A DNA stretch of 64,000 nt from an uncultured Actinomycetes bacterium (GTDB taxonomy: Bacteria > Actinomycetota > UBA4738 > HRBIN12). The stretch covers positions 58,638 through 122,637 of the forward strand of contig CAWGTU010000002.1 in the NCBI GenBank assembly GCA_963825635.1, in the 5' to 3' direction. The notes under the pieces are model-generated. The model worked only from the letters and a program-made list of their open reading frames with translations. It ran no database searches and was not told the origin of the DNA. This document shows positions 1 through 64,000 of this stretch, piece after piece. Made by a program: the position numbers and the translations under genes. The number at the start of each line of letters is the position of its first letter. The stretch's first letter is position 1.

Positions 1-170
1 CGGTCGCGTGGGGGCTCACCGCTGCCGCACAAGGTGCCCTCGGCACGACGGCGGGAGGCACTGCCGGGTTCGTGTTCGGCTACGTCGGTGCCTTGCTCGG
101 GTGGCTCATGGGCGTCGGCATGTGGAGGGCCTGGGGCCGCGAGTGGTTCGGCCGGACACCACACCTGGAC

Positions 171-1772
171 ATGCCGCCGAAGGGCGCGAGCAGGTACCTG
201 CGCTTCAACACCGATCACAAGGTGATCGGCGTGCAGTACCTGCTCTCGTTCGTGGTGGTGTTCCTGCTCGCAGGGGCCCTCGCGATGGTCGTGCGCTACG
301 AGCTCATCGATGCCGCGGCGACCCTCGATCCCGACATCTACAACCGCATCATGAGCCTGCACGGCATCCTGATGGTCGCGGTCGCGGTCGCGGCCCTGCT
401 CGGCGGGTTCGGCAACTACTTCGTGCCCCTGATGATCGGCGCGCGGGACATGGCCTTCCCTCGCCTGAACGCCTTGAGCTACTGGCTGATCCCGCCCGTT
501 GCGGTCCTGCTGCTCTCCGCTCCGTTCGCCGGAGGATGGGACACCGGCTGGACCGCCTATCCGCCGCTCTCGGTCGAGAACGCCTTCGGGCAGGTGCTGT
601 TCATCCTGGCGATCATCACGTTCGGCCTGTCCTCGGTGCTCGGTGGCCTGAACGCGATCACCACGATCACTCGGATGCGTGCCCGGGGCATGGGATGGTT
701 CCAGTTGCCGATCTTCGTCTGGTCCGTGCTGGCCGCATCGGCGATCACGCTGCTCTTCACGCAGTTCTTCGCCGCGTCGTTGCTGATGGTGCTCCTGGAT
801 CGCACGGCGGGCACGGTCTTCTTCGAATCCGGGGCCGGCGGCAAGCCCCTGCTGTATCAGCACCTCTTCTGGTTCTACTCCCACCCCGCCGTCTACGTGA
901 TGATCCTGCCCGGGTTCGGCCTCACGCTCGAGGTCATCACCCACTTCAGCCGCAAGCCGCTGTTCGCCTACAAGCTCGTGGTCGCAGCGTTCGGCGGCAT
1001 CGTGGTGCTCTCGGGCATCGTCTGGGCACACCATATGTTCACGAGCGGCATGGCGAGCTGGCTCGATGCGCCGTTCATGGTGCTGACCGAGATGATCTCG
1101 ATCCCGACGGGCATCATCTTCCTCGCCGCGATCGGCACCCTGTGGGAGGGGCGGATCTGGCTCACGACGCCGATGTTGTTCGCGATCTTCGTGGTGCTGA
1201 ACTTCACGATCGGCGGCATCACCGGCATCTACCTCGCCGACGTGGCGACCGACCTGCACCTGCAGGACACGTACTTCGTGGTCGCGCATTTCCACTACAC
1301 GATCGTGGGCGGGGAGATCTTCGCGATGTTCGCGGGGCTCTACTACTGGTTCCCGAAGATGACGGGGCGCATGTACAACGAACGCGCCGGGAAGCTTCAC
1401 GCCGTCTGGATGTTCCTCGGATTCGCCCTCACCTTCATCCCGCTGTTCATGGCCGGGGTCAACGGCATGAACCGACGGATCAACGAGTACACACCCGACC
1501 TGCAGGCGGCGAACCGATTCGCGTCGATCTCGGCGTTCCTTCTGGGAGCCGGGTTCCTGGTCTTCGTCGGCAACATGCTGATCTCGATGGTGCGAGGGCG
1601 GGTGGCGGGTCCGAACCCCTGGCGGGCGACCACGCTCGAGTGGCAGACGTCGTCACCGCCTCCGCTCAACGACTTCGACCGGATCCCGACGATCGAGGAT
1701 GAAGAGCCGTACCCGTACGGTCGGCCAGGCAGTCGTCCGGTGCCGGCGCCGGTGGCGGGAGGTGAGCGCTGA
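171..1772 (+). CDS. ctaD: cytochrome c oxidase subunit I (haem-copper oxidase)
   Basis: Translation carries the subunit I hallmarks (TDHKVIG, WFYSHPAVYVMILPGFG, AHHMFT) and about 12 TM helices. The ORF is open from 72; ATG 171 (MPPKGASRYLRFNTDHK) gives the usual N-terminal length. Confidence 0.85.
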   Translation: MPPKGASRYLRFNTDHKVIGVQYLLSFVVVFLLAGALAMVVRYELIDAAATLDPDIYNRIMSLHGILMVAVAVAALLGGFGNYFVPLMIGARDMAFPRLNALSYWLIPPVAVLLLSAPFAGGWDTGWTAYPPLSVENAFGQVLFILAIITFGLSSVLGGLNAITTITRMRARGMGWFQLPIFVWSVLAASAITLLFTQFFAASLLMVLLDRTAGTVFFESGAGGKPLLYQHLFWFYSHPAVYVMILPGFGLTLEVITHFSRKPLFAYKLVVAAFGGIVVLSGIVWAHHMFTSGMASWLDAPFMVLTEMISIPTGIIFLAAIGTLWEGRIWLTTPMLFAIFVVLNFTIGGITGIYLADVATDLHLQDTYFVVAHFHYTIVGGEIFAMFAGLYYWFPKMTGRMYNERAGKLHAVWMFLGFALTFIPLFMAGVNGMNRRINEYTPDLQAANRFASISAFLLGAGFLVFVGNMLISMVRGRVAGPNPWRATTLEWQTSSPPPLNDFDRIPTIEDEEPYPYGRPGSRPVPAPVAGGER

Positions 1773-2017
1773 TGGCCCACCTCTCCCACCGCACACGCGT
1801 GTTGATCGGCTACGTGGTGTTCGCGTTGCTCCTCGCCCTCACGCTGATCGAGTACGTCGGCGCGACCGTGGCCGGGCAACCGATGCTGGTGGTGGGCCCG
1901 GCGGCCCTCGCGAAAGCGGGGCTGATCCTGTGGTTCTTCATGCACGTCGGCGAATTGTTCGGAATCGACCCGCTGGCAGAGCCGGACGAACCGAGCGATG
2001 ACGGCGAGGGCGCCTGA
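1772..2017 (+). CDS. small two-helix membrane subunit, putative cytochrome oxidase subunit IV-like
   Basis: 81-aa hydrophobic ORF whose ATG overlaps the ctaD stop (ATGA) and whose stop overlaps the ctaE start. It sits between subunits I and III. Confidence 0.5.
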   Translation: MAHLSHRTRVLIGYVVFALLLALTLIEYVGATVAGQPMLVVGPAALAKAGLILWFFMHVGELFGIDPLAEPDEPSDDGEGA

Positions 2018-2604
2018 TGGCTGCCGTGCCTCACGACGCCCTCGTGGCGCACGACGACGATCTCTCGCCTGTCGATCGGCTCCGCACGAACCGCTTGGGA
2101 CTGTGGCTGTTCATCGCGTCGGAGTCGTTCCTGTTCTCGGCCGTGATCGCCGCGCGCCACTACCTGCTCGGGTTCGAGACGGCCGAGGAGCTCAACCAGC
2201 TCCTCGGTCTCGCGATCACGTCGATCCTGCTCGTCTCCAGCCTCACGGCGTACATGGCCGAGACGGCGATCGCCGGAGGCGACCAACGGGGCATGCGGCG
2301 GAACCTCCTGCTCACGATCGGGCTGGGGCTCGTCTTCGTCGTCGGGGTCGCCTACGAGTGGTCGGAGGCGTTCGGACACTTCCCCCCCGGAACGCTGTAC
2401 GGCACGATGTTCTTCACCCTCACCGGGCTCCACGCGTTCCACGTGATCACCGGACTCCTCGCGATGGCGAGCGCGTGGTGGGTCGGTCGCGACGGGCGCT
2501 CGAGCGCCGAGTCGCATTGGCCCGTTGAAGGGGTCGTGAAGTACTGGCACTTCGTCGACGTGGTCTGGGTGTTCGTGTTCCCCACGCTGTACCTGCTGCA
2601 CTAG
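2017..2604 (+). CDS. ctaE: cytochrome c oxidase subunit III
   Basis: Haem-copper oxidase subunit III-like TM protein (LGLWLFIASESFLFSAVIAARHY ... WHFVDVVWVFVFPTLYLL). Confidence 0.8.
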   Translation: MAAVPHDALVAHDDDLSPVDRLRTNRLGLWLFIASESFLFSAVIAARHYLLGFETAEELNQLLGLAITSILLVSSLTAYMAETAIAGGDQRGMRRNLLLTIGLGLVFVVGVAYEWSEAFGHFPPGTLYGTMFFTLTGLHAFHVITGLLAMASAWWVGRDGRSSAESHWPVEGVVKYWHFVDVVWVFVFPTLYLLH

Positions 2605-2641
2605 GTTCAGCCGAACGCACGACCTCGGTAGGGTTCTGTCC

Positions 2642-3775
2642 GTGAACCCAGATCTGCCCTCGAAACACGCGCATTCGCCGCAGGCGCCCAACGCCGCGCG
2701 CGTCGAACCGTCACACGTTCATTCGGTCGAGGAGGCGGAGGGCGAGGTCCGCGTCGAGGTCCAGGCCAAGCGCCGGGCCATCGTGGTACGCCTCGTGTTC
2801 CTGCTGATCACGTTGGTCGCGCTCTACATCCTGTGGCCCAGCCTGCTCACGGTCTTCGAGACGTGGCCGGAGCTGCTGGACCTGAACCCGGCCTGGTTCG
2901 TGGCGATGCTCGCGCTGGAAGCCATGAGCTTCTTCTGCGTCTGGGGGCTGCAGCGGATCGCGCTCGTCACCGACCGCTGGTTCGGGGTGGCGACGGCGCA
3001 GCTCGCGTCGAACGCGTTCAGCCGGGTCGTGCCGGGCGGAGCCGCGGCCGGCGGTGCGCTGCAGTGGCGGATGCTGACCGACTCCGGCGTCGACGGTGCC
3101 CGAGTGGCGACGGCCCTCACCGCGGCGTCGCTGATCAGCACGGGCACGCTGTTCATGCTGCCGCTGCTCACCGTGCCCGCGGCGTTGCTCGGCCGCCCGG
3201 TGCCGGGTGGGCTCGCCCAGGCCGCGTGGTTGGGAGGCGTCGTGTTCGTCGTGGCGTTCCTGCTCGGCTGGCGGCTGCTCTTCCACGACCGGCTGCTGAC
3301 ACGCATCGGGCACAGCGCGCAGTGGGTGCGCAACCGGTTCCACAGGGGGAAGACACCGGTGACCGATCTGCCGGCACGACTCGTCGTGCAGCGCGACGAG
3401 ATCCGCGACGCCCTCGGGGACACGTGGTGGAAGGCATTGCTGTTCTCGCTCGGCAACTGGCTCTTCGACTACCTGGCGTTGCTGGCAGCGATCACGGCCG
3501 TCGGATCGCGCCCACGACCGACGCTCGTGCTGCTCGCGTACTCGGCGTCGATGGTGCTGGCGATGATCCCGATCACGCCGGGCGGCCTCGGGTTCGTGGA
3601 GGCGGGCCTCACCGGATTGCTGGCCCTGGCGGGCGTGTCGGCGGGCGATGCGGTGTTGGCGGTGTTGGCCTACAGACTGGTGTCGTTCTGGCTGCCGCTG
3701 CCGGCCGGCGCCGTGGCCGCCTACCTGCATCGACGCCGCTATCGGGGACGGGCGGCGGTCGCCGAGCCCGGCTGA
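2642..3775 (+). CDS. integral membrane protein, lysylphosphatidylglycerol-synthase-TM/UPF0104 (flippase-like) family
   Basis: 377-aa polytopic membrane protein with a GTG start. Its architecture is typical of the TIGR00374/UPF0104 family. Confidence 0.55.
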   Translation: MNPDLPSKHAHSPQAPNAARVEPSHVHSVEEAEGEVRVEVQAKRRAIVVRLVFLLITLVALYILWPSLLTVFETWPELLDLNPAWFVAMLALEAMSFFCVWGLQRIALVTDRWFGVATAQLASNAFSRVVPGGAAAGGALQWRMLTDSGVDGARVATALTAASLISTGTLFMLPLLTVPAALLGRPVPGGLAQAAWLGGVVFVVAFLLGWRLLFHDRLLTRIGHSAQWVRNRFHRGKTPVTDLPARLVVQRDEIRDALGDTWWKALLFSLGNWLFDYLALLAAITAVGSRPRPTLVLLAYSASMVLAMIPITPGGLGFVEAGLTGLLALAGVSAGDAVLAVLAYRLVSFWLPLPAGAVAAYLHRRRYRGRAAVAEPG

Positions 3776-3800
3776 GCGGGTACGTCGAAAGCACGACCCC

Positions 3801-4493
3801 TCACGGCACGAGGTCGAGCACCTCGCGCAGGTCCTCGATCGTCGCTCCCCGCCAGGGATCTCGCTCGGGTGTCAGCATCGCCTCGTGATCGACCTGCGGA
3901 TCGCGCAGCAGGTAGGGCACCATGCCCACCGCCGCCGCGCCGGTGAGCTCCCCGTACGCGCCGTCGCCCAGGTAGACACATCCCTCGCTCGGCACGCCCA
4001 GCCGCGAGACGGCCAACCGGTAGATCGCGGGATCGGGCTTGCGAAGCCCGACCTCGCTCGAGAACACCTCGACGTCGACCGACCCGCTCAGCGCCGACAT
4101 CCGCCAGAGGGCCGGTGTATCGGGTGCGCACTGGCTGACGAGCGCGAGCGGATATCCCCGCCCTCGCAGTCCCGCCAGCGTCTCGAGCGCGCCGTCCCGC
4201 GGCCGGAACCATCGCTCGTACATCGCCCGGCGCACCCGCAGCGCGGCCACGACCGAGGGCTCGGCGTAGACGACGCCGAGCCGTTCGCAGATCGCCCGCA
4301 CGTTCGCCTCGATATCGGCGAGCACGCCCGTCTGGCGCTCGACCGTGGTCGCCTCCCATCCGGCGCGGAACGCCGCCCGGTCGGCGCCCACGGCATCGGC
4401 GATCGCGTCGACCGACGCCCAGAAACCCTCCCGCGGCAGCTCGAACACGAGCGTGCCGAACAGGTCGAAGATCACCGCCGGCGGGCGCGCCAT
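3801..4493 (-). CDS. HAD-superfamily hydrolase
   Basis: The N-terminal motif VIFDLFGTLV is HAD motif I-like and the rest has the HAD-IA layout. It overlaps the end of the upstream GNAT gene. Confidence 0.65.
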   Translation of the reverse strand: MARPPAVIFDLFGTLVFELPREGFWASVDAIADAVGADRAAFRAGWEATTVERQTGVLADIEANVRAICERLGVVYAEPSVVAALRVRRAMYERWFRPRDGALETLAGLRGRGYPLALVSQCAPDTPALWRMSALSGSVDVEVFSSEVGLRKPDPAIYRLAVSRLGVPSEGCVYLGDGAYGELTGAAAVGMVPYLLRDPQVDHEAMLTPERDPWRGATIEDLREVLDLVP

Positions 4494-5031
4494 TCCTCCG
4501 CCAGCATCGAGTAGACGACGATGTCGTAGTAGCCACCGAGCCCACGGCCGCCGCCCCGCTCGACGCTCTCCTCCACGTAGCCGAGGCGCTGGGGCACGAC
4601 CCGGCTCCGCGTGTTCCTCACGCCCGCCCGGATCACCACGCGATTGAGCCCCACGTGCTCGAAGGCCAGCCGCGTGAATTCCAGGGCGGCGCGCGTGATC
4701 AGCCCTCGGCCCTCGAACGGCGCGCGGGTCCAGTAGCCGATCTCACCCGCGATGCCGTACCCGTCCCACGTCAGCCCGACCCCGCCGGCGAGCTCGTCGT
4801 CGACGAAGATGCCGCAGCCTTCCAGACCCCTCGGGCTCGCCGACGAACCTTCTCGAGCCACGCCCGTTGCACGTCGATCGAGGTCGTCCCCTCGACCCAG
4901 GGCATCCACTCCCCGAGGCGCTCGCGCTCGCCGGCAGCGACCGACCAGATCGCATCGAGATCGTCCATCACGTATCGACGCACGAGGGCGCCCTCGCCGA
5001 GGTCGATCGGCAGCGGATCGGCCCGGGTCAC
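4472..5031 (-). pseudogene. GNAT family N-acetyltransferase (RimJ/RimL-like) with an apparent 1-nt frameshift
   Basis: The N-terminal half (VTRADPLPIDLGEGALVRRYVMDDLDAIW...WLEKVRRR) lies in the frame starting at GTG 5031, which overlaps the fadD stop (GTGA). The C-terminal half (GLEGCGIFVDDELAGGVGL...GEIGYWTRAPFEGRGL) lies in another frame. The frames switch near a C4 run around 4827–4830. Confidence 0.45.
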
Positions 5032-6764
5032 ATCGAGCCGGCCGCTTCCCGCTTCTTCCGCTCCTCGTCCTGCAGCACGCGGCGCAGCACCTTGCCGATC
5101 AGCGTCTCGGGCAGCTCCTCGCGGAACTCGATCTCCTTCGGCACGCGGTAGCCGGTGAGGCCCTGGTCGGGATCGCGGCACCACTGCGTGATCTCGTCGG
5201 AGGTCGCGGTCTCACCCGGCTTCAGCACGATGAAGGCCTTCACGCGCTCGCCGGTCGTGTCGTCGGGCACGCCCACGACCGCGCACTTCAGGATCTTCGG
5301 ATGGTGGAAGAGCACGGCCTCTACCTCGGTGGGGTACACGTTGAAGCCCGACACCAGGATCATGTCCTTGATGCGATCGACGATCTTGAAGTAGCCCTGC
5401 TCGTCCATGATCGCGACATCACCGGTGTGCAGCCACCCGTCGCGGATCACCAAGCCGCTCTCGTCGGGGCGGTTCCAGTAGCCGAGCATCACCTGCGGTC
5501 CCTTGATGCACATCTCGCCGCGCTCACCCTGAGGCACCTCGCGGTCGGGCTCGTCGAGATCGACGAGCTTCACGTCGGTGTCGGGCAGGGGCATGCCGAT
5601 GAAGCCTTCCTTGCGCTCGCCGACCAAGGGGTTGGCGTGGGTGACCGGAGAGCACTCGCTCAAGCCGTATCCCTCGACGACCGTCGCGCCGCCCGTGATC
5701 TCCTCGAACCGCTTCGCCACCGCCATCGGCAGCGGGGCCGCGCCCGAGATGCACGCCTTCAGCGACGCGAGGTCGTGCTTGGGCGTGCGCGGGTCCTGAT
5801 TCAATGCGATGTACATGCGCGGCACGCCGGGGAACAACGTCGGCTTCTCCTTCGAGATCGCCTTCAGCGCCATGTCGATCTCGAAACGAGGGAGCAGGAT
5901 CAGCTTCGCGGCCTTCGTCATCGAGAAGTCCATCACGAGCGTGCCGAACGAGTGGAAGAAGGGCAGCGCAGCGACGATGCCGTCCTCGCCCTGGCGCACG
6001 ACGTTGAGCCAGGCCGACGCCTGCAGGGCGTTCGAGACGAGGTTCGAGTGCGACAGCATCGCCCCCTTCGACAGGCCCGTCGTGCCGCCCGTGTAGACGA
6101 GGGCCGCCACCTCGGAGACCGGATCCTCGACGACCGCTTCGGGCGGCACCGGACCGGCCTGACCCATCACGTCGGCCCACCACCGCACCCGATGATCGGT
6201 CGGGATGAACGGCAGCGGCGTGCCGAGCTTGCGTGCGTCCGACTTGAACTTCAGCGGCGCGAGCCATTTGATCGGCGGCTTCATGTAGTGATTCAGCTTC
6301 ACCGCGATCACTTCCTGCACACCGGCCTCGTCGCGGATCTGTCCGAACCGGTGGTAGATCTGGTCGAGCACGATCATCACCTTCGCGCCCGAATCCTTGA
6401 TCTGGTGTTCGAGCTCGCGCTCGGTGTATAGGGGGTTGTTGCCGACCGCCACCGCGCCGATCCGCTGGCACGCGAAGAACGCGATCACGTACTCCGGGCA
6501 GTTCGGCAGGATCATGCCCACCCGGTCCCCCCTGCGCACGCCGAGCCCGGCGAGCACCGCCGAGAACCTCTCGACCTCGGAGAGCAGCTTCGCGTAGGTC
6601 ATGTGGGCCCCGAAGAACGCGAGGGCCGGCTTCTCGGGGAACCCGGCAGCGGCGTTGCGCAGCAACGTGTAGACGGACTCCTCCGGGAACGGGGCGAGCG
6701 AGTGGGGGACGTCCGGCGGGTACGCGTCGAACCACGGGCGATGGTCGGTCATGAGGCGCATCAT
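5028..6764 (-). CDS. long-chain fatty-acid--CoA ligase (AMP-binding enzyme)
   Basis: AMP-binding superfamily motifs (YTGGTTGLSKGA, GYGLSE, etc.). ATG 6764 (MMRLMTDHRPW) was chosen over the GC-rich N-terminal extension. Confidence 0.85.
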   Translation of the reverse strand: MMRLMTDHRPWFDAYPPDVPHSLAPFPEESVYTLLRNAAAGFPEKPALAFFGAHMTYAKLLSEVERFSAVLAGLGVRRGDRVGMILPNCPEYVIAFFACQRIGAVAVGNNPLYTERELEHQIKDSGAKVMIVLDQIYHRFGQIRDEAGVQEVIAVKLNHYMKPPIKWLAPLKFKSDARKLGTPLPFIPTDHRVRWWADVMGQAGPVPPEAVVEDPVSEVAALVYTGGTTGLSKGAMLSHSNLVSNALQASAWLNVVRQGEDGIVAALPFFHSFGTLVMDFSMTKAAKLILLPRFEIDMALKAISKEKPTLFPGVPRMYIALNQDPRTPKHDLASLKACISGAAPLPMAVAKRFEEITGGATVVEGYGLSECSPVTHANPLVGERKEGFIGMPLPDTDVKLVDLDEPDREVPQGERGEMCIKGPQVMLGYWNRPDESGLVIRDGWLHTGDVAIMDEQGYFKIVDRIKDMILVSGFNVYPTEVEAVLFHHPKILKCAVVGVPDDTTGERVKAFIVLKPGETATSDEITQWCRDPDQGLTGYRVPKEIEFREELPETLIGKVLRRVLQDEERKKREAAGSM

Positions 6765-6894
6765 CCCCGGGCGGCCGCGAGCAAGCAAGCCGGGACTCCG
6801 GGAGCGGGGCGTCCGAACAGCGTGTTTGCGTGGACCGCTCGGGGGTGCGAGCATCGAACGTCACGTTCGCACCGTCGAGGGGGAGGACTTCGTC

Positions 6895-7473
6895 ATGAGG
6901 AAGAAGGCACTGTTCGGACTGCTCGCGCTCCCGTTGGCACTGGTCTTGAGCGGGTGCTTCGTGCTTCAAGGCTTCTGGATCAAGTCGAACACGATCGCGG
7001 CAGGGGAAAAGGGCACGAAAGCCGTTTTCCAGATCCAGCCACTGAAAGGCAGCGGCGATACCGCGTACCAATTCTTCCTGGTGGGGGTCGACGACGCGAA
7101 CGACCTCAAGGCGACGAAGGGTAAATGGGGCGTGAACGGCGTGTTCGGCGGCCCCTACCCGCTTCCCGGCTCATCGAACCTCGCGAGCATCATCGGCGGT
7201 GACTGCACCTCGAATGGATTCAACCTCGCCGATGTGACGGGTATGACGTGGAAGGGATTCGTCACACCCGAGCCGGTCAACGACCGAAACAAGGTCAAGA
7301 AGGACGTCATCGTGGAGGTCGGCCTGAAGGCCGTCGCGAGCGCGACGGCCGGCGCTGAGCCGGTGATCGGTGTGACGGGCGCGTGGGGTGATGACGGCGA
7401 CGGTGTGCCCGAAGCCTCCGACGCCTTCTACTGCACGGGCGTCAGCCAGGTTTGGGTGGACGTGACCGCCTGA
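6895..7473 (+). CDS. secreted lipoprotein, function unknown
   Basis: MRKKALFGLLALPLALVLSGCF is a signal peptide with an LSGC lipobox. Divergent from fadD. Confidence 0.55.
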   Translation: MRKKALFGLLALPLALVLSGCFVLQGFWIKSNTIAAGEKGTKAVFQIQPLKGSGDTAYQFFLVGVDDANDLKATKGKWGVNGVFGGPYPLPGSSNLASIIGGDCTSNGFNLADVTGMTWKGFVTPEPVNDRNKVKKDVIVEVGLKAVASATAGAEPVIGVTGAWGDDGDGVPEASDAFYCTGVSQVWVDVTA

Positions 7474-7613
7474 CCTCCGGTCGATCGATCGTCTGAGGTT
7501 GCGGCGCTCGCCGCCGCTGACCTCGCACCACGGGCGCCGGCTCGCGCGGTTCGTACGATGCGTGGGCTGGCGTTCGTGCTGTGCGCCCGCCTCCGTCCTC
7601 GTGAGGGTTCTCC

Positions 7614-9398
7614 ATGCAGGTAGCGACATCCACATCGACGCCCACCGTCGACCGGGCGATCTTCCGCCGCGGCGTGCGGCTCGTTGCGTCCTATGTGCGC
7701 ATGCATCCCAAGCCGTTCGCGGCCGCGGTCACCGGCGCCGTGCTGTTCGCCTTCGCCTCGCTCTGGCTCACGGAGGCCCTCGCGCGCGCAACCGACGAGG
7801 TGCTCACCCCGGCGTTCGAAGGGGATCTCGACACGTCGAAGGTCTGGCTCGCCGTCGGCGGCTTGATGCTCGGCGGCATCGGGCGCGCACTCGGCATCAT
7901 GGTGCGTCGCTACTACTCGGGCGTGGCCGGCGAGCGCGTGATGGCGACGCTTCGCACCAGGGTCGCCGAGCGCTACCGCGCGCTCTCCCTGCGCTACCAC
8001 CGCGAGACCCCCACCGGCGAGCTGCTCGCCCACATGGAGGCGGACGTGAAGGCGGCGGTCGACGTCTTCTGGCCTGTGCCCTTCGCGATGGGGGTGATCG
8101 TGCTGACGGGGCTTGCCCTGATCGCGCTGCTGACCACCGACCCGGTGCTCGCGCTCGTGGGTCTGTTCGTGTTCCCGACGCTCGCGATCATGAACCAGGT
8201 CTTCGCTCGCCGGATGGAGGAGCCGACCCGCCTGGCGCAGGAGCGCATCGGCGAGGTCAGCGCGGTCGCCCACGAGTCCATCGACGGCGCGCTCGTCGTG
8301 AAGACGCTGGGCCGGGAGCGGGCCGAGACCCAGCGGCTGCTCGAGAAGGCCCGTGCACTCCGTGACGAGCGTGTGCGGTCGGGATCGATCCGGGCGACGT
8401 TCGAGGCCGCGCTCGACGCTCTGCCGACCCTCGCGATCGCGCTGCTGCTCGCCGTCGGGTCCTGGCGCGTCTCGACGGGCGACATCACGCTCGGCGACCT
8501 GATCGGGTTCGTGGCGCTCTTCCAGCTGCTCGCGTGGCCGATGCGGTTCATCGGCTGGATCCTCGCCGAGCTGCCGCGCGCGGTCGTCGGATACGACCGC
8601 ATCGAGGTGGTCTTCCAGGAGCCGGTGACGGTCACCCCGGTGCGGGAGGGTACGCGGCTGCCCGAGGGTCCGCTCGGGATGCACGTGCACGACCTGCGAC
8701 TCGAGTACGAGCAGCAGTCCCCGGTGCTCGAGGGGGTGACGTTCGAGGTCGCACCCGGCGAGTCCGTCGCGATCGTCGGCCCGACCGGCGTCGGCAAGAG
8801 CACGCTCACCCAGCTGATGGTGCGCCTCGTCGACCCCGACCAGGGACACGTCGAGATCGGCGGCGTGGACCTGCGCCAGGTCGACGTCCCGTCGCTGCGC
8901 GCGGCGGTCGCGGTCGTGTTCCAGGAGAGCTTCCTGTTCGCGGAGAGCGTGCGATCGAACATCGCGCTGGACTCGGGTGCGAGCGATGCCGAGGTCGAGC
9001 ACGCGGCCGTGATCGCGGCGTGCGACCGGTTCATCCGCGCGCTGCCTCGGGGCTACGAGACGATCGTCGGCGAGCGCGGACTCTCCCTCTCCGGTGGCGA
9101 ACGCCAGCGGGTGGCGCTCGCCAGGGCGTTGGTTCGCAAGCCTCGGCTGTTGATCCTCGACGACGCGACGAGCGCGGTCGACCCGTCGATCGAGGCCGAG
9201 ATCCTCGGCGCGCTCCGTCGTGAGCTGTCGACGACGCTGGTGGTGGTGGCCTATCGCCTCTCGACGATCCGGCTCGCGGACCGCGTGATCTTCCTGCGCA
9301 ACGGACGGGTCGAGGCGACCGGCTCCCACGACGAGCTGCTCGAGACGCAGCCCGGGTACAGCGCGATCATCCGTGCCTACGAACGAGGTGAACGATGA
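7614..9398 (+). CDS. ABC transporter permease/ATP-binding protein (exporter type, heterodimer half)
   Basis: N-terminal 6-TM domain plus an NBD with Walker A GPTGVGKST, ABC signature LSGGERQR and Walker B LILDDATSAVD. Confidence 0.85.
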   Translation: MQVATSTSTPTVDRAIFRRGVRLVASYVRMHPKPFAAAVTGAVLFAFASLWLTEALARATDEVLTPAFEGDLDTSKVWLAVGGLMLGGIGRALGIMVRRYYSGVAGERVMATLRTRVAERYRALSLRYHRETPTGELLAHMEADVKAAVDVFWPVPFAMGVIVLTGLALIALLTTDPVLALVGLFVFPTLAIMNQVFARRMEEPTRLAQERIGEVSAVAHESIDGALVVKTLGRERAETQRLLEKARALRDERVRSGSIRATFEAALDALPTLAIALLLAVGSWRVSTGDITLGDLIGFVALFQLLAWPMRFIGWILAELPRAVVGYDRIEVVFQEPVTVTPVREGTRLPEGPLGMHVHDLRLEYEQQSPVLEGVTFEVAPGESVAIVGPTGVGKSTLTQLMVRLVDPDQGHVEIGGVDLRQVDVPSLRAAVAVVFQESFLFAESVRSNIALDSGASDAEVEHAAVIAACDRFIRALPRGYETIVGERGLSLSGGERQRVALARALVRKPRLLILDDATSAVDPSIEAEILGALRRELSTTLVVVAYRLSTIRLADRVIFLRNGRVEATGSHDELLETQPGYSAIIRAYERGER

Positions 9399-11212
9399 GT
9401 GCCGAGCTGACGCGCCTGCGCGGGCTGGACGACGACCTGCCGGTCCCCGAGGAGCTCAAAGGCTCGTTCGCCGTGCTCCGCCGCGGCGTGCGCGAGAGCC
9501 CCGAGCTGCGCAAGGGCCTCGGCTTCACGCTCGTCGTCTCCCTCGGCATCACCGCGATCTCGCTCGTCACCCCGATCCTCGTGCAGCAGGTGTTCGATCA
9601 CGGCTTCACGCCCGAGTTCAAGCCGACGTTCGTCTACGGCATCTGCGCGCTGGCGTTCCTGCTGGTGATCGTGGCGTTCCTGGCGGCGCGCACCGCCGGG
9701 CGCCGGCTCGTGCGCGCCTCCGAGGAGGCGTTGATGAACCTGCGCGTGCGCACGTTCGCGCACATCCACCGACTCTCGATCGCGGAGCAGAGCGAGGAGA
9801 AGCGCGGCGTCTTCGTCGCCCGTGTGACCGCCGACGCCGACTCCCTGCAGCAGTTCACGGAGTGGGGCGGCATCGCGTGGTTGATCTCGTTCGTGCAGGC
9901 GTTCGCGGCACTCGGCGTGATGCTCGTGTACTCCTGGCAGCTCTCGATCGTGGTGGTGCTGCTGATGGTGCCGCTCGTCGTGATCATGGGCTCGATGCAG
10001 GCTCGGCTGTCGGCGGCGTTCGACGCCGCGCGCACGCGGGTCGGCGAGATGCTGAGCGAGGTGAGCGAGAGCGTGATGGGCGCAGCGGTCGTGCGCGCCT
10101 ACGGGCTGGACGACACGATCCATGCCCGGGTCACGGGCGCGATCGGACGTCGCTACGACGCCGAGGTGAAGGCGCACCTGCGTGCGGCGACGTTGTGGCC
10201 GATGTCCAGCGTGTTCTACGCGCTCACGCTGGCGGTCGTGATCGCCGTGGGCGCCCTGTTCGGCCCGGAGTGGGGACTGACCCTCGGCACCGCCACGGCG
10301 TTCCTGTTCCTGGGAGACGTCTTCCTCAGCGTGTTCGAAGACCTGCCGGAGATCTACTCCGAGACCCAGACCGCGATCGCGGGTTGGCGGAAGATCCTCG
10401 CCGTGCTCGACCTGCCGGTCGAGATCGAGGAGCCGGCCGACGGGGTGCGTCTGCCGACCCACGGCGCGCTGGATGTCGAGGTCAGCGATCTGACGTTCGG
10501 CTACCGCGGCGGACCACCGGTGCTGCGCGACATCGGGGTCGCGATCCCCGCCGGGGCCCACGTGGCGATCGTGGGCGAGACGGGAAGCGGCAAGACGACG
10601 TTCGCGAAGCTGCTGACCCGCCTCGCCGATCCTCGGAGCGGCTCGATCGAGGTGGGCGGCGCCGACCTGCGTGAGATCGACCCGTCGTCGCGCCGCGTCG
10701 CGATCCGCATGGTGCCGCAGGACGGCTTCCTCTTCGACTGGTCGGTGCGCGAGAACGTCAAGGTCGGGCGGGAGGGTGCCACCGACCGCGAGGTCGACGC
10801 AGCCTTCGAGGAGCTGGGGCTCGGCGAGTGGGTGCGCGCGCTCCAGGACGGGTTGGACACGCGAGCCGGCGAGCGCGGCGAGCAGCTCTCGGTGGGCGAG
10901 CGTCAGCTGATCGCCCTCGTGCGGGCACAGATCGCCGACCCGGGCCTGCTGATCCTCGACGAGGCGACGAGCGCGGTCGATCCGGCCACCGAGGCGCGCA
11001 TCACGGAGGCGCTCAGGCGACTCTCTGCCGGACGCACCACCGTGACGATCGCGCACCGGCTCTCCACCGCCGAGCACGCCGACCGCGTGTTCGTCTTCGA
11101 CAGGGGCGAGATCGTCGAACGGGGCACCCACGACGAGCTCGTCGCGATGGGTGGCGTCTACGCCGCGCTCTACGAGAGCTGGCTCGGCAACATCAGGGAG
11201 GACCCGGCGTGA
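9395..11212 (+). CDS. ABC transporter permease/ATP-binding protein (exporter type, second half)
   Basis: ATGA overlap with the upstream ABC gene. It has a TMD plus an NBD (GETGSGKTT, LSVGERQL, LILDEATSAVD). Confidence 0.85.
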   Translation: MSAELTRLRGLDDDLPVPEELKGSFAVLRRGVRESPELRKGLGFTLVVSLGITAISLVTPILVQQVFDHGFTPEFKPTFVYGICALAFLLVIVAFLAARTAGRRLVRASEEALMNLRVRTFAHIHRLSIAEQSEEKRGVFVARVTADADSLQQFTEWGGIAWLISFVQAFAALGVMLVYSWQLSIVVVLLMVPLVVIMGSMQARLSAAFDAARTRVGEMLSEVSESVMGAAVVRAYGLDDTIHARVTGAIGRRYDAEVKAHLRAATLWPMSSVFYALTLAVVIAVGALFGPEWGLTLGTATAFLFLGDVFLSVFEDLPEIYSETQTAIAGWRKILAVLDLPVEIEEPADGVRLPTHGALDVEVSDLTFGYRGGPPVLRDIGVAIPAGAHVAIVGETGSGKTTFAKLLTRLADPRSGSIEVGGADLREIDPSSRRVAIRMVPQDGFLFDWSVRENVKVGREGATDREVDAAFEELGLGEWVRALQDGLDTRAGERGEQLSVGERQLIALVRAQIADPGLLILDEATSAVDPATEARITEALRRLSAGRTTVTIAHRLSTAEHADRVFVFDRGEIVERGTHDELVAMGGVYAALYESWLGNIREDPA

Positions 11213-11248
11213 GCGACACACCCGATCCGATGGCACGGCCTGCGCGCG

Positions 11249-13522
11249 ATGGCGGCGTCGGCGCTGTTCCCGACCGGCGGCGAGGTCCACGTCGAGGGCC
11301 TCCGTGAACCGGTCACCGTGCGGCGCGACGCCTGGGGCGTGCCCTACATCGAGGCGGCCTCGCTCGACGATCTCTGGTTCGCGCACGGGGTCGTGACCGC
11401 CGGCGAACGGCTGTTCCAGCTCGAGCTCACCCTGCGCGCGGCCAACGGTCGGCTCAGCGAGCTCTTCGGCGAGCGCACCCTCGACGAGGACCGGCTCGCG
11501 CGCACCGTGGGGTTCCATCGGGCCGGCGCCCGTATCGCGGCCGACTGGGACGAGCGATCGACGGCCATGCACGCGCGGTTCCGAGCGGGCGTTCGGGCGT
11601 GGGTCGACGCGATGCCCATCGCACCGCTGGAGTACACGCTGCTCGATACGACCCCGTGGATCCCCGACGACGAGGCGGTGTGGGCATCGGCGTTCGTACT
11701 GCTCGCATGGGGGCTCTCGGGGAACTGGGACACGGAGCTGCTTCGCTCGTGGATCGGGGATGCGGGCGGCGACGACGCGGTCGCTCGGCTCCTGCCGCCC
11801 CTGCCGCCCGATCCTCTCGAGGTCGTGCCCGGCGCCCTCGCCGGCGCCTTGTTCGACGCGGCGCCACGCGCGAAGGGGCAGGGCTCCAACGCCTGGGTGG
11901 TCGCGGGCAGCCGAACCTCGACCGGCGCTCCCCTGCTCGCGAACGATCCCCATCTGCTCGCGATGCAGCCCGGCATCTGGATGGAATGCCATCTCTCGGC
12001 GCCCAGGTACCGGGCGCGAGGCGTGTCGTTGCCGTTCTCCCCGGGCGTGCTGCTCGGTTGTACCGCTCACCACGCCTGGGCAGTCACGAACGTCAGCGGC
12101 GACGTGCAGGATCTGTTCGTCGAGCGCCTGAACGCGGAGCGCACGGCCGCCGAACACGCCGGGGAGTGGGAACCCGTGACCGTGCACCTGGAGGAGATCG
12201 CCGTACGCGGCGAGGAGCACCCGATCACGCTCGAGGTCCTGGAGACCCGCCACGGGCCACTGCTCGACACGTTCGTCTCCGGATCGCTGCGACCCGAGTA
12301 CGCGCCGTTGCCCGACGAGCCGAGCTACGTCCTCTCGTGGGTCGGCCTCGAGCACGGCATCAGGCCCTCGCTCGTGCTCGACGTCGCGCAGGCCCCATCG
12401 TTCGAGGCCTTCCGAGCCGCGGCGCTGGATGGGCTCGCCTGCCCCGGCCAGAACGCCGTGTACGCCGACGTCGACGGCACGATCGGCTACGCGTGCACGG
12501 GCCGCTACCCGGTGCGCTCGAAGGGCGACGGCACCGTGCCCGCCCCCGGCTGGACCGGCGAGCACGGGTGGCACGGCCAGGTGCCGCCCGAGGAGCTGCC
12601 GTGGGGCGCTGATCCTGGCCGGGGATTCCTCGTGACGGCGAACCATCGCGTGCACGACGAGGACTACCCGCACCTGATCGGTCACGACTTCCACCCCTCG
12701 CTCCGGGCTCGGCGCATCGCAGAGGTCCTGGCCGCCCGCGACGACCACGACGTCACCGCGATGGCCCGGCTGCAGACCGACGTCGTCTCGCTCGCTGCGA
12801 TCGAGAACGTCGGCCTGCTGCGCGACCGGATGGGTGCCGTGGACGACGGCGAGCGGGCGTGGGCGATCGGCGTCCTGGCGTCGTGGGACGGCTCGCTGAC
12901 CGCGACGTCGGATGCCGCCGTCATCTACCAGGTCTGGTGCTCGCACATCGCTCGCCTGGCGCTCACACCGACGCTCGGCGACGAGCTGTTCCGCCGCTAC
13001 CACGCGTGGCGTGAGCCGTTCCAGTGCGGCGCGCTCCCCCGCATGCTCCGCGCCGGGGAGCTCGACGCGGAGCTGCTCGCCGAGGCGCTCGACGCCGCCG
13101 TCGCCGAGCTCCGGGCGGTGCTCGGCGAGGACCGGAACGGCTGGCGCTGGGGCGACCTGCACCGGGTGACGCTCGCCCATCCGCTGGCCGCGATCCCGGG
13201 GTTCGAGACGTTGTTCGTGGCCCTCGAGGCGGGTGTCGGCGGGGACGACCAGACCGTGCTGCAGACGGGTGTGGACGCCCGTGACGGGTATCCCGCTGCG
13301 GTGATCCCGTCGTGGCGGGCCGTCTACGATCTGGCCGATCTCGACCGCAGCGTCGGGGTGTTGCCCGCCGGCAACAGCGGGAACCCCGCGAGCCCGCACT
13401 GGAACGACCAGGCGCCGCTCTGGCTCGCCGGCGAGACCCACCCGCTGCCCTTCACCGAGGCCGCGGTCGACGCGGCGACGGTCGCCCTCGCCCGCCTCGT
13501 GCCGGGTACCATCTCGGGCTGA
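11249..13522 (+). CDS. penicillin acylase family protein (Ntn-hydrolase, S45)
   Basis: The SNAWVVAGSRTSTGAPLLANDPHL motif is the beta-subunit N-terminal Ser nucleophile. The size (757 aa) and two-subunit layout fit penicillin or AHL acylases. No obvious signal peptide. Confidence 0.75.
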   Translation: MAASALFPTGGEVHVEGLREPVTVRRDAWGVPYIEAASLDDLWFAHGVVTAGERLFQLELTLRAANGRLSELFGERTLDEDRLARTVGFHRAGARIAADWDERSTAMHARFRAGVRAWVDAMPIAPLEYTLLDTTPWIPDDEAVWASAFVLLAWGLSGNWDTELLRSWIGDAGGDDAVARLLPPLPPDPLEVVPGALAGALFDAAPRAKGQGSNAWVVAGSRTSTGAPLLANDPHLLAMQPGIWMECHLSAPRYRARGVSLPFSPGVLLGCTAHHAWAVTNVSGDVQDLFVERLNAERTAAEHAGEWEPVTVHLEEIAVRGEEHPITLEVLETRHGPLLDTFVSGSLRPEYAPLPDEPSYVLSWVGLEHGIRPSLVLDVAQAPSFEAFRAAALDGLACPGQNAVYADVDGTIGYACTGRYPVRSKGDGTVPAPGWTGEHGWHGQVPPEELPWGADPGRGFLVTANHRVHDEDYPHLIGHDFHPSLRARRIAEVLAARDDHDVTAMARLQTDVVSLAAIENVGLLRDRMGAVDDGERAWAIGVLASWDGSLTATSDAAVIYQVWCSHIARLALTPTLGDELFRRYHAWREPFQCGALPRMLRAGELDAELLAEALDAAVAELRAVLGEDRNGWRWGDLHRVTLAHPLAAIPGFETLFVALEAGVGGDDQTVLQTGVDARDGYPAAVIPSWRAVYDLADLDRSVGVLPAGNSGNPASPHWNDQAPLWLAGETHPLPFTEAAVDAATVALARLVPGTISG

Positions 13523-13523
13523 G

Positions 13524-13784
13524 ATGCCGGTTTCCAAGGGACGCCAGAAGAAGAAGACCCCGCGCTACCGCGCCGCGCCGCAGCAGCCGAAGAAGCGGCA
13601 CCGGTCGAGCCCGCGCTGGTACGGCCCGCTGCTGATCACGCTCATGGCGCTGGGGGTCATCGTGATCGTCGCGAACTACATGGGGCTGATCCCCGGCACC
13701 GACGGCACCGCCTCGTCGGTCTGGCTCTGGATCGGGCTCGGCATCCTCGGCGCCGGCTTCGTCGGCACCAGCTTCTGGTACTGA
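13524..13784 (+). CDS. crgA: cell division protein CrgA
   Basis: 86 aa with a basic N-terminus (RQKKKTPRY ... SPRWYGPLLITLMALGVIVIV) and two TM helices, typical of CrgA. Its position in an origin-proximal region matches Rv0011c. Confidence 0.8.
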   Translation: MPVSKGRQKKKTPRYRAAPQQPKKRHRSSPRWYGPLLITLMALGVIVIVANYMGLIPGTDGTASSVWLWIGLGILGAGFVGTSFWY

Positions 13785-13789
13785 GGACG

Positions 13790-13970
13790 CCGACCGAATC
13801 ACACACGTGTGATCCGTCCACATGTTTCCCACCGCTGTGGACGACCACCTGCGGATCCACCGCCCGTTCCCTCCGTCGACACGTCGTGTGGAGAACCCGG
13901 TGAAGGACCGGTGGAGAACCCCTCGAGAACGTGCCGCTCGCGGTGGAACGTCGGTGGAGAACCTGCCGCC
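13790..13970. repeat. intergenic cluster of DnaA-box-like motifs and a GGTGGAGAACC direct repeat (x3, plus variants)
   Basis: CCGTCCACA at about 13814 and TGTGGACGA at about 13836 form an inverted pair. GTGTGGAGAACCC (13886), GGTGGAGAACCCC (13909) and GGTGGAGAACCTG (13953) are direct repeats, with GGTGAAGGACC and GGTGGAACGTC as variants. A CACACGTGTG palindrome sits at 13802. Confidence 0.6.
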
Positions 13971-13972
13971 GT

Positions 13973-14236
13973 TCAGATGCCCGCGGGCCGTCGCTCGACC
14001 TGCATCTTCTCCCCGCAGTGGCGGGGAACCTGCATCTCACCGAGCCGCGACACCTTGAGCTCGGTGCCGCACTCCCCGCACACGAAGTACACCTCGAGCG
14101 CCTCGACGTCCTCGGCCTCGGCGGGCGCCGGCACCTCGTCGGGATCGGGTGAGAATACGCGCAGCGACGCGATGCCGATGCGCCAGATCAGCGCACCGAC
14201 CAGGATCGCGGTCACCACGAGCAACCAGTCCGGCAT
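13973..14236 (-). CDS. small membrane-anchored zinc-ribbon protein, hypothetical
   Basis: 87 aa with an N-terminal TM helix (LLVVTAILVGALIWRIGI) and a C-terminal CGECG...HCGEK ribbon-like motif. Confidence 0.4.
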   Translation of the reverse strand: MPDWLLVVTAILVGALIWRIGIASLRVFSPDPDEVPAPAEAEDVEALEVYFVCGECGTELKVSRLGEMQVPRHCGEKMQVERRPAGI

Positions 14237-14282
14237 CCACCCACGCTAGCACCCGGGTCGACCGTCCCAGCCGCGCTCGGAG

Positions 14283-15644
14283 CTAGATCACGCCCTGGGC
14301 CAGCATCGCGTCGGCGACCCGTCGGAACCCGGCGATGTTCGCTCCGTGCACGTAGTTCCCGGGCTCCCCGTACTCCTCGGCGGTGTCGCGGCACTGCTCG
14401 TGGATACGCCGCATGATCTCGCGCAACCGCTGGTCGACGCCCTCACGGGTCCAGGACAAACGCATCGCGTTCTGCGACATCTCGAGGCCGCTCACCGCGA
14501 CCCCGCCCGCGTTCGCCGCCTTCCCGGGCCCGTAGAGCACCCCCGCCGTCACGAACTGATCGATCCCCTCGGGCTCGGTGGGCATGTTCGCCCCCTCGCT
14601 CACCAGGAACACACCGTTCGAGATCAGGTTCGCCGCATCCTTGCCGTTGATCTCGTTCTGTGTCGCGCTGGGGAACGCGCAGTCTGCAGGAACCTCCCAG
14701 AGCGCGTTGTGGTCGTCCGACGGATCGGCGGGCGTGAACGTCGCGGTCGGGAACCGCTCCGCGTAGGCCATGATGCGGCCGCGGCGTTCGTTCTTGAGGT
14801 CCATCACCCACGCGAGCTTCTCGGCGTCGATGCCGTCGGGGTCGTGGACGAAGCCGCCCGAGTCCGACAGCGTCACGGGCCTCGCCCCCAGGTGGATCAG
14901 CTTCTCCACGGTGTACTGGGCGACGTTGCCCGAGCCGCTGACGAGGCAGGTCTTGCCCTCGAGCGAATCGTCGCGGGTCCCGAGCATCTCCTGGGCGAAG
15001 TAGACGGCGCCGTAGCCGGTCGCCTCCGGTCTGATCAGGGAGCCACCGATATCGAGACCCTTGCCGGTGATCGCACCGGTGAACTCGTTCGTGAGGCGCT
15101 TGTACTGCCCGAACAGGTAGCCGATCTCGCGGCCGCCGACGCCGATGTCGCCCGCGGGCACGTCGGTGTTCGGCCCGATGTGGCGATAGAGCCCGGTCAT
15201 GAACGCCTGACAGAACCGCATCACTTCCTGCTCGCTCTTGCCCTTGGGATCGAAGTCGGCGCCGCCCTTGCCCGCACCCAGGGGCAGCGTCGTGAGCGCG
15301 TTCTTGAAGACCTGCTCGAACGCGAGGAACTTCAACATGCCCAGGTACACGGTCGGGTGGAATCGAAGGCCGCCCTTGTACGGTCCGATCGCGCTCGACA
15401 TCTCCACCCGGTAGCCACGGTTCACCTGCACCTGGCCGCGGTCGTCGACCCACGAGACGCGGAACGTGATCACGCGCTCGGGCTCCACGAAACGCTCCAA
15501 CACCCTGGCGTCGCGATAGACGGGGAAGCGATCGACGCAGAGCTCGATCGAGCCCGCCGCCTCGCGGACGGCCTGCAGGAACTCAGGCTCGTTCGCGTTC
15601 CTGGCCGTGACGTCGGCCATCAGGCGCCGCACGTACTCGCCCAC
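14283..15644 (-). CDS. gdhA: NADP-specific glutamate dehydrogenase
   Basis: GPYKGGLRFHP signature and the Glu/Leu/Phe/Val dehydrogenase fold throughout (453 aa). Confidence 0.9.
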   Translation of the reverse strand: MGEYVRRLMADVTARNANEPEFLQAVREAAGSIELCVDRFPVYRDARVLERFVEPERVITFRVSWVDDRGQVQVNRGYRVEMSSAIGPYKGGLRFHPTVYLGMLKFLAFEQVFKNALTTLPLGAGKGGADFDPKGKSEQEVMRFCQAFMTGLYRHIGPNTDVPAGDIGVGGREIGYLFGQYKRLTNEFTGAITGKGLDIGGSLIRPEATGYGAVYFAQEMLGTRDDSLEGKTCLVSGSGNVAQYTVEKLIHLGARPVTLSDSGGFVHDPDGIDAEKLAWVMDLKNERRGRIMAYAERFPTATFTPADPSDDHNALWEVPADCAFPSATQNEINGKDAANLISNGVFLVSEGANMPTEPEGIDQFVTAGVLYGPGKAANAGGVAVSGLEMSQNAMRLSWTREGVDQRLREIMRRIHEQCRDTAEEYGEPGNYVHGANIAGFRRVADAMLAQGVI

Positions 15645-15754
15645 CGGTTCCTCGCGCCCCCTCCGGCTCGTTCGCTGCCGAACCGATCGTCATCCTGCCA
15701 CGACGACGACCCCGGGGGGAACCCTCTCCGCACCCGGTCATCGCGTGCGATCCA

Positions 15755-16654
15755 TCACGACGCCGCGAACGCCCGGCGGAGCGCCTCGCGGAACGGCATC
15801 GGCTGGATCGCCGGGAAGCGTCTCGTCGCCTCGTCGTCCTGCACGACCATGGGGGTCGTCATCCCCTCGATCAGCGGCCGGGCGAGTGCGGCGGGAACCG
15901 ATGTGGTCAGCCCGCACCAGTACGAGGAGAGGCGGGGGGTGAGCAGCGGCACACCGACGATCAGAGGATGTCGACCTCGTTCGGCCGCCACCGTCTCGAT
16001 CATGCGCCGGTAGGTCGTGACGTCGGGTCCACCGATCTCGACGACCGTCCGTTGCTCGTCGAGCGGGGTCTCGAGCCCGGCGACGAGGTAGGCGAGCACG
16101 TCGTCGATCGCGATCGGCTGCGAGGGCGTATCGACCCAGCGGGGCACGACCATCGCGGGCAACCGGTTCACGAGATCGGTGAGCATCGTGAACGACGCGC
16201 TGTCCGCGCTCACGACCATCGCCGCCCGGAACTCCAGGAGTGGCGGCCCCGACTCCGCGAGGATGCGGCCAGTCTCGTGCCGGCTCGCGAGATGCTCGGA
16301 GAGGTCCGCGTCGTCCGCGCCGAGACCGCCCAGGTAGATCACGCGCTCGACCCCGGCAGCTCGTGCAACCCCGCCGAAGGACCTCGCGCCCTCCGCGTCG
16401 CGCTCTCGGAAGTCCCCGGCCGCCGACGGCTCCATCGAGTGCACCAGGTAGTACGCGGCGCTCACGCCCTCGAGCGCGGGACCGAGCGTCGCCGGACGCA
16501 GCACGTCGAGCTCGACCGCCGCCAGGCCGGGCCATCGCTCGTGCAAGGACGACGGACGACGAGACGCGACCCGGGGCTCATGGCCCTCGGACACGAGCCG
16601 ATCGACGAGCCGCGCCCCGATCGCGCCGGTCGCGCCGGTCACCAGGATCGTCAT
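15755..16654 (-). CDS. NmrA-like / NAD(P)H-binding atypical SDR
   Basis: MTILVTGATGAIGARLV is a Rossmann GxxGxxG motif. About 300 aa, immediately downstream of the S9 peptidase. Confidence 0.65.
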   Translation of the reverse strand: MTILVTGATGAIGARLVDRLVSEGHEPRVASRRPSSLHERWPGLAAVELDVLRPATLGPALEGVSAAYYLVHSMEPSAAGDFRERDAEGARSFGGVARAAGVERVIYLGGLGADDADLSEHLASRHETGRILAESGPPLLEFRAAMVVSADSASFTMLTDLVNRLPAMVVPRWVDTPSQPIAIDDVLAYLVAGLETPLDEQRTVVEIGGPDVTTYRRMIETVAAERGRHPLIVGVPLLTPRLSSYWCGLTTSVPAALARPLIEGMTTPMVVQDDEATRRFPAIQPMPFREALRRAFAAS

Positions 16655-16664
16655 GGCTCGACGC

Positions 16665-18473
16665 CTATGGCGCCCGAACGCCGGGAACGTATCGCTCGAG
16701 GAAGCTCAGGATCGCCCGCATCTGGCGGATCTCCTCGTCGATGTCGTTCGAGCCATGGCCCGTGCCGAACAGCACGACCTCGTGCGGGTGGTCGCGCTCA
16801 CGGAGCTTGTCGACGAACGCCATCGCCTGGCGCAGGGGACACCGCGAGTCGTTCTCACCGATCAGGAAGATCATCGGCGCCCGCACGTCGTCGGCGAAGT
16901 GGATCGGGTTGCGGTCGCGCATCAGCTCGGGCACCTGGTCGGGCGTCCCGCCGAGCAGTGCCCGGTCGTACGCCTGCAACTCGGGCGAGAGGTCCTCGTA
17001 GCTGAGCTCGTAGTCACCGACGGGGATGCCGGCCACGCCCGCCAGCCACATGTCGGGGTGCTTGCAGAGTTCCATCACCGTGATGTAACCGCCCCAGGAC
17101 CAGCCGCCGACGACCGCACGAGCGGGGTCGCCGATGCCGCGCGCGACGAGATCGGCCAGCCCGGCGTTCACGTCGACGAGCTCAGGGCCACCGACGTCGC
17201 CGATCAGGCGGTCGCGCCACGCACGCCCGTACCCGGTGGACCCTCGGTAGTTCACCATGGCAACCGCGAACCCCATGTCGACGTAGGCCTGGACCTCGGG
17301 ATCCCACGCATCGGTGTCCTGGCCCGTCGGTCCGCCGTGCACGAACATCATCACCGGGAACGGACCGTCGCCTGTTGGCGTGACGTAGAAGCCGTGCACC
17401 CGATCGCCCTCGCCGTTGTCGAAGTGCCACGAGTGGAACGGGCGGCCGGCCGGCGCGCGATCACCGTCGGCGCGCACCACGTCGGCGCCGGCGGTATCGA
17501 GCGTGACCGGCGGGTGCTCCCCGCTCGAGAGCCGGAACCACACGTCGCCGTCGGGTCGCACGCGCGCCGCGCCGATCGTGCCGCGATCGTGCTCGATCGG
17601 GGTCAGCGAGCCCGCCGCGAGCTCGTATCGGTAGAGGCGGTCACGGCCCTCGTCGTTGTGCACGACGAGGAGCGAGGCGGCGTCGGGCCACCAGTCCACG
17701 GCTTCCACCGGGCCGACGAGGCCGAGATCGAGGTCGGTCCACTCGCCGCTCGCGAGGTCCCAGATCGCGGGACGCTCCTCGCCCTCGCGCTCATGGGTCA
17801 CGACGAGCCGTCGGTCGCCCGGCCGCGGGGACCAGCACGACGCGAACAGCGCCATGCCCTCGTCGATCTGCTCGGCGACCGTCGCCCCGGTCCGAGGATC
17901 GACGACCCGGAGCGCCGGGTGCAGGCTGTCGCCGTGCTCGGCGTGCTCGAGCGCGAGCAGCGATCCGTCGGCCGAGAGTCCCCCCAGCTCCCCACGCCCG
18001 AGCTCCGAGCCCCCGATGCCGATGTGCTCGGTGCTGCGCCAGATCTCCTTCGCCGGCTCGCCGTCTGCCGAGACGTACACCGCGAAGCCGTCGGCGTCGC
18101 TGATGGCGGCAGCCACGAGGCCCGGCATCTGTGCGAGGCCCTGGTTCCAGCCGGTCGGCACCCCGGTGAGGTACGGCTGCGCGTCGCCACCGGAGAACGG
18201 CTCGGAGTACCACTGCCCGGCCTCGCTTCCGGTCTCGTCCTGCCAGAAGAGCACGCGCTCACCGTCGGGGGTGAGCTCACCCGCGGTCACCCCGACCGGA
18301 TGGTCGGTCACCCGTCGTCGCAGACCGGTGGCTCGGTCCCAGACGTGCACCTGATAGACGCCGCTCTCCGTGCTCCAGAAGACGAGGCGCTCTGGGGCCG
18401 ATCGCGCCCAGCGGGGCAGGGACACGACCGGCGCGCGGAACCGACGTTCCCAGGCAGGAAGGTGATCGCTCAT
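16665..18473 (-). CDS. S9 family peptidase (prolyl oligopeptidase / acylaminoacyl peptidase-like)
   Basis: N-terminal beta-propeller region plus a C-terminal alpha/beta hydrolase with GGWSWGG (GxSxGG nucleophile elbow). ATG 18473 overlaps the upstream stop (ATGA). The 1231-aa track ORF is an artefactual extension. Confidence 0.8.
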   Translation of the reverse strand: MSDHLPAWERRFRAPVVSLPRWARSAPERLVFWSTESGVYQVHVWDRATGLRRRVTDHPVGVTAGELTPDGERVLFWQDETGSEAGQWYSEPFSGGDAQPYLTGVPTGWNQGLAQMPGLVAAAISDADGFAVYVSADGEPAKEIWRSTEHIGIGGSELGRGELGGLSADGSLLALEHAEHGDSLHPALRVVDPRTGATVAEQIDEGMALFASCWSPRPGDRRLVVTHEREGEERPAIWDLASGEWTDLDLGLVGPVEAVDWWPDAASLLVVHNDEGRDRLYRYELAAGSLTPIEHDRGTIGAARVRPDGDVWFRLSSGEHPPVTLDTAGADVVRADGDRAPAGRPFHSWHFDNGEGDRVHGFYVTPTGDGPFPVMMFVHGGPTGQDTDAWDPEVQAYVDMGFAVAMVNYRGSTGYGRAWRDRLIGDVGGPELVDVNAGLADLVARGIGDPARAVVGGWSWGGYITVMELCKHPDMWLAGVAGIPVGDYELSYEDLSPELQAYDRALLGGTPDQVPELMRDRNPIHFADDVRAPMIFLIGENDSRCPLRQAMAFVDKLRERDHPHEVVLFGTGHGSNDIDEEIRQMRAILSFLERYVPGVRAP

Positions 18474-20836
18474 GACCGCGAGCCTACCGACGATGTGGGG
18501 TCGGCGTTCCGCATCCGTGCTCGTGCCGCATCCAGGGCTCTCCAGACCCGCTCCGACGTGAGCGGCAGGTCGAGGTGGCGCACACCCCACGGCGAGAGCG
18601 CATCGACCACGGCGTTCTGCACGGCCGGGGTCGAGCCGATCGTCGCGGACTCCCCGATGCCCTTGGCCCCCAGGGGATTGACGGGCGTGGGGGTCTCGGT
18701 GCGCGCCGTCTCGAAGTGGGGGAACTCGGCCGCCGACGGCATCGCGTAGGTCGTGAGCGTCGAGGTGATCGGGTTGCCGGCCCCGTCGTAGCGGACCTCC
18801 TCGTACAGCGCCTGGGCGATGCCCTGGGCGAGACCGCCGTGCACCTGACCTTCTACCAACGCGGGGTTCAGCACACGGCCGCAGTCGTCGACCGCCACAT
18901 GCCGCACGAGTCGAACCTCGCCGGTCTCGGTGTCCACCTCCACCACAGCGACGTGCGCGCCGAACGGGAACGTGGAGCCCGGCTCGCGGTAGACACCCTC
19001 GGCGCGCAGCCCCGCGTCCAACCCCGGCGGCAGCGTCCTCGCGTCCTGGGACGCGGTGGCGAGCTCGGAGAGCGTGAGGGACCGGTCGGGCGCGCCGCGC
19101 ACAGCGAACCCTCCGCCGGGAGCCGCCTCGAGGTCGGACGGGTCGGCCTCGAGCAGATGCGCCGCGAGCGCTCGCGCCCGCTCGAGCACCTCCCCGCTGC
19201 GCTCGACCACCGACGACCCGCCCGCCTGCAACGAGCGAGAGCCCCACGTGCCCGCCCCGCGCTTCACGAGTGCCGTGTCGGAATGCACCACCCGGATCGC
19301 CTCGAACGGCACCCCGAGCATCCCCGATGCGAGCTGCGCGAACGCCGTCTCGTGGCCCTGGCCGTGCGGCGAGGTGCCCGTGGTCACGGTGACCGTGCCG
19401 TCGGGATGCGCCTCGACCGCGGCGAACTCCTTCGAGCTGAACGACGTGATCTCGACGTACGTGGCGACGCCGATGCCCAGCGCCATGTGATCGCCTCGTT
19501 CGCGTCGGGCGGCTCGCTCGGCGCGAAGGGCGTCGATCCCGGCGAGCCGCTCCGCCTCGCCCAGCGCACGCTCGTACTCCCCGACGTCGTAGACCGTCCC
19601 GGACGCCGTCCGGTAGGGGAACGCCTCGGGAGGGATCAGGTTGCGGCGTCGCACGTCGCGAGGGTCCATGCCGAGTTCGGTCGCGACGAGGTCGATCGCC
19701 CGCTCGATCAGCGCGGTGGCCTCGGGCCGGCCGGCCCCCCGGTAGGGCGCGATCGGCGTCGCGTTCGTCACGACGCTGCGCCCCCTCGAGGCGATACGGG
19801 GGATCGTGTACACCCCTGCCAGCATCTCGTGGGTCGTGTTCGGCAGGAACGCCCCGATCGGGTAGGCGCCCATGTCCGCGATCAGGTCCGCCCGCAGGCC
19901 CACGAGCGTGCCATCGCGTCGAGCGCCGATCTCGACGTGCTGCACCTGTCCTCGTCCGTGCGTGAGGGCGAGGAGCCCCTCCGACCGGGACTCGATCCAG
20001 CGCACGGGACGACCGAGCCTGGCCGCCACGGCGGCGACCACCAGGTACTCGGGATAGACCTGCAGCTTCGCCCCGAACCCGCCTCCGACGTCGGGGGCGA
20101 TCGTGCGCACGGCATCCTTCTCCACACCGAGGACGTCGGCGAGGTCGTCGCGGACGTCGAACGGGACCTGGGTCGAGACCCACGCCGTGAACGTGCCGTC
20201 GCCGTGCGGTTGCACCGCGATCGCGTTGCCTTCCATGGGCACGGCGGCCACGCGTTGGTTCACGAACCGCCCGCGCGCCACGACCTCGGCCCCGGCGAGC
20301 ACGTCGTCGTCCCAGCCCGCCTCGAACGAGGCGACCACGTTCGAGCCGTGCTCGGGCCACAGCCGCGGAGCCGTCGCGTCAAGCGCCGTCTCCGGATCGG
20401 TCACGGCGGCCAGGGGGTCGTAGTCGCCGACGACCGCTTCGGCCGCATCCTCGGCCCGCGCGAGGCTGTCGGCCACGACGACCGCGATCGCCTCACCGAC
20501 GAACCGCACCACGTCGCGGGCCAGAGCCTCGCGTCCGAAGGGCCCCTCGAGGGCGTCGGTCGAGCCTTCCACCACGCCGCTCGCCGGCAGGCGAGCGAGG
20601 TCGAGATCGGCGGCCGTGAACACGCCGGCGACGCCGGGCATCGCACGAGCGAGATCACCCTCCACGGCGTTCAGGCGCGCATGCGGCATGATGGAGCGGA
20701 CGAACACGGCGCGCAGGGCTCCCTCGATCAGCAGGTTCTCCACGTACCGGCCGCGACCCGTCAGGAAGCGTGGGTCTTCAGAACGGAGGGCCGTCACGCC
20801 GAACGTCGAGGGAGGCAACGTCGTCACGGGAGCCAT
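18470..20836 (-). CDS. xanthine dehydrogenase family molybdopterin-binding subunit (CoxL/aldehyde oxidase-like)
   Basis: N-terminal ALRSEDPRFLTGRGRYVENL motif and about 789 aa of Mo-binding large-subunit architecture. ATG 20836 was chosen; GTG 20827 is an alternative. No adjacent FeS or FAD subunits. Confidence 0.8.
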   Translation of the reverse strand: MAPVTTLPPSTFGVTALRSEDPRFLTGRGRYVENLLIEGALRAVFVRSIMPHARLNAVEGDLARAMPGVAGVFTAADLDLARLPASGVVEGSTDALEGPFGREALARDVVRFVGEAIAVVVADSLARAEDAAEAVVGDYDPLAAVTDPETALDATAPRLWPEHGSNVVASFEAGWDDDVLAGAEVVARGRFVNQRVAAVPMEGNAIAVQPHGDGTFTAWVSTQVPFDVRDDLADVLGVEKDAVRTIAPDVGGGFGAKLQVYPEYLVVAAVAARLGRPVRWIESRSEGLLALTHGRGQVQHVEIGARRDGTLVGLRADLIADMGAYPIGAFLPNTTHEMLAGVYTIPRIASRGRSVVTNATPIAPYRGAGRPEATALIERAIDLVATELGMDPRDVRRRNLIPPEAFPYRTASGTVYDVGEYERALGEAERLAGIDALRAERAARRERGDHMALGIGVATYVEITSFSSKEFAAVEAHPDGTVTVTTGTSPHGQGHETAFAQLASGMLGVPFEAIRVVHSDTALVKRGAGTWGSRSLQAGGSSVVERSGEVLERARALAAHLLEADPSDLEAAPGGGFAVRGAPDRSLTLSELATASQDARTLPPGLDAGLRAEGVYREPGSTFPFGAHVAVVEVDTETGEVRLVRHVAVDDCGRVLNPALVEGQVHGGLAQGIAQALYEEVRYDGAGNPITSTLTTYAMPSAAEFPHFETARTETPTPVNPLGAKGIGESATIGSTPAVQNAVVDALSPWGVRHLDLPLTSERVWRALDAARARMRNADPTSSVGSRS

Positions 20837-22001
20837 GCTCCCAGAGGCGCACACGCGGGAGGGATCGGTCACGCGACGACACCGTAGGACGCTCGGCATC
20901 GCCGCGACGGCGGTCGCGCTGGCGACCACGCCGATGACCTCGGCCTTCGCCGGGGGTGGGCCGTCGGTCCGCGTGGTGACCGTCGCCGAGCTCGAGCAAC
21001 CGGTCGGGTTCACGTTCGCTCCCAACGGACGCATCGTCTACCTGGAACGTGCGACCGGCGCGGTGCGTTCGCTCGACCCTCGCACGGGCCGCGATCGGCT
21101 CCTGCACCGCATCACCGGCGTGAACAGCGACGGCGAGCGAGGTGCGCTGGGAGTCGCCCTGCACCCGCGGTGGCCGCGTGAACCCTGGGTCTACGTCTAC
21201 GTCTCGAGGGCCCCGGCCGGCGGCGAACTGCGGAACCAGCTGATGCGCCTGCGCATCCGCGACGGCCGGGCTGTCTCGCGCGAGGTGCTCTTGAACTCGC
21301 CGATCGGCGGTCGCGCCAACCACAACGGCGGTCGCCTCGCGTTCGGCCCCGACGGCAAGCTCTACGTCATGATCGGTGACGGCGGCGAGGACCCCGGCAC
21401 CGCTCAGACGATCGCCGACGAGCCCCGCGGGAAGATCCTGCGCCTGAACCCCGACGGCTCGGTGCCCGCCTCGAACCCCTTCGCCTCGCCCGTCTGGTCG
21501 TTCGGCCATCGCAACTCGATCGGCTTCGCGTTCGACCCCCTCACCGGGCGTCTGTGGGAGAGCGAGAACGGTCCCGAGTGCAACGACGAACTGAACCGCA
21601 TCGTGGCGGGCGGGAACTTCGCCTGGGGTCCGTCACAGGCCTGTGACACGCCGGCGGCGGTCGAGGACACGAACCGCGACGGACCCGAGCCTCGGCGCAT
21701 GCCCGAGTTCACGTTCGCCGCGACCGTGGCCGCGACCGGCGTCGCGTTCTGCGATCGGTGCGGGCTCGGCGCGCGCTACGACGGCACGATGCTCGCGGGC
21801 TGCTCGAACGGTACCTGCAAGGCGACCGTCGGGCCGGTGATGCACGTCCCGCTGACGCCCGGGCGCTGGTCGTTCGCCGGCCCGCCGGCCGACGTTCCCC
21901 TGACGAACCACGACGGCGCGGTGTATTCCATGGAGGTCGCACCCGACGGTCGTATCTACTTCAGCGACGGGCAGGGCATCTACCGGCTGAGGCCGGCATG
22001 A
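20835..22001 (+). CDS. PQQ-dependent sugar dehydrogenase-like beta-propeller (glucose/sorbosone dehydrogenase family), secreted
   Basis: Signal-like N-terminus (RRHRRTLGIAATAVALATTPMTSAFA) followed by GSDH-type motifs (GALGVALHPRW, HNGGRLAFGPDGKLYV, LWESENGPECNDE). Confidence 0.7.
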   Translation: MLPEAHTREGSVTRRHRRTLGIAATAVALATTPMTSAFAGGGPSVRVVTVAELEQPVGFTFAPNGRIVYLERATGAVRSLDPRTGRDRLLHRITGVNSDGERGALGVALHPRWPREPWVYVYVSRAPAGGELRNQLMRLRIRDGRAVSREVLLNSPIGGRANHNGGRLAFGPDGKLYVMIGDGGEDPGTAQTIADEPRGKILRLNPDGSVPASNPFASPVWSFGHRNSIGFAFDPLTGRLWESENGPECNDELNRIVAGGNFAWGPSQACDTPAAVEDTNRDGPEPRRMPEFTFAATVAATGVAFCDRCGLGARYDGTMLAGCSNGTCKATVGPVMHVPLTPGRWSFAGPPADVPLTNHDGAVYSMEVAPDGRIYFSDGQGIYRLRPA

Positions 22002-22053
22002 GGCCCGCCGACCCACCGACCTACCGATGACGCACGAGGAGGACGAGGATCCG

Positions 22054-23163
22054 ATGCACATCCGAGCCTCGAGGACGCTCGCAGGAGCCCTGACGATCGC
22101 GCTCGCCACCGCCCTGATCGCCGCCGTGGCCGCCGGCCCCGCCGCGGCGGGAGCCGGCGTCGGCACGGTGAAGGTGGCGGACGGACTGAACGGACCCGCC
22201 GCGTTCACGTTCACGCCCAAGGGCACGATCGTCTACCTCGAGCGGGCCACGGGTGAGGTCCGCTTCCGCAACCCGAAGACGGACTTCGACCGCTTGTTCT
22301 TCCGCATCCGCGGGGTGAACGGCGCGGGCGAGCGCGGCGCGCTCGGGGTCGCACTGCACCCGCGCTGGCCCGAGAAGCCGTTCGTCTACGTCTACGTCAC
22401 GCGCACCGCGAGAGGGAAGCTCCGCAACCAGATCGTGCGCATCCGCGACCGCGGGGGGAGCGGGAGGGGACTCACGACGATCCTCACGACGCCCGCGAGC
22501 TCCAGCCCGTATCACAACGGCGGGCGCATCATGTTCGGCCCCGACGGCAAGCTCTACGCGATCGTCGGCGACGGCCACAACGCGAGGAACGCTCAGGACC
22601 GCACGGGGAACCTCCGCGGCAAGATCCTGCGCATGAACCCCGACGGCTCGGTGCCCGGCACGAACCCGACGATCGGAGGGCGGCGCAGTCGCATCTTCGC
22701 CTACGGCATCCGCAACTCCTTCGGCTTCACGTTCGACCCCGAGCAGGGGAACCTCTGGGAGACCGAGAACGGCCCCGAGTGCAACGACGAGATCAACTAC
22801 GTGCGGCCCGGCGGCAACTACGCTTGGGGGCCCGCTCAGGACTGTCCCGACACGAACCGAGACGGGCCAAAGCCGAGGCGCCAGCCCGAGGTCACCTTCT
22901 CGAACACGATCGGCATCACCGGCGCCGCCTTCTGCGACGGCTGCGGACTCGCGGGACGCGATGGGGATCTGCTGTTCGGCGCGTGCTGCGACGGCGGTCT
23001 CGTACGCCGGGTCTCGCTCGACGCCGCGCGCGACGACGTCGTCGGGGGCCCGATCACGATGCTGAACGCGCCCGGGGGCACGGTCCTGTCGATGGAGGTC
23101 GGCCCGAACGGAAGCATCTACTTCAGCGACAACGACTCGATCTACCGGCTCCGCGACGCCTAG
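22054..23163 (+). CDS. PQQ-dependent sugar dehydrogenase-like beta-propeller, tandem paralogue
   Basis: About 60% identical to the preceding gene with the same motifs (GALGVALHPRW, HNGGRIMFGPDGKLYA, LWETENGPECNDE). Signal peptide MHIRASRTLAGALTIALATALIAAVAAGPAAAGA. Confidence 0.7.
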   Translation: MHIRASRTLAGALTIALATALIAAVAAGPAAAGAGVGTVKVADGLNGPAAFTFTPKGTIVYLERATGEVRFRNPKTDFDRLFFRIRGVNGAGERGALGVALHPRWPEKPFVYVYVTRTARGKLRNQIVRIRDRGGSGRGLTTILTTPASSSPYHNGGRIMFGPDGKLYAIVGDGHNARNAQDRTGNLRGKILRMNPDGSVPGTNPTIGGRRSRIFAYGIRNSFGFTFDPEQGNLWETENGPECNDEINYVRPGGNYAWGPAQDCPDTNRDGPKPRRQPEVTFSNTIGITGAAFCDGCGLAGRDGDLLFGACCDGGLVRRVSLDAARDDVVGGPITMLNAPGGTVLSMEVGPNGSIYFSDNDSIYRLRDA

Positions 23164-23260
23164 GCTGCTGCGCAGGGAACCGATACCCAGAACGGCTGGC
23201 CGGGAGTAGGCTCGATGGGAGCCGGCCATGACCGCCCGAGACCCTCCGGGGGTGTGAGCG

Positions 23261-23410
23261 ATGGACATCGGACAGCCCAAGCGGATCATCGAGATCGAAC
23301 CGGCGACGCTGCCACTACCGGGAGAGATCGTGCCCGACCCCGAGGCCGAACCCGCAGCTCGGCCCGCTCGCGAGCCGGAGCCGGCCGTTCCCGAACATCA
23401 TCCGTCGTGA
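23261..23410 (+). CDS. small acidic Pro-rich ORF (49 aa), hypothetical
   Basis: Encodes MDIGQPKRIIEIEPATLPLPGEIVPDPEAEPAARPAREPEPAVPEHHPS and is preceded by GGGGGTG. Its TGA overlaps the GTG of the downstream gene (GTGA). Below the ORF-track size cutoff. Confidence 0.3.
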   Translation: MDIGQPKRIIEIEPATLPLPGEIVPDPEAEPAARPAREPEPAVPEHHPS

Positions 23411-23982
23411 GCCTGCGTTCCGCGACGCTCGAGGGCCTCGCCCCCGACGTCCGTACCGAGCCGATCGTCGCGTGGCGTGCGTGGGCCCTCACGGGCCGCC
23501 GCGACGGCGCCGGCCTGCTGCTGCGACCCGTCGCCAAGCGCGCTCGTACCTGGCAGCCTCGCGAGATCGTCCAAGCCTCGTGCCGCACGTCCCGTCGGCA
23601 CGATGCTCCCGATCCACTCTGTACGTGCGGGCTGCACGCCACGCACACGATCGACGTGCTCCGTCGCACGAGGTGCCCCGCCGTGCTCGGACGTGTCGCG
23701 CTCTGGGGTCGGGTGGTCGAGCACGAGCATGGGTACCGAGCGCAGTACGCCTACCCGCAGCGGCTCCGGCTGATCTGTCAGTTCTGTTTCTGGATGAGCG
23801 ATGCGCGCAGGTCGACGCCCGACCATGTCGGCTGGTTCCCGCACGACGAACTGATCCCCGTCTGCGAGGAACACCTGGCGGTCGCTCGGCGCAACGGTGT
23901 ATCGCCGCGGCTCGTGCTCCCCGCCTCAGAGGTGATCCAACGGCTGCGCGACGCCTACGCCGTCGACCCGCTGGCGGTCTGA
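23407..23982 (+). CDS. Cys/His-rich hypothetical protein
   Basis: About 191 aa from GTG 23407 (VSLRSATLEG...). Contains CTCGLHATH, CQFCFW and PVCEEH clusters. The upstream part of the track ORF is Arg-rich GC-shadow sequence. Confidence 0.4.
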   Translation: MSLRSATLEGLAPDVRTEPIVAWRAWALTGRRDGAGLLLRPVAKRARTWQPREIVQASCRTSRRHDAPDPLCTCGLHATHTIDVLRRTRCPAVLGRVALWGRVVEHEHGYRAQYAYPQRLRLICQFCFWMSDARRSTPDHVGWFPHDELIPVCEEHLAVARRNGVSPRLVLPASEVIQRLRDAYAVDPLAV

Positions 23983-23983
23983 G

Positions 23984-24523
23984 CTAGCGCCCGTCCCTCG
24001 CCGCTCGTTTGCGCGCGGCCGTGCGAGCGAGCCGATCCCGCAGATCGGCGGCCTGACGATCGACGTCATCGGTGGGTTCGGGGGAACGGAGCTCGGAGTC
24101 GTCGTCGCCCGCCACCTCGGGCGACGCATCGGCCGTCTGAGGCCTCTCACCGCCCGTCGCCGCCTCGATCCGCGCGCTGATCTCATCGAGACGTCGTTCG
24201 GCGTCACGGACCCGGCGCTCGGCGTCTTCGACCCGGCGTTCGAGCGGGGCGAGCGAGGCCAGGCGATCGCGGATCAGACGCTCACGCTCCTCGGCTTCTG
24301 ACGCGCGTGCGATCGAGACGTCGCGCTCGTGCGCGACCTCGACGAGCGCCATCTCCACGTCCTCGGCCTCGGCCTCGGCCGGTGATCCGGCGGACGGCTC
24401 GGCGGACGGCTCGGCGGACGGCTCGACGCTCGGTTCGTCGCTCGCAGGCGAACGAGACTTCGAGCCCCGAGACCGGAACCATCGTCCCGCGGAACGCTCG
24501 TCATCATCCATGACCTGAATCAT
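23984..24523 (-). CDS. acidic coiled-coil protein with EPSA tandem repeats, hypothetical
   Basis: 179 aa with an (EPSV/EPSA)x4 run followed by an ERR-rich coiled-coil segment. Confidence 0.45.
   Translation of the reverse strand: MIQVMDDDERSAGRWFRSRGSKSRSPASDEPSVEPSAEPSAEPSAGSPAEAEAEDVEMALVEVAHERDVSIARASEAEERERLIRDRLASLAPLERRVEDAERRVRDAERRLDEISARIEAATGGERPQTADASPEVAGDDDSELRSPEPTDDVDRQAADLRDRLARTAARKRAARDGR
24389..24436. repeat. 12-nt tandem repeat GGCGGACGGCTC x3 plus one degenerate unit
   Basis: Read directly from the sequence. It encodes the EPSAEPSAEPSA run in the minus-strand gene. Confidence 0.85.
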
Positions 24524-24682
24524 CGGCCGAACGGCCGCGCTCCTATACCTCCGCGCCCACCCCTATCGGATGGGCTCTCGACGTGACTGACGTCACCGAC
24601 CCAACCTCACCCGCCCGCTCAAGCTGCGAGGACTCTCCTCCGATACCGAGACGGAACCCCAGACGGAGACAGCTCGAAGTTC

Positions 24683-25489
24683 ATGACATCCCCCCGGTCG
24701 ATCCACCATGCCCTGACGGTCGTTGCGCTCGTGACGGCCGTGCTCATCTCTGCCGTGCCCGCGCACGCCCGCTCGGTGCTCGAGGGCGAGCTCGCCGAGC
24801 GCTCCGCGATCGTCGACGCGATCGAGCAGATGCGCGACCGCCGCGACCGCAGCGTGACCCATCTGCGCTCCGTGATCGCCGATACGTCCCAACGATTGCA
24901 ACAGACACCGAGCCGGGGTGCCATCGCGAACCCGGAGCGATTCCTGCATCTGCGCAGGGAGCTGCGCCAGCAACGACATGAGGCGGAACGCCGGATCGAG
25001 CGGTCGGGGCGGTTCGTCGAGCGGCGCATCGGCGCGCTTCAGACACGTCGCCGAACGATCGACGCCTGGGTGGCGACCTGGGGCATCTTCGAGCACTGCC
25101 CGATCCGCGGGTGGCACTCGGTATCCGACAACTTCGGCATCACGGTTCGGCTCCCGGGGGTGCCCGTCCATCGACACATGGGCAACGACATCCTCGCCGC
25201 CGCAGGCACCCCCATCGTGGCGCCGTTCGACGGGTACGCGTCGGCGTCGACGGGCGTGCTCGGAGGCCTCGAGGTCCGTGTGACCGGCGCGCGCGGGTAC
25301 GTCTACAACGCGCATCTCTCGTCGTACGGCACGCTCGGCCAGGTGAGCGCCGGCACCGTGATCGGCTATGTGGGTGCGACCGGTGATGCGACCACCGCCC
25401 ACGACCACCTGGAATGGCACCCGAGCGGCGGGCCGGCCGTCGATCCCTACCCGTACCTGGCCGTCAGCTGCGAGGGGGCGGTCCCGTAG
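24683..25489 (+). CDS. M23 family metallopeptidase (LytM-like) with N-terminal coiled coil
   Basis: Signal peptide, then a coiled-coil region, then an M23 domain with HRHMGNDI (HxxxD) and AHDHLEWH (HxH). Confidence 0.8.
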   Translation: MTSPRSIHHALTVVALVTAVLISAVPAHARSVLEGELAERSAIVDAIEQMRDRRDRSVTHLRSVIADTSQRLQQTPSRGAIANPERFLHLRRELRQQRHEAERRIERSGRFVERRIGALQTRRRTIDAWVATWGIFEHCPIRGWHSVSDNFGITVRLPGVPVHRHMGNDILAAAGTPIVAPFDGYASASTGVLGGLEVRVTGARGYVYNAHLSSYGTLGQVSAGTVIGYVGATGDATTAHDHLEWHPSGGPAVDPYPYLAVSCEGAVP

Positions 25490-25500
25490 TCCGTAACGGA

Positions 25501-26154
25501 CTAGCGGCCATTGACCGAGAAGTGCTGGTAGTCCTTCTCTCCTGCCCAGTCGCCGCCCCACTCCCACCCGACGGCGTGGAACGCCCACCACACCCGGTCG
25601 CGATGGTGCACCATGCCGCGGCGGTGGTTCGCCCGATCGAGGTACGCCTCACCGTCGGGCGGTGAGACGCCACCGCTCCACACGAACGGGTTCTGCACGG
25701 GGTTCAGATCGAGCGCGCGGCCGTACGCGTGCTGCGACCAGCGGCAGCACACGCCGGCGCGCCAGCGGCAGTTGAACGCCGACGTGTTGTTCGCCTTCAT
25801 CGAGCGCATGTCGTCGGCACCGTAGTGGTCGACGAGGCGCATCCGTCTGATCGGGAACCGGTCGTCGTAGAGGCGACGGAACACCCGCGCGACGTCGTCG
25901 GCGTACCAGCGGTGCACGACCATGCGCCCGGTATGCGCGTGGCGGTCGAACCCCCAGTACGAGATGCGGACGATCCGCAGGTCGGAGAAGCCCACGGGGC
26001 AGCCGGGCCGCCACGACCGCCCGGTCATCAGCTCGCGCGTGCCGGGCCCGATCGGCGAGATGCGCGACTCGTACTCCGGCGCGCCGGCCCTGGCCGGCGA
26101 TCCCCACGCCACGACGGCGGCGGTGACCAGGGCGAGTGCGACCAGGTGACGCAC
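25501..26154 (-). CDS. M15-family (LAS) D-Ala-D-Ala carboxypeptidase-like peptidoglycan hydrolase
   Basis: GTG 26154 with a GGAAGG ribosome-binding site. Signal peptide, then NCRWRAG...SQHAYGRALDL (the SxHxxGxAxD zinc-binding motif of M15 peptidases). Confidence 0.7.
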   Translation of the reverse strand: MRHLVALALVTAAVVAWGSPARAGAPEYESRISPIGPGTRELMTGRSWRPGCPVGFSDLRIVRISYWGFDRHAHTGRMVVHRWYADDVARVFRRLYDDRFPIRRMRLVDHYGADDMRSMKANNTSAFNCRWRAGVCCRWSQHAYGRALDLNPVQNPFVWSGGVSPPDGEAYLDRANHRRGMVHHRDRVWWAFHAVGWEWGGDWAGEKDYQHFSVNGR

Positions 26155-26156
26155 GC

Positions 26157-26900
26157 TCAGCTTCGCACCTTCCCGAGCAGCCGCAGGATCTCGAGGTACA
26201 ACCAGATCAGCGTCGCGATCAACCCGAACGCGCAGTACCACGACATGTACGTGGGGGCGCCGGCTTTCGCGCCTTCCTCGATGAAGTAGAAGTCGACGAA
26301 CAGGTTCAGCGCGGCCACGATGCAGATGCCGACGCTCACCGCGATCCCGAGCGGCGTGGGGTCGTTGATGAACCCGAGCTCCACCCCGAACAGCCCGAGG
26401 ACGATCGCGGCGACGTACATCAGCAGGATGCCGAGGGTCGCCATCATCACGACCGCCACGAATTTCTTCGTCACCTTCACGATGCGCGAGCCGTAGAGGA
26501 ACAGCGCGCCCGCGAACACCGCGAAGGTCGCGAACACCGCCTGCAGCACGATGCCGTCGAACTCCTGCTCGTAGCCGAACGAGATCACGCCAGCCCAGAA
26601 GCCCATGACGACGGAGTACAGCGGGCCGGTGAACGGCGCGATCTGTGGCTTGAACGCCGTGACGATCGACAGCACGATGAGTCCCAGCAGGCCGACCATC
26701 ATGATCGTGCCGACGGTGCCCGAGATCTGGTCCCCGAAGGACCAGCCGTACGTCGCGCTCGCGATCGCGAGCACGAGCAGGAACGCCGCCCTCCAGATCG
26801 TCCCGTTCAGCGTCATGACGGTGGGCGCGACGTCGGGACGGCCGGGGATCGTGATCGGTTCCAGGTGCGGCACGTTCTGGAACGTCTTCTCGTTCAGCAT
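26157..26900 (-). CDS. Bax inhibitor-1/YccA family membrane protein
   Basis: 247 aa with seven TM helices, typical UPF0005/BI-1 family. ATG 26900. Confidence 0.75.
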   Translation of the reverse strand: MLNEKTFQNVPHLEPITIPGRPDVAPTVMTLNGTIWRAAFLLVLAIASATYGWSFGDQISGTVGTIMMVGLLGLIVLSIVTAFKPQIAPFTGPLYSVVMGFWAGVISFGYEQEFDGIVLQAVFATFAVFAGALFLYGSRIVKVTKKFVAVVMMATLGILLMYVAAIVLGLFGVELGFINDPTPLGIAVSVGICIVAALNLFVDFYFIEEGAKAGAPTYMSWYCAFGLIATLIWLYLEILRLLGKVRS

Positions 26901-26977
26901 CTGTCGGGACACGCGGGGTCTCCTCTTCGTGCGGTCGGCTCGCCCGGGCATCGTATGCCGCGCGCGGCGCATGGCGG

Positions 26978-27050
26978 TGGAGACGACCGGGATCGAACCG
27001 GCGACCTCCGGCTTGCAAAGCCGGCGCTCTTCCAACTGAGCTACGTCCCC
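26978..27050 (-). tRNA. tRNA-Ala (anticodon TGC)
   Basis: GGGGACGTAGCTCAGTTGGAAGAGCGCCGGCTTTGCAAGCCGGAGGTCGCCGGTTCGATCCCGGTCGTCTCCA. The cloverleaf folds, the anticodon is TGC, and the G3:U70 identity pair is present. Confidence 0.9.
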
Positions 27051-27113
27051 TCGTCGCGCTCCGAGTCTATCGAGGCACCCACACCCCGGCGCGGATGTGG
27101 AACCATCCCCTGG

Positions 27114-27851
27114 ATGGCGACACCGAACGAGGAGCGATCGCGCGACCCGGTCGACCTGCTCGAGGAGCAGATCGAGTACTACCGGGCGCGCGCCCCCGAA
27201 TACGAGGAGTGGCTCCGTCGACACGGGCGCTACAGCCGGGGTCCGGAGGCCAACGCCCGGTGGTTCGCCGAGTTCGACGAGACGCGCGATCGTCTCCGCG
27301 ACTTCGACGCGCGAGGGGACGTGCTCGAGATCGCCTGCGGGACTGGCCAGACGACCTCGATCCTCGTGGAGACGGCCACCCGGCTCACCGCGCTCGACGC
27401 CGCTCCGGAGATGATCGACGAGGCTCGGCGACGACCGGAGCTCGGGAACGTCACGTTCGTGCAGAAGGATGTCTTCGAGTGGGAGCCTCCACGATCGTTC
27501 GACTCGATCGTCTTCACCTTCTGGCTCTCGCACGTGCCCGCTGAGCGGTTCGAGTTCTTCTGGTGCCTCGTCGGAGAGGCGCTCGCACCGAACGGCCGCG
27601 TCTTCTTCAGCGACAACCTGTACGCGCCATGGGCAACCGCGATCGACCACGAGCTTGAGGAGCCGAGCGCCGGGTCGGTGACCCGGCGCCTCAACGACGG
27701 CAGGGAATTCCGGATCGTGAAGCGCTTCTTCGAGCCGGCCGGGCTCCAGACGGAACTCCGGCGGATCGGATGGAACATCGACGTTCGGGCAACGGGAGAG
27801 CTCCTGCTGACTGGCTCAGGCCGACCCGACACGGCCGACGGAGGTGCATGA
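27114..27851 (+). CDS. class I SAM-dependent methyltransferase
   Basis: VLEIACGTGQ is SAM-binding motif I. About 245 aa. Confidence 0.75.
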   Translation: MATPNEERSRDPVDLLEEQIEYYRARAPEYEEWLRRHGRYSRGPEANARWFAEFDETRDRLRDFDARGDVLEIACGTGQTTSILVETATRLTALDAAPEMIDEARRRPELGNVTFVQKDVFEWEPPRSFDSIVFTFWLSHVPAERFEFFWCLVGEALAPNGRVFFSDNLYAPWATAIDHELEEPSAGSVTRRLNDGREFRIVKRFFEPAGLQTELRRIGWNIDVRATGELLLTGSGRPDTADGGA

Positions 27852-28503
27852 GACGGTGACGGCGTTCACGGGGTGGCCGGTGGAGGCGCTCGAGTTCTAC
27901 GAGGGGCTCGAGGCCGACAACTCGAAGACGTACTGGCAGGCGAACCGTTCCGTCTACGACGGATGCGTGCGCGCCCCGATGGAGGCGCTGCTCGCCGAGC
28001 TCGAAGCAGAGTTCGGCCCCGGGAAGGTCTTCCGGCCGTACCGAGACGTGCGCTTCAGCCGCGACAAGTCGCCCTACAAGACACATATCGGGGCGACGAT
28101 CGGCGATGGGTACGTGCAACTCGATGCCGGCCGGCTGGCCGTGGGCGCGGGGATGTGGGAGATGGCGCCGGATCAGCTCGAGCGATACCGGGCCGGCGTC
28201 GACGACGCACGAAGCGGGCCCGAGCTCGTGACGCTCGTCGAGGGGGCCCGCGCCGACGGCATCTCCGTGATGGGGCGCGATGAGCTGAAGACGGCGCCTC
28301 GCGGTTTCCCGAAAGACCACCCGCGCATCGAGCTCCTGCGCTACAAGGGGCTGGTGACCTGGCGCGAGTGGCCGGCTGGACCGTGGCTGGGCACGAGGCG
28401 CGCCGAGCAACGCGTGGTCGAGTTCCTCCGGGCCTCGCGACCGATCGTCACCTGGCTCTCGGCCACCGTGGGTCCGTCGACGCTGCCGCCTCGCCGCGCC
28501 TGA
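27844..28503 (+). CDS. DUF2461/TIGR02453 family conserved hypothetical protein
   Basis: TAFTGWPVEALEFYEGLEADNSKTYWQANRSVY matches the DUF2461 N-terminus. The start overlaps the methyltransferase stop. Confidence 0.6.
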   Translation: MHETVTAFTGWPVEALEFYEGLEADNSKTYWQANRSVYDGCVRAPMEALLAELEAEFGPGKVFRPYRDVRFSRDKSPYKTHIGATIGDGYVQLDAGRLAVGAGMWEMAPDQLERYRAGVDDARSGPELVTLVEGARADGISVMGRDELKTAPRGFPKDHPRIELLRYKGLVTWREWPAGPWLGTRRAEQRVVEFLRASRPIVTWLSATVGPSTLPPRRA

Positions 28504-28531
28504 CCGATCGCTCCTGCGACCGGTTCCGAGC

Positions 28532-30385
28532 TCAACCCTCGAGCGGGAACACCCCGAGGAGCCGCTCGGCGCCCTCAGCGTAGGTGACGACCTCGGCGTG
28601 CAGGGCCACGCACGACGCGGAGACGGTCGGCCCGATGTCGCGCATCCAGCCCTCGAGCTCGTGCCACCGGGCCGTCCCGCGATCGACCGGGTATGCGAGC
28701 GAGAGATGCGGGATCCATCCATCGAGCGCGATCCGGTCGCTCTCCGCGGTCGGCAGCCCCGCGTCGACGGATGCGGAGCGCAGGTCCGATATCGCCGGGA
28801 GGATCGCCGACCCATCGAGTCGGACGATCGGAGTGTCGGCTTGGCGGAGGATCTCGAGCGCGGTCGAGCGCAGCTCGAGCCCGCCCTGCGACGCCGCCCA
28901 TGCCTGGACGACCTCGACGATCCGCCGCTCGTCCTCACCGGTGAGGGGCGAGTCCCGCGTTCCGAACGCCTTCAGGGTGGCGTGTCCTGCCGGGGCGGCG
29001 CATCGCACCCCGATGCGATCGAGCGTCTCCCCCTGCCAACCGGAGAACGCCTTCGCCAGGGCTCCGACCGGCCGCACGATCACGTATGCGGTACCCAGCG
29101 CCTCGCGGAACTTCCACTCGTCGACGAGGATCGGGGACTCGGACGGAGCCAGGCGATCCTCGACGTCGAGCCACTGCACGAGGCCCTCGTGGTTCAGTCC
29201 GATCTCGACACGTGCATCGCCGCCGGCGGTGGTGAAGGTCCCTCGCAACGGCGTCTCCGCCTCGATCGACTCCACCGCCAGGCCCCCAGAGCGCGCCACG
29301 AGGCGACCTGCCTGAGCGGCGCGCCGTTCATAGGACTCGTCGGTCGCCACGTTGTCGGCGAACAGCGCGCCGGCCTCTGCGTCGCGCCACGACGACAGGA
29401 GCGCCGCGGCTCTCGTCGCACCCTCTGCGAGCGACGCGGTCTCCACCGCGCGTCGCGGTCCCAGCTCGTTGCGATCCGCGAGCATCTCGAGCGCCTCGAT
29501 GCAGGCGCCGTGCATGTCGCCGTACGTGACGTTCGAGAGTCCGATCACGCCGACGTCGTGCTCCGGCAGCCAACGCATGTGCGAGCCGTACCCCGGCAGC
29601 CCCCCGCTGTGGCCGACGGATGTGCCGAGCCGTTCGTCGATACGCACGCCCAGGCCGATGCCGTAGCCGGTCGCGCTCACCCGCGACGATCCGCCCGGCG
29701 AGGGGCGGTACCGGGTCACCTCGTCCACCCGGCGGAGCTGCTGCATCTCTCGGCGCGCCCATCGGGGAAGCGGGCCGTCGTCGGGCTCGTCGCGCGGAGG
29801 CCACGCGTCGAGGAAGAATCCGACCCAGCGCGCCAGGTCTCGCACGGTCGTCCACAGGCCGCCCATCGGGGCGATCGTGCCGTCGCCCAGGGGCTCCCCC
29901 TCGTGCACCCACGCTCCGTCCTGCAGGCGGTAGGGCTCCGCCACGACGGCGGAGCCGGGTCGCACCCACGTCGTCGACGTCATGCCGAGCGGTTCGAGCA
30001 GTGATCGGACGACGAGGTCCTGCACGCGCTCCCCGGCGACGCGCTCGATCACACGGCCGACCAGACCCCAGCCGAGGTTCGAGTACTCGAACCTCGTGCC
30101 CGGGGTCCAGGCGAAGGCCACCCCCGCGTCGATCAGCGCGTCCATCGACCCCGGCGAGAGATCCAGGTGCCGGTCCGCCCATGCGTCGTCGGTCGGGAGG
30201 CCGGCTTCCATCGACACGAGGTGCCGCACGGTGATCGGCGGACCGTCGGACGTCGGGCCTCGCCAGGCCGAGAGCTCGGGGACGTGCACGGACACCGGGT
30301 CGTCCAGCCGGAGCCGGCCGTCGGCCACGAGCATCATCAGCGCGGCTCCCGTGAAGCTCTTGGTCATCGACGCGATGCGGAACAC
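28532..30385 (-). CDS. serine hydrolase (beta-lactamase/PBP4-like family) fused to a C-terminal 2H phosphoesterase (LigT-like) domain; N-terminus frameshifted
   Basis: SMTKSFT (SxxK), YSNLGW (YxN) and HSGG motifs are followed by a C-terminal roughly 190 aa with two H-x-T/S-x motifs (HATLKAFG, HLSLAY). The true N-terminal roughly 70 aa (…ALAEVFARWMRRERIPGVAWGLV…SLSLDEPGDA) lies in another frame at 30386–30608. Confidence 0.6.
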   Translation of the reverse strand: MFRIASMTKSFTGAALMMLVADGRLRLDDPVSVHVPELSAWRGPTSDGPPITVRHLVSMEAGLPTDDAWADRHLDLSPGSMDALIDAGVAFAWTPGTRFEYSNLGWGLVGRVIERVAGERVQDLVVRSLLEPLGMTSTTWVRPGSAVVAEPYRLQDGAWVHEGEPLGDGTIAPMGGLWTTVRDLARWVGFFLDAWPPRDEPDDGPLPRWARREMQQLRRVDEVTRYRPSPGGSSRVSATGYGIGLGVRIDERLGTSVGHSGGLPGYGSHMRWLPEHDVGVIGLSNVTYGDMHGACIEALEMLADRNELGPRRAVETASLAEGATRAAALLSSWRDAEAGALFADNVATDESYERRAAQAGRLVARSGGLAVESIEAETPLRGTFTTAGGDARVEIGLNHEGLVQWLDVEDRLAPSESPILVDEWKFREALGTAYVIVRPVGALAKAFSGWQGETLDRIGVRCAAPAGHATLKAFGTRDSPLTGEDERRIVEVVQAWAASQGGLELRSTALEILRQADTPIVRLDGSAILPAISDLRSASVDAGLPTAESDRIALDGWIPHLSLAYPVDRGTARWHELEGWMRDIGPTVSASCVALHAEVVTYAEGAERLLGVFPLEG

Positions 30386-30606
30386 GCTGTCGGCGTCGGG
30401 CGTCGCCGGGCTCGTCGAGGCTCAGCGAGCCGACGCCGCCGGAGTCCACCAGCTCCCCGCCTCGCACGAGTCCCCACGCGACACCGGGGATGCGCTCGCG
30501 CCGCATCCATCGCGCGAACACCTCTGCGAGCGCTCGGTCACCTCGTCGCCATCGGATGCGTAGCCTACGAGGCACCGCGGTGGACGGTCGCTGCCACGAT
30601 GGCGAC

Positions 30607-31254
30607 ATGGAGTTCGACGGGCACATCCTCGGCGCGTCGTTCGCCTCGGGCGATCGGATCGTGGTGGGTCGGTGGCTCCGCTCCCCGCTCGGCTCCTTCG
30701 CCGACGTGATGTGGTGCCGATCCGACGGCCGCCGCGTGCTGCTCGCGCCCGACGAGCGAGTGCGGGACTTCCTTGCCGGCCATTACGCGTTCGACGAGCT
30801 GCGCGTCGAACGGGTCACGGCGGAGCGAACGGGAGACGGCGTGATCGTGGGATCGGCCGGTCCGGTGCGACTGACGGTGCGACCGAGCGGGCCCGGGTGG
30901 GCGTCACTGCTGCTCGCCCTGCGGCCGCGAGGGATCCGCACCGCGAAGGCCTGGATCGACCTCGAGGACCGGGTGCTCCGGCCGCTCGTGCGACCGCTGT
31001 TCGCGGCCGCCGACGTACGAACCTCCGGCGAGACCCTCGCAGGCGCCCGAGAGCGTTACGCGATCCACGACTTCCGTCACGCGGAGGCGACCGCCTCGGT
31101 CGATGGCGTCGATCTCGGTCCTACGGCTCTCTGTGCGCCCGCGGGATTCGGATTCAGCGAGTTCCCGTCGACCGCGGCGCTCGTGCGCGTGACGTCGATC
31201 TTCGAGGGAGATGCGGCTGCGGAGGCCGTCTCAGGCAGACCCCGCGGTGGGTGA
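30607..31254 (+). CDS. hypothetical protein
   Basis: About 215 aa from ATG 30607 (MEFDGHILGASFASGDRIVVGRW...). Codon usage is protein-like. Divergent from the serine hydrolase. Confidence 0.4.
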   Translation: MEFDGHILGASFASGDRIVVGRWLRSPLGSFADVMWCRSDGRRVLLAPDERVRDFLAGHYAFDELRVERVTAERTGDGVIVGSAGPVRLTVRPSGPGWASLLLALRPRGIRTAKAWIDLEDRVLRPLVRPLFAAADVRTSGETLAGARERYAIHDFRHAEATASVDGVDLGPTALCAPAGFGFSEFPSTAALVRVTSIFEGDAAAEAVSGRPRGG

Positions 31255-31878
31255 CGGGCTGTTCGTCGGGGTCGGCGACATGCCGGGCCGCCACTGTTCC
31301 ACGGCCCCGCCGTCGGGAGCTCGGTCGAGGCAGGTTCGCCGGCAGACCTCGCCGGTGAAGCTCGTCATCGCCCACCAGAAGTACGACGTGCGGAACCGCC
31401 CGAACTCGAGGGTCTTGATCGGCACCGCGACCGACATGCCGTCGGACGACTTGCGTCGGACCTTCACGTTGCGCAGGAACAGGTCGCGACGGTCGCGGCG
31501 ATCGCGCCAGAGCGACGCCTGCAGGTCGGATCCCGTGCTTCGGACCACCACGAAGTACTCGGCGTCCTCGCCTCCTTGGGTGTCGAGGAAGACGTAGGCG
31601 TTGCCGCGGTCCCAGATCGACGCGGGCCTCCAATCGGCGAACGTGATCACTGTCACCTCGGTGCGGCCCTGGTGGTCGAGGCGCACCTTGCGCACATCGA
31701 GCAGCCCCCGGGTGTCGTTGGGATCGTCGACGTCGCTGTGGAACGACGGCGCGGCGAGCGCCGCCAGCGCCATCGCCACGATCAGGCCCGCCACGAGGAA
31801 CGGCACGACCGAACGCAGCGGTGATGCGGCCCAGCGGTCGCGGGTTCGGATCACGCGGGCGTCCCCCGGCCCAGCCAT
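31231..31878 (-). CDS. signal-anchored hypothetical protein (last gene of the MauD/MauE-like operon)
   Basis: TM anchor VVPFLVAGLIVAMALAALAA followed by a roughly 170-aa soluble domain. The alternative GTG 31854 start overlaps the upstream stop (GTGA). Confidence 0.5.
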   Translation of the reverse strand: MAGPGDARVIRTRDRWAASPLRSVVPFLVAGLIVAMALAALAAPSFHSDVDDPNDTRGLLDVRKVRLDHQGRTEVTVITFADWRPASIWDRGNAYVFLDTQGGEDAEYFVVVRSTGSDLQASLWRDRRDRRDLFLRNVKVRRKSSDGMSVAVPIKTLEFGRFRTSYFWWAMTSFTGEVCRRTCLDRAPDGGAVEQWRPGMSPTPTNSPSPTAGSA

Positions 31879-32975
31879 CTGATCGCCGTCCACGCGGTGA
31901 AGCCTGCCACGCCGAGACCCACGACGACCAACACCATCGGTAGCAACTCTCCCGAGGTGGGCCATCCCGGCCACGACAGCACCGGCTCGGGAGCGGGACG
32001 GAGCGTGACCACGAGCGCGAGCGCCGCGAGTGCCGCGTTGCGCATCAGCAGGGCACCGGGCTCCACCGCTTCGCGACCGCCGAAACACCCGCACGGCACC
32101 TGCGGACCGAATCGGCGCCATGCGCGCACCGCTTCCGCGGTGAACACGACCAACAGCACGAGTGCCCAGACGCCCGCGGTCCGCGTCCAGCCCGACGCGA
32201 CCATGATCGGGACGAGGGCTTCCGCGGTCGGCACGGCGAGCGTGGCGGCGCTCTCGACACCGTGTGGGAGCCCGTGCTCATCGAGCGTGGCCCGCCATCC
32301 TGGGAGATCGACCGCCTTCGACATCGCCGCCCACGCGAAGGCGATGGCGAGGGCCGCGGTCGCGAGCGAGGCCCACCCGTCGTCGGCCTGCGTCGCCAGC
32401 GCGACCGACACCACGGCGACGACGACGAGCACAACCCCGTTCGCGAGGTTCCGTCGGCCCTCCGGCGACCCGGCCAGGCGATCGACCAACCGTTGGGACT
32501 CCTGCTGGGTGTGCACGCCGGCCGACCTGGCGGCCGAGAGACCCCGAACCAGCCCGAACGGCGCGACGATGAGCGCGCCCACCGCGGGATCACCCGAGGC
32601 GAACGCGGCGAGAGCCACGACCACGAGGGTGCCGTGGGACACGTAGGTGAAGAACCCGATGCCGAGACCGGCGCCGTACAGGGTCGCGGCGATCGGCCAC
32701 GAGAAGAACTCACGCCACCAGTCGGGAACCTGCCGGCGGAGCTGCGGCACCGTTGCCGTCACGCGGGGGAGCTCCCCCAGCGCGTAGACGATCGCCGTGA
32801 TCGCGACGGCCACGGCACCGGCGCGTCCCCAGGGCGCCTCGAGCAGCGCACCAGTGAAGCCCAGCGCGGCGCCGAAGAGCGCGGCGGTCACGGTCGCGCC
32901 CGCAACGTGCAGCGATAGGGCGACGGCCCACCTCGTTCGTCCCCCGTACACGACGGGGGTGATGGTCTCCACCAT
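31851..32975 (-). CDS. MauE/DoxX-like polytopic membrane protein (methylamine utilisation MauE family)
   Basis: 374-aa multi-TM protein whose C-terminal region has the VPCGCFG motif characteristic of the MauE family. Confidence 0.65.
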   Translation of the reverse strand: MVETITPVVYGGRTRWAVALSLHVAGATVTAALFGAALGFTGALLEAPWGRAGAVAVAITAIVYALGELPRVTATVPQLRRQVPDWWREFFSWPIAATLYGAGLGIGFFTYVSHGTLVVVALAAFASGDPAVGALIVAPFGLVRGLSAARSAGVHTQQESQRLVDRLAGSPEGRRNLANGVVLVVVAVVSVALATQADDGWASLATAALAIAFAWAAMSKAVDLPGWRATLDEHGLPHGVESAATLAVPTAEALVPIMVASGWTRTAGVWALVLLVVFTAEAVRAWRRFGPQVPCGCFGGREAVEPGALLMRNAALAALALVVTLRPAPEPVLSWPGWPTSGELLPMVLVVVGLGVAGFTAWTAIRWLGRGTPA

Positions 32976-33082
32976 CGACAGCCCTCAGGGGCCGTAGAGC
33001 GCTGACCACCCGGCGACCGCCGACGCTGTGACGAGCATCAGGAGCAGTGCCATCGCGAGTGCGCCGCCGCCGAACGGATCGG

Positions 33083-33601
33083 TCAACACTTCTTGTTGAG
33101 CTCCCTGTAGGTGATGCAGAAGACCTTCAGCCGCCGCGGGCAGTATCCCCGGACCGCATAGTCCCCGTTGATGCGGATGTTCGAACGGGAGCAGCAGTCC
33201 TGGATGTGGCGCAGCCGACCCGAGCAGCACCGGGTCCATCCGCCTCCGTACCGCGGTGACCCGGTGAAGGGGTACGCCTCGGGCACGACCTGCTCGCACG
33301 TCTTGCGGCGGGTCTGCTTCCGAGGATCGACGTACTTGTCCCCCTCGTCGTCGACCGGGTACCCGTACTGGGGATGCATCGGGTAGCCGTAGCGGTCGGT
33401 GCGGGACAGCGGGGAGTACGGGTGGGGGCAGGAGCCCGTCGTATAGGTGTGCCCGCAGATGTGATAGGCCTGCGCGCGATCGGGCGCGATCGCGGTGGCC
33501 ACCAGGCCCCCGCCGGCGAGCGCCACCACCCCCCGGCCGACACGACCGAGGAAGCTCCGGCGGCTGGTGCGCGTGGCGAGCGATCGCTCCGCCCGTTCCA
33601 T
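33083..33601 (-). CDS. Tat-secreted cysteine-rich small protein (10 Cys), MauA-light-chain-like candidate
   Basis: Twin-arginine signal TSRRSFLGRVGRGVVALAGG…AQA. The roughly 125-aa mature part has 10 Cys including two CC pairs (RCCSG, DCCSRS). It starts 5 nt after the MauD-like stop. Confidence 0.6.
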   Translation of the reverse strand: MERAERSLATRTSRRSFLGRVGRGVVALAGGGLVATAIAPDRAQAYHICGHTYTTGSCPHPYSPLSRTDRYGYPMHPQYGYPVDDEGDKYVDPRKQTRRKTCEQVVPEAYPFTGSPRYGGGWTRCCSGRLRHIQDCCSRSNIRINGDYAVRGYCPRRLKVFCITYRELNKKC

Positions 33602-33606
33602 CGAGG

Positions 33607-34116
33607 TCAGCTTGCCCACTGTGCGCGATCCTCCGTGATCCGTCGGTTGGCGGTGTCCACGAGCCCCTCGACCTGTTCGAGGTTGTTCACGGTCCCCTTG
33701 GCGCGCACGACTCCCCGTTCGTCGAGCACGACGACGAACGGGGTGCCGGGAACCGCGAGCGCTCGCTCGGCTTCGGTGTCGTGCACGACGATCGGCTCCA
33801 GCCGTCCGGCGGCGGCGGCGGCCGGCACCCCCGGCGCGACCTCGAGGCAGACGGCGCACGTCTCCGAGGCGAACAGCACGAGGCGAGGCCGGCCCGCGCC
33901 GCCGAGCACGACCGCCCCCCCGTCGGCGTCGTGAGCCGAGAGCGGGGGCAGCGGCTCGCCGAGCGCCGGGCCCTCGTCGTCGATCTCGAGGGCGCCGCGC
34001 GGACCGAGCCGCAGATGCAGGGTGCCGACCTGCCGGGCGAGCGCGACCACCACGATGCTGAGCACGACCACGAGCAGCCACAGCACGACGAACGCCAGCG
34101 CCCACCACCCGGTCAT
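33607..34116 (-). CDS. TlpA/MauD-like thioredoxin-fold thiol-disulfide oxidoreductase, membrane-anchored
   Basis: N-terminal TM anchor and ETCAVC (CxxC) active site in a redoxin fold of about 169 aa. Confidence 0.7.
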   Translation of the reverse strand: MTGWWALAFVVLWLLVVVLSIVVVALARQVGTLHLRLGPRGALEIDDEGPALGEPLPPLSAHDADGGAVVLGGAGRPRLVLFASETCAVCLEVAPGVPAAAAAGRLEPIVVHDTEAERALAVPGTPFVVVLDERGVVRAKGTVNNLEQVEGLVDTANRRITEDRAQWAS

Positions 34117-34176
34117 CCGGCCGGTCCCCCGGCGGGTCCTCCGGCCATCACCGTTCGGCCGGCGCTTCCCACGGCC

Positions 34177-34737
34177 TCAGCGCATCGTCCAGGTCGGCTG
34201 CTTCGTCTCATCGAGGAACTGTACGAACGGTGAGCCGTCGCCGGCCAGTCCGACGATCGCCCGAAGCTCGCCCGCCCGGTCGAGCAGACGGAGCACCGGT
34301 GAGCCTTCGGCGGCCAGACCGAGACGAACCCGCACCTTGCCCGCGTGGTCGTAGAGACCGAGCGTCGGGGACCCCTGCTCCGCGAGGGCGTAGACCTGGG
34401 AGAGCTCGCCATCGGCCACCTGCATCCCCATCGTGGGTGACGCCTCGGGTGCGAGACCGAACTTCGCCCGGATGCGCCCGTTCTTGTCGCCGAACGCCAG
34501 GCTCGCGCTGCCGTCGCTCGACAGGCCGACCGTCGCACGCACCTTTCCGTTCTCGTCGCCCACCGCGAGCCCGGCGGCACCGTCGGCGGAGAGGCCGAAC
34601 CGCATGCGCACCTGCCCGTCGGGCGACAGCAGCGAGAAGAACGGGTCCTCGTCGTTCGAGAGCCCGATGCGCACCCTGACCCGCCCGTCGTCGTCGACGA
34701 CCTCGAACTCGCCCGCCTGCACGACTCGCTTCTTCAT
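34177..34737 (-). CDS. tandem-repeat protein (7 x ~23 aa, consensus xGxVRxRxGLxxDGSxxLxxxDx), hypothetical
   Basis: Direct inspection shows seven consecutive 23-residue repeats (DGQVRMRFGLSADGAAGLAVGDE, NGKVRATVGLSSDGSASLAFGDK, ...). No signal peptide. First gene of the operon. Confidence 0.55.
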   Translation of the reverse strand: MKKRVVQAGEFEVVDDDGRVRVRIGLSNDEDPFFSLLSPDGQVRMRFGLSADGAAGLAVGDENGKVRATVGLSSDGSASLAFGDKNGRIRAKFGLAPEASPTMGMQVADGELSQVYALAEQGSPTLGLYDHAGKVRVRLGLAAEGSPVLRLLDRAGELRAIVGLAGDGSPFVQFLDETKQPTWTMR

Positions 34738-34975
34738 GTCACTCCAGACCCGCTCGAGGTCGGGGAGGCGACGACCCGGCGGAGTGCCGGGTCCGCGGTG
34801 TGAGGCGGGCGCATCTGCGTATGGTCGCCCCTGCGAGCCCTCGGCTCAAGCACGTGCAGACACGCGAACAGACCCGGGAAGTGAGAAACCGCCGGAACCC
34901 GGGGGCCCCAGCGGTCTCTCATGGTGGACGTTACGGCCGGTGTGGGTGTCCCGTCAAACTCGGGCCGGGTTCTTG

Positions 34976-36088
34976 TCACACTTTCCCGAGAGACTCCCGG
35001 CGCAGCGTCGTCTCGGCCAGGCGATCGGGGCGCGGAGCCACCCCGATACCCGTGCCCGTGGGCACCGCCATCGTGCCGTCAGGAGCCATCACGAACGGCG
35101 CGGTGAGGTCATCGAGGAAGTACCGAGCGCTCGCACTCGTGTCGCCGGGCAGCGTGAACCCCTGCATCGCCGCGAGCGCGAGGTTCTGCGCCCGACCGAT
35201 GCCCGTCTCGAGCATGCCCCCACACCAGACCGGCACCCCGGCGGCTCGGCACACGTCGTGCACCCGCCGCGCCTCGACGATGCCGCCCACTCGTCCCTGC
35301 TTGATGTTCACGATGCGACAGCTGCCCAGCTCGAGCGCCGCGACCGCGTCGGCGGCGGATCTGATCGACTCGTCGAGGCACAGGTCCGTGCGGACCAGGC
35401 GCTGCAGCTCGGCGTGGCGCACGAGGTCTGCGTGATGCAGCGGCTGCTCGATCATCAGCAGGTCGTAGGCATCCAGCGCCCGGAACACATCAAGATCCTC
35501 GATCGTGTACGCCGCGTTGGCATCCACGCTGAGAGCGATGTCGGGATGCGCGGCCCGCACCGCGCCCACGCGCTCGGCGTCGATGCCTGGCTCGATCTTG
35601 AGCTTGATGCGCCGGTAGCCCTCCGCGAGGTAGCCCTCGACCTGCTCGAGCAGCGCCTCGGTGGTGTCGGTGATGCCGATCGACACCCCGCAGGCCACCC
35701 GGTCGCGATCGGCGCCGAGCCACTGAGCCATGGAGACTCCGTCCGCCCGGAGACGGGCGTCGACGACGGCGTCGATCAACGCGGCCTTGGCCATCGGGTT
35801 CCCACGGACGTGCCCGAGGAGGCGGTCGAGATCGTCGATCGCGACGTGATCGGCTCGCAGGAGCGCGGGCGCCAGGTGATCGCGGATCACGAGCCACGCG
35901 CCTTCGTTGAACTCCTCGCTGTAGCCGGGCTCGACGTCGGCGACGCACTCCCCCCACCCTTCCGCCTCGTCGGTCTCGACACGGACGATGATGCACTCCT
36001 TCGCGGTCGACGTCCCGAAGCTCGTGCGGAACGGTCGCACCAGTGGCAACCCGATCAACCGTAGCTCGACGTTGCGCACGACGCTCAT
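34976..36088 (-). CDS. enolase-superfamily enzyme, o-succinylbenzoate synthase / N-acylamino-acid racemase-like
   Basis: Has the KxK (RIKLKI) motif plus the metal-ligand D/E/D positions (SVDANAAY, MIEQP, CLDES) of the MLE/OSBS subgroup. Confidence 0.75.
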   Translation of the reverse strand: MSVVRNVELRLIGLPLVRPFRTSFGTSTAKECIIVRVETDEAEGWGECVADVEPGYSEEFNEGAWLVIRDHLAPALLRADHVAIDDLDRLLGHVRGNPMAKAALIDAVVDARLRADGVSMAQWLGADRDRVACGVSIGITDTTEALLEQVEGYLAEGYRRIKLKIEPGIDAERVGAVRAAHPDIALSVDANAAYTIEDLDVFRALDAYDLLMIEQPLHHADLVRHAELQRLVRTDLCLDESIRSAADAVAALELGSCRIVNIKQGRVGGIVEARRVHDVCRAAGVPVWCGGMLETGIGRAQNLALAAMQGFTLPGDTSASARYFLDDLTAPFVMAPDGTMAVPTGTGIGVAPRPDRLAETTLRRESLGKV

Positions 36089-36897
36089 GGTGTCGGCTCC
36101 GACGCGAGCAGATAGGTCGGGCGCCCGCCCTGGCGGTCGGGCTCGAAGGCCACGACGGCGAGCCCGACGGCCATGCAGGCGTCGAGCGTCGCGGCGGCGG
36201 CCTCACGCCATGCCGAGCCGAGCGAGGGGTCGGCGGCGCGCACCTCCGCGTGGTCGCGAGGGATCTGTGCGGCGACCACCTCACCCTGGCGCGGGTCGCC
36301 CACGACCTCGGGGACGGGAGCGTCGACCGAGCCGGTGCTGCGCAGGATCATCCGTGCACCGTCGGGGATCGGCGGGGCGGCGGGGATCGCATCGAGCGTC
36401 CACCGGACCACGAGCCGATCGCTGCGGTCGCCCGTGTTGATCGAGTCGGGCATCTGTCCGTAGTAGTCCCGATGGAACCGGTCGCACGTGGCGCCCAGCT
36501 TGTTCACGTTCAGGTGCGCGTTGCGTGCGACGAGCGGGTCGAACGTCCAGCGCACGAGGTGGATGCCGCGGTCGAGGCACGAGGCGCGCTGTGCGAGCTT
36601 GAGCGCGTACCCGACGCCGGCATGCCGCCGATCGGGGAGGGCGGCGAGCATGTGCGAGTGCTCGTGGAGCCCGTCGTCGGGCGAGATGGCGGCCCAGCCG
36701 AGCACGTAGCCGACCAACTCGTCGCCGTCGTGCGCCCCCCACGGCACGTTGCCGGAACCCGCGAGTGCCTTCACCGTCTCTCTGGGGATCGCTTCGCCCC
36801 ACGTCGCCATCATGACGCGCAGGATCGCATCCGCGTCGTCGAGGGAGGTGAGGGGGCGCAGGTGCACGCCGGCCGCCGACGCCGCGTCGTTCGCCAT
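36085..36897 (-). CDS. GNAT-like acetyltransferase family protein
   Basis: ATG 36897 (MANDAASAAGVHLRPL...). The central region has acyl-CoA N-acyltransferase features. Its stop overlaps the menC-like start (ATGA). Confidence 0.5.
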   Translation of the reverse strand: MANDAASAAGVHLRPLTSLDDADAILRVMMATWGEAIPRETVKALAGSGNVPWGAHDGDELVGYVLGWAAISPDDGLHEHSHMLAALPDRRHAGVGYALKLAQRASCLDRGIHLVRWTFDPLVARNAHLNVNKLGATCDRFHRDYYGQMPDSINTGDRSDRLVVRWTLDAIPAAPPIPDGARMILRSTGSVDAPVPEVVGDPRQGEVVAAQIPRDHAEVRAADPSLGSAWREAAAATLDACMAVGLAVVAFEPDRQGGRPTYLLASEPTP

Positions 36898-37049
36898 AGC
36901 CCACGCGGATCCCTCCACGCGCCGGAGTCTATCGACGGCTCCCCTTCGGGCAGTCGCCCTCCAGACGGACGGTTCGACGAAGGCGGAAGGCCCGCCGCGT
37001 GGCGGGCCTTCCGTCGAACGAACCGCCGGCACGGCCGGCGGTGGCTCGG

Positions 37050-37241
37050 TCAGCCGCCGGCGGGCGGCGGCAGCTCCTGCCACTCGACGTCATCGAGATC
37101 GTCGCCGCGGCGACGTTTCACGAATGCCACGACCGCCGCGACGATCGCGCCGATCACGGCGATCTTCATGAGCTTCTTCAAGAATCCGCCCTTCTTCTTC
37201 TCCTCGACGGCCTCGACCGTCACGGTGGCTTCATCTGTCAT
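37050..37241 (-). CDS. small membrane protein, hypothetical
   Basis: 63 aa with a KKKGGFLKKLMKIAVIGAIVAAVVAFV TM helix and an acidic C-terminus. Lies just downstream of tRNA-Ile. Confidence 0.4.
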   Translation of the reverse strand: MTDEATVTVEAVEEKKKGGFLKKLMKIAVIGAIVAAVVAFVKRRRGDDLDDVEWQELPPPAGG

Positions 37242-37264
37242 GGGAGGAGCCCTCCTTCCGGGAG

Positions 37265-37339
37265 TGGGCCTGGATGGACTTGAACCATCGACCTCTTCCT
37301 TATCAGGGAAGCGCTCTAACCGGGCTGAGCTACAGGCCC
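37265..37339 (-). tRNA. tRNA-Ile (anticodon GAT)
   Basis: GGGCCTGTAGCTCAGCCCGGTTAGAGCGCTTCCCTGATAAGGAAGAGGTCGATGGTTCAAGTCCATCCAGGCCCA. Complete cloverleaf with anticodon loop CTGATAA. Confidence 0.9.
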
Positions 37340-37418
37340 CAACTCAAACGGGGCCGCTCGCCCTCAGGGCAGCGTAGCCACGGCCAGAAACGCGTGTCAA
37401 ACGAACGTTCGACGGCCC

Positions 37419-38060
37419 TCAGCGACGGGGACGCTCAGCGAGGGTGACCTCGACCCCGCCGATGATGTCGCTGATCAGGTTGTAGAGCATCGCGATGAAG
37501 ACGTTGATCACCGACCACACCGCGACGAAGACCAGCCCGCCGAAGAGCCCCCACATGAAGAGCGACCCCCCGTCGATGTCGATCGGTTCGGCGCCCCCCG
37601 TCGATGTCGTGCCCGTGCCGAAGACGTAGCCGAGCACCGTCTCGAGCGAGTCGATCGCCCCCGCGGCCGCGAGGACCCCGTACACGATCACCATCGCGAA
37701 CAGCACGATCAGCATCAGGCACAGGTAGAACAGCAGCGAGAACTTGAGCACCGACAGAGGCCCCACCTTGCGCACCACCACCCGGGTGCGGCGCGGCGCC
37801 GATCGCACGCGTGGCGGGCGTGAGGGCTGCGCCGCACGAGCGGAGCGCGGCGTCTTCGGGCCGGCGACGAACGACCCCTCGGCTCCGGAGGACGGGGTCG
37901 GCGTCGTCGGCGCGGGTGATGGCGTCGGGGACGTAGCCGGCGCCGGAGCGTCGATCGCGGTCGCGACCACGTGCGGCTGCGGCACGGGCACGCCCGCGTC
38001 GGGCCCGCGCTGCTGCTGACGCGGTTCGGCGGTCTCCGGTTGCTCGGCCGTGTGCACCAT
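37419..38060 (-). CDS. DUF3566 transmembrane protein (Rv0007-like)
   Basis: Pro/Ala-rich disordered N-terminus followed by VRKVGPLSVLKFSLLFYLCLMLIVLF…YNLISDIIGGVEVTLAERPRR, matching the conserved Rv0007-family core. Confidence 0.7.
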   Translation of the reverse strand: MVHTAEQPETAEPRQQQRGPDAGVPVPQPHVVATAIDAPAPATSPTPSPAPTTPTPSSGAEGSFVAGPKTPRSARAAQPSRPPRVRSAPRRTRVVVRKVGPLSVLKFSLLFYLCLMLIVLFAMVIVYGVLAAAGAIDSLETVLGYVFGTGTTSTGGAEPIDIDGGSLFMWGLFGGLVFVAVWSVINVFIAMLYNLISDIIGGVEVTLAERPRR

Positions 38061-38115
38061 CTCCTCGGGAGGAAGTCCTAAGGGTACGCCCTGGCCGAAG
38101 CAAGTACCCGGAGCC

Positions 38116-38415
38116 TCACGTCCTCAACGGACCGCCGGGCGCGAACAGCACGCGAGCGTGCACGACGGCCAGGATGGCGCCGGCCACCGGCGCGATGATC
38201 CACGATGCGGTGTCGACCTGATCTTGCACGAGCAGGCAGCCGATCGCGATCCCTGCGCCCGAGGCGGCGAGCACCGCGGACCACGCGCCGAGCGCCCGCC
38301 CGGAACGCACGCCGAACAGGCCCGCGAGGAAGATCGCGGTCGTCAACGCGATCGTCGCCGGACCGACCTCCATGACCGCATCATCCCGTACGTAGCTTCC
38401 TCCGACATCAGGCAT
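38116..38415 (-). CDS. small membrane protein, hypothetical
   Basis: Three predicted TM segments. Low complexity. The start is uncertain (M1 or M15). Confidence 0.3.
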   Translation of the reverse strand: MPDVGGSYVRDDAVMEVGPATIALTTAIFLAGLFGVRSGRALGAWSAVLAASGAGIAIGCLLVQDQVDTASWIIAPVAGAILAVVHARVLFAPGGPLRT

Positions 38416-38511
38416 AGATGACTACGTAGTCCTCACCCGGATCGCTCAAGGCCCGCCGACCTCCCTGCCGATACCGCAGTAGGACATCGAGGGGAGAGGG
38501 AGCACGATCTG

Positions 38512-39297
38512 ATGCGGAATCGTACGACACGCCTGATGGCGATCGCGGTGTCGGGGAGCCTGGTGATCGCCGGGCTGGTCGTGGCGGCCAACGCCGAATC
38601 ATCCGTGGACGTCGCCTTGCGCCAGAAGCACGACCTCCAGAACCGCATCGAGGAGTTGCAGGAGACCAGGCGGCTGCGCCGTGTGGCGCTGCACCAGCGC
38701 ATCCGGTTCACCCAGGCGCGTCTTCGCAACGCCCAGGGGGCAGTCAGCGTCGGCGACGGGGCGCGTTCCCGTAGCTACCGAAAACTGCAGATCGAGCGGA
38801 TCAAGGATCTTCGCGCCGAGGAGCGCAAGCTGGTGCGTTCGACCCGCGCGCGGATCCGCGACCTCAGGTCCAAGCGCACCGGTCTCGCGGAGTGGATCGA
38901 ATCGCTTCCGCTGCAGCGGTGTCCTGTCGACGGCCCCGTGGTGGTGTCCGACGGCTTCGGCGACATCCGTGACATGCCGGGCACGCCTCGCCACATCCAC
39001 CAAGGCAACGACATCATGGCCCCGACCGGCGCCCCGATCATCGCACCGTTCGACGGCGAAGCCGTCGCCGGCTCCAGTGATCTCGGGGGCAACTCCGTCA
39101 AGGTCTACGGCGCGGGTGGCTACGTCTACAACGCCCACCTGTCGGCCTACGGCAAGCTCGGCCTCGTGCAGGCGGGCGACGTGATCGGCTACGTGGGCAG
39201 CACCGGCAACGCGACGGCGCCACACAACCACTTCGAGTGGCATCCGGGTGACGGCGCGGCGGTCGACCCCTACCTCTTCCTCTCGGCGGTCTGCTGA
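38512..39297 (+). CDS. M23 family metallopeptidase (LytM-like) with N-terminal coiled coil, paralogue of 24683–25489
   Basis: Same architecture as the other M23 gene, with HIHQGNDI and PHNHFEWH motifs and about 50% identity in the catalytic domain. Confidence 0.8.
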   Translation: MRNRTTRLMAIAVSGSLVIAGLVVAANAESSVDVALRQKHDLQNRIEELQETRRLRRVALHQRIRFTQARLRNAQGAVSVGDGARSRSYRKLQIERIKDLRAEERKLVRSTRARIRDLRSKRTGLAEWIESLPLQRCPVDGPVVVSDGFGDIRDMPGTPRHIHQGNDIMAPTGAPIIAPFDGEAVAGSSDLGGNSVKVYGAGGYVYNAHLSAYGKLGLVQAGDVIGYVGSTGNATAPHNHFEWHPGDGAAVDPYLFLSAVC

Positions 39298-39333
39298 GAC
39301 GAGAGGATCCAGTAGGGCGGGGTGCGCCCCGCC

Positions 39334-41784
<2,451 letters not shown>

Positions 41785-41836
41785 CCGCTGCGCCTTCGGC
41801 TACCTGAGCGACGTGCCACGGTGTGTGATCAGCTCC

Positions 41837-43945
<2,109 letters not shown>

Positions 43946-44287
43946 CTACCTGGGATTTCTCACCACGACGCGGACCCGGCGCACTCGCTCGCCCCCGAGC
44001 GCCTCGTCGGCCTTGCGGCGGATCTCCTCGTGCAGGAACTTCGCCTGCGCCCCCCACGGACCGCTCGAGACCTCGACCGTCAGGACACCGTCCTCGAACG
44101 CTGCGGGCGCCGTCTCGCCGGCGAGCCGCTCCCCCACGATCTCGGGCCACCGAGACGCCAGTTGGGCCACGGGCATGCCGCGGCTGAACACCTGCTCGCG
44201 CATCAACCCGTCGACGATGTCGGAGAGCGAGACCGCGTCGTCCGAGCGCGGCCGCTTGCGGCCACCGAATCCCTTCGCGTCGGGCAT
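43946..44287 (-). CDS. dciA: DUF721 domain protein (DciA-like, Rv0004 position)
   Basis: Small basic protein between recF and gyrB (…VAQLASRWPEIVGERLAGETAPAAFEDGVLTVEV…). The ATG overlaps the recF stop. Confidence 0.6.
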   Translation of the reverse strand: MPDAKGFGGRKRPRSDDAVSLSDIVDGLMREQVFSRGMPVAQLASRWPEIVGERLAGETAPAAFEDGVLTVEVSSGPWGAQAKFLHEEIRRKADEALGGERVRRVRVVVRNPR

Positions 44288-45405
44288 CAGCCCGCTCCCC
44301 TTGGACCGATGGCCGTCGCACGCGGCGTCACGACCCCGGCCCGAACGTCCCACACGGCGCCGGGCTCCGCCGGCACGTCGGCTTCGTCGGCGACCGACAC
44401 GAACACCTGGCCGTCACGCGCCGCCAGATGGGTGAGCAGGCGGTCACGCCGGGCGGGGTCGAGGGCACTGAACGGATCGTCCACGAGCAGCACCGGGGGC
44501 TCCCCGAGCTCTTCGGTCACCGCGGACGCGAGTCCGATCCGCAGGCAGAGCGCGGTCGCCCACGTCTCGCCGTGGGAGCCGGCCGAGCGCGCGCCGAGGT
44601 CGCGCACCTCGAGCGTGAGATCGTCGCGATGCGGTCCGACGAGCGACGTGCGCCGGGCGAGCTCGTCCCCCCGGCGCTCGGCGATCCGCGCCCGGAACGC
44701 GCCCTCCAGGTCGGACGCGTCCCACACGTTCGGGCGGTAGCGCACGACGAGCTCGTCCCCGGCGAGGTGCTCGAACTCCGCGGCGGCATGAGGTGCGAGA
44801 CGCTCGATCGCCTCGTGGCGCGCCTGCACCAGGGCCGTCCCCGCCAGCACCAGCTCCTCGTCCCAGGCCTCGATGCCGGCGGGCACACCGGGACGGTCCC
44901 ACTCCTTCAGCAGGCGATTGCGCTGCCGCAGCGCACGGTCGTAGGTGGTGAACGCGGTCTCCTTCAGCGGCCAGAGCGCCGTCACCGCCTCATCGAGGAA
45001 CGTGCGCCGCTTCGAGGGATCGCCGATCACGATCGGCAGGTCGAACGGCCCGAACATCACCGCGCGAACCTGACGGCGCAGGTCGCGTTTGCGGCGCACC
45101 GGCGACCGGTTCACCTTGACGCGGCTCGCGCCCTTCACCGGGATCTCGACCTCCACGAGCACCTTGCCGTGCGCGGTCTCGAACTCCCCGCGCGCGTAGG
45201 CGGCGTCGTGGCCGTCCTGCACGAGCGCCGAGTTCGCCGAGGCCCTCGGCGAACCGAGCGCGTACAGCACGAAGAGGCCTTCGAGCAGATTCGTCTTGCC
45301 CTCGCCGTTGGGCGCGACCACGACCGTCAGGCCGCCGAGCAGCGGATCGAGGTGCGTGTGCTCGTGGTTGCGGAACCGCCGCAACTCGATCCAGGCCAAG
45401 CGCAT
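44287..45405 (-). CDS. recF: DNA replication/repair protein RecF
   Basis: MRLAWIELRRFRNHEHTHLDPLLGGLTVVVAPNGEGKTNLLEG (Walker A) and an SMC-like fold. 372 aa. Confidence 0.9.
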   Translation of the reverse strand: MRLAWIELRRFRNHEHTHLDPLLGGLTVVVAPNGEGKTNLLEGLFVLYALGSPRASANSALVQDGHDAAYARGEFETAHGKVLVEVEIPVKGASRVKVNRSPVRRKRDLRRQVRAVMFGPFDLPIVIGDPSKRRTFLDEAVTALWPLKETAFTTYDRALRQRNRLLKEWDRPGVPAGIEAWDEELVLAGTALVQARHEAIERLAPHAAAEFEHLAGDELVVRYRPNVWDASDLEGAFRARIAERRGDELARRTSLVGPHRDDLTLEVRDLGARSAGSHGETWATALCLRIGLASAVTEELGEPPVLLVDDPFSALDPARRDRLLTHLAARDGQVFVSVADEADVPAEPGAVWDVRAGVVTPRATAIGPRGAG

Positions 45406-45433
45406 CGGGGGTGGGGAGCCCGATCGTCGGCAG

Positions 45434-46555
45434 TCAGGAGACCGCGGCAGGCAAGCGCACGGGCATCACCAGGTAGGTGAACTCGTCGCTCTCGCCCCGC
45501 ACGACCCCGGGCTTCAACCCGTCGCGGACGTCGATGCGCACGCTCTCTCCGTTCGCCGCGCGCAGCCCGTCGGCCAGGTACTGCGGGTTGAAGGCGACCG
45601 TGAGATCGTCGCCCTCGTACCTCGCCTCGACGGTCTCGACGGCCTGGCCGAGATCGGGGCTCGACGACGAGAGCTTCACCCCCAGGGCGTTGAACTCCAG
45701 CCTCACCGGCGTGGTGTCGCGAGCCATCAGCCCGACGCGGCTCACCGCATCGAGCAGCTGCTGGCGGCTGATCGTCAGCCGGCTCTCGTGCTGATCGGGC
45801 AGGAGCTGGCGGTAGTTCGGGAACTCGCCCTCGATCAACCGCGACGTGAGCGTGAACTCGCCGATGCGGAACGCCACCTGCGACTCGTCGACGAAGATCT
45901 CGAGCGAGGCCTTCTCGTCGGCGGCGGCGCCCCGGCCCGCCTCGCTCAGCGCGCGCTCGGGCACGATCGCCTTGCCTTCGCCGTCGGCGGTCGCCACGAG
46001 CTCGCGCACGGCGAGCCGGTACGAGTCGGTCGCCACCATGACCACGCCCTCGCGGCTGACCTCGATCAGTACCCCCGTCAGGACGGGCCGAGCCTCATCG
46101 CGCGAGGCGCCGCGCGCGACCTGATGCACCGCCTCGGCGAACGCACCGGCCTCGGCGGTGATCTTCGTGCCGCTCGGTTCCTGTAGGCCCGGGAAGTCCT
46201 CGGCCGGCAGGAGGCGCAGGGTGCCTTCATATGCGGCGCATCGGATATGGGCCTGTGACTGATCGGTCTCGACGTCGACGGGCGCATCGGACAGCGACTT
46301 CACCGTGTCGCCGAGCAATCGGGCCGGGACCAGGGCGATGCCCGCCTCGCTCACCTGTGCGTCGGTCGCCAACCGGGCCGAGACCTCGAGGTCGGTGGTC
46401 GTCAACGTGAGGCGTCCGTCGTCGGTCGCCTCGATCAGCACTCCCGTCAGCGCCGGGATGCCCGGCCTCGACGACACTCCGCGCTGAACGGTCTGCAGCG
46501 CCTCGGACAGCGCATCGCGGTCACACCGGAACTTCACTCGGTCCACCCCCTGCAT
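45434..46555 (-). CDS. dnaN: DNA polymerase III beta sliding clamp
   Basis: VKFRCDRDALSEALQTVQRGVSSRPGIPALTGVLIEA…, with the three-domain clamp length (373 aa). Confidence 0.9.
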   Translation of the reverse strand: MQGVDRVKFRCDRDALSEALQTVQRGVSSRPGIPALTGVLIEATDDGRLTLTTTDLEVSARLATDAQVSEAGIALVPARLLGDTVKSLSDAPVDVETDQSQAHIRCAAYEGTLRLLPAEDFPGLQEPSGTKITAEAGAFAEAVHQVARGASRDEARPVLTGVLIEVSREGVVMVATDSYRLAVRELVATADGEGKAIVPERALSEAGRGAAADEKASLEIFVDESQVAFRIGEFTLTSRLIEGEFPNYRQLLPDQHESRLTISRQQLLDAVSRVGLMARDTTPVRLEFNALGVKLSSSSPDLGQAVETVEARYEGDDLTVAFNPQYLADGLRAANGESVRIDVRDGLKPGVVRGESDEFTYLVMPVRLPAAVS

Positions 46556-46781
46556 CTACTGTCTTGAAGGAAAGAAGAACATCGGTAGTAGTAGGCACTG
46601 TGGAAACCTGCATGAACGGGCCGTTCCTGCAGCGTAGCCGGGCGGTGCGACATGTGGGAAACGTGTGGGGAAAACGTGTCGCTTCCGACGGACCCCGAGA
46701 ACCAGGCTCCGGTTCCCACCGGCAACGCCGACGTTGTCCACAGATCGGCGCACACTCCTGGGAGCGGTCCGGCGGGCGCGT
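46556..46781. other. oriC (dnaA-dnaN intergenic region with DnaA boxes and an AT-richer segment)
   Basis: A perfect TTGTCCACA sits at 46734–46742. Degenerate boxes are CTGTGGAAA (46597), TGTGGGAAA (46654) and TGTGGGGAAAA (46665). The relatively AT-rich stretch gaaggaaagaagaacatcggtagtagtagg lies at about 46565–46595. Confidence 0.65.
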
Positions 46782-48215
46782 TCATGCGGCGCGCACCCGA
46801 CCGCGGATGATGCGTGTGAGGTCTTGGACCTGGCGGAACGTGGCGTCGCGAGCCCGCATCTCGTCCTCGACTTTGCGGATGCCGTGCAGCACGGTCGTGT
46901 GGTCACGGCCGCCGAAGATCTCGCCGATCTTCAGCAGCGACAAGCCTGTGCACTCGCGCGTGAGGTACATCGCGATGTGCCGGGCCTGGGTGAGCGGACG
47001 AGACCGCGACTTCGACATCAGGTCCGCCGGCGAGAGCGAGAAGTACTTCGAGGTCTCGTCGAGGATCAGCGGCGGCGGGATCTCGTTCTGGGTCTGAGGG
47101 ATGAGGTCCTCGAGCGCACGCTCGGCGAGTGTGTTGTCGATCGGCTGCCCGGTCAGCTCGCTCCAGGCGACCACCCGAACGAGCGCTCCCTCGAGCTCAC
47201 GCACGGACTGGTCGAACTTGGAGGCGACGAACTCGATCACGTCGGCAGGCACGGTGATGTGCTCGCGCTCGGCCTTCAGCTGCAGGATCGCGATGCGGGT
47301 CTCGAGGTCCGGCGGCTGCACGTCGACGCAGAGACCCCAGCGGAACCGGTTCACCAGCCGCTCCTCGAGCCCCGAGAGCTCGTGCGGGGGACGATCGGAC
47401 GCGATCACGATCTGCTTGCCGGCCCCGTGCAGGTGGTTGAACGTGTGGAAGAACTCGGTCTGGGTTTCCTCGCGCTTCGCCAGGAACTGGATGTCGTCGA
47501 CGAGCAGCACGTCGACCTCGCGGTAGCGCTGGCGGAACGCGTCGCCTCCCTGGCGCTCCCGGACCGCGGTGATGAACTCGGTCACGAACTGTTCCGACGT
47601 GACGTACTTCACGCGCAGCGCGGGTGCGAGCCGGTACATGTGGTGGCCGACCGCGATCAGCAGGTGCGTCTTGCCGAGGCCCACGCCTCCGTAGATGAAC
47701 AGCGGGTTGTACGCCGTCGACGGCGGCGCCTCGGCCACGGCCATCGCCGCGGCGTGAGCGAACCGGTTGCTCGGTCCGGGCACGAAGGCGTCGAACGTGT
47801 AGCTCGGGAACGGCAAGCCGGGCGCGCCGAGCGATCCGCGCGCGGCCGACGGCGCCTCGGGAGCGCCGATCGCGGCGTACGAGGCAGGGGATCGATCGGC
47901 CCCGTCGAGGGGACCGCTCTCGTACGTTCCGGTGGCCTGTTCGCGGAGGGCCCCGTCGATCGAGAGCTCGATCTTCAGCGGGCGTCCGGCCGCTTCCTGG
48001 GCGGCGCGCTCTATCAGCGGAAGATGGTTGTGCTGCAAACGTTCACGAACCAGGGGGCTGGGCACGGCGAGCGTGATCGAGTCCTCGGCCAGGCTGACGG
48101 GCCGCACGTCCGCGAACCACATGACGACGGTGGTCTCAGGGAGCTCCTCGCGTGCCCGATCCAGTACGTGGGCCCACGCGTCTCGAGCCTCGTGTTCGGG
48201 GGACGCTACCGCCAT
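46782..48215 (-). CDS. dnaA: chromosomal replication initiator protein DnaA
   Basis: AAA+ Walker A ([11 protein letters not shown]), sensor motifs and a C-terminal DnaA-box-binding domain. ATG 48215 ([14 protein letters not shown]). Confidence 0.9.
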
Positions 48216-48390
48216 ATGGAATCCACAGCACCTTTCCACACCGGTGGAAAACTCGGGAAGGTTCGTCGTGGCGCCGCACCGTTCGAGGGCTCGGGTCGCC
48301 GGGGGGAAGGCGGGCCGCACGTTAGCACACCGTCCTGGCGGCCCACCGGCCGCCCCTGGGGTCTTGACACTCTTTCTCATGTCAAGGGCT

Positions 48391-48420
48391 TTGTCCTGCG
48401 GCGATGCGGACCCGTATACT
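48391..48420 (+). promoter_or_regulatory. candidate rpmH promoter (TTGTCC - 18 nt - TATACT)
   Basis: Hexamers read directly from the sequence, 76 nt upstream of the rpmH ATG. The CTTGACA-N10-TGTCAAG inverted repeat lies just upstream (48363–48386). Confidence 0.35.
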
Positions 48421-48495
48421 GCGTCGCGGTCGGCCTCCGGCCGCCATCCACACACCACGACCACCCGATCCGATCACGAAGGACCCACGTTCTCG

Positions 48496-48639
48496 ATGGC
48501 CAAGGGCAAGCGCACCTACCAGCCGAACAACCGCCGCCGCGCACGCCGCCACGGCTTCCGTCTGCGCATGCGTACCCGCGCCGGACGGTCGATCATCTCC
48601 TCGCGTCGCCGCAAGGGCCGCGCGCGCCTGTCCGCTTGA
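48496..48639 (+). CDS. rpmH: 50S ribosomal protein L34
   Basis: [47 protein letters not shown] matches L34 almost exactly. Confidence 0.92.
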
Positions 48640-48661
48640 GAGCGGGCACCGGGTGCGCTCC

Positions 48662-48967
48662 CGCGAGGTGCGAGATGTCCTCGATCGCGCCCGACCCCGT
48701 CGCGGAAGGCGGGTGGTACTGTTCCTTGCGCCCGGCTCGGGTGAGTGGGCGGTCGTAGCCACGCGTCGTGTGGGCGGGGCCGTCGAGCGGAACCGGGCCA
48801 AGCGGATCCTGCGGGAGGCTTGGAGACAGGTATCGCCGCAGGTCACAGGGGATATCGACGCCGTCCTGGTGGCCCGCGAGGCGATCCGGGGCGCCACGAC
48901 GCAGGATCTGGTGAGTGAGATGACCGAGTTGCTGCCTCGAGAGGCCGTCCGCGATGAACGCGCATGA
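48662..48967 (+). CDS. rnpA: ribonuclease P protein component
   Basis: Small basic protein (…[13 protein letters not shown]…) directly after rpmH. Probable GTG start (48662 or 48677). Confidence 0.75.
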
Positions 48968-49265
48968 GCTCGCCTGGCGCGCCGGCGCTCCTGCGCGGGT
49001 CCTCCTGATCGCCTCGATCCGCGTGTACCGCGCGGTCTTCTCAGGATGGCTCGGCGGCCAGTGCCGCTTCTATCCCACCTGCAGCCGCTACGCGGAAGAC
49101 GCGATCCGCCATCACGGGGCACTGCGTGGATCCGCGCTCGCGGTCTGGCGCGTCGGCCGATGCAACCCCTACGGTCGCGGCGGCCTCGATCCGGTGCCGC
49201 CGTCCAGGCACGGGGCGGGGTTGTATGATGACGTCGTACATATGAACGAGGAGGCTCGCGCCTAG
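48954..49265 (+). CDS. yidD: membrane protein insertion efficiency factor YidD
   Basis: [19 protein letters not shown]…[16 protein letters not shown] is the YidD signature. Confidence 0.8.
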
Positions 49266-49266
49266 C

Positions 49267-50397
49267 ATGCTGGCCGAGATCCCCATCATCTCCCCGATCT
49301 TCCAGGGCCTGCTCGATGGGCTTGGCTGGGTCTTGGCGTGGCTGTATGACGTCATCCCCAACTATGGGGTGGCGATCATCATCCTCACCCTGGTGCTGCG
49401 GTTCCTCCTCTTCCCCCTCGGTATGAAACAGATCAAGTCGATGCAGGCCATGCAGGCGCTACAGCCGAAGATCAAGGACATCCAGAAGAAGTACAAGGGC
49501 AACAAGCAGAAGGCCCAGGAAGAGACGATGCGCCTCTACAAGGAGGCCGGTGTCAACCCACTGGGCGGCTGTCTCCCGGTCCTGGCCCAGTTCCCGTTGC
49601 TGATCGCGATGTACGCCGTACTGAGGGCGCCCGGGTACGAGCCGGTCACGGAGAACGACCAAGTGACGGCGTACATGATCACGAACAACCATCTGCCGAC
49701 CGACAGTGCCCTGTTCGCGAGCGTCGTCACCCACGAGGGCACGGGGTTCCTCGGCCTGAACCTGCAGTGCTCGGCGTCACAGGCCGGGAGTGTGGAGAAC
49801 AGCACGATCAAGGACAGCGAGGGCAACGTCGTCCGGCCCGGCCTGCCACTCGAGAGCGACGAGGGACAGGCGCTCGACTCCTTCGAGTCCAAGCCGGTCC
49901 TGCCATGCGGGACCGACGGGCTGACGTCGAAGGTCGGATACGTGCTGCTGCTCGGCCTCATGATCGCCACGTCCTTCTATCAGACGCTCCAGACCCAGCG
50001 CGCGAGCCCCCAGGGCGCGGCATCCAACCAGCAGCAGATGATCCTTCGGGTCATGCCGCTCTTCTTCGGGTTCATCGGGTTCAGCTTCCCGGCCGGCCTG
50101 GTCTTGTACTGGACCGTTTCCAACCTCTTCATGATCGGGCAGCAGACCCTGCTGCTCCGTGCGGGTCACATCGGACCGGAAGCCCTCGATCGGCGTATGG
50201 CGGAGCAGAAGGCGAAGATGGCGACGCAGGGGGAGAAGCCGCCGAAGAAGGGGTTCATGGCAGGCATGATGGAGCGCGCCGACGAAGAGCGGAAGCGTCG
50301 CGAGGCCGAGGCCAAGAAGACGCCACCACCGAAGAAGGGCAGCTCGACGCAGAGGAAGCCGAAGAAGCCGGGTTCGGGAGGCAAGGGTGGCTCCTGA
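49267..50397 (+). CDS. yidC: membrane protein insertase YidC
   Basis: Short actinobacterial/Gram-positive-type YidC (GCLPVLAQFPLLIAMY…) with a KR-rich C-terminus. Confidence 0.9.
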   Translation: MLAEIPIISPIFQGLLDGLGWVLAWLYDVIPNYGVAIIILTLVLRFLLFPLGMKQIKSMQAMQALQPKIKDIQKKYKGNKQKAQEETMRLYKEAGVNPLGGCLPVLAQFPLLIAMYAVLRAPGYEPVTENDQVTAYMITNNHLPTDSALFASVVTHEGTGFLGLNLQCSASQAGSVENSTIKDSEGNVVRPGLPLESDEGQALDSFESKPVLPCGTDGLTSKVGYVLLLGLMIATSFYQTLQTQRASPQGAASNQQQMILRVMPLFFGFIGFSFPAGLVLYWTVSNLFMIGQQTLLLRAGHIGPEALDRRMAEQKAKMATQGEKPPKKGFMAGMMERADEERKRREAEAKKTPPPKKGSSTQRKPKKPGSGGKGGS

Positions 50398-50884
50398 GCG
50401 CGGCGACGGGCCGAGCCTCGACGAACTCGAGGAGCAGGCCGATGCGGCGGCCGACTTCCTCGAGGAGCTGCTCGCTCGGATGGATATCGACGCGATCGCC
50501 GAGCCCAACCCGCATGAGGGCCACATGTACGTCGACATCGTCGACGGTCCGGAAGAGGACATGTCCCTGCTGATCGGTCGTCATGGACAGACGCTCGAGG
50601 CGATCCAGGAGCTCACACGCATGGTCGTCGGGCGCCGGCTCGACCAGCGGGTGCGGGTGATCGTCGATGTCGAGGACTATCGCAAGCGCAGGGAGGCCCA
50701 GCTCGAGGAGCACGCTCGCGAGCTCGCCGAACGGGTGCGAGAGACCGGTCGGGAGGAAGAACTCGATCCGATGAACTCCTACGAGCGGAAGCTCGTGCAC
50801 GATGCGGTCGCCGACGTCGACGGGGTCGGGACCGAATCGCGGGGCGTCGACCCTGAGCGGTACGTGGTCATCCTTCCGACCTGA
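50387..50884 (+). CDS. Jag/KhpB-like RNA-binding protein (KH + R3H domains)
   Basis: MSLLIGRHGQTLEAIQ (KH) and YERKLVHDAV (R3H). Canonical position after yidC. Confidence 0.8.
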   Translation: MAPERGDGPSLDELEEQADAAADFLEELLARMDIDAIAEPNPHEGHMYVDIVDGPEEDMSLLIGRHGQTLEAIQELTRMVVGRRLDQRVRVIVDVEDYRKRREAQLEEHARELAERVRETGREEELDPMNSYERKLVHDAVADVDGVGTESRGVDPERYVVILPT

Positions 50885-50992
50885 TCGATCGTCCGGCCTG
50901 AACTCCGGCCGACTGACGACCAGCCTCGGGTCCGCCCGTCTTCTCGAACGCGCCGGTGGCGTAGTCTGCCCGAAGCATCCGGACGAGGGGCG

Positions 50993-51010
50993 ATGTTTCA
51001 CGTGAAACAT
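50993..51010. repeat. 18-bp perfect palindrome ATGTTTCACGTGAAACAT spanning the rsmG start codon
   Basis: Read directly from the sequence. It is its own reverse complement, with a core CACGTG E-box. Confidence 0.9.
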
Positions 51011-51598
51011 GAGGGTTGGGCGGTCACGGCGTCTCTCGGAGTCGATCTGGACGGCCCTGCCATCGAGCGCCTCGAGCGGTTCGAACGGCGGCTCCGCGAG
51101 AAGGGAGCGCCGATGGGGATGGTCGCCTCGTCCGACCTCCCGCGACTCCGGGAACGCCACATCCTCGATTGTCTCAGGGGAGCTCCCCTGCTACCCGAGA
51201 GCGGGACCGTCTGTGACATGGGCTCCGGGGCTGGCTTGCCGGGGATCGTCCTGGCCATCGCGCGTCCCAACCTACGCTTCGTTCTGGTCGAGGTACGGCG
51301 TAGCCGGGCGAGCTTCCTCGAAGAGGCGACCGCTGGCCTCGAGAACGTGGTCGTGCATGGACGGCGTCTGGAGACGTTCAGGGAGTCGGTCGAGGCGTGT
51401 ACCGCGAGGGCGTTCGCCCCGCCCCTGAAGTCGTGGGAGGCGGCCGAGCGCCTGCTCGGGCCGTCCGGCCATCTGATCTACTGGGCGGGTGCCACGTTCG
51501 ATGCTGGGAACGATCTGCCGATCGGGGTATCTGGAAGGCTTTTCACGACGCCTGCGCTTGCACGCTCGGGTCCGCTGGTTATCATGACCCGGCAGTGA
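50993..51598 (+). CDS. rsmG: 16S rRNA (guanine527-N7)-methyltransferase RsmG (GidB)
   Basis: RHILDCL…MGSGAGLPGIVLAI (SAM-binding motif). The N-terminal length fits actinobacterial GidB. Confidence 0.8.
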   Translation: MFHVKHEGWAVTASLGVDLDGPAIERLERFERRLREKGAPMGMVASSDLPRLRERHILDCLRGAPLLPESGTVCDMGSGAGLPGIVLAIARPNLRFVLVEVRRSRASFLEEATAGLENVVVHGRRLETFRESVEACTARAFAPPLKSWEAAERLLGPSGHLIYWAGATFDAGNDLPIGVSGRLFTTPALARSGPLVIMTRQ

Positions 51599-53096
51599 CC
51601 AAGGCTTCCGCCGGCGCCGGCGCCGCCCAGGGCACCTCTCCTCGCTCGAGTTCCAGGGGCGGTTCGTCCACCGCATCCAGCGCCAAGCACCGCAAACGAG
51701 AGAAGAAGAAGCCCATCCCCATTCCCCCGGAAACCCCAGGCATCGCCCGCGTGATCGCGATCGCGAACCAGAAGGGCGGCGTGGGCAAGAGCACGACTGC
51801 GGTCAGCCTCGGAGCGTCCCTCGCCGATCTCGGGTATCGGGTCCTGGTGGTCGACCTGGACCCTCAAGGGAACGCATCGACCGGACTGGGGATCCGGCAC
51901 GAGGCCCGCGAGATCACGGTGTATGACGTCATCGTGTCGGAGGCATCGGTAGACGACGCGATCGTGAGGACCCCCGTACCGCACCTGTCGGCGCTCCCCT
52001 CGACGATCGATCTGGCAGGAGCCGAGATCGAACTCGTCAGCCAGTTCTCACGTGAGACGCGCCTGAAGAAGGCCCTCGCGACGATCCGCGAGGGCGTGTA
52101 CGACTTCATCCTCGTCGACTGCCCGCCCTCGCTCGGCCTGCTGACGATCAACGCGCTCACGGCCGCAGAGGAGCTGATCGTGCCGATCCAGTGCGAGTAC
52201 TACGCGCTCGAGGGCCTCGGGCAGCTCCTGCGCAACGTCTCGCTCGTGCAGCAGAACATCAACCCGGGGCTTCGGTTGTCGGGCATCGTGATGACGATGT
52301 TCGATCCGCGGACGAAGCTGTCCGAGCAGGTCGTCGAGGAGGTCAGGCGGTACTTCGGCGAGCTGGTCTACGACGTCATCATCCCGAGGACGGTTCGGCT
52401 CTCCGAGGCGCCGGGATTCGGTCAACCGATCACGGTGTACGATCCGAGGTCCAAGGGCGCCGCCAGCTATCGGGAGCTCGGCCGGGAGGTGGCGCTCCGA
52501 CCTCCGCCGAGCGAGCCCATGCCGAGCTTCGACGACCTCCCTACGGTCGTCGTGCCCGCGATCGACGCCTCCCCCGCTCCCGTCGAGCCCCTCAAGGAGG
52601 ACGAGCTCGGCGAGGTGCCGATGGTGCACGACCTGCCCGAGCCCGAGCCCGACCGAACCCGAGCCCGAGCCAGAACCCGAGCCAGAACCCGAGCCCGAAC
52701 CGGCCCGAGCCAGAACCCGAGCCCGAGCCGAACCCGAGCCCGAACCGGCCCGAGCCAGAACCCGAGCCAGAACCCGAATCCGAAACGGAACGGCCCGCTC
52801 CGGCTCCTCCCGCGGCTCTCGACGAGGAAGACGTGTGGGAGGACGCAGATGCCTCGCCCGAGCCGCCACGGGTTGCGCCGCCGAGCTCTCCTGCTCCACC
52901 CGGGCATCTTCCCGAGCGTCGCGTGGTCGTCATCGACGAGGACGCAGAGCCCGCCGTGCCCACGCAGCCGGCCTCCGCCAACCCCGAGACCGAGCCGCCG
53001 GAAGGCCACGCCGTGGCCGATATCGGCGCCACCCTCGAGGACGACGAGGGCACCCACAAGCGCCGATGGCGACTGTTCCGCAAGGGAGGCCAATGA
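51595..53096 (+). CDS. parA: chromosome partitioning ATPase ParA (Soj) with long acidic Glu-Pro repeat tail; tail frame ambiguous
   Basis: GTG 51595 overlaps the rsmG stop. Deviant Walker A KGGVGKSTTAV. A GAGCCC/GAACCC repeat region lies at 52638–52790. The ParA frame runs into an Arg-rich shadow sequence, whereas the -1 frame gives a protein-like acidic tail ending at TGA 53096 on the parB start. Confidence 0.75.
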
Positions 53097-53989
53097 TGTC
53101 GAAACGAGGTGGTCTGGGGCGGGGCCTGTCCGCGTTGATCCCGGGGGCACCCGAGGCCGGTGAGGGGATCTCGGGACTGCTGGAGGTTCCCGTGAATGCC
53201 GTGATGCCCAATCCGAAGCAGCCCCGGACCCGTTGGGACGAGGAGGAGATCAAGGCGCTCGCCGCCTCGATCACGGAGGTCGGCATCCTGCAACCGATCG
53301 TGGTCCGGCGCTCCGGGGAGGACGGCTACGAGCTCGTGGCGGGCGAGCGCCGGTTGCGGGCTGCGAAGGTGGCGGGCCTCGCCACGGTGCCGGTCGTGCT
53401 GCGCGACACGGAGGACGCGGATCTCCTGCGGGAAGCATTGATCGAGAACATCCATCGACAGGACCTCGGGCCGATCGAGCTCGCCGAGGCGTTCCGGCAG
53501 CTGCTCGAAGACCTCGGGCTCAAGCAGGAGGAGCTGGCCGATCGGGTCGGTGTGTCACGGTCACACATCGCGAATACGATCCGTCTGCTGCAGCTCCCCC
53601 TCGAGACCCAGCAGCTCCTCACCGATGCCAGGATCCAGGCGGGACATGCACGGGCGCTGCTGGCCCTCGGTGACGCCGACGCCGTGAACACCCTCGCCCT
53701 CAGGGTCGCCGCGGAGGATCTCTCCGTACGCGAGACCGAGGATCTCGTCCGGCGTTACCTCGAGCCACCACCCGAGGCCGAGGCAACGACGGATGTCGCC
53801 ACCACTCCGGCCACCGACACCGGCATGGCCGAGGTGGAGGAGATCTTGTCCGAGCAGCTCGCCACCCGGGTCCAGATCCAGTACGGGAAGAAGCGGGGGC
53901 GTGTGATCATCGAGTTCGGTTCGGTCGACGACCTCGAGCGTATCGTCTCGGAGATCGTCGGATCGGGGCCAGGGCTCTCGCCCGAGTGA
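53096..53989 (+). CDS. parB: chromosome partitioning protein ParB
   Basis: GLGRGLSALI, ParB box (VVRR…GERRLRAAK) and an HTH. An AAGGGAGG ribosome-binding site lies upstream. ATGATG start (53093/53096). Confidence 0.9.
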   Translation: MSKRGGLGRGLSALIPGAPEAGEGISGLLEVPVNAVMPNPKQPRTRWDEEEIKALAASITEVGILQPIVVRRSGEDGYELVAGERRLRAAKVAGLATVPVVLRDTEDADLLREALIENIHRQDLGPIELAEAFRQLLEDLGLKQEELADRVGVSRSHIANTIRLLQLPLETQQLLTDARIQAGHARALLALGDADAVNTLALRVAAEDLSVRETEDLVRRYLEPPPEAEATTDVATTPATDTGMAEVEEILSEQLATRVQIQYGKKRGRVIIEFGSVDDLERIVSEIVGSGPGLSPE

Positions 53990-54014
53990 TCCGCCCCGGT
54001 CGTCTGCCGATGGT

Positions 54015-54959
54015 TCAACCTCCGACCGAGCGCGTCGCTGCCGACTGGATGACCGCGTCACACAACTGTGCCAACCCCATCCCCGCGGCGTTGGCTCCCA
54101 TCGGAAGCAGGCTGGTCTCGGTCATGCCGGGTGAGACGCACACCTCCAGCACCCACGGGACGCCGTCGCGGTCGACGATCATGTCGACCCTGGTCACGTC
54201 GCGGAGGCCGAGGGCGTCCCAGGCGGCCATGGCGGTGTCGCGACACGCCGCCGTCGCGTCGTCGCCGAGCCGGGCTGGAGTGAAGTACTCGGTCGCTCCC
54301 GCGGTGTAGCGGGCGGCGTAGTCGTACGTGCCACCTTTCGGAACGATCTCGACGGCCGGCAGGCTCTCGCCCGGCGTGCCGATCACGCCGATGGCGACCT
54401 CGGTGCCCACGACCGCAGCCTCGACGACGACTCCCCCACTGAACGACAGGGCCGCCATCACGGCGGCGGGCAGGTCGGACTCCCGCGCGACGGAGCTGAC
54501 CCCCAGGGCGGACCCGCTCCTCGAGGGCTTGACGACGCACGGCAATCCGACCCGTTCGATCGCCCGGCCGAGCGCCGCGCCTGCTCCCAGGTCCCGCAGG
54601 GCCGTGCCCTCGATCGGGGCCCAGGCCGGTGTCCGCACACCGGCGCGGTCGAGGGCGTCCTTGGCGAGCAGCTTGTCGAACGCGATCTCACACTCGAACG
54701 CTGCCGTGCCCGTATGGGCGAGACCCACGAGATCCAAGAGACGCTGCACGGTACCGTCCTCGCCTTCCTTGCCGTGCAGCGTGAGGTAGCAGAGGTCGGG
54801 AGATCGTTCCTGCAGGGCCTCGGCCAGCGAGTGCTCCCCCGGATCGATCAGGACAGCGTCGTGGCCGAGCTCGTGGAGAGCCCCCGTGACGCGGTGGCCT
54901 CCCCGCAGCGACACGTCGCGCTCGGGGGTGCGCCCCCCGGCGAGCACCGCGACGTTCAC
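54015..54959 (-). CDS. ddl: D-alanine--D-alanine ligase family ATP-grasp enzyme
   Basis: Full-length match to the Ddl architecture (…CVVKPSRSGSALGVS…EVAIGVIG…EVCVSPGMTETSLLP…). GTG 54959 overlaps the aminotransferase stop (GTGA). Confidence 0.8.
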   Translation of the reverse strand: MNVAVLAGGRTPERDVSLRGGHRVTGALHELGHDAVLIDPGEHSLAEALQERSPDLCYLTLHGKEGEDGTVQRLLDLVGLAHTGTAAFECEIAFDKLLAKDALDRAGVRTPAWAPIEGTALRDLGAGAALGRAIERVGLPCVVKPSRSGSALGVSSVARESDLPAAVMAALSFSGGVVVEAAVVGTEVAIGVIGTPGESLPAVEIVPKGGTYDYAARYTAGATEYFTPARLGDDATAACRDTAMAAWDALGLRDVTRVDMIVDRDGVPWVLEVCVSPGMTETSLLPMGANAAGMGLAQLCDAVIQSAATRSVGG

Positions 54960-56185
54960 GGGTGCAGGCTCCGGTACAGGGCCTGCTCGTCCTCGAGCAG
55001 GCTGCCGAGCCGGGCGATGCCCTCGCGGATGCGATCCTCGGGCGGGTAACAGAACGCGAGCCGCATCTGATTCCCACCGCGCCCGTCGGGGTAGAAGGCC
55101 GTGCCGGGCACGTATGCCACACGCCGCTCGACGGCCGCCGCGAGCATCGCCCGCGTGTCGAACCAGTCCGGCAAGGTGACCCAGACGTAGAAGCCGCCGG
55201 CGGGATTCGTCCACATCGCGCCGTCCGGGAAGTGCTCGTCGATCGACTCGAGCATCGCGTCTCGCCGCGACCGGTAGATGTCGGTGAGGGCGGCCAGGTT
55301 GCCTCGCCACCGTTCCTCGTCGGCGAAGTAGCGCTCGGTGACGAGCATCGTGAACGAGGAGCCACAGAGATCGGCGGCTTCCTTGGCGAGCACGAGGCGC
55401 TGAACCACCGACTGTTCGGCGAGCGCCCACCCCACGCGGACGCCGGGGGAGAAGACCTTCGAGACCGTCCCGAGGTAGATCACGTTCTCGGGGTCGAGGG
55501 TTCGCAGGGCGGGGAGCGGGGTGCCCTCGAAGCGAAGCATGCCGTAGGGGTTGTCCTCGACGATCGGGATGCCCGCCTCGCGGCACAGCGAGACGAGCTG
55601 TTCCCGCCGCGTGTATGATAGCGTCACACCGCCTGGATTGCCGAAGTTCGGGCATGTGTAGACGAACTTCGGCCGCTCGCCTCTCACCAGCGCCTCCTCG
55701 AGTTGATCGACGATCATGCCGTCGTCGTCGATCTCGATCTGCAGATAGCGCGGTTCGTATTGGCCGAAGGCGGTCAGGGCGCCCACGTAGGCCGGCGCCT
55801 CGACCGCGATCAGGTCCGAGGGGTCGATGAAGATCTTGCCGACGAGGTCGAGCGCCTGTTGGGCGCCGGTGGTGACCACCATGTCCTCGGGATCGCCGTC
55901 GACGTCCTCGGCAGCCATCAACTCGACGAGTCGCTCCCGCAGTCCGAGGTGCCCCTGACCCCCGCCGTACTGCAGCGACATCGCTCCGTGCTCGGCGAGC
56001 ACGCCCCGGACGACGTCGAGCACATCGTCTGTGGGCAGGGCCTGCACGAACGGCATGCCGCCCGCGAGCGATACCACCTCAGGACGTGACGCCACGGCGA
56101 ACAACGCCCGTACCTCCGAGGCGGACATGCCCGATGTGCGGTGGGCGTACAGGTCGACGAAGCGATCGATCGAGAACTCGGCCAT
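54956..56185 (-). CDS. PLP-dependent aminotransferase (class I/II fold, 2-aminoadipate/MocR-like subgroup)
   Basis: 409 aa with SKVFSPGVRVGW, the PLP-Lys motif region. Translationally coupled to the ddl homologue. Confidence 0.75.
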   Translation of the reverse strand: MAEFSIDRFVDLYAHRTSGMSASEVRALFAVASRPEVVSLAGGMPFVQALPTDDVLDVVRGVLAEHGAMSLQYGGGQGHLGLRERLVELMAAEDVDGDPEDMVVTTGAQQALDLVGKIFIDPSDLIAVEAPAYVGALTAFGQYEPRYLQIEIDDDGMIVDQLEEALVRGERPKFVYTCPNFGNPGGVTLSYTRREQLVSLCREAGIPIVEDNPYGMLRFEGTPLPALRTLDPENVIYLGTVSKVFSPGVRVGWALAEQSVVQRLVLAKEAADLCGSSFTMLVTERYFADEERWRGNLAALTDIYRSRRDAMLESIDEHFPDGAMWTNPAGGFYVWVTLPDWFDTRAMLAAAVERRVAYVPGTAFYPDGRGGNQMRLAFCYPPEDRIREGIARLGSLLEDEQALYRSLHP

Positions 56186-56259
56186 GGGAAGGTCCTCAGG
56201 CTAGCATCGGCGTCTCGCGCGGCCGGCAGGAGCGCCGATCACGGGCGCCCGGGAGCCGG

Positions 56260-57219
56260 TCAGTCTTCCACCTGGGGGAACACCCGCTCGGCGAGCACCT
56301 CGAGCATCTCCAGGTCGTCGAAGAGCTCGTGGTTCAGCATGATGCGTTGCACCCCGGCGGCCGCGTAGGCGCTCAGGCGCTCGACGGCCTGGTCGACCGA
56401 TCCGACGACACAGTGTGCCCGCAGTTCGTCCAGTTCGTCCTCGAACCTCGCCGCCCGCATCGCGCGCGCGCGAGCCTGCTCGATCACCCGCATCGCATCC
56501 CGCTCGGTCTCACCCACGTAGCACCATGTCATCACCGATGTCGTGAGCGTCGCTTGGTCGCGGCCGTCGGCGTCGAGTCGGTCCCGCACCCTGCCGAACC
56601 GGTCGCGAGCCTGCTCCGGTGAGGCCCCCACGGTGTTGAACTCGTCGGCCCAACGCGAGACGAGGGCGCCGACCCGCGGACCGCCGTTGCCGCCGACCAC
56701 GATCGGTGGATGCGGCGCCTGCACGCCTTTGGGAGCGAAGGGTGCCGCGTCGAGCTCATGATGCTTGCCGTGGAAGGAGAAGCGATCCTCCGTCAAGAGT
56801 CCGTGCACGATCTCGAGTTGCTCCTCGAGCATGTCGAACCGGGTGGGCGCATCGGGGAACGGGAACCCGTGGGTTCGGTGCTCCTCCTCCCACCACCCCG
56901 CGCCCATGCCGATCTCGACCCTGCCCTCGCTGATCCGATCGACCGTGACCGCCGCCTTGGCCAGCACCGCCGGCTGGCGGAACGTGACGGGGGAGACCAT
57001 CGTGCCGAGCCGGATCGTCTCGGTCGACGCCGCGAGCGCCGCGAGCGTCGTCCACGCATCGGAGGACCCTCGGTCGCGATCGCGATGACGGATCACGCTC
57101 AAGTAGTGATCGGATGTGAAGATCGCCTCGAACCCCAACCGTTCCGCCGTGCGCGCCGCCGCGAGCCAGTCGGGCCACGTCACGCCTTCCTGTCCCTCGA
57201 GCATCAGGCAGAAGCGCAT
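56260..57219 (-). CDS. LLM-class (luciferase-like) flavin/F420-dependent oxidoreductase
   Basis: MRFCLMLEGQEG…FTSDHY…GMGAGW is typical of LLM/F420-dependent oxidoreductases. ATG 57219. Confidence 0.75.
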   Translation of the reverse strand: MRFCLMLEGQEGVTWPDWLAAARTAERLGFEAIFTSDHYLSVIRHRDRDRGSSDAWTTLAALAASTETIRLGTMVSPVTFRQPAVLAKAAVTVDRISEGRVEIGMGAGWWEEEHRTHGFPFPDAPTRFDMLEEQLEIVHGLLTEDRFSFHGKHHELDAAPFAPKGVQAPHPPIVVGGNGGPRVGALVSRWADEFNTVGASPEQARDRFGRVRDRLDADGRDQATLTTSVMTWCYVGETERDAMRVIEQARARAMRAARFEDELDELRAHCVVGSVDQAVERLSAYAAAGVQRIMLNHELFDDLEMLEVLAERVFPQVED

Positions 57220-57367
57220 CGGCGCGTAGCATAGCCCGCGATGTCGCACGACCCGCCGGCACCGACGCCCGTTCCACTCGACCCCTCGCGCCGCCACCCG
57301 ACAGAGCGGGAACGCGCGATGAGGGCGGCGGTCGTCGGTGTCGGGCTCGGACTGATCCTGTGGCTCG

Positions 57368-58432
57368 TCAGTCGGCGAAGAAGCGCCTGACACCGGCCGC
57401 GACCGCTCGACCGACGCGCTCGGCGAAGACGGGATCCCCGATCAGTGCAGCCTCGCGTTCGTTCGTGATGAAGGCGGGCTCGACCTGCACGGCGGGCATG
57501 CGAGTCTCACGGAGCATCGATACGGCGAGGCGCTGCAAGCGGCCCCGAGCGCCGAGCGCCGCCTCGAGCTCCTCCAGGATCAGCTGGGCCAGCAGCATGC
57601 CGGCGGGCGAGTGGGTCTGGTCGCTGCCGAAGTACGACACGGTGGGTCCAGACGCCTCGGGCAGGCCGCTCGCAAGCTCGATCGAGACGCACATCGACGC
57701 GCTCATGTCGTTGGCGACCCTGGCCCGCTCGGTGGGACCGAGCGGCTCGCCTCGTCCCCGGAGCAGTGACGGTTTCGCGCCCATCGCCGACAGCTCGTCG
57801 CGGAGTGCCTCGGCGACCGAGTACGTGCAGGCACTCCCGGGCTCACCCGGGTCGCCGGGATCGATCGCGAGGACCTGGGCCTCGATCGAGGTGCGCATCT
57901 GCCGGAGTTCCTCCTCCTCGCGGACCAGCGCCCGACTCGGGCCGGACTCGATCGGACGCATCCGCTCGAGCGTCGCGATCGCATGCAGGCCCGCGATGCC
58001 GTCGGGTTCCTCCCCGACGTTGCGTTGGAAGTCGCGCATCGCCCGATCCGTGTTCACCCCGAACATGCCGTCCTCGCGGCCCGCGTCGAAACCGAGGGCG
58101 TTCAGCTTGCGCTGCAAGGCTCGGACGTCGTCGCCTCGGAAGAACGGCGAGTGCAGGTACAGGGTGCGATCGCCGAGTCGGTACCCGGCCTCAACGAGTT
58201 GACCCCATGTGTCGGGCCCCACCAGGCCGTCGACCCTCAGGCTGCGTCGAGCCTGGAAGGCGCGCACGGCCGCATCCGTCGATGCCCCGAAGCGCCCATC
58301 GCGCTCCTCGGCCTCGATCGGGAGGTCGAGTCCGCACAGGCGTTCCTGGATGTCGCCGACCTCCGGGCCCTCGTCACCGAGGTGGTAGATGCGCACGCGA
58401 CGAGTCTGCGCCGTGGGCCTGCGCGGCGGCAA
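57368..58432 (-). CDS. N-acetylmuramoyl-L-alanine amidase with two peptidoglycan-binding domains (CwlM-like)
   Basis: Two PG_binding_1-like repeats (DIQERLCGL…, DVRALQRKLNALGF…) plus an amidase_3-like C-terminus. Its position next to trxA/trxB parallels Rv3915. Confidence 0.7.
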   Translation of the reverse strand: MPPRRPTAQTRRVRIYHLGDEGPEVGDIQERLCGLDLPIEAEERDGRFGASTDAAVRAFQARRSLRVDGLVGPDTWGQLVEAGYRLGDRTLYLHSPFFRGDDVRALQRKLNALGFDAGREDGMFGVNTDRAMRDFQRNVGEEPDGIAGLHAIATLERMRPIESGPSRALVREEEELRQMRTSIEAQVLAIDPGDPGEPGSACTYSVAEALRDELSAMGAKPSLLRGRGEPLGPTERARVANDMSASMCVSIELASGLPEASGPTVSYFGSDQTHSPAGMLLAQLILEELEAALGARGRLQRLAVSMLRETRMPAVQVEPAFITNEREAALIGDPVFAERVGRAVAAGVRRFFAD

Positions 58433-58505
58433 CCGCCGGGTGGGGGAGGACCGAGGGCGGTCTCGCCCTACAGAGCCTGAGCGCCCACGGTCGCCCTGGA
58501 AGCCG

Positions 58506-58832
58506 TCAGGCCAGGTGAGGCTCGATGTCGCGCAGGATCGCTTCCTTCGGCTTCGCGCCGATCACACGCGCGACCTCCTGGCCGCCCTTGAACAGGATCA
58601 GGCTCGGGATGCTCATCACGCCGTAGGTCCGGGTCGCTTGCGGATTCTCGTCGATGTTGAGCTTCACGACCTTGAGGGTCTCGCCCTTGTCCTGGCCGAT
58701 CTCCTCGACCACCGGCGAGACCATGTGGCAGGGCACGCACCACTCCGCCCAGAAGTCCACGAGCACGGGGGTCTCGGAGTCCAGGACCGAGGTCTGGAAC
58801 TCCTGGTCGGTCACGCTGTTCGTCGTCGCCAT
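58506..58832 (-). CDS. trxA: thioredoxin
   Basis: PVLVDFWAEWCVPCHM active site (a WCVPC variant of WCGPC) in a thioredoxin fold. ATG 58832. Confidence 0.85.
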   Translation of the reverse strand: MATTNSVTDQEFQTSVLDSETPVLVDFWAEWCVPCHMVSPVVEEIGQDKGETLKVVKLNIDENPQATRTYGVMSIPSLILFKGGQEVARVIGAKPKEAILRDIEPHLA

Positions 58833-58925
58833 CGTCGCTCTCCTCGTCGGTGATGCCTCGCCGTCGTTCGGCTTCGGTCCGCCGAGACGTGCAACGCCCA
58901 CACGCCTCTACGGGATTCCCAGGGC

Positions 58926-59864
58926 TCAACCCTGCGCGTGAGCAAGCTCCTCGAGGAACCGCTCGGCGTCGATCGCCGCCTTGCAGCCCTGCCCGGCGGC
59001 CGTGACCGCCTGCTTGTAGATCGTGTCGGTGACATCGCCGGCGGCGAAGACGCCGGGCACGCTGGTGTGCGTTCGTGGCTCCCGCACCAGGACGTATCCG
59101 TTCTCGTCGAGCTCCAGCTGACCTGTGAACAAGGAGGTGTTGGGATCGTGCCCGATCGCCATGAACACCCCGTCGGTCGGCATCTCGCGCTCCTCGTCCG
59201 TCACCGTGTCGCGCAGGCGCACACCGGTCACGGCGCCCTCGCCCAGGATCTCCATGATCGTCGCGTTCCAGATCACGTCGATCTTCGAGTTGGCGAGCGC
59301 GCGCTCCTGCATGATCTTCGAGGCGCGGAACTCGTCGCGACGATGCACGATCGTCACCTTCGATGCGAACTTCGTGAGGAACGTCGCCTCCTCCATCGCG
59401 GAGTCGCCCCCGCCGACGACCACGAGCTCGCGGTCGCGGAAGAAGAACCCGTCGCAGGTCGCGCACGCGCTCACGCCCCGCCCTCGAAGCTGCTCTTCAC
59501 CCGGCACGTCGAGCCACCGAGCGCTCGCCCCGGTCGAGATGATCACCGTCCGCGCCCGCCAGGCCTGGTCCCCTGCCTTCACCGCGAAAGGACGGCTCGA
59601 CAGATCGACCTCGGTGGCGTGCACGGGCAGGATCTCCGCTCCGAAGCGTGCGGCCTGCTTCTCGAACCGCTCCATCAGCTCGGGTCCCATCAGGCCGTCG
59701 GGGAACCCCGGGTAGTTCTCGACGTCGGTCGTCAGCATGAGCTGACCGCCCGCATCGAGCCCCTTGAGCACCAGGGGTTCCAGGTTCGCCCGGCCGGCGT
59801 AGAGGGCGGCCGTGTAGCCGGCCGGACCCGACCCGATCACGATCACGTCGCGCTCGTCACTCAT
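58926..59864 (-). CDS. trxB: thioredoxin-disulfide reductase
   Basis: [17 protein letters not shown] motif, redox-active CATCDG and an NADPH site. ATG 59864. Confidence 0.9.
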
Positions 59865-59933
59865 CGTTCGCAAATCCTCCCACAGCCAGGAACGCTCGCG
59901 CATTCCCGAGCATGCCCGTTCCGGTTCGAACGG

Positions 59934-60716
59934 TCAGATGCGCGCAGAGGTGAAGGAGAGGATCGAGCAGTCCTCGGCGCCGGCGACCCAGACGGAGAGG
60001 AGGTCGGGGGGCGTGTCGGCGTCTGGGCTCTCCAGCACGTAGGCGATGAACGCCGGTGTGCCCTCGAACGTCGCTTCCTGCACGCGCACGATCCGGCCGG
60101 GGAAGCCGGGGAACGCCTGTTCGAGGCAGCTCACGGCTCGCGCCGTTCGGGCCGGTCCGGCCGTCCGGGCCTGATCGGGAGCGGTCGCCTCGGCGCCGAC
60201 CGCTCCCTGACCCGCATCGACCTCCACGTCGGGCGCCACGGCCCGGGCGTAGGAGGCGGCCAACGCGGTCGCCGCCTCCTGCAGCGCGAGCTCGTCGAGA
60301 TCCTCGTCGAGGAGCTCGAGCCGCGGGGGCGCGTTCGTCTGATCGGAGCCGGCCTCCGCGACGCCGTCGGCCGCCACACCGGCGTCGTCCGAGCCGGTCC
60401 CGAGCCGGGGGACGACGAGCACCACGAGCGCCACGACCGCGGCCGCAGCGAGCGCCGGGACGATCTTCGACCATGGCGTCCCTGCCGAGGGCCCAGGGGC
60501 CGCGACTCGCCCGAGCTGCCCGGGGGTGAACCGGGCGGAGAGGTCGGGGCTCCTCGGCTCCGGCATCGCTCGCAGGGCGGTGCGGGCCCCGGCGGCGGCT
60601 TCGACCTCTCCGCGGCACCGGGCGCAGGAACGCAGATGCTCGTCGACCACGGCACGCTCGGCGGTGTCGAGGGTGCCGTCGACGAACGGGGCAAGCTGAT
60701 CGAGGGGGTGCGTCAC
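59934..60716 (-). CDS. anti-sigma factor (zinc-finger, single TM)
   Basis: N-terminal HLRSCARCRGE (HxxxCxxC) anti-sigma domain, a TM segment (ALAAAAVVALVVLVV) and an ATGA overlap with the upstream ECF sigma gene. Confidence 0.65.
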   Translation of the reverse strand: MTHPLDQLAPFVDGTLDTAERAVVDEHLRSCARCRGEVEAAAGARTALRAMPEPRSPDLSARFTPGQLGRVAAPGPSAGTPWSKIVPALAAAAVVALVVLVVPRLGTGSDDAGVAADGVAEAGSDQTNAPPRLELLDEDLDELALQEAATALAASYARAVAPDVEVDAGQGAVGAEATAPDQARTAGPARTARAVSCLEQAFPGFPGRIVRVQEATFEGTPAFIAYVLESPDADTPPDLLSVWVAGAEDCSILSFTSARI

Positions 60717-61330
60717 GGTTCCTGCTCCGACGTCGGTGGACGGCCGAGCGGTTCCCGGGCGGCGGGCCCGATGCCGAGGGCAGCCGCGAGTGCGAGGCGC
60801 CCGCGGTGCACTCGCGACTTCACGGTGCCGATCGGCACCTCGAGCACCTGCGCGATCTGGTCGTACGCCATGTCCTGCACGTCGGCAAGGACCAGCGCGA
60901 TGCGGAACTCCTCGGGGATCGAGGCCAACGCCGCGGCTGCGTCGCGCGTGCCCGCGACCTCGTCGGCGTGGTCCAGCGTCGGGGGTCCGGGCTCGTGCTC
61001 GAGGTCGTCGTCGGTCACGGTGTGCAGCATCGGCCGGCGGCGCTTCCTGCGCAGCTCGTCGTAGCAGGCGTTCACCGTGACGCGGTGCAGCCAGGTCGTG
61101 AACGCGGCGTCGCCCCGGAAGCCGTCGAGCTTGCGGAGCACGGTCAGGAAGGTGTCCTGGGCGACGTCGGCCGCGGCGTCGGCATCGCCCAGCACGCGCA
61201 GGCAGATCGAGTACACCCGCTGCTGGTGCCGCAGGACGAGGTCGGTGAAGGCCTCGGCCTCGCCCGCTCGGAAACGCCGCACGAGATCCTCGTCGCGCTC
61301 GACCTCGGTCACGGCTCGAACGCTATACAC
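60713..61330 (-). CDS. ECF (sigma-70 family group 4) RNA polymerase sigma factor, SigM-like by position
   Basis: Sigma-70 regions 2 and 4 (…FLTVLRKLDGFRG…, …DQIAQVLEVPIGTVKSRVHRGR…). Confidence 0.85.
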   Translation of the reverse strand: MYSVRAVTEVERDEDLVRRFRAGEAEAFTDLVLRHQQRVYSICLRVLGDADAAADVAQDTFLTVLRKLDGFRGDAAFTTWLHRVTVNACYDELRRKRRRPMLHTVTDDDLEHEPGPPTLDHADEVAGTRDAAAALASIPEEFRIALVLADVQDMAYDQIAQVLEVPIGTVKSRVHRGRLALAAALGIGPAAREPLGRPPTSEQEP

Positions 61331-61751
61331 CCGAGGGGCCGTTGGCCTCCGTCACGACGACCTGCGTGTACTTCTCGGTCGCACCGAATCGCCCAGCGAG
61401 CATCGTGTCGGCGGTGGCGCGAAGAGTGATGCTGACACGGCCGGTATCCTCGTCGACCCGACACCCGGATCTCCCGAGCTTCAGGGCAGGGGCCTGGGCC
61501 TCGATGCTGAGCGCCGCGGCCTCGCAGGCCCTGGTCGGGCTCCGTCCCTGGGAACGGAAGGCCTCCGCGCCGTCACTCGCGGCATCGGTCGCGACCTCGG
61601 AGAGACGCAGAGTCGTGCGGCCGATCGACACGGCGTCGACGACCACCACCGCGAGCATGGCGAGGAGCAGCAGCCAGATCACCGCTGCCTTGCCGACCAT
61701 GCCGGCCTCGCCGGCACGGTCGACGTCGATGTGGTGGAGCGAGCCAGTCAT
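61323..61751 (-). CDS. membrane-anchored hypothetical protein
   Basis: 142 aa. Its ATG overlaps the murJ stop (ATGA). It has a single TM helix (AVIWLLLLAMLAVVVV). Confidence 0.4.
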   Translation of the reverse strand: MTGSLHHIDVDRAGEAGMVGKAAVIWLLLLAMLAVVVVDAVSIGRTTLRLSEVATDAASDGAEAFRSQGRSPTRACEAAALSIEAQAPALKLGRSGCRVDEDTGRVSITLRATADTMLAGRFGATEKYTQVVVTEANGPSGV

Positions 61752-63382
61752 CCGCGGAACCTCCTGCGTACCGCGCCGATCACTTCATCGACCTCTTCCA
61801 TGCCCAACATGAGTGCCGCGAGCAGATACGCACCGATCCCCGCGGCCACGGCGAGCCCCACCTGGACGAGCCGCCCGACCACGAGCTGGGTGTCGACCGT
61901 GGCGCCGAGGCCGGTCGCGACGAGCCACGCGATGCCGGCCGTGATCGCGGCCGCCGGAACCGCTCGTGCGATCGTGCCGCTCACGCGTCGCCCGTCGAGC
62001 GAGTCGAGCTTCGGGCGCAGCAGGGCAAGCCCAACGGCGCTCGCGAACACGTACGACACCGCGTGCCCCAACGCGAGCGCCGGGACGTCCCATCCGACCG
62101 TGAGCACGAGCGCGACGTCGACGACGACGGTGACGATCGCCGCTCCGATGTTGATCAGCGCGGGCGTCCGGCTGTCCTGCGTCGCGTAGAAGGTGCGGGT
62201 GATCAGCTGGAAAGCTGAGAAGAACGGCAGCCCGACCGCGAAGCCCTGCAGCGTGCGGGCGATCAACGGGACGTCCTCTTCCTGCACCCACCCGTACTCG
62301 AGCAGCAACGAGACGATCGGCTCCGCCAGCGCGATGAAGGCGAACGATGCGGGCACGATCACGACGATCGTGTCGCGAAGTCCGAGCGAGAAACGATCGC
62401 GCACCCCGTCGACGTCGCGGTCCGTCCAACGCTCGGCCATCGCGGGGAGCAGCGCCGTGAAGATCGAGACCGCGAAGATCGAGTGAGGCAACAGGAAGAT
62501 GATGAACGCGGTGGCGTAGATCTGGTAGCAGGCGTCGCAGATGCCTCCCGCCAAGATGATGATCGCGACGTAGGCGAGCTGGTTCGCGGCGACGTAGACG
62601 ACGACCCACCCGGAGAGCCGGACGATGCGTCGGATGCCCGGGTGGCCCCACCCGCCGGCGAAGCGCCACCGGAAGCCGGTTGCGCGCAGCGACGGCCAGA
62701 GCGCCACGGTCATCGCGACGACGCCGAGCGTGGTGCCGGCGCCGAGCACGGTCTTCTCCAGCCACGTGATGTCTGCGACCGAGGGCTCGGCGGTCGCGCG
62801 GAGCATCGCGAAGGCTGCGAACGTGGCGATCGCGACGAGGTTGTTGAGGATCGGCGCGAACATAGGGGCGGCGAACCGGCGCTCGGTGTTCAGCAGTCCG
62901 GAGGCGATCGCCCCGATGCCGTAGAAGACGATCTGCGGCATGAACCAACGGAGCAGGAACACGCCGAGCTCGATCTGAGCCTCTCGGTCGGCGGCGTCGG
63001 AGGCCACGAGGTACAGGCGCATGATCTGCGGCGCGAACACGACGCCGAGGATCGCCACCGCGGACAGCAGCACCAGTGCCAGGGTGAGGACGCGCCTGCC
63101 GAGGTCGAAGGCGGCCTCCCGCCCGCTCCGCCGTTGGTGATCGACGAACACCGGCACGAACACCGAGGTCAGGATGCCTCCGAGGATCAGCTCGTACACG
63201 ATGTTCGGCGTGGTGTTGGCCTGCGTGTAGACGTTGCCGAGCGGTGCGATCGTCACGCCGAGGGCCGCGGTCTGCGCCGCGATGCGCACGTAGCCGGTCA
63301 GGCGCGACAGGGTCGTGCCGACCGTCATGAGCGCGGTGTTCCGAACGTAGGCGCCCGTGGTGTCGGCGGGGATCCCTTCCAC
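61748..63382 (-). CDS. murJ: lipid II flippase MurJ (MviN)
   Basis: The N-terminus …ALMTVGTTLSRLTGYVR aligns to MurJ (MTMFSRVLGFAR) and the protein has about 14 TM helices. GTG 63382 was chosen as start. It lacks the long C-terminal extension of mycobacterial MviN. Confidence 0.8.
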   Translation of the reverse strand: MEGIPADTTGAYVRNTALMTVGTTLSRLTGYVRIAAQTAALGVTIAPLGNVYTQANTTPNIVYELILGGILTSVFVPVFVDHQRRSGREAAFDLGRRVLTLALVLLSAVAILGVVFAPQIMRLYLVASDAADREAQIELGVFLLRWFMPQIVFYGIGAIASGLLNTERRFAAPMFAPILNNLVAIATFAAFAMLRATAEPSVADITWLEKTVLGAGTTLGVVAMTVALWPSLRATGFRWRFAGGWGHPGIRRIVRLSGWVVVYVAANQLAYVAIIILAGGICDACYQIYATAFIIFLLPHSIFAVSIFTALLPAMAERWTDRDVDGVRDRFSLGLRDTIVVIVPASFAFIALAEPIVSLLLEYGWVQEEDVPLIARTLQGFAVGLPFFSAFQLITRTFYATQDSRTPALINIGAAIVTVVVDVALVLTVGWDVPALALGHAVSYVFASAVGLALLRPKLDSLDGRRVSGTIARAVPAAAITAGIAWLVATGLGATVDTQLVVGRLVQVGLAVAAGIGAYLLAALMLGMEEVDEVIGAVRRRFRG

Positions 63383-63399
63383 CGGTTCGGGATCGGGGG

Positions 63400-64000
63400 T
63401 CAGGGCCTCGGTCGTCGGACCAACCTCCTCGACCAGAGCAGTACCAGCACCACGCCGGCACCCACGGTGATCCACAACGCCACGCTGTTCACCGCCGTGG
63501 TGCGGACGGCGAGGTTCTGGTCCTCCCCGAGGACGCGGCCCGACGGAGCCCGGGTCTTCACCCGGATCGTCTGCGGTCCTCCGGCCTTGGCGACCACGTC
63601 GAAGGTGACGATCTCGTCGGGCCCCTCGATCGTCACGGTCTGCTGCGCGCCGTCGGGGAACTCGAACGAAGCCGAACGCAGCACGACCTGCACGGTGAGC
63701 GGCGCGTCGCCCGGGTCGCCCATCCGCAGTGGGATCGACCCCTCGCGCGAGGTCAGCAGGAACTCCTGCTCGACGTCGGGCAGCACGCTCTGGAAGATCG
63801 AGCCGGTGACGGAGTTGACCTGGTCGTACCACCGGCGTCCCGCGATCGTGTCGGCCACGTACTCGCCCGCCTCGGCATAGAGCAGATCTCGATCGAGCCG
63901 CGCCGGCTGGGGACTTGGACCCGCGAGCATCGAGCGGTAGGCGGAAACGTTGCGCCGCTGATCACGGATCGCCTCGACGTACTCGCGGGGGAACCGTGCC
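63400..64000 (-). CDS. conserved hypothetical protein, C-terminal part (partial; continues past window end), Rv3909-like by position
   Basis: The frame is open to the window edge with no stop between 63930 and 64000. The C-terminus carries a TM anchor (ALWITVGAGVVLVLLW). Confidence 0.45.
   Translation of the reverse strand, partial: ARFPREYVEAIRDQRRNVSAYRSMLAGPSPQPARLDRDLLYAEAGEYVADTIAGRRWYDQVNSVTGSIFQSVLPDVEQEFLLTSREGSIPLRMGDPGDAPLTVQVVLRSASFEFPDGAQQTVTIEGPDEIVTFDVVAKAGGPQTIRVKTRAPSGRVLGEDQNLAVRTTAVNSVALWITVGAGVVLVLLWSRRLVRRPRP

Follow-up and report, generated by a model that had tools for sequence, protein, structure and literature searches.

A conserved DnaA-box cluster downstream of crgA in Actinomycetota, a candidate counterpart of the mycobacterial DnaA interaction site

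Away from oriC, the control of DnaA is understood in detail only for E. coli, through datA and DARS, and in part for B. subtilis. Loci of the datA type promote the hydrolysis of DnaA-ATP or titrate the protein, and their deletion leads to early or excessive initiation, whereas DARS stimulates the release of ADP from ADP-DnaA and its deletion delays initiation. Negative clusters of DnaA boxes near oriC have precedents in B. subtilis and in the D78 cluster of Streptomyces. In Actinomycetota, one extra-origin site with a phenotype has been mapped, the Rv0010c-Rv0011c region of M. tuberculosis. It belongs to the top five of the regions bound by DnaA in vitro (Hicks et al. 2020, PLoS Pathog, PMC7738170), with binding documented by IDAP-seq, EMSA, and ChIP-seq, and for the M. 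smegmatis counterpart in vivo (PMC7738170). Clinical SNPs and IS6110 insertions cluster in the palindrome of this site, and the clinical palindrome mutations give longer cells, raised isoniazid tolerance, and low-level resistance (PMC7738170). The authors discuss dnaA mutants and site mutants as alike, with longer cells and an unchanged initiation rate, and the site mutations phenocopy dnaA alleles that they liken to hypomorphs; in the dnaA mutants themselves, the initiation rate did not change measurably and the expression of Rv0010c and Rv0011c was unaltered (PMC7738170).

Here, we describe a locus that resembles this site in a 64-kb window, by which we mean the whole stretch of DNA analysed. 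The 188-bp gap (13785-13972) between crgA and a convergent gene contains a palindrome followed by about eight DnaA-box-like 9-mers, arranged as a three-box module and a five-box array on one strand in helical phase. The features are as follows, with conservation values given for the box cores.

13524-13784, plus strand: crgA (Pfam PF06781 CrgA match, E 4.9e-12)
13798-13813, no strand assigned: palindrome ATCACA-CACG-TGTGAT, with invariant 6-nt arms and a free 4-nt spacer
13814-13822, plus strand: proximal box 1, CCGTCCACA, core TCCACA 91% conserved
13825-13833, plus strand: proximal box 2, TTTCCCACC, 11 bp after box 1, core 89% conserved
13836-13844, minus strand: proximal box 3, TCGTCCACA (the plus strand reads TGTGGACGA), core 97% conserved
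13853-13861, plus strand: weak extra box-like 9-mer, GGATCCACC, scoring 6/8
13887-13895, minus strand: distal box D1, TTCTCCACA, GTGGA core 93% conserved
13899-13907, minus strand: distal box D2, TCCTTCACC, degenerate, 12 bp after D1, core 92% conserved
13910-13918, minus strand: distal box D3, TTCTCCACC, core 96% conserved
13942-13950, minus strand: distal box D4, CGTTCCACC, degenerate, 32 bp (about three helical turns) after D3, core 100% conserved
13953-13961, minus strand: distal box D5, TTCTCCACC, 11 bp after D4, core 82% conserved
13973-14236, minus strand: convergent gene for an 87-aa protein, right-hand bound of the element, GC3 0.91
46556-46781, no strand assigned: oriC, the dnaA-dnaN gap, our internal reference for the DnaA boxes of this genome
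48219-48251, plus strand: second three-box module (two tandem boxes and one opposed; GAATCCACA, CTTTCCACA, TTTTCCACC), just upstream of the dnaA start

The element begins 14 nt past the crgA stop codon. Its palindrome is the only perfect match in the window. In the module that follows, two tandem boxes face a single opposed one, with 11-bp steps and gaps of 2 and 2 bp, so that box 3 is opposed to box 2 across a 2-bp gap with the CACA ends facing; boxes 1 and 3 also form an 8-nt inverted repeat (CGTCCACA/TGTGGACG). The steps of the distal array are 12, 11, 32, and 11 bp. The initial annotation had proposed a cluster of DnaA-box-like elements between the convergent 3' ends of crgA (plus strand) and the 87-aa open reading frame (minus strand), about 33 kb from oriC, and the distance we measured is 32.6 kb. 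All the elements that it listed are in place: CCGTCCACA at 13814-13822 (plus strand), TGTGGACGA at 13836-13844, and three copies of the direct repeat GTGGAGAACC at 13888, 13911, and 13954. The reverse complement of this repeat, described there as DnaA-box-like, corresponds to D1, D3, and D5 (copies 1, 2, and 3) on the minus strand. The palindrome at 13798-13813, the box at 13825-13833, and the weaker boxes at 13899-13907 and 13942-13950 had not been listed. What had appeared as three repeats is part of the five-box array. The 87-aa protein has a transmembrane segment and a Cys-rich ribbon but no match in Pfam; an exact copy occurs in public metagenome-assembled genomes, within a cluster of 67 members.

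The crgA-gap cluster is far from what chance would produce. TCCAC or GTGGA occurs at 7 per 200 bp in the gap, against a window mean of 0.39, which makes this the densest spot of the 64 kb. When TTGTCCACA was used as an independent consensus over the 64-kb window, with at most 2 mismatches, the gap scored 5 hits per 190 bp where the mean is 0.20, about 25 times the background. This density is reached in the 64 kb only by the crgA gap and oriC, and our own Poisson estimate for it is about 2e-6 per 190-bp window. The three-box module, detected with thresholds that we defined ourselves, was found in the 64 kb only in the crgA gap and upstream of dnaA (46782-48216, minus strand), and in 0 of 20 shuffles; the second copy corresponds in position to the DnaA-bound rpmH-dnaA region of mycobacteria. 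The boxes of the window are weaker than those of its relatives, since the gap has no perfect TTGTCCACA and its best boxes have one mismatch. Over 134 boxes, the consensus is (T/C)(T/C)N-T-C-C-A-C-(A/C), with T4 at 89%, C5 at 93%, C6 at 98%, A7 at 94%, C8 at 97%, and A/C at position 9, although the underlying frequency matrix is self-defined and partly circular, being anchored on the TCCAC core. This consensus is the relaxed actinobacterial DnaA box, the motif to which two of the 9-mers had initially been assigned.

The crgA gap and oriC of the same genome carry the same type of box in similar number: with up to 2 mismatches allowed, oriC has five boxes, one of them a perfect TTGTCCACA at 46734, and the crgA gap of this window has as many good boxes. 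However, oriC alone has the dnaA-dnaN position, TAGTAGTAG trios beside a box (at 46586), and an AT-rich stretch, in which lies the 30-mer with the lowest GC content (0.37) in either gap. In the crgA gap, the minimum 30-bp GC is 0.47, and we found no AT-rich unwinding element, no DnaA-trios, and no TAG/CTA repeats.

We compared the window with about 90 related loci. Searches with the CrgA of the window matched only uncultured soil lineages, and cultured references were reached with the CrgA sequences of M. tuberculosis and S. coelicolor, and then with the database proteins that these returned. The sample left out Micrococcales, Bifidobacteriales, and Corynebacteriales other than mycobacteria. 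Across 19 distinct relatives, conservation is 82-100% in the cores of the boxes and the arms of the palindrome but 0.47-0.51 in the spacers, and all parts of the crgA-linked locus are under purifying selection. Within the palindrome, the arms are 100% and the spacer 70% conserved in these relatives. The fetched loci contain 49 perfect copies of it, all within 300 bp after crgA and with 19 different spacers; no perfect copy occurs elsewhere in 293 kb of these loci. The boxes themselves are often stronger in relatives, many of which have a perfect TTGTCCACA or TTATCCACA: position 3 of the module is a perfect TTGTCCACA in most, position 2 reads TTCTCCACC, TTATCCACC, or TTGTCCACA, and the D3 position reads TTGTCCACC or TTATCCACC. 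The weak 9-mer at 13853-13861 lies in a poorly conserved spacer (47%), is seen only in the closest relatives, and is probably outside the conserved element. Thus, the idea that the region might be fortuitous, which the initial annotation had entertained, did not hold: boxes are as dense as in oriC, about 25 times the background, and the repeat array is kept in relatives with a clear footprint.

Further away, 45 of 66 distinct crgA loci (CrgA identity 35-100%) have a three-box module no more than 300 bp past crgA, among them those of Streptomyces and of an Acidimicrobiia genome, whereas roughly one unrelated copy was found in about 290 kb elsewhere, counting both strands. The 3' end of crgA precedes the element in every lineage examined, and all related loci were anchored on crgA. 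The polarity is fixed in 42 of the 45 positive locus clusters, while the distance from the crgA stop to the element varies from 14 to 209 nt. Both neighbours change between lineages: an acylase or DUF881 gene upstream, and downstream a Zn-ribbon gene/gdhA, a thiolase-like gene (named from sequence only), a rhomboid gene, or Rv0010c. Among close relatives, the 3' end of the 87-aa gene is always kept. The module is found past the crgA 3' end in many lineages of Actinomycetota, whatever the neighbours. Its widely conserved part is the three-box core, not the distal array. In Streptomyces, crgA is followed by tandem TTAYCCACA boxes and an opposed TTATCCACA, and the gap between the opposed boxes, 2-3 bp in the group of the window, is there about 24 bp. 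The wide conservation of this crgA-linked site appears not to have been reported before in the literature that could be searched.

The mycobacterial site is the closest described relative of this locus. The gap between crgA (Rv0011c) and Rv0010c of M. tuberculosis contains the same palindrome and boxes, and both are also present in Mycolicibacterium. The M. tuberculosis copy, AATCACACGCATGTGATT (2354-2371 of our locus L015), lies about 66 nt upstream of the Rv0010c start; we take it to be the published site, since its position fits both the "65 bp upstream" and the "GAATC" insertion point of that work (PMC7738170). Like the site in the window, it is directly downstream of crgA and near oriC, and its AATCACA-N4-TGTGAT palindrome abuts a three-box module with one perfect box, just as the palindrome of the window abuts three boxes. 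There are also differences. The polarity of the mycobacterial module is flipped, with one box followed by two opposed ones and gaps of 1 and 4 bp in M. tuberculosis, and mycobacteria lack the phased five-box array that is added in the window. Furthermore, Rv0010c is co-directional, so that the mycobacterial site is also a 5' region, while the downstream gene in the window is convergent. The conclusion drawn at first from convergence, that the region is not a promoter, is therefore right for the window but does not extend to mycobacteria, where the site is upstream of Rv0010c. On these grounds, the window site is a predicted member of an already known class, the DnaA interaction sites of the Rv0010c-Rv0011c type, and we consider it somewhat probable that the crgA gap is the counterpart of the mycobacterial "cryptic DnaA interaction site" itself.

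What could such a site do? We consider it very probable that it binds DnaA, and the initial proposal of a replication-control site made of DnaA boxes outside oriC gains support from the density, the footprint, the consensus, and the DnaA binding of the mycobacterial counterpart. We would place the odds slightly in favor of a DnaA-binding control locus, and give about the same modest preference to an action in trans on the availability or activity of DnaA. DnaA would dock first on the best boxes (box 3, D1, D3, and D5) and would then fill the weaker phased neighbours cooperatively. The product could be a small opposed complex together with a head-to-tail oligomer of about five protomers, for a total of eight or more. 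Since the locus has no unwinding element, it could not fire replication and would act on the DnaA pool instead; at 32.6 kb from oriC, it would be duplicated soon after initiation. For this lineage, the reading to which we commit is that of a negative sink or inactivator, resembling datA or the DnaA-box clusters, but the negative sign of the effect is held tentatively, at rather less than even confidence. The phylum-wide core has only three boxes, too few for a stoichiometric sink, so that catalysis, by hydrolysis or nucleotide exchange, may be the better fit. The unchanged initiation rate in M. tuberculosis argues against a strong effect on initiation frequency, and the phenocopy of hypomorph-like dnaA alleles by site mutations is more in line with a positive than with a negative regulator.

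The known negative systems share part of this picture. As in datA, in the oriC-proximal clusters of B. subtilis, and in D78 of S. coelicolor, the window site has DnaA boxes outside oriC and no unwinding element. The clusters of B. subtilis and those of Streptomyces are also close to oriC like the window site, and tandem phased boxes suit the formation of oligomers. However, neither the B. subtilis clusters nor D78 have a link to crgA, and the window site, besides a palindrome of its own, has many fewer boxes than would a classical sink. Three clusters were described in S. coelicolor in 2006, and one of them other than D78, H69, may be the cluster linked to crgA. The crgA gap has the datA-like combination of a box cluster outside oriC and no unwinding element, but the IHF consensus WATCAANNNNTTR, representing a site essential for the function of datA, had no match on either strand of the gap. 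We know of no classical IHF in Actinomycetota, and by analogy the palindrome could host a factor with a similar role.

The alternative that survives best, though we consider it unlikely, is a DARS-like site, in which an opposed pair of DnaA molecules on the three-box core would promote ADP release and so regenerate ATP-DnaA, making the locus a positive regulator. DARS is defined by a three-box core with boxes I and II opposed, and the putative boxes of the window show this topology, with box I opposed to the tandem II and III. The resemblance to the E. coli DARS1 and DARS2 cores extends to a non-origin, non-coding location with one box opposed to two tandem ones at gaps of a few bp. In DARS1, the order is TTATCCACT(+) N5 TGTGGATAA(-) N3 TGTGTATTA(-), with CACA ends facing and tight gaps, although these are 5 and 3 bp compared with 2 and 2 bp in the window, and the strongest box occupies the middle in DARS1 but is the lone opposed one in the window. 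The M. tuberculosis module, with its gaps of 1 and 4 bp, even shares the polarity of DARS1. A catalytic role is attractive for a three-box site too small for titration, and it is the three-box core, not the distal array, that is widely conserved; the hypomorph-like phenotype of the M. tuberculosis site mutants points the same way (PMC7738170). Several observations weaken this idea. The same layout occurs upstream of dnaA in the window and may simply be the generic high-affinity landing pad for DnaA in this clade. The gap between opposed boxes is not conserved (2-3 bp against about 24 bp in Streptomyces), the window site lacks the IHF and Fis sites of DARS, and the head-to-tail array of five boxes resembles an oligomerisation or sink module and not an exchange site. 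Moreover, we know of demonstrated DARS activity only from E. coli and bacteria related to it.

Returning to the preferred trans-acting reading, if it were the only role, the strict linkage to the 3' end of crgA would be left unexplained. A coupling in cis addresses this point and is, in our view, a little less likely still than a DARS-like function. DnaA bound to the element could be a roadblock or terminator for crgA transcription, or read-through from crgA could strip the DnaA complex, in either case tying a division gene to the status of the initiator. The element is always 3' of crgA with a fixed polarity (42 of 45) even though both neighbours change, and no intrinsic terminator was predicted between crgA and the boxes. 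The cell-length phenotype of the M. tuberculosis mutants, with no change in initiation rate (PMC7738170), agrees with such a link, and the regulation of E. coli datA by read-through transcription provides a precedent (PMC10950094). Yet Rv0010c and Rv0011c kept their expression in the M. tuberculosis dnaA mutants (PMC7738170), the distance between stop codon and element is variable, roadblock termination by DnaA in this clade would be an argument by analogy, and the linkage could reflect the inertia of a stable gene block close to oriC.

Another regulator could own the site, a possibility that we rate as remote. The 11-bp repeats would then be iterons of a response regulator (PhoP PHO boxes, or MtrA/GlnR) and the palindrome a dimeric helix-turn-helix operator. 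Direct repeats phased at 11 bp are typical of the OmpR family, the motif of MtrA, a degenerate direct repeat, has a periodicity of about 11 bp, and D2 reads TTCACC, the core of the PHO consensus GTTCACC. Although the spacing agrees, the positions that are kept are T-C-C-A-C (89-98%; C5 in 93% of boxes), the third base varies, and the 5' end is rich in T/C, as in a DnaA box and not as in GTTCACC or GTnAC. In addition, the AAC tail needed for MtrA/GlnR is poorly conserved in D1, as are the tails in general, many relatives have a perfect TTGTCCACA or TTATCCACA, and DnaA binding was demonstrated for the mycobacterial counterpart (PMC7738170). We therefore rejected PhoP, MtrA, and GlnR iterons, and the unrelated iteron array that the initial annotation had kept as an option is disfavoured, the core being TCCAC and neither the TTCAC of PhoP nor the GTnAC of MtrA/GlnR. 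The palindrome is a different matter, as its arms never drift towards TCCACA in 49 copies, which suggests a factor other than DnaA; for the palindrome alone, a non-DnaA regulator may be at work. HigA2, part of a toxin-antitoxin pair of M. tuberculosis, binds ATCAC-N6-GTGAT in vitro, including the M. tuberculosis site, but needs 8 uM, and as an M. tuberculosis antitoxin it cannot explain conservation in distant lineages. The operators of CRP/GlxR, Rex, LexA, BldD, and NrdR and the parS site, in the forms we take them to have, do not fit the order and spacing of the half-sites.

The remaining readings carry very little weight. A second or relic replication origin is highly improbable: good DnaA boxes are as numerous as in the annotated oriC gap, but the site has neither an unwinding element (minimum 30-bp GC 0.47 against 0.37) nor trios like the TAGTAGTAG beside the oriC box, is not adjacent to dnaA or dnaN, and the cumulative GC skew has no turning point at 13.9 kb. 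Chance GC-rich repeats, or plain terminator hairpins for the two convergent genes, are the least credible of all and effectively refuted by the conservation data: although actinobacterial terminators often lack U-tracts and the plus-strand centroid fold keeps few helices, including those of the palindrome and of the inverted repeat of boxes 1 and 3, the enrichment contradicts chance, the conservation is at the level of sequence, with invariant arms, no compensatory changes, and equally conserved non-palindromic boxes, and no promoter or terminator was found in 13500-14300. A structured RNA, riboswitch, or small RNA was rejected as well, since the gap has no Rfam match and folds no better than shuffled sequence (z = 0.0 and -0.85).

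These results show that the site is no mycobacterial oddity, since the module is conserved after crgA in lineages far apart. Its internal architecture is fixed, with a palindrome and two tandem boxes facing one opposed, and some clades add an oligomerisation array. Tentatively, and at rather less than even confidence, the locus may be an ancient cis-regulatory element that is wide in Actinomycetota, made of a crgA-tied module and, in many lineages, a palindrome. It would be an analogue of DARS or datA with a palindrome-binding partner protein, coupling the state or availability of DnaA to division, possibly via crgA read-through, and its filament array of five boxes would have been expanded in the lineage of the window. 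Whatever its mechanism, the comparison constrains the function, which would be tied to the 3' end of crgA or to the proximity of oriC and not to Rv0010c, and the palindrome arms would make sequence-specific contacts. Streptomyces and M. smegmatis could be genetically easier models for a question of clinical relevance.

The 188-bp gap that follows crgA in the window, which derives from an uncultured member of the Actinomycetota (G+C content, 69.5%), contains a conserved and precisely organized set of DnaA-type boxes. Scoring 9-mers against TTNTCCAC[A/C] gave the layout below, listed with the flanking genes, the origin, and a second copy of the three-box module (two tandem boxes facing an opposed one).

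Features of the crgA gap and related sites (window positions)
13524-13784, + strand: crgA, left flank (Pfam CrgA match, E 4.9e-12)
13785-13972: gap holding the element, 188 bp
13798-13813, both strands: palindrome ATCACA-CACG-TGTGAT
13814, + strand: box 1, CCGTCCACA
13825, + strand: box 2, TTTCCCACC
13836, - strand: box 3, TCGTCCACA
13887, - strand: distal box D1, TTCTCCACA
13899, - strand: distal box D2, TCCTTCACC
13910, - strand: distal box D3, TTCTCCACC
13942, - strand: distal box D4, CGTTCCACC
13953, - strand: distal box D5, TTCTCCACC
13973-14236, - strand: convergent 87-aa ORF, right flank (GC3 0.91)
46556-46781: oriC, the dnaA-dnaN gap, about 226 bp and very compact
48219-48251: second three-box copy, GAATCCACA, CTTTCCACA, then opposed TTTTCCACC, at steps of 13 and 11 bp

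Box 1 directly adjoins the palindrome, boxes 1 to 3 succeed one another at steps of 11 and 11 bp, and the CACA ends of the opposed boxes 2 and 3 face each other across a 2-bp gap. Beyond a variable spacer of about 40 bp, D1 to D5 follow at steps of 12, 11, 32, and 11 bp; all box steps lie near multiples of the helical repeat. The initial annotation had seen here DnaA-box-like 9-mers and a direct repeat between convergent genes, and had favored a titration or replication-control site, or else the iterons of another regulator. The observation holds and its main interpretation is supported: CCGTCCACA (13814), TGTGGACGA (13836), and GTGGAGAACC (13888, 13911, and 13954) are all where it placed them, and crgA does converge with the 87-aa ORF. 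The three GTGGAGAACC repeats correspond to D1, D3, and D5 and belong to the larger five-box array. Within the gap we found no unwinding element or DnaA-trios, no RNA signal, and no predicted promoter or terminator.

The penicillin-amidase-family gene upstream ends at 13522 and crgA begins at 13524 (region 11249-13784), and crgA therefore looks cotranscribed with a pair of ABC-transporter genes and this acylase; its Mycobacterium and Streptomyces counterparts instead diverge from a DUF881 gene. The 87-aa protein matched no family in a Pfam search. It has an N-terminal transmembrane segment and a Cys-rich ribbon (CGECG...HCGE), occurs identically in several public MAGs, and belongs to a 67-member cluster. 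The 3' end of its gene, convergent with crgA, is kept in all close relatives, and gdhA comes next on the - strand.

Chance does not account for the cluster. The 5-mer TCCAC/GTGGA reaches 7 occurrences per 200 bp at the site, the densest spot in the window (mean, 0.39). The initial annotation had proposed comparing box density with the background as a possible refutation, and the cluster withstands it. For this we used the Streptomyces/Mycobacterium consensus TTGTCCACA, derived without this region, and allowed up to 2 mismatches: matches average 0.20 per 190 bp across the window, and 5 are reached only in the crgA gap and oriC. The layout of two tandem boxes plus one opposed occurs twice in the 64 kb, in the crgA gap and at 48219-48251, and in 0 of 20 shuffles.

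With oriC taken as the dnaA-dnaN gap, the site lies 32.6 kb from it, in agreement with the roughly 33 kb first estimated. The origin has a perfect TTGTCCACA at 46734 and four weaker boxes, and of the two gaps compared it is the one with the most AT-rich 30-mer. An AT-rich stretch (46564-46593) is followed by TAGTAGTAG (DnaA-trios), a 4-nt GC spacer, the box TGTGGAAAC, and further boxes, the last of them the perfect TTGTCCACA; at about 46714, GGTTCCCACCGG resembles the distal repeat unit GGTTCTCCACCG. The second three-box copy, immediately upstream of the dnaA start codon (about 48216, minus strand), is probably a dnaA autoregulation site, and its position corresponds to the rpmH-dnaA DnaA peak of mycobacteria. 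Two tRNA genes also lie on the minus strand of the window: tRNA-Ile(GAT) (37264-37339), about 2 kb beyond gyrA (39334-41799), and tRNA-Ala(TGC) (26976-27050), about 10 kb farther from oriC. In M. tuberculosis, an Ile/Ala tRNA pair likewise adjoins gyrA.

How widely is this arrangement conserved? A reference-genome scan anchored on CrgA gave 14 loci. All 13 close relatives, and an Acidimicrobiia genome with 40% identity, have 3 to 7 boxes after crgA, with flanks in the same relatives at 0 to 0.33 boxes per 190 bp; the array is conserved, a point the initial annotation had left to be checked. Box 3 is a perfect TTGTCCACA in most relatives, and their distal boxes read TTGTCCACC, TTATCCACC, or TTTTCCACC. 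An alignment of 19 distinct gaps gave majority-base fractions of 1.00 in both palindrome arms, 0.89 to 0.97 in proximal box cores, 0.82 to 1.00 in distal cores, 0.70 in the 4-nt palindrome spacer, and 0.47 to 0.51 in the other spacers. The 134 pooled boxes give the profile T/C, T/C, N, T (89%), C (93%), C (98%), A (94%), C (97%), A/C, that of the relaxed actinobacterial DnaA box. Since the core served as the anchor for these boxes, some circularity enters the profile.

Adding 80 metagenomic CrgA loci (35 to 100% identity), we found that 63 of 94 usable loci carry the three-box module no more than 300 bp after crgA, and that five further copies lie elsewhere in about 287 kb searched on both strands. 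Four of these are still downstream of crgA (the mycobacterial gaps and L094, all with flipped polarity, and L098 read on the reverse strand); the fifth, in L099, lies 418 bp beyond it. After near-duplicates were merged, 66 locus clusters remained; the module is present in 42, present but flipped in 3, and absent from 21. Loss or relocation of the element is therefore possible: about one-third of distinct crgA loci lack the module, mostly those with low-identity CrgA and 57 to 66% GC, and L039 lacks it although its CrgA is 72% identical to that of the window. The metagenome loci in which it was not recognized within 300 bp are L039, L071-L074, L078-L083, L088, L093, and L097; some module-less loci keep one or two good boxes. 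The neighbors differ by lineage. On the upstream side the window has the acylase, and both Mycobacterium and Streptomyces have DUF881. Downstream of crgA lie the Zn-ribbon gene and gdhA in the window, a rhomboid gene in Streptomyces, the codirectional Rv0010c in mycobacteria, and, in more distant loci, what by eye reads as a thiolase. Hence, the element travels with the crgA 3' end.

No feature of the locus is more conserved than the palindrome, which in M. tuberculosis is also the mutational hotspot. Its perfect form has 49 copies, all after crgA, none elsewhere in 293 kb, and 19 different spacers. Fixed arms around a free spacer are the signature of a sequence-specific dimer contact. The only part of an arm (ATCACA) that also occurs in the DnaA box is the CACA end, and in none of the 49 copies do the arms drift toward TCCACA. 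Candidate binders are DnaA in a special mode or a partner analogous to IHF at datA or DARS2. The antitoxin HigA2 fails to explain such wide conservation because it is, to our knowledge, confined to M. tuberculosis and close relatives. In a 2024 paper, M. tuberculosis HigA2 bound ATCAC-N6-GTGAT, including the mycobacterial site, in vitro at 8 uM. The window holds one other near-match to ATCACA-N4-TGTGAT (2 mismatches), GTCACAGGCCTGTGAC at 21632-21647, a count no higher than chance: two or more matches arise in 20 of 100 shuffles.

We retrieved M. tuberculosis-type and Mycolicibacterium crgA loci, in which the Rv0011c-Rv0010c gap reads AATCACACGCATGTGATT-CATCCCCAC-TGTTGATAG-CGTC-TGTGGATAA. In M. 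tuberculosis the same palindrome as in the window is followed by TCATCCCCA (+), CTATCAACA (-), and a perfect TTATCCACA (-). In vitro, M. tuberculosis DnaA enriches this gap among its top five regions, the other four being oriC, the region upstream of dnaB, Rv3843c, and rpmH-dnaA; EMSA confirmed binding, and in M. smegmatis the homologous region gives a ChIP-seq peak (PMC7738170). In clinical isolates, convergent SNPs and IS6110 insertions (at "GAATC") map to a "small palindromic region 65 bp upstream of Rv0010c," and engineered palindrome SNPs gave longer cells and low-level isoniazid resistance, as in dnaA variants (PMC7738170). Judging by sequence, that region is the palindrome described here. 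Hicks et al. (2020) interpreted its arms as two DnaA-box-like sequences, weighed titration against nucleotide exchange without deciding, and saw no correspondence in other species (PMC7738170). In two Streptomyces genomes, crgA is followed by tandem TTAYCCACA boxes 12 bp apart and an opposed TTATCCACA 33 bp on, and the palindrome is absent after crgA in both. About 115 bp past this module, a second opposed pair, GTTCCCACA and TGTGGACAA (start-to-start, 33 bp; L017, 2970-3015; L018, 3000-3045), has a layout unlike the same-strand distal array of the window.

We propose that DnaA docks on the best boxes and then fills the phased weaker ones, which would yield an opposed complex of three protomers plus a head-to-tail oligomer about five protomers long. 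Because the locus cannot open DNA, it would modulate the DnaA pool. For the lineage of the window we commit, tentatively and with rather less than even confidence, to the site acting negatively, as a sink or inactivator, because a filament-type array has been added in this lineage, because at 32.6 kb from oriC the site is duplicated early, and because there are precedents in the oriC-proximal DnaA-box clusters of B. subtilis and in Streptomyces D78. However, the widely conserved core has three boxes, too few for titration, and mutants of the M. tuberculosis site look like dnaA alleles of a hypomorph-like kind, their initiation rate being unchanged (PMC7738170). These mutants and the three-box core make a DARS-like catalytic role a serious rival, since the core topology equals that of E. 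coli DARS1 (TTATCCACT N5 TGTGGATAA N3 TGTGTATTA). Strict linkage to crgA, at a fixed polarity, makes a cis coupling to its transcription a further possibility. Finally, the same layout upstream of dnaA suggests that it may simply be the standard high-affinity DnaA pad of the clade.

The element is best read as a crgA-linked DnaA-binding site of the kind first mapped in mycobacteria, here with a lineage-specific five-box extension. Relative to the literature searched, and with the caveat that a 2006 Streptomyces paper may already list the crgA-adjacent cluster, two points appear to be new: that the three-box module and palindrome are widely conserved at the crgA 3' end, and that the topology is DARS-like, for a locus whose mycobacterial counterpart is bound by DnaA and matters for the cell cycle (PMC7738170).

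Follow-up and report, generated by a model that had tools for sequence, protein, structure and literature searches.

In Mycobacterium the origin-proximal gene order is dnaA-dnaN-recF-gyrB-gyrA-DUF3566(Rv0007)-ileT-alaT. In the stretch of 64,000 nucleotides analysed here (the window), which comes from an uncultured soil actinobacterium, the tRNA-Ile and tRNA-Ala genes are separated by a gap of 10,213 bp with 12 genes inside, raising the question of whether this block is an inserted island, as an earlier sequence-only reading had proposed, or was assembled in some other way. Comparison of the locus with its counterparts in relatives indicates that the 10.2 kb are very probably a lineage-specific neighbourhood, produced by stepwise insertions of ordinary genes and then mostly inherited vertically.

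Layout and ancestral state of the tRNA-Ile–tRNA-Ala locus

The tRNA-Ile (GAT) gene (37264..37339, minus strand) forms the origin-proximal boundary of the block and the tRNA-Ala (TGC) gene (26976..27050, minus strand) its distal boundary. Both were called in agreement by ARAGORN and Rfam RF00005 (74 and 71 bits, respectively, against a gathering score of 29), and gene calls made from the GC3 frame plot together with Pfam and NCBIfam searches gave the same set of 12 genes, so that the layout given in the sequence-only reading, with two minus-strand tRNAs approximately 10 kb apart around these genes, was confirmed. The origin region of the window reads parB-parA-rsmG-jag-yidC-yidD ... dnaA-dnaN-recF-gyrB-gyrA, followed by an Rv0007-like DUF3566 gene (37419-38060; PF12089, 72 bits), tRNA-Ile(GAT) and later tRNA-Ala(TGC), with gyrA, DUF3566 and the two tRNAs on one common strand. 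The crgA gene included in the sequence-only description of this arrangement was not identified next to tRNA-Ala; beyond this tRNA lie BaxI_1, M15 and M23 peptidases, GSDH and a Mo-cofactor oxidoreductase. Nor is the block the least housekeeping-like part of the window, as had been claimed, since the 26 kb to its left are as accessory as the block itself. A promoter-like site (TTGACA-N18-TACGCT) upstream of tRNA-Ile is kept in clade relatives and a TAGACT -10-like hexamer is present by tRNA-Ala (27064-27069); once separated, tRNA-Ala appears to have a -10-like element of its own.

The gyrA-DUF3566-ileT-alaT order was verified in Nitriliruptoria, Egibacteraceae and Promicromonospora loci, and the Ile-Ala spacer measured 143-218 bp in seven outgroup Actinomycetota loci (L019, L020, L021, L026, L032, L064 and L072), supporting the expectation that ileT/alaT adjacency is ancestral. 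Because adjacency is the ancestral state, the block represents inserted material relative to other Actinomycetota. The Nitriliruptoria/Egibacteraceae outgroup spacers contain a 37-39 aa DLW-39-type ORF and nothing else, and in five of the seven outgroup spacers (L019, L020, L021, L026 and L032) a 37-39 aa ORF is homologous to a gene of the window that encodes a small membrane protein of 63 aa (37050..37241, minus strand). NF038356 is the top NCBIfam match both of this DLW-39-like protein and of three among five homologues that were tested from other loci, but at 15.9-17.4 bits the scores lie below the cut-off of 24 bits. The gene immediately follows tRNA-Ile in almost every clade locus, L016 being one exception, and is, judged from these comparisons, the ancestral occupant of the Ile-Ala spacer.

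Composition, mobility functions and tRNA-derived repeats

A foreign element integrated at the tRNA-Ile 3' end (or at tRNA-Ala), with later loss of its integrase, would be in keeping with the two tRNA genes that bound the block and with its accessory-type contents, and L016 demonstrates that tRNA-Ile has served as an attachment site in this lineage. In that locus, which acted as a positive control, 28 nt of the tRNA-Ile 3' end recur without mismatch 2.6 kb downstream and GC falls by ~5 points. In the window, no exact tRNA-derived repeat of >=16 nt was detected for either tRNA and 23-24 nt of either tRNA 3' end had no second match at <=3 mismatches, and the direct repeats that had been suggested as a check on an island are thus not present in the block. 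A deviation in composition, another suggested check, was not observed either. GC was 0.70-0.73 over most of the block, with 0.68 in the kilobase adjoining tRNA-Ala, and the 4-mer distance z score ranged from -0.7 to +0.1 relative to the window, both measures lying at the window average; the only compositional outlier in the window was the yidC-parB core origin region. No integrase, transposase or other site-specific recombinase was matched by Pfam, NCBIfam or PHROGs among the 12 products, as had been noted from the sequence. PADLOC returned a generic SAM-methyltransferase domain match only and no defence-specific family, and PHROGs returned generic methyltransferase and beta-lactamase-fold domain matches only, with nothing phage-specific. 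On one border, the conserved small DLW-39-like gene stands between the block and the tRNA-Ile 3' end, which excludes integration at the tRNA 3' end; the other border adjoins tRNA-Ala on its 5' side. The occurrence of this small gene behind tRNA-Ile across nearly all clade loci and five outgroup loci, the native composition and nested contents that co-diverge with the flanks in relatives, as described below, all argue against a tRNA-targeted island, which is a very improbable explanation for this locus.

Nested gene contents in relatives

A GNAT-like gene (36085..36897, minus strand), with a TAGACT -10-like motif beside it (36926-36931), is present in every clade locus but L016. Its product has no Pfam or NCBIfam match and shows weak similarity only: searched against PDB, a profile built from 15 orthologues matched GNAT acetyltransferases only, at E 0.04-0.17. 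The stop of this gene overlaps the start of a gene for an enolase-superfamily enzyme of the OSBS/NSAR subgroup (34976..36088, minus strand; Pfam MR_MLE_C/N), which scores 308.2 bits against TIGR01928 (cut-off 200.65) and has orthologues at the same position in relatives (56-100% identical). The GNAT-like partner and the absence of men genes from the window only hint at NSAR rather than OSBS as its predicted activity. A protein of 186 aa with about eight repeats of about 22 aa and no family match (34177..34737, minus strand) is 55-100% identical across the clade (tblastn). Its gene is the last called before tRNA-Ala in L013, L015 and L044, with one extra 123-aa ORF intervening in L014, and is the third ancestral member of the block.

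The spacers of relatives contain nested subsets of these genes. That of L023 (2.1 kb) holds the GNAT-like and enolase genes, and the repeat protein is added in L013, L014, L015 and L044 (2.9-3.5 kb). Spacers reach 6.2 kb in L003 and L011, with some clade loci adding DUF3352/M19 and others a MauD-like/Cys-rich/MauE/hypB module. In L166, L082 and L083, the same two tRNAs enclose spacers of 8.1, 8.8 and 9.5 kb, respectively, in which 9-10 of the 12 genes follow one another as in the window. The available portion of gyrA is 86% (L166), 95% (L082) and 92% (L083) identical to that of the window, and the left-flank genes for BaxI, M15, M23, two GSDH proteins and the MoCo enzyme are common to all three and the window. 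Block proteins of these relatives are 60-98% identical to those of the window, with flank proteins in the same range, and the similarity ranking L082 > L083 > L166 is broadly alike for block and flank proteins. Relatives thus share most of the genes between the two tRNAs, and the composition of the block is core-like, a combination that the sequence-only reading had itself taken as speaking for ancestry rather than insertion. Its proposal of an island survives insofar as the block is inserted with respect to other Actinomycetota, but given this synteny it is no usual island, and the fallback of an old block, or one acquired by another route, is the part that is borne out; more distant relatives have nested subsets. 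Since the phylogeny comes from one gene, as a neighbour-joining tree of GyrA, the order of events is provisional. As the relatives compared are all MAGs or metagenome contigs, with frameshifts in several, some gene absences could be assembly problems.

The Mau-like module

The module begins with a MauD-like membrane-anchored thioredoxin-fold protein (33607..34116, minus strand; TIGR02661, E 1.5e-22, 80 bits against an equivalog cut-off of 188.6). It continues on the same strand with a Cys-rich twin-arginine-signal protein of 178 aa (33083..33619), a MauE-domain polytopic membrane protein of 374 aa (31851..32975; PF07291 at the C-terminus, 77.7 bits against a cut-off of 27) and hypB (31231..31893), whose 220-aa product has an apparent N-terminal hydrophobic segment, judged by eye, and no Pfam/NCBIfam family match. 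hypB always follows the MauE gene and accompanies the module in L001, L005, L006, L012, L018, L041, L048, L082, L083 and L166. The Cys-rich protein belongs to a family without a functional name and has 10 invariant Cys residues and an invariant Trp122. It returned 643 homologues, and among the 120 listed none carried a Pfam domain, all being unnamed or described just as hypothetical or TAT-signal protein; at 50% identity the family collapses into what is essentially a single cluster among 1.84 billion representatives. No match was obtained against PDB sequences, and an AF2 model with core pLDDT mostly 73-93 gave only weak fold matches. No homologue of the TTQ-bearing MauA light chain (PF02975) was found, and there was no family match to the MauB heavy chain (beta-propeller) or amicyanin among the 12 products.

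Three sub-clades carry the module and at least three are missing it, with the MauD-like gene patchily present in relatives; this patchiness requires either a single gain with at least three losses or several gains at one and the same position. Identity to the window in L012 and L005, respectively, is 80% and 70% for the Cys-rich protein, 71% and 68% for MauD and 79% and 85% for gyrA. The Cys-rich protein is closer to L012/L018 than to the gyrA-closer L005/L006, a mild discordance. Overall, module similarity is not anomalous relative to gyrA, which argues against recent transfer of the module.

The variable end facing tRNA-Ala

Convergent with hypB is hypA (30580..31254, plus strand), a fast-evolving gene of about 224 aa with no Pfam/NCBIfam family match, found in L001-L004, L081-L083 and L086 and missing from L166. 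A serine hydrolase (beta-lactamase family)/2H phosphoesterase-like fusion assigned by Pfam (28532..30553, minus strand), homologues of which at 53-61% identity sit at other chromosomal loci through either relocation or paralogy, has a disrupted 5' end with two 1-nt insertions relative to L001. Its intact ORF spans 28532-30385, the Pfam match begins at profile position 49 and full-length homologues measure 672-680 aa; the disruption represents either a pseudogene or an assembly error. Frameshifts in this one gene and the metagenome-derived source could be taken as signs of a chimeric contig in which assembly or binning had put unrelated DNA between the tRNAs. With the same junctions present in independent assemblies from different projects (L001, L081/L087, L086 and L088, from JGI and ENA) and also in L082 (NCBI GCA_054335875.1), L083 and L166, such an artefact is scarcely credible.

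Nearest to tRNA-Ala, a SAM-dependent methyltransferase (MTase) gene (27114..27851, plus strand; Pfam Methyltransf_25/12/23/11) overlaps by 8 nt the start of a gene for a DUF2461/TIGR02453 protein (27844..28503, plus strand; Pfam and NCBIfam). The pair occurs at this locus only in contigs with a 92-97% identical DUF2461 (L081 (= L087), L086 and L088) and is missing at this position in L082, L083 and L166, L083 having a DUF6036 gene in its place and L082 no gene at all. DUF2461 homologues of <=73% identity are found in other contexts, never near tRNA-Ala or any block gene. Presence among close relatives is sporadic for the pair and partly so for the Mau-like module, and not for the remainder; MTase and DUF2461 (27114-28503) are, judging by this distribution, the sole part of the block to behave like a recent insertion.

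Alternatively, the part beyond the ancestral triad, comprising the Mau-like module, hypA, the hydrolase and MTase/DUF2461, might be swapped repeatedly between related strains through homologous recombination in the conserved flanks, and would then be recent in the population and old in the lineage. Beyond the repeat protein, gene content varies greatly: of the unlabelled genes in the loci of 21 relatives, ~50 lacked a counterpart in any other locus examined, among them genes for a sulfatase, an aldehyde dehydrogenase, a TreT-type glycosyltransferase, an ECF sigma factor and a TetR regulator. The precise presence or absence of the Mau-like module beside the repeat gene, the replacement of MTase and DUF2461 in L083 and L082 and the absence of BaxI after tRNA-Ala in L003 are consistent with such swapping. 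However, between sub-clades the module proteins have diverged as far as the flanking genes and show no trace of recent exchange, and gene order is constant over 8-9.5 kb in L082, L083 and L166, making a swap hot spot a possible but rather unlikely account.

Proposed history of the interval

If the block arose by stepwise insertion and mostly vertical inheritance, as preferred here, the nested gene contents in relatives suggest an order of accretion. The starting spacer would have been about 0.15-0.2 kb, consisting of tRNA-Ile, the small DLW-39-type gene and tRNA-Ala. The GNAT-like and OSBS/NSAR enolase genes would be the oldest inserted pair, followed by the repeat protein and then by a lineage-variable addition of DUF3352, M19 dipeptidase or the MauD-like/Cys-rich/MauE/hypB module. 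hypA and the serine-hydrolase/2H fusion would have come fourth, with MTase and DUF2461 the latest arrivals, present only at about species level. Gain and loss would have occurred on the side facing the tRNA-Ala 5' end, not at a tRNA 3' end, with no mobile-element machinery involved, and the route would likely have been illegitimate recombination or recombination via the conserved flanks.

A broader joint reading, which we consider distinctly doubtful, combines an element-independent accretion site with a new kind of TAT-exported protein from the Mau-like module. Lying a few kb from oriC, the interval that runs from the DLW-39-like gene to tRNA-Ala may have been filled stepwise and repeatedly remodelled across an uncultured soil Actinomycetota lineage. 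The exported protein of the module would carry disulfides or a cofactor and would be matured by dedicated MauD/MauE homologues without a dehydrogenase large subunit; with its invariant Trp beside paired Cys, it may have very distant similarity to TTQ light chains.

Comparison with known systems

In the Geobacillus operon for D-to-L amino-acid conversion, an NSAR/OSBS gene is paired with a GNAT acyltransferase gene. The window shares an enolase that passes TIGR01928 and whose gene overlaps at its start with the end of a GNAT-like gene, but differs in that GNAT membership is only weakly supported, enzyme activity is predicted only and none of the block genes was seen to encode an M20 desuccinylase.

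The Mau-like module shares the MauE domain with the mau methylamine dehydrogenase cluster, from which it differs by lacking MauA and MauB. Clusters of MauE/MauD plus a Cys-rich precursor have been noted in Streptomyces by decRiPPter (PMC7794033). The window likewise has MauD-like, MauE-domain and 10-Cys TAT-signal proteins encoded side by side and, as in the Streptomyces cases, without other mau genes. However, RiPP precursors are typically far smaller than 178 aa, the size of the Cys-rich protein. Of all the genes in the block, those of this highly conserved, wholly uncharacterised four-gene module would best repay experimental study.

Compared with the conserved actinobacterial origin arrangement, the window has its tRNAs 10.2 kb rather than 0.14-0.22 kb apart, an M23 peptidase and a 99-aa membrane protein between gyrA and DUF3566, and no crgA/ppiA/pknB block after tRNA-Ala. 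It clearly exemplifies gradual change, the gyrA–DUF3566–ileT–alaT order, among the most conserved in actinobacteria, having been parted by nested additions that widened a gap of 0.15 kb to 10 kb. As with tRNA-associated islands and integrative elements, accessory genes lie beside tRNA genes, and the relative L016 provides a bona fide example, and thus a contrast case, of tRNA-targeted integration at the same tRNA-Ile. The block in the window differs from such islands in having no integrase or tRNA-end repeat, in not abutting a tRNA 3' end, and in its native composition and nested content conserved in relatives. For island prediction this calls for caution: two tRNAs around accessory-looking genes do not make an island, and here the genes are native, old and common to relatives.

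Integrase-independent insertion hot spots ('plasticity zones') occur between core genes of bacterial chromosomes. The interval in the window resembles these in its fixed anchors and in holding differing ordinary metabolic and regulatory genes without mobility functions, but a large part of it is old and stably inherited, the variable end lying only by tRNA-Ala.

Gene order around the two tRNA genes

Exactly two tRNA genes, both minus-strand, were found by ARAGORN in the whole window: tRNA-Ala(TGC) at 26976-27050 and tRNA-Ile(GAT) at 37264-37339. They score 71 and 74 bits respectively with the Rfam tRNA model and lie 10,213 bp apart, in agreement with the separation of about 10 kb given in the sequence-only reading. 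As the window has a GC content of about 70%, genes were called from codon-position GC, requiring GC1 > GC2, and annotated with Pfam and NCBIfam, the limits of the BaxI and M15 genes being taken from Pfam and the gene calls of relatives. On the minus strand, in the direction leading out from the origin, gyrB and gyrA are followed by genes for an M23 peptidase (plus strand), a 99-aa membrane protein and a DUF3566 (Rv0007-like) protein, and then by tRNA-Ile. The block between the tRNA genes begins with genes for a 63-aa membrane protein, a GNAT-like protein and an enolase of the OSBS/NSAR type, whose TIGR01928 score of 308 bits exceeds the cut-off. Next are encoded, in order, a 186-aa repeat protein, a MauD-like protein, a Cys-rich protein of 178 aa that bears a TAT signal, a membrane protein with a MauE domain, the hypothetical proteins hypB and hypA (plus), a beta-lactamase-family/2H hydrolase fusion, a DUF2461 protein (plus) and a SAM methyltransferase (plus); together these are the same 12 genes as listed from the sequence alone. 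Family searches identified no integrase or transposase among their products, again as previously noted. Past tRNA-Ala lie genes for BaxI_1, M15 and M23 peptidases, two GSDH proteins and a Mo-cofactor oxidoreductase. A crgA gene had been placed beside tRNA-Ala but none was identified there; a candidate 90-aa ORF at 13973-14245 gave no Pfam match. Since yidD, yidC, jag, rsmG, parA and parB, together with dnaA-dnaN-recF, occupy the right-hand part of the window, the tRNA locus adjoins the origin, as had been proposed.

Ancestral spacing and stepwise growth of the spacer

When 185,579 species genomes were scanned with GyrA as anchor, 80 loci were recovered, the nearest of which derive from uncultured Actinomycetes/Actinomycetota MAGs. 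GyrA identity to the window was 99% for locus L001, 74-92% for about 20 loci and 63-65% for a clade including L017, L023 and L039; the nearest named groups were Nitriliruptoria, Egibacteraceae and Euzebya (56-60%) and Promicromonospora (53%). Seven outgroup loci have tRNA-Ile/tRNA-Ala spacers of 143-218 bp (L019, 143 bp; L020, 163 bp; L021, 151 bp; L026, 186 bp; L032, 218 bp; and L064 and L072, both Promicromonospora, 166 bp each), bearing out the view that adjacent tRNAs are the ancestral state. The short spacer of all five Nitriliruptoria/Egibacteraceae loci holds an ORF of 37-39 aa, e.g. MRIGKIALFAALAGVVSAILKKQRDRELDEAIWEEPRDL, sharing with the 63-aa protein of the window (…AVVAFVKRRRGDDLDDVEWQELPPPAGG) a hydrophobic helix, a stretch of basic residues and an acidic-Trp tail. 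Of five homologues tested from other loci, three had the NCBIfam DLW-39 model as best match, as did the window protein, with scores of 15.9-17.4 bits, under the cut-off of 24. In four of these five loci 0-30 nt separate the stop codon of the outgroup ORF from tRNA-Ala, suggesting co-transcription of the two genes there, and because the ORF ends so close to tRNA-Ala the ancestral order is tRNA-Ile, small gene, tRNA-Ala.

Spacers were compared by tblastn of window proteins against all loci, tRNA scans and gene maps. In the lineage of the window, all extra DNA is bounded by the small gene and, at the other end, by the 5' side of tRNA-Ala. The 2.1 kb spacer of L023 contains the small, GNAT-like and enolase genes, to which the repeat gene is added in L013, L014, L015 and L044 (2.9-3.5 kb; L014 also has one 123-aa ORF). 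In L003 and L011 (6.2 kb) a DUF3352 gene is present between the enolase and repeat genes, with the repeat gene followed by hypA and a sulfatase gene in L003 and by an M19 dipeptidase gene in L011; the dipeptidase gene also precedes tRNA-Ala in L010. The DUF3352 gene (about 540-590 aa, e.g. L011:12305-14077) occupies this position only in L002, L003, L007, L010 and L011. Close relatives L166, L082 and L083, with spacers of 8.1, 8.8 and 9.5 kb and an available gyrA portion 86%, 95% and 92% identical to that of the window, carry the small, GNAT-like, enolase and repeat genes, the four-gene Mau-like module (MauD-like, Cys-rich, MauE and hypB), in some cases hypA, and the hydrolase fusion. Most block genes are present in these relatives in the same order between the same two tRNAs, and the genes past tRNA-Ala (BaxI, M15, M23, two GSDH and the Mo-cofactor enzyme) also follow the window order. 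The window (10.2 kb) has the L082-type content plus the DUF2461 and methyltransferase genes, and partial contigs L081 (equal to L087), L086 and L088, whose DUF2461 proteins are 92-97% identical, have window-type content including both of these genes. In L039 the insertion point differs from that in the remaining clade, approximately 4.4 kb with three genes (L039:4320-8775) lying between tRNA-Ile and the DLW-39-like gene.

The block end at tRNA-Ala is a variable zone. At the site of the methyltransferase and DUF2461 genes L082 has 30 bp, L083 a DUF6036 gene and L166 about 90 bp. About 75 homologues with no more than 73% identity came from a metagenome scan with DUF2461, and none is near tRNA-Ala, the methyltransferase gene or any block gene. 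As these distant homologues sit elsewhere and the three relatives differ at this site, 27,114-28,503, comprising the two genes, is the sole stretch of the block that looks to have been inserted recently. The variable genes in the spacers of relatives are of ordinary chromosomal types, among them those for DUF3352, M19 dipeptidase, sulfatase, phosphoesterase, aldehyde dehydrogenase, a TreT-type glycosyltransferase, an ECF sigma factor and a TetR regulator. Homologous sulfatase genes lie directly before tRNA-Ala in L003 (19394-20719) and directly after it in L013 (16396-17745), and BaxI is absent past tRNA-Ala in L003, indicating that the far side of tRNA-Ala is variable too.

Inheritance of the block genes

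Proteins of the block diverge in step with those of the flanks. Identities to the window for L082 and L166 respectively were 83% and 76% for the GNAT-like protein, 90% and 81% for the enolase, 98% and 96% for the repeat protein, 90% and 84% for MauD-like, 94% and 89% for Cys-rich, 82% and 73% for MauE, 82% and 67% for hypB and 72% and 65% for the hydrolase fusion; flank values were 95% and 86% for partial gyrA, 94% and 91% for BaxI, 88% and 83% for M15 and 85% and 75% for GSDH. Proteins of 672-700 aa related to the hydrolase fusion form a large family in this lineage, in which homologues 63-95% identical lie inside the Ile-Ala spacer (L081, L082, L083, L166 and L167) and more distant ones (53-61%) at other loci (L084, L085 and L168), a distribution suggesting that the presence of the fusion may be due to relocation or paralogy and not to a foreign source. 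The window copy has lost approximately its first 55 codons to two 1-nt insertions relative to L001 (30385-30553, minus strand), the full-length homologues compared being 672-680 aa; either the copy is a pseudogene or the insertions are assembly errors.

Carriers of the Mau-like module fall into three groups: the window, L001, L048, L082, L083 and L166 (group 1); L005, L006 and L041 (group 2); and L012 and L018 (group 3). In all of them the module is at the same site, with divergence equal to that of neighbouring genes. It is absent from L002, L003, L004 and L008, from L007, from L010 and L011, and from L013, L014, L015 and L044. Gain and loss were weighed by divergence levels, the carriers forming three groups without an outgroup; on a GyrA NJ tree, a single early gain followed by some three losses fits the distribution, as do old exchanges inside the lineage.

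Composition and integration signatures

Compositional deviation and direct repeats of the tRNA 3' ends had been proposed as checks on island status, and neither was found. GC is 0.70-0.73 over most of the block, 0.68 in the kb adjoining tRNA-Ala and 0.65-0.73 in the flanks, and tetranucleotide distances of 5-kb windows within the block are at or below the window mean (z -0.7 to +0.1). The sole tetranucleotide outlier in the window, at 48-55 kb (z up to 3.7), comprises the core origin genes yidD, yidC, jag/KhpB, rsmG, parA and parB, and is not foreign DNA. Repeat, mismatch and exact k-mer searches of the window detected no repeats derived from either tRNA. PADLOC matched only a generic SAM-methyltransferase domain in the block, and PHROGs only generic methyltransferase and beta-lactamase-fold domains. 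Integration at the tRNA-Ile 3' end is excluded because the added DNA lies entirely between the small gene and tRNA-Ala, leaving the small gene between it and tRNA-Ile.

Exact k-mer scans of all other loci found tRNA-derived att repeats only in L016, which has a genuine tRNA-targeted integrative element at tRNA-Ile. Past this tRNA, GC is 0.63-0.66 over 7 kb or more (L016:14714-22073), down from about 0.70, and 28 nt that exactly repeat the tRNA-Ile 3' end are present 2.6 kb downstream at 17392-17419. ORFs in this region are mostly unknown, with one GT2 match in Pfam and no integrase within the available 7 kb; no DLW-39-like, GNAT-like or enolase gene falls inside the available sequence. L016 serves as a positive control for a tRNA-targeted element in this lineage, and the window displays none of its features.

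The 11-mer TCGATAGACTC occurs exactly twice in the 64 kb window, both on the minus strand, before tRNA-Ala (27063-27073) and before the GNAT-like gene (36925-36935). As a target-site duplication flanking the block it was rejected: it includes a TAGACT -10-like hexamer, six relatives keep variants of it upstream of the GNAT-like gene, and the sequence directly 5' of tRNA-Ala varies between lineages. It is read as a probable shared -10 context. Most loci have a -10-like hexamer (TAGACT, TACGCT, TAGAAT, TATGAT or TATCAT) within about 20 nt of the mature tRNA-Ala 5' end, and a TTGACA-N18-TACGCT promoter-like site upstream of tRNA-Ile (37345-37385, minus strand) is conserved in clade relatives. Material would have been gained and lost directly upstream of tRNA-Ala, which may have acquired its own promoter after separation from tRNA-Ile; the hexamers are consistent with this.

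The island interpretation holds in that the block is inserted relative to a deep actinobacterial ancestor, but it is in all likelihood an old, compositionally native and mostly vertically inherited neighbourhood assembled stepwise. The sequence-only reading had itself allowed that relatives with the same genes and core-like composition would point to an ancestral arrangement, and this is what L082, L083 and L166 and the native composition indicate. Growth of this block is an ordinary kind of genome evolution.

The Mau-like module

The uncharacterised Mau-like module merits separate attention. Its MauD-like protein matched TIGR02661 (E 1.5e-22) under the equivalog cut-off, and the MauE domain lies in a 374-aa membrane protein. 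Encoded between them, the 178-aa Cys-rich protein has a twin-arginine signal, 10 invariant cysteines and the motifs HxCGH, CPHP and an invariant GGGW(T/S)RCC. It has 643 homologues, of which the 120 listed include none with a Pfam domain or functional name, and among 1.84 billion representatives essentially a single full-length cluster accounts for the family at 50% identity. No PDB match was obtained by sequence or profile, Foldseek searches with the AF2 model (confident for residues 60-172 only) returned weak fold matches at most, and comparison with a MauA sequence by hhalign gave 0.7% probability. Membership of the MauA family is therefore unsupported, and any kinship would be very remote. 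In three proteins of the representative library (P0281, P0251 and P0365) the Cys-rich domain is joined to a thioredoxin- or glutaredoxin-like region or to a MauE region. They may be genuine fusions or ORFs merged by frameshifts; if real, they support a functional link among the module genes.

By analogy, the MauD/MauE homologues most likely constitute a dedicated membrane thiol-redox pair that would mature an exported disulfide-rich protein. In Streptomyces, MauE/MauD homologues occur beside precursors with eight or more Cys and without other mau genes, at loci noted as candidate RiPP-like clusters (PMC7794033).

Follow-up and report, generated by a model that had tools for sequence, protein, structure and literature searches.

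A probable MauF/MauE/MauD-type thiol-redox operon with a ten-cysteine Tat-signal protein and a candidate selenocysteine codon in uncultured Actinomycetota

We analysed a 64-kb stretch of DNA (the window) in which five minus-strand ORFs at 31231-34737 probably form a vertically inherited operon, encoding a self-contained extracytoplasmic thiol-redox machine of the MauF/MauE/MauD type together with its probable client, a small cysteine-rich protein with a Tat signal. In the MauF domain of this machine we see an in-frame TGA that, judging from comparative evidence, is most likely read as selenocysteine in the subfamily to which the locus belongs. If this is true, it would mean an additional selenoprotein family, and the active residue of MauF would be pointed out as well.

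The original prediction had described the five co-directional ORFs, all of which are present, and had placed them in a possible island between two tRNAs. The latter does not fit the setting. The window is an oriC region (DnaA, DnaN, RecF, GyrB, GyrA, DUF3566), its GC content is flat at about 0.70-0.72, and the order gyrA, tRNA-Ile, MR_MLE, operon is seen again in related genomes. The hosts are uncultured soil actinobacteria (Actinomycetota). In the 84 loci of the same subfamily (subfamily 1), the MauD gene, the Cys-rich gene, the gene encoding MauE and the fifth gene are collinear in 66 to 84 cases, the shortfalls being contig ends. Housekeeping neighbours are conserved too, for example MR_MLE in 76 and an acetyltransferase in 74 of these loci. 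Two loci (L002 and L003) keep the block although their flanking genes are entirely different. One complete genome with this locus is represented by chromosome OY969934.1, the source of L077.

The candidate client (33083-33619, minus strand) has 178 aa and a mature part of roughly 130 aa. Since its homologues are also 178 aa long, we place the true start at GTG 33619; apart from this moved start, the sequence agrees with the predicted RR-signal small protein with ten cysteines and W-x-x-C-C and DCCS-x-N segments, here WTRCC and DCCSRSN with two CC pairs. At its start the gene shares 13 nt with the 3' end of mauD, and at its stop it overlaps the beginning of the next gene. The twin-arginine pair R20 R21 of the SRRSFLG Tat motif (33557-33562, minus strand) is invariant in the family alignment; TIGR01409 gives 15.3 bits, below its cut-off of 16.7. 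In the subfamily-1 alignment all ten cysteines, W128 and RR-x-F are invariant, and the proteins are alike along their whole length (67-97% identity).

This protein had also been proposed to be MauA-like. We were not able to find a match of its mature domain to PF02975 or TIGR02659, with which authentic MauA, used as a positive control, scores 2e-53 and 2.8e-120, respectively. A search of the PDB with the family profile gave no MADH or AADH light chain, and the hhalign probability against MauA was 0.4%. Comparison with the MADH beta subunit revealed no detectable likeness in sequence or in predicted fold, the AF2 prediction being of middling quality (a mean pLDDT of 66 in one of five models). 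By sequence comparison, the protein is a positional analogue of MauA and not a detectable homologue, and it forms a new, unnamed family.

The MauD-like protein (169 aa; 33607-34116, minus strand) is found in all 84 loci. As predicted, it is a membrane-anchored CxxC thioredoxin, with a TM helix at its N-terminus and an active-site motif, C87-A-V-C90 (33847-33858, minus strand), which aligns with CPVC of Paracoccus denitrificans MauD. It matches TIGR02661 (E=1.5e-22) with 80 bits, which is under the equivalog cut-off of 188.6 bits, and is 31% identical to P. denitrificans MauD (BLASTP, E=2e-26). A PF07291 search likewise bears out the MauE-family protein with CGCFG (domain at 32001-32366, minus strand; E=1.3e-21). 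Sequence and alignment place its CGC active-site motif at 32085-32093 on the minus strand (C295-G-C297 in the 374-aa call discussed below). A Lys, a Glu and C-G-C-F-G are invariant in our alignment; the same residues are described by Gonzalez et al. (bioRxiv 10.64898/2026.03.05.709764), according to whom MauE replaces DsbB via its CXC motif.

Public gene calls begin this gene at ATG 32975 and give a 374-aa ORF. Residues 1-195 of this ORF are a MauF-family domain, so that MauF, which had been claimed absent, is present; moreover, the reading frame runs on upstream through a TGA that had been overlooked. We therefore re-delimit the gene as a MauF-MauE fusion of 412 codons (31851-33089, minus strand). 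It begins at GTG 33089, which overlaps the Cys-rich gene's stop codon, continues across the in-frame TGA and has its own stop at 31851. Such a start, GTG or ATG, overlaps the upstream stop in 79 of 79 loci; in 77 of them it is in frame. The polytopic MauF domain (32391-33089, minus strand) aligns with P. denitrificans MauF in hhalign (99.2%, E=1.2e-19, 187 columns) and has the motifs AG..P[U/C]G.SM, VPQ.RRQVP..WR and LYG..LG.GF.T in common with the canonical MauF alignment. Its AF2 model is all-helical (pLDDT 84.6). A weak match to Pfam DsbD_2 (E=0.0016, below the Pfam threshold) is gone once the N-terminal extension is added.

The original prediction was to fall if the Cys-rich protein had neither fold similarity to the MADH light chain nor a conserved neighbourhood. 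The narrow claim of MauA homology does fall, because there is no such similarity. On the other hand, relatives of MauD and MauE are encoded on either side of a Tat-type Cys-dense small protein, and this linkage is no accident. The broad claim, a secreted, disulfide-rich factor that is uncharacterised and comes with machinery for its own maturation, thus stands, and MauF adds to its strength.

The core of MauE, MauD, Cys-rich protein and MauF is repeated in a second subfamily, in unrelated contexts and with different gene fusions. The Cys-rich protein of this subfamily (1650 matches) is 42% identical to that of subfamily 1. We find the Cys-rich gene in 55 of 61 loci, MauD in 34 of 36 and MauE in 33 of 36. 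While F is fused to E in subfamily 1, subfamily 2 has E fused to D, and F fused to an extracytoplasmic domain. That the fusions alternate between the subfamilies in this way points to a single complex of F, E and D.

Two further genes belong to the operon. The first gene (34177-34737, minus strand) encodes a 186-aa protein with, as expected, about seven 23-residue repeats, which are beta-hairpin-like, and no signal peptide; the DNA period is 69 nt (TRF), and engineered OspA beta-hairpin-repeat proteins are weakly similar to it (E=2.6e-5). It is found in 79 of the 84 loci. Since it is missing from L002, L003 and subfamily 2, we regard it as peripheral to the core. The fifth gene (31231 to about 31878, minus strand, start uncertain) overlaps the 3' end of the MauF-MauE gene and is found in 66 of the 84 loci, with absences at contig ends. 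The predicted signal anchor is seen in its product of about 200 aa, and searches of profile families gave no match, in line with the expectation of no recognised fold. We found no homologue of it in subfamily 2.

The in-frame TGA, our candidate selenocysteine, is codon 35 of the MauF-MauE gene (32985-32987, minus strand) and aligns with the Cys of the MauF 'SPCG', the sole invariant Cys of the MauF family. The three canonical MauF proteins have Cys at this position, as do 80 of 80 subfamily-2 loci (TGC or TGT), and all 83 subfamily-1 loci have TGA (80 of 80 if only unique loci are counted). The codon-position entropies match on the two sides of the TGA (0.77/0.69/1.18 upstream, 0.77/0.76/1.11 downstream), and the upstream part contains invariant Gly and Pro codons with free third positions and no indels. 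Note that TGA is the ordinary and commonest stop in this window (14 of 16 genes); the genetic code is therefore standard, and the invariance of the TGA alone is weak evidence. We see none of selA, selB, selC and selD within the 64-kb window, and the TGA-extended protein has no match among the NCBIfam selenoprotein models.

Following the TGA, at 32941-32976 on the minus strand, are two conserved hairpins, a candidate bacterial SECIS (H1 at 32961-32976 with the loop GGAG, H2 at 32941-32959). Pairing is kept in 99% and 88% of cases, with CG/GC and CG/UG/UA variation and compensatory changes in two pairs. Synonymous sites at codons +3, +7, +8, +10, +13 and +14 are frozen in the subfamily with the TGA (H3 = 0-0.10) and free in the Cys subfamily (H3 0.58-1.43). 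The covariation is modest, with a -1 slide control scoring higher, and the hairpin energy does not differ significantly from that of shuffled sequence (z=-1.45). A search of Rfam for SECIS elements gave no match; Rfam is not known to hold a dedicated model for the bacterial ones. The H1 loop lies about 14 nt past the UGA, which we take to be slightly nearer than in classic bacterial SECIS elements. Selenocysteine is decoded in some Actinobacteria, and bacterial SECIS elements, whose apical loop contains a G, lie close behind the UGA on its 3' side (PMC1794560, PMC13449736).

Potentially, the TGA could be a genuine stop, a reading that we consider unlikely but deserving of some weight. MauF would then be split into a 34-residue one-helix peptide without the Cys and a MauF'-MauE protein from ATG 32975. 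Translation of the second ORF would be coupled to that of the first, with the GAGG of TGAGG as a ribosome-binding site and selenocysteine not involved. The start of every public gene call at this ATG, the GAGG 7-8 nt upstream of it, the frequency of TGA stops, the non-significant hairpin stability and the lack of Sec machinery in the window would all agree with a stop. However, the three codons between TGA and ATG look coding and have no indels in 74 unique sequences: an invariant Gly with a free third base is followed by Leu, Met or Phe with an invariant middle T, matching the Phe/Leu of subfamily 2, and then by an invariant Ser. The GG is part of this Gly codon, which varies no more in subfamily 2, although a ribosome-binding site is unnecessary there; the Met of the ATG is also kept internally in subfamily 2 (canonical MauF has Ser). 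Furthermore, the ATG lies inside hairpin 1, which would sequester it as a start, and a split would cost the family its only invariant Cys even though purifying selection acts on the remainder of the helix. Finally, in these same genomes the neighbouring gene ends in different true stop codons (TGA 65, TAG 13, TAA 1, that is 18% non-TGA), whereas this TGA never varies.

As for the Cys-rich protein, it could be a cryptic MauA-type subunit after all, with a Trp- or Cys-derived quinone or another cross-link matured by F, E and D; it would be a redox enzyme whose partner is the fifth gene product or is encoded elsewhere. F, E and D, all three membrane/periplasmic accessory factors of mau clusters, are indeed present, the order E-D-client is that of mauE-mauD-mauA, the Tat signal, mature length and cysteine number (ten versus twelve) are comparable, and GGGW[TS]RCC with its invariant Trp, together with the DCC after it, bears a loose resemblance to ASW..C...RDCCG of MauA. 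The MauF-fused domain of subfamily 2 even gives faint beta-propeller matches (PQQ_2 in 2 of 12 members, E=0.005), but it is unrelated to MauB (0.6%). We hold this reading to be improbable, given that PF02975 and TIGR02659 match nothing outside the signal peptide, that only a single Trp is invariant, with Phe at MauA Trp108 in an informal alignment, and that MauB, a MauG-type di-haem peroxidase and amicyanin are, as predicted, missing here and in every homologous locus that we inspected. We give little credence to the idea that MauE, MauD and MauF are a general DsbB/DsbA-type housekeeping pathway with the Cys-rich protein as one of many substrates or a mere neighbour. It is true that a generalist role has been reported for MauE, with MauA in only 10% of MauE-bearing species (bioRxiv 10.64898/2026.03.05.709764), and that the operon lies in a conserved core-genome region with equally collinear neighbours. 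Yet the client gene sits between D and F-E with start/stop codon overlaps at both ends, and it accompanies E, D and F through unrelated contexts and two fusion architectures. In the data gathered, MauF outside mau clusters occurs only with this client, and in one locus (L086) a DSBA-family gene of its own lies directly upstream, a hint that oxidative folding in general is the task of other proteins. Least likely of all, and very doubtful, is a Tat-exported metalloprotein with an Fe-S, Cu or Zn site and Cys and His ligands, for which MauF(Sec/Cys), MauE and MauD would handle the metal or cofactor or keep the ligand thiols reduced. Cofactor-loaded proteins are typically exported by Tat, subfamily 1 has an invariant HxCGH...CPHP motif and other His, Asp and Arg residues, there is a very weak match of MauE to the HvfX Cu-binding RiPP maturation family, and membrane selenoproteins are known among metal transporters (MerT-like, SO_0444 Cu/Zn efflux; PMC13188914). 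However, H53 and H66 are not conserved in the divergent members P0141 and P0232, our searches detect no known metal-site motif or family, and for an even number of cysteines, two CC pairs and a DsbB-like plus thioredoxin-like pair, disulfides are the simpler explanation.

For the machine with a dedicated client that we favour, we propose that Tat exports the ten-Cys protein, as the invariant SRRxFLG motif suggests. By homology, MauE would make disulfides at its outward-facing CGC and pass electrons to quinone; its disulfide-forming activity was shown by experiment in other phyla. Membrane-anchored MauD (CAVC) may then bring the disulfides to the client or reshuffle them, as the analogy with DsbA/DsbC and mau-cluster genetics suggest. 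The MauF domain, here joined to MauE, would add a redox-active residue at the end of TM helix 1, which is Cys in canonical MauF and the sister subfamily and, in subfamily 1, UGA, most likely selenocysteine, whose insertion the hairpins after the UGA could aid.

Homologues of MauF, MauE and MauD are shared with the mauFBEDACJG cluster of P. denitrificans and Methylobacterium extorquens, and here, as with mauA, a small Cys-dense Tat-signal gene directly follows mauD. In contrast to that cluster, whose hosts are Proteobacteria, the locus of uncultured Actinomycetota is missing the MauB heavy chain, MauG, amicyanin, MauJ and MauR, its MauF is fused to MauE (in the sister subfamily MauE is fused to MauD), and a UGA takes the place of MauF's invariant Cys. 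The generalist MauE of Gonzalez et al. belongs to the same Pfam family, has the CXC followed by F-G and the Lys and Glu, and is associated with a thioredoxin-fold partner, to which 8.2% of MauE are fused, as in subfamily 2 (bioRxiv 10.64898/2026.03.05.709764); here, however, MauE is fused to MauF and locked to one client gene, and neither a MauF partnership nor selenocysteine enters the discussion in that study. Candidate RiPP families of Streptomyces (decRiPPter, PMC7794033) have mauE, in one case also mauD, beside a small ORF whose product, the precursor, contains at least 8 Cys; the remaining mau genes are absent, and these families were likewise interpreted as a dedicated modification system. 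By their description these precursors are short leader-plus-core peptides, which sets them apart from a 178-aa Tat preprotein conserved over its whole length, and the locus studied here has a MauF partner and a UGA codon besides. CcdA/DsbD-type transporters (Pfam DsbD, DsbD_2) share with MauF a polytopic domain and a Pro-Cys in the first TM helix. The AG-x6-PC spacing presumably resembles the CcdA TM1 motif, but MauF has one conserved redox residue and no second Cys in a later helix, and the sequence likeness does not establish its membership in that family. Thiol oxidoreductases are one type among the 119 prokaryotic selenoprotein families in PMC13188914 (DsbA-like, DsbG-like, TlpA-like UGC and the rhodanese/DsbD-fusion-like TsoB), a set that does not include a MauF or MauE family. 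As in our case, Sec is paired with Cys at a residue of redox type, a conserved hairpin comes right after the UGA, and sister lineages have Cys orthologues; the candidate residue of MauF, however, would be part of P-U-G-[LF]-S within a membrane helix and not of UxxC or CxxU in a thioredoxin fold.

All five co-directional minus-strand ORFs that had been described from the sequence were found again between 31231 and 34737. The repeat protein (34177-34737, minus strand) has 186 aa and no signal peptide, and consists of about seven repeats of 23 residues, which TRF detects as a DNA period of 69 nt; it shows a weak likeness to engineered OspA beta-hairpin-repeat proteins (E = 2.6e-5). The next gene encodes the MauD-like protein of 169 aa, with a membrane anchor and a C-A-V-C motif (33607-34116, minus strand). 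The Cys-rich protein, with its SRRSFLG twin-arginine motif and ten cysteines (33083-33619, minus strand), was taken to start at GTG 33619, because its homologues are 178 aa long. It is followed by a 374-aa ORF with a MauE domain and CGCFG in its C-terminal part (31851-32975, minus strand) and by a fifth gene, encoding a signal-anchored protein without a family match (31231 to about 31878, minus strand). A scan for promoter and terminator consensus sequences found none, as is expected at 70% GC. A plus-strand ORF of 254 aa with high GC3 (30490-31254) is convergent with the fifth gene and overlaps it by about 24 nt at the 3' end; it has no Pfam match and is present in no more than 6 of 84 related loci, which makes it a lineage-specific gene or no gene at all. 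Beyond it lies a 617-aa protein (28532-30385, minus strand) that begins with 290 residues of beta-lactamase/serine-hydrolase fold (PF00144, E = 4e-53) and ends in an extension of about 320 aa.

The Cys-rich protein has 643 close homologues, all unnamed and without a Pfam domain, the top 120 being at least 69% identical to it. Relatives are encoded at 204 loci of GTDB species-representative genomes, nearly all of them MAGs of uncultured soil "Actinomycetota/Actinomycetes bacterium". The ten cysteines, W128 and the RR-x-F motif are invariant in the family. Exhaustive searching of 1.84 billion representatives with a profile gave only 216 matches, mostly fragments, and no bridge to other families, but it uncovered a second subfamily with 1650 members (subfamily 2; loci of the window type are subfamily 1), one of them assigned to the Thermoleophilia genus Capillimicrobium. 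The subfamily-2 proteins are about 42% identical to those of subfamily 1 and keep all ten cysteines, the Trp and RINGD.

The original prediction saw in this protein a possible counterpart of MauA, the light chain of methylamine dehydrogenase (MADH). What survives of this idea is a set of shared traits, namely the long twin-arginine leader (SRRSFLG), the small mature size (about 130 aa) and the many cysteines (10, all invariant). We were not able to find a match to PF02975, and TIGR02659 matches the signal peptide only (E = 0.043); authentic MauA, used as a positive control, scores 2e-53 and 2.8e-120 on these two models. Outside the signal peptide there is no match in Pfam or NCBIfam, and the family profile has none among the PDB sequences, though these include the light chains of MADH and AADH. 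Comparison of the family with verified MauA gave a probability of 0.4% (hhalign). An AF2 model (core pLDDT about 80-90; only one of five models was good) has no likeness to the MADH light-chain fold in a Foldseek search (best E 0.56), and instead of the Trp pair of TTQ the mature domain has W128 as its only invariant Trp. The Cys-rich protein is a new family and not a detectable relative of MauA. Export by the Tat pathway is predicted from its leader (SRRSFLG...AQA), in which the motif, the hydrophobic region and the AxA site are present and R20, R21 and F23 are invariant; the score against TIGR01409 is 15.3 bits, just below the cut-off of 16.7 bits. A reading as a RiPP precursor was considered and dropped, since what is conserved is a full-length Tat preprotein. 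Three database ORFs (P0135, of 453 aa, P0161 and P0131) join MauE-MauD-Cys-rich or MauD-Cys-rich in a single chain, with the Tat motif lying internally; frameshifts or read-through in long-read MAGs are the probable cause, a true fusion being the less likely reading.

We compared the window proteins with 84 related loci by tblastn. All 84 have MauD, 79 have the repeat protein, 76 the (F)E gene and 66 the fifth gene; the genes are collinear throughout, and the misses fall at contig ends. The upstream MR_MLE (76) and acetyltransferase (74) genes are equally collinear, so that synteny within subfamily 1 alone is no proof of a functional linkage. The linkage of MauE, MauD and the Cys-rich gene is, however, kept despite changed flanks. 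Two loci (L002 and L003) have other flanks and lack the repeat gene, with D, Cys-rich, (F)E and fifth gene intact, and in subfamily 2 the module stands in unrelated contexts and is compacted into three genes, which encode MauE fused to MauD, the Cys-rich protein and a protein of about 500 aa. Drawn from the 83 subfamily-2 loci with enough flank, the co-occurrence counts are 55/61 for the Cys-rich gene, 34/36 for MauD, 33/36 for MauE and 53/53 for the C-terminal domain of the 500-aa protein. In some relatives a DUF3352 gene, absent from the window, lies between the MR_MLE and repeat-protein genes (579 aa, L001 5073-6812). Two loci with a typical operon, L051 and L058, are labelled "Gemmatimonadales" and "Candidatus Velamenicoccus archaeovorus"; they are probably mis-binned actinobacterial contigs.

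The operon had also been placed in a possible island between two tRNA genes. This has to be given up: GC content is flat along the window at about 70%, and the gene order is DnaA (46782-48464), DnaN, RecF, GyrB (41837-43846), GyrA (39334-41784), DUF3566 (37419-38060) with tRNA-Ile next to it, acetyltransferase, MR_MLE and the operon, the same as in the related loci L001 and L004. Together with YidC (49267-50397) and a YidD-like ORF (48954-49265), both identified by motif only, the stretch from 37419 to 50397 is the chromosomal origin region; a tRNA-Ala gene is at 26976-27050. The shared order therefore places the locus in the core genome.

The MauE assignment was confirmed by a match to PF07291 well above the gathering score (77.7 bits, cut-off 27; E = 1.3e-21; residues 204-325). 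C-G-C-F-G, a Lys in TM1 and a Glu in TM2 are invariant among 22 MauE homologues, and Lys, Glu and CXC-F-G are the residues stressed for MauE in a recent preprint, in which MauE of two phyla substitutes for E. coli DsbB via the CXC motif and a role as a generalist enzyme is already described (bioRxiv 10.64898/2026.03.05.709764). P. denitrificans MauE (L168 3623-4180) has a very weak match (E = 1) to NF050144, "HvfX family Cu-binding RiPP maturation protein", a hint that MauE/DoxX-like proteins also have a use in the maturation of peptides.

The MauD-like protein is a relative of MauD and not an equivalog, scoring 80 bits on TIGR02661 (E = 1.5e-22), under the equivalog cut-off of 188.6 bits. In BLASTP it is 31% identical to P. 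denitrificans MauD over 180 residues, anchor included (E = 2e-26), with its CAVC aligned to CPVC. It has the N-terminal anchor with the juxtamembrane motif LARQVG.LH.R, the thioredoxin fold and CxxC. Behind the anchor comes an Arg-rich flank, ARQVGTLHLRLGPRG (window 33607-34116), from which the positive-inside rule would predict a cytoplasmic thioredoxin domain. In subfamily 2, on the other hand, a MauE with four helices is fused to the MauD anchor (L085 8124-9008), an arrangement that implies a thioredoxin domain on the outside. The juxtamembrane motif is conserved and may serve a separate function. In one genome, the subfamily-2 MauE-MauD gene is immediately preceded by a DSBA-family gene (L086 7208-8086).

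Of the mau components said to be missing from the operon, MauB is indeed absent, as neither mauB nor mauA was found in the window or in any related locus. MauF, however, had been overlooked: it is the N-terminal half of the "MauE" protein. The leading membrane domain of the 500-aa subfamily-2 protein is 39-42% identical to residues 1-146 of the 374-aa ORF. With the mauF-B-E-D-A cluster of P. denitrificans PD1222 as the authentic reference, we found that a profile across both subfamilies matches MauF over 187 columns with 29% identity (hhalign 99.2%, E = 1.2e-19). In an alignment of both subfamilies with three canonical MauF sequences (A9; Paracoccus, Methylobacterium and Indioceanicola), the motifs G..PCG.S, PQ.R.QVP...R and LYG..LG are invariant, the position of the Cys being TGA in the window. 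P. denitrificans MauF itself has no match in Pfam or NCBIfam and there is no curated HMM for MauF, which makes the domain invisible to standard annotation. All three of F, E and D are thus present in the operon. Since the 1990s MauF has been recognised as indispensable for the biogenesis of methylamine dehydrogenase, and it is required for accumulation of the MADH small subunit; we know of no mechanism assigned to it. Membership of the membrane domain in the CcdA/DsbD group is not supported: the DsbD_2 match (PF13386, E = 0.0016) is sub-threshold and unstable, and two transmembrane cysteines were not found.

The subfamily-2 MauF continues into a fused extracytoplasmic domain, about 290 aa long and outside all known families (L085 10248-11123; L086 10296-11042; alignment A8), in which 2 of 12 members have faint BamB/PQQ_2 beta-propeller matches. 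As a candidate heavy chain this domain was rejected (MauB 0.6%; fifth protein of the window 0.06%), and comparison of the fifth protein with MauB revealed no relationship. Three subfamily-2 metagenome loci (L131, L133 and L134) have the MauF-like gene and the C-terminal domain, but the upstream sequence at hand, up to 4 kb, revealed no MauE, MauD or Cys-rich gene; they may represent a paralogue or an alternative arrangement.

The best 120 public homologues of the 374-aa ORF are all called from the ATG (NCBI name "MauE/DoxX family redox-associated membrane protein"), and for such a start the preceding TGAGG contains a possible ribosome-binding site. Yet the frame is open upstream of this ATG, reading GTG(33089)...MALLLMLVTASAVAGWSALYGP-TGA-GLS-ATG(MVETI...), and the extended sequence aligns with ...AGVTGAWSPCGFSMVETL in subfamily 2 and ...GGLLSTWSPCGYSS in MauF. 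The supposed start Met is a conserved internal residue in subfamily 2, and the three codons between TGA and ATG encode Gly (third base free), Leu/Met/Phe (middle T invariant) and Ser, corresponding to G-[FL]-S there. The 23 codons upstream of the TGA have codon-position entropies of 0.77/0.69/1.18, compared with 0.77/0.76/1.11 in the downstream coding sequence; they include invariant Gly/Pro codons with a nearly random third base, and no indels. In 79 of 79 loci a GTG or ATG (in frame in 77) overlaps the end of the upstream gene, at its last Cys codon and stop, and the base that creates this start is never C or T. The TGA at the MauF codon (32985-32987) is constant in 83 of 83 loci, whereas the Cys-rich gene's own stop varies among 80 unique loci (TGA 65, TAG 13, TAA 1). 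This is the signature of read-through and points to translation across the TGA. As TGA is an ordinary stop in 14 of the 16 window genes, the genetic code is standard. Among clearly frameshifted database ORFs (P0127, P0136, P0182 and P0253), P0136 has W at the TGA position.

The homologous codon in subfamily 2 is TGC (75) or TGT (5) in all 80 loci, and canonical MauF has Cys, so that the TGA is aligned with the invariant Cys of MauF as in a Sec/Cys pair. The synonymous sites of codons +3, +7, +8, +10, +13 and +14 are frozen where the codon is TGA (H3 = 0-0.10) and free where it is Cys (0.58-1.43), and the frozen sites map onto two conserved hairpins 3' of the UGA, a candidate for the bacterial SECIS element, which would have a G in its apical loop. 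The first, H1, is GATGGT-GGAG-ACCATC, 99% paired with the loop GGAG; the second, H2, is CCCCCGUS...SACGGGGG, 88% paired, with CG/GC and CG/UG/UA variation and the loop CGUGU/GUC. Both are absent from subfamily 2. The folding energy is no better than that of shuffled sequence (z = -1.45), and covariation is modest, a slid-register control scoring as high. We were not able to find a match for SECIS or tRNA-Sec in Rfam, nor selA, selB, selC or selD in the 64-kb window (motif scan for SelA, SelB and SelD; Rfam for tRNA-Sec), and the extended MauF-MauE protein matched no NCBIfam selenoprotein model. Sec decoding does occur in some Actinobacteria (PMC1794560, PMC13449736). Taken together, we consider it likely that the MauF residue is selenocysteine in the subfamily-1 lineage; Sec would be inserted at this UGA, and the peptide across it would read ...YGP-U-GLSMVETITPVVYGGR.

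F, E and D are related to their mau namesakes and their linkage with the Cys-rich gene is conserved; that they form a module with this protein as the client is, in our view, highly probable. MauE would make the disulfides for the client, MauD could act as a thioredoxin-fold disulfide carrier, and MauF would add a further redox residue, which in this lineage would be selenocysteine; the direction in which electrons move and the part played by MauF are as we infer them. The alternative fusions, F-E and E-D, suggest a single complex and predict physical contact of the three proteins. The combined reading that we favour on balance is that MauF/E/D, with Sec in MauF, form an oxidative-folding module dedicated to a new ten-Cys protein exported by Tat. 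A Sec/Cys pair is a classic sign of a catalytic redox residue, which nominates C79 of P. denitrificans MauF as its active site. The chances seem to us evenly balanced that MauF is a redox-active enzyme of the membrane, with its single invariant Cys as the catalytic residue, upgraded to Sec in the MauF-MauE fusion of uncultured soil Actinomycetota, and that with MauD it matures a family of ten-Cys secreted proteins, possibly cross-linked or cofactor-bearing.

If this holds, the protein would found a new, unannotated family of polytopic membrane selenoproteins; a 2026 inventory of 119 prokaryotic selenoprotein families has no entry for MauF or MauE (PMC13188914). The public calls, which in the best 120 homologues begin at the ATG downstream of the UGA, would then give a truncated protein. 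Among the papers searched, none brings selenocysteine together with "methylamine utilization protein". MauE/MauD beside Cys-rich ORFs have already been noted in Streptomyces (PMC7794033); for the MauF component, the client family and the UGA we found no earlier description in the literature. The operon shows that not only MauE but the full MauF/E/D trio has found a second use beyond amine dehydrogenases, with a widespread and highly conserved secreted protein of soil Actinomycetota as the probable client. While the MauF of mau clusters is encoded with mauB and mauA, that of the window is accompanied by neither, here or in related loci; the mauE-D-A order of the mau cluster, on the other hand, is mirrored by the operon as E-D-client.

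Follow-up and report, generated by a model that had tools for sequence, protein, structure and literature searches.

The stretch of DNA analysed here (the window) spans 64,000 nucleotides of an uncultured Actinomycetes bacterium and contains, on its minus strand, a gene for a short repeat protein which we refer to as REP, together with the neighbouring genes and elements collected in Table 1. GGAG lies 6 nt ahead of the REP ATG, and an in-frame stop 36 codons upstream indicates that the protein has no hidden N-terminal extension. ORFs which overlap the gene on the plus strand are artefacts of high GC content. REP contains no Cys, and its N-terminus carries no hydrophobic segment (maximum KD19 of -0.13 over the first 30 residues), in keeping with the initial annotation, which had described a protein without a signal peptide.

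Table 1. Features of the REP locus in the window, followed by loci from other genomes mentioned in the text.
Feature	Position	Strand	Basis or remark
Last module gene, 215-aa protein with N-terminal hydrophobic segment	31231..31878	(-)	kept after MauE in related loci
MauE-like membrane protein (CGC motif), 374 aa	31851..32975	(-)	PF07291 MauE, E=1.3e-21
34-aa TM peptide	32985-33089	(-)	between CysTat and MauE-like genes
Cys-rich twin-arginine protein (CysTat), 178 aa, 10 Cys in mature part	33083..33619	(-)	TAT signal match, sequence
MauD-like membrane-anchored thioredoxin-fold protein (CAVC motif)	33607..34116	(-)	60 nt downstream of REP
12-nt tandem repeat	34109-34146		spans 5' end of MauD-like gene (start 34116) and adjacent spacer
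REP repeat protein gene	34177..34737	(-)	ORF and translation; 186 aa plus stop
REP C-terminal cap, residues 178-186 (TKQPTWTMR)	34180..34206	(-)	W183 invariant in family alignment
Seven tandem 23-residue units, predicted beta-hairpins, residues 17-177	34207..34689	(-)	offset-23 self-similarity, unit identity, model
69-nt DNA repeat	34228-34363		last two REP units
REP N-terminal cap, residues 1-16 (MKKRVVQAGEFEVVDD)	34690..34737	(-)	alignments; first strand E10-14
Promoter-like element CTTGAGCC-N15-GCGACCATA	34820..34850	(-)	82 nt before REP ATG; spacing fixed at 31 nt
Conserved 17-bp RNA stem-loop	34883..34920	(-), REP sense strand	covariation; between menC-like gene and REP
Promoter-like hexamers TTGACG-N18-TAACGT	34928..34957	(-)	7 nt upstream of stem-loop; conserved alignment columns
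GNAT-like and enolase-superfamily gene pair	34976-36918	(-)
Inserted TM-protein gene, examples	L020:4237-5922, L052:4008-5795, L034:4686-5900
Inverted mini-cluster	L052:7864-9764	(-)	~1.3 kb downstream of REP
Tandem-paralogue loci	L106:7160-8901, L113:730-2349, L116:1259-3445		distant family

Residues 17 to 177 of REP fall into seven units of exactly 23 residues each. Comparison of the protein with itself yields peaks at offsets of 23, 46, 69, and 92, the first of which has a BLOSUM62 mean of 1.55 against 0.0 for the best of 500 shuffles, and the units share a mean pairwise identity of 36%, as opposed to 8.1 +/- 1.2% when shuffled (z=23). Positions G2 and L10 are invariant over the seven units, while R5, G9, G14, S15, P16, and D22 are each found in five or six of them, giving the consensus (D/N)G-x-V-R-x-x-x-G-L-x-x-D-G-S-P-x-L-x-L-x-D-x. 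The seven 23-residue repeats reported in the initial annotation are thus confirmed, and its consensus agrees with ours. At the DNA level, a repeat is apparent in the last two units only (78% matches over a 69-nt repeat), from which we conclude that the repeats are old and have been kept at the level of the protein. The units are bracketed by two caps. The N-terminal cap fits the motif (K)V(I/V)RAxxFxLxD of the wider family discussed below, in most members of which this motif comes after a transmembrane (TM) anchor. The C-terminal cap, with its PTWTMR end, is the counterpart of the family ending GKxIW(S/Q)AP; endings of the WxAP type dominate the sampled family.

REP is always preceded by a GNAT-like gene and an enolase-superfamily gene of the menC/NSAR type, the latter matching TIGR01928 with 308 bits, above the cutoff. 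In the window, the GNAT-like gene (277 aa, weak Pfam matches) overlaps its enolase-superfamily partner by 4 nt. The combination of a GNAT-like gene with one of the o-succinylbenzoate synthase / N-acylamino-acid racemase type points to an N-succinyl-amino-acid racemase pathway and not menaquinone synthesis. Some species carry a 1.9-kb insertion between this gene pair and REP. In about a dozen species, the menC-like gene and REP are separated by a gene for a protein of 404-595 aa that has a TM segment at its N-terminus (examples in Table 1), and in several of these species (e.g. L035, L039, and L052) the stem-loop block described next is still found downstream of the inserted gene.

Two conserved elements occupy the region between the menC-like gene and REP. 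The first is an RNA stem-loop present in 27 of 57 species, in which 99.3% of cells are paired over 26 distinct sequences and double compensatory changes occur at two pairs. Its invariant G-U pairs indicate that the structure is specific to the REP sense strand. Rfam contained no match to the conserved upstream region or the stem-loop. The latter may act as a 5' leader or stabiliser, represent a small RNA, or end transcription of the menC-like gene as an I-shaped terminator. The second is a promoter-like element, which takes the form CTTGAGCC-N15-GCGAC(G/C)ATA, with fixed spacing, across genomic contexts. The CTTGAGCC element precedes REP in about 50 of the 57 species, and outside the window it mostly lies about 25-45 nt before the ATG. 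We infer that it is REP's own promoter or operator. It does not fit the housekeeping -10 hexamer, and its variable spacer is often self-complementary; the spacing of the GCGACGATA element presumably does not suit sigma-28/WhiG either. The hexamers TTGACG-N18-TAACGT further upstream, which a generic sigma-70 scan did not call, are a weak promoter candidate.

Downstream of REP lies a cassette of genes encoding membrane and exported proteins. The MauD-like product matches TIGR02661 (MauD) with E=1.5e-22, its 80 bits being below the curated cutoff of 188.6. The Cys-rich twin-arginine protein, CysTat, contains no Pfam domain and has 718 cluster-level homologues at ~70% identity. Its gene is always flanked by MauD-like (CxxC) and MauE-like (CXC) genes, followed by a gene for a conserved protein of 176-215 aa with an N-terminal hydrophobic segment; the 215-aa representative in the window has no Pfam or PADLOC match. 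MauE, recently proposed to be a widespread DsbB-like oxidoreductase that forms disulfides, has been reported to replace DsbB by means of a CXC active site (bioRxiv 10.64898/2026.03.05.709764), and clusters of mauE/mauD with a Cys-rich precursor have been noted in Streptomyces (PMC7794033). In light of these two reports, the cassette looks like a dedicated oxidative-folding pair encoded with its substrate. It is not a methylamine dehydrogenase (MADH) cluster. REP has no Mau match, its neighbours match only MauD and MauE, and no MADH heavy-subunit gene was seen in the locus, which does not qualify as a mau (methylamine utilisation) cluster. We also considered CysTat as a MADH small subunit and rejected the assignment, which found no support in Pfam or the PDB; CysTat matches TIGR02659 in its signal peptide only (E=0.023).

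The junction of REP and the MauD-like gene varies in length. A 12-nt tandem repeat (CCGGTCCTCCGG, 3.2 copies) runs across it in the window, and the spacer differs by a 24-nt indel between the closely related contigs L002 and L003. A generic promoter and terminator scan returned nothing between the two genes.

A scan restricted to one genome per species identified REP orthologues, at 70-100% identity, in 59 Actinomycetota species represented by metagenome-assembled genomes. Of these, the 56 full-length ones included in the analysis all measure 186-187 aa, lack Cys as well as any signal peptide or hydrophobic N-terminal segment, and start with MKKR(V/I)V, that is, at the N-terminal cap. Several public calls of the protein (P0001, P0003, P0005, P0011, P0069, P0118, and P0131) are longer or scrambled, with frameshifted tails or fusions to neighbours such as a P450 or the menC-like gene; these are probably frameshift or assembly errors and not real extensions or domain fusions. 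Median pairwise dN/dS of REP is 0.17 at a dS of ~0.8, and REP is more conserved than every neighbouring gene in every locus. In locus L028, for example, REP is 83% identical, the menC-like protein 73%, MauD 67%, the Cys-rich protein 66%, and MauE 52%. REP is a real, strongly conserved gene under constraint.

Searches of Pfam-A and NCBIfam with REP returned no relevant match at E<=1, and neither these collections nor PHROGs or PADLOC contained a meaningful match to REP or its distant relatives. The statement in the initial annotation that the repeat matches no curated repeat family holds for REP across all four. Relatives were nonetheless detected by phmmer from REP alone, among them P0028 (E=1.7e-13), P0032 (3.6e-7), and P0033-36 (1e-4 to 4e-4). 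The proteins reached in this way derive from Latescibacterota, Planctomycetota, Aminicenantes, NC10, and Proteobacteria and are 26-37% identical to REP. Members of the family share an N-terminal cap, (K)V(I/V)RAxxFxLxDxxGxxRAxL, units of 22-23 residues that vary in number and follow the form LxLxDENGKxRAxLxVxKDGP, and a C-terminal cap, LxLxDxxGKxIW(S/Q)AP. REP aligns with them from end to end, both caps included, and W183 and D15 are invariant in the alignment. A profile search of 1.84 billion cluster representatives, clustered at 50% identity, places the size of the family at 20,721, 9,855, and 1,090 clusters at E<=1e-3, 1e-10, and 1e-30, respectively. The proposal that REP might represent a new repeat family is therefore correct insofar as curated databases lack it, but REP does not constitute a family of its own, given the 20,721 cluster representatives.

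In 218 of 244 sampled distant members (~89%), the repeats are preceded by a charged helix and then a hydrophobic N-terminal segment, together a coiled-coil plus a TM anchor or long signal. This arrangement is absent from REP and from its 56 full-length orthologues. As some 10% of other family members are likewise anchorless, the anchor is typical of the family without being obligatory. Judged by sequence, REP belongs, as an anchorless member, to a very large bacterial family that is uncurated and normally membrane-anchored. Loci of distant members in metagenomes were located with the back-translated pattern YDENGKPRA, which had no match in viral contigs. No conserved neighbour emerged, as at most four of 38 such loci share one, and the neighbourhoods of three distant members are unrelated, one lying within a T2SS/pilus-like cluster. 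Six of the 38 loci contain two or three tandem paralogues, in some cases mixing anchored and anchorless forms. An anti-sigma factor identity was considered and dropped, the NCBIfam matches reaching only E about 0.05 and involving two members.

The AlphaFold2 model of REP, built from a 76-sequence alignment, has a pLDDT of 88 and a pTM of 0.71 and consists of 16 beta-strands, with one hairpin per unit. Confidence falls to a pLDDT of 65-71 around residues 100-125, where the unit at 101-123 is atypical. The anchored and distant homologue P0034 is predicted to adopt the same fold (pLDDT 91.5), preceded by a helix at residues 3-55. According to the model, each unit would form a single hairpin comprising a strand 'phi-x-phi-x-D', a turn 'xxG(K/R)', a strand 'phi-R-phi-x-phi-G-L', and a turn 'sxDGS/P', and the N-cap, seven units, and C-cap would align into one 16-stranded antiparallel single-layer sheet. 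In a Foldseek search with this model, the top 18 matches are all engineered OspA sheets (best TMq 0.60-0.68). RHS shells come after these with TM below 0.25, and wild-type OspA is much weaker than the engineered sheets (E 1e-4, TMq 0.38). At the sequence level, the only PDB matches are likewise OspA constructs with a duplicated 23-residue hairpin (profile E=3.8e-8). REP is thus predicted with high confidence to form an antiparallel sheet of one layer, open in the manner of OspA, MORN, and TCP proteins. The beta-hairpin solenoid suggested in the initial annotation is accurate as regards the units, which AlphaFold2 renders as hairpins, but both the model and the Foldseek matches point to an open single-layer ribbon and not a solenoid.

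Alternate strand residues of REP form two sets, one apolar (mean Kyte-Doolittle 2.6) and the other containing 10 Arg and 11 Gly. This pattern suggests that one face of the sheet carries Leu, Val, Phe, and Ala, and the other an Arg ladder with Gly and small residues. It is physically unlikely that such a sheet, one layer thick and wholly apolar on one side, exists as a monomer, and a fully apolar, exposed face would imply dimerisation or the binding of a partner. REP may differ from the model in its quaternary state or even in its tertiary packing, for example by folding back at the atypical fifth unit.

Several known repeat systems resemble REP in part. MORN and MORN_2 repeats (PF02493 and PF07661) have units of 22-23 residues, each a single beta-hairpin, stacked into an elongated single-layer sheet, features which the predicted structure of REP reproduces. 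REP may simply be a highly divergent member of this superfamily, a reading which would not exclude others but which we consider improbable. In Pfam, no MORN match was obtained at E<=1 for REP or for eight members of its family. Natural relatives reach 27.5 and 22.8 bits on PF07661, for which the gathering score is 29.6. An artificial seven-copy consensus of the family does attain 43 bits on that model, solely through the 8-10-residue YDENGK turn, with no single stretch significant. Profile searches of the PDB found no MORN chain, and unrelated OspA variants match REP better in both sequence and structure. REP also lacks the MORN signature YxGxW...GK.HG.G (in brief, YxGxW...GxG) and the aromatic groove, with only the G-K turn in common, and displays instead an L-x-L-x-D / V-R-A-x-V-G-L pattern, an Arg ladder, and specific N- and C-caps. 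Moreover, most REP relatives are membrane-anchored bacterial proteins, unlike MORN. We regard MORN as the closest natural analogue of REP in period, hairpin unit, sheet type, and presumed non-enzymatic binding role, and not as a demonstrated family assignment. MORN repeats serve as protein-protein interaction and dimerisation modules (PMC7725318).

The central single-layer sheet of Borrelia OspA, together with its engineered hairpin-duplication variants (for example PDB 3eex, 3cka, 5ys7, and 6kk9), offers the nearest match in architecture. However, OspA is a spirochaete lipoprotein with globular domains capping its sheet and polar, charged residues on both faces, and its long versions are laboratory constructs. 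REP has neither a lipobox nor Cys and consists of repeats throughout, and we do not place it in the OspA class; the likeness is probably convergent and amplified by repetition. The TCP (G-box) domain of CPAP/SAS-4 shares the sheet architecture predicted for REP, but belongs to a eukaryotic centriole protein, lacks sequence similarity, and has another repeat length. RHS/YD repeats, finally, resemble REP in their 'YD-x-x-G-(R/K)' hairpin turn and hairpins of roughly 21 residues. Their Foldseek matches have high probability but a TM of at most 0.24, PF03527 matches the C-cap weakly (E 0.015-0.4), and PF05593 (RHS_repeat) matched neither REP nor its relatives. RHS repeats build a closed shell enclosing a toxin, for which REP is far too short, and REP does not belong to them. 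On present evidence, REP is an uncurated variant of a known repeat architecture and not a categorically new system.

The relationship between REP and the cassette is central to any functional assignment. The cassette lies directly after REP in 36 of 57 informative species, the REP stop and MauD start frequently overlap as ATGA, and a reverse look-up from CysTat found a REP orthologue immediately upstream of MauD in five of six loci sampled. These results uphold the initial designation of REP as the first gene of a MauD/MauE-like operon. In L148, one of these five, REP and the cassette occur in another genomic context, following a YCII gene and one for an ECF sigma factor, with the REP upstream element kept 32 nt before the ATG; the sigma gene probably belongs to an independent YCII-sigma pair. 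The remaining 21 of the 57 species possess REP with no adjacent cassette, and the genes downstream there are unrelated. Presence and absence of the cassette require at least six changes (gains or losses) on the REP tree. Constraint on REP is alike in both groups (mean column entropy 0.40 with and 0.45 without the cassette, r=0.82), and no group-specific residues distinguish them. Conversely, in at least one lineage of the cassette (L144-146 together with nine similar places), REP is absent from the surrounding 4 kb.

It is conceivable, given such a distribution, that the function of REP is unrelated to the cassette, which would merely use the promoter of a well-expressed, conserved gene, REP itself being a general scaffold or a self-assembling sheet. 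Retention of REP under identical constraint in the 21 species, the repeated changes of cassette state, and the cassette lineage devoid of nearby REP would all be expected in that case, as would the conserved upstream element that goes with REP in all contexts and the wider family's want of a conserved partner. This reading nevertheless sits uneasily with the ATGA translational coupling to MauD in many species, with the five of six independently sampled cassettes which have REP immediately upstream, and with L148, where the two have remained together in different surroundings. We consider it rather unlikely.

One species departs from both patterns. L052 lacks the usual cassette and has instead an inverted mini-cluster encoding an 89-aa Cys-rich Tat peptide, a MauD-like protein, and a MauE-like protein (31% identical). 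REP in this genome shows translational coupling to the gene of a 434-aa protein that begins with a signal-like segment.

REP is predicted to be a soluble, cytoplasmic, non-enzymatic repeat protein. We infer that its sheet acts as a rigid binding platform, the apolar face of which would be shielded by another REP molecule or a client. REP would be the leading and sole cytoplasmic product of a module that continues with the MauD-like protein, CysTat, the small TM peptide, the MauE-like protein, and the secreted protein. Within this module, it might bind the CysTat precursor or another product before export, as a holdase or escort, a step that we propose only tentatively, while also keeping a role independent of the cassette. 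Overall, a non-enzymatic binding platform heading an oxidative-folding module is the best reading, to which we assign a probability of roughly 45%.

A functional analogy, and no more than that, exists with Tat-substrate chaperones of the TorD/DmsD/NapD type, which are also small, cytoplasmic, and encoded beside a twin-arginine substrate. Their folds are unrelated to that of REP, which also occurs without a substrate gene nearby. Most known Tat chaperones have a helical fold (TorD/DmsD) or a small alpha/beta one (NapD), not that of a repeat sheet. These differing folds count against a chaperone, as does the lack of a conserved neighbour among distant family members (at most four of 38). The initial annotation had suggested a cytoplasmic partner or chaperone for the exported Cys-rich protein. 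A role dedicated to that protein is weakened by the 21 species without a cassette, the equal constraint there, and the cassette lineage without REP, though the idea itself stays plausible.

The location of the repeats in most relatives raises a further alternative. Approximately 89% of the sampled members place the same repeats outside the membrane, and REP is co-encoded, often with translational coupling, with a module that includes a Tat-signal protein. Co-export with a Tat substrate is established for partners that lack a signal, hydrogenase large subunits and DmsB being examples. By analogy, REP, as a signal-less form of a normally extracytoplasmic, amphipathic sheet, could be exported without a signal of its own by hitchhiking on the twin-arginine signal of CysTat. 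It would then act outside the cell, as its anchored relatives do, within a disulfide-rich complex at the surface that depends on MauD/MauE for maturation. The 21 species without an adjacent carrier argue against such export, as do anchorless variants elsewhere in the family that have no such cassette, and the gene adjoining REP is that of MauD and not of the Tat protein. We judge hitchhiking to be very improbable. Were it true, the complex would be of a new kind, served by a dedicated MauD/MauE pair, and the family of 20,000 clusters would amount to a new class of natural single-layer-sheet envelope proteins.

As a binding platform at the head of its operon, REP would link a repeat sheet to the handling of a secreted substrate, and its connection to the MauD/MauE and CysTat module provides a testable handle on what happens to that substrate before export. 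REP is also a clean, short, anchorless, and highly conserved representative of a family which comprises about 20,000 clusters at 50% identity in many bacterial phyla and which lacks a curated model, a name, and a structure. Should the fold be as predicted, these proteins would represent long, naturally occurring single-layer beta-sheets, apolar on one face, an architecture whose best counterparts among the PDB matches obtained here are engineered OspA constructs, followed by eukaryotic MORN/TCP proteins. In that event, the family would be useful for studies of beta-sheet stability and for protein design.
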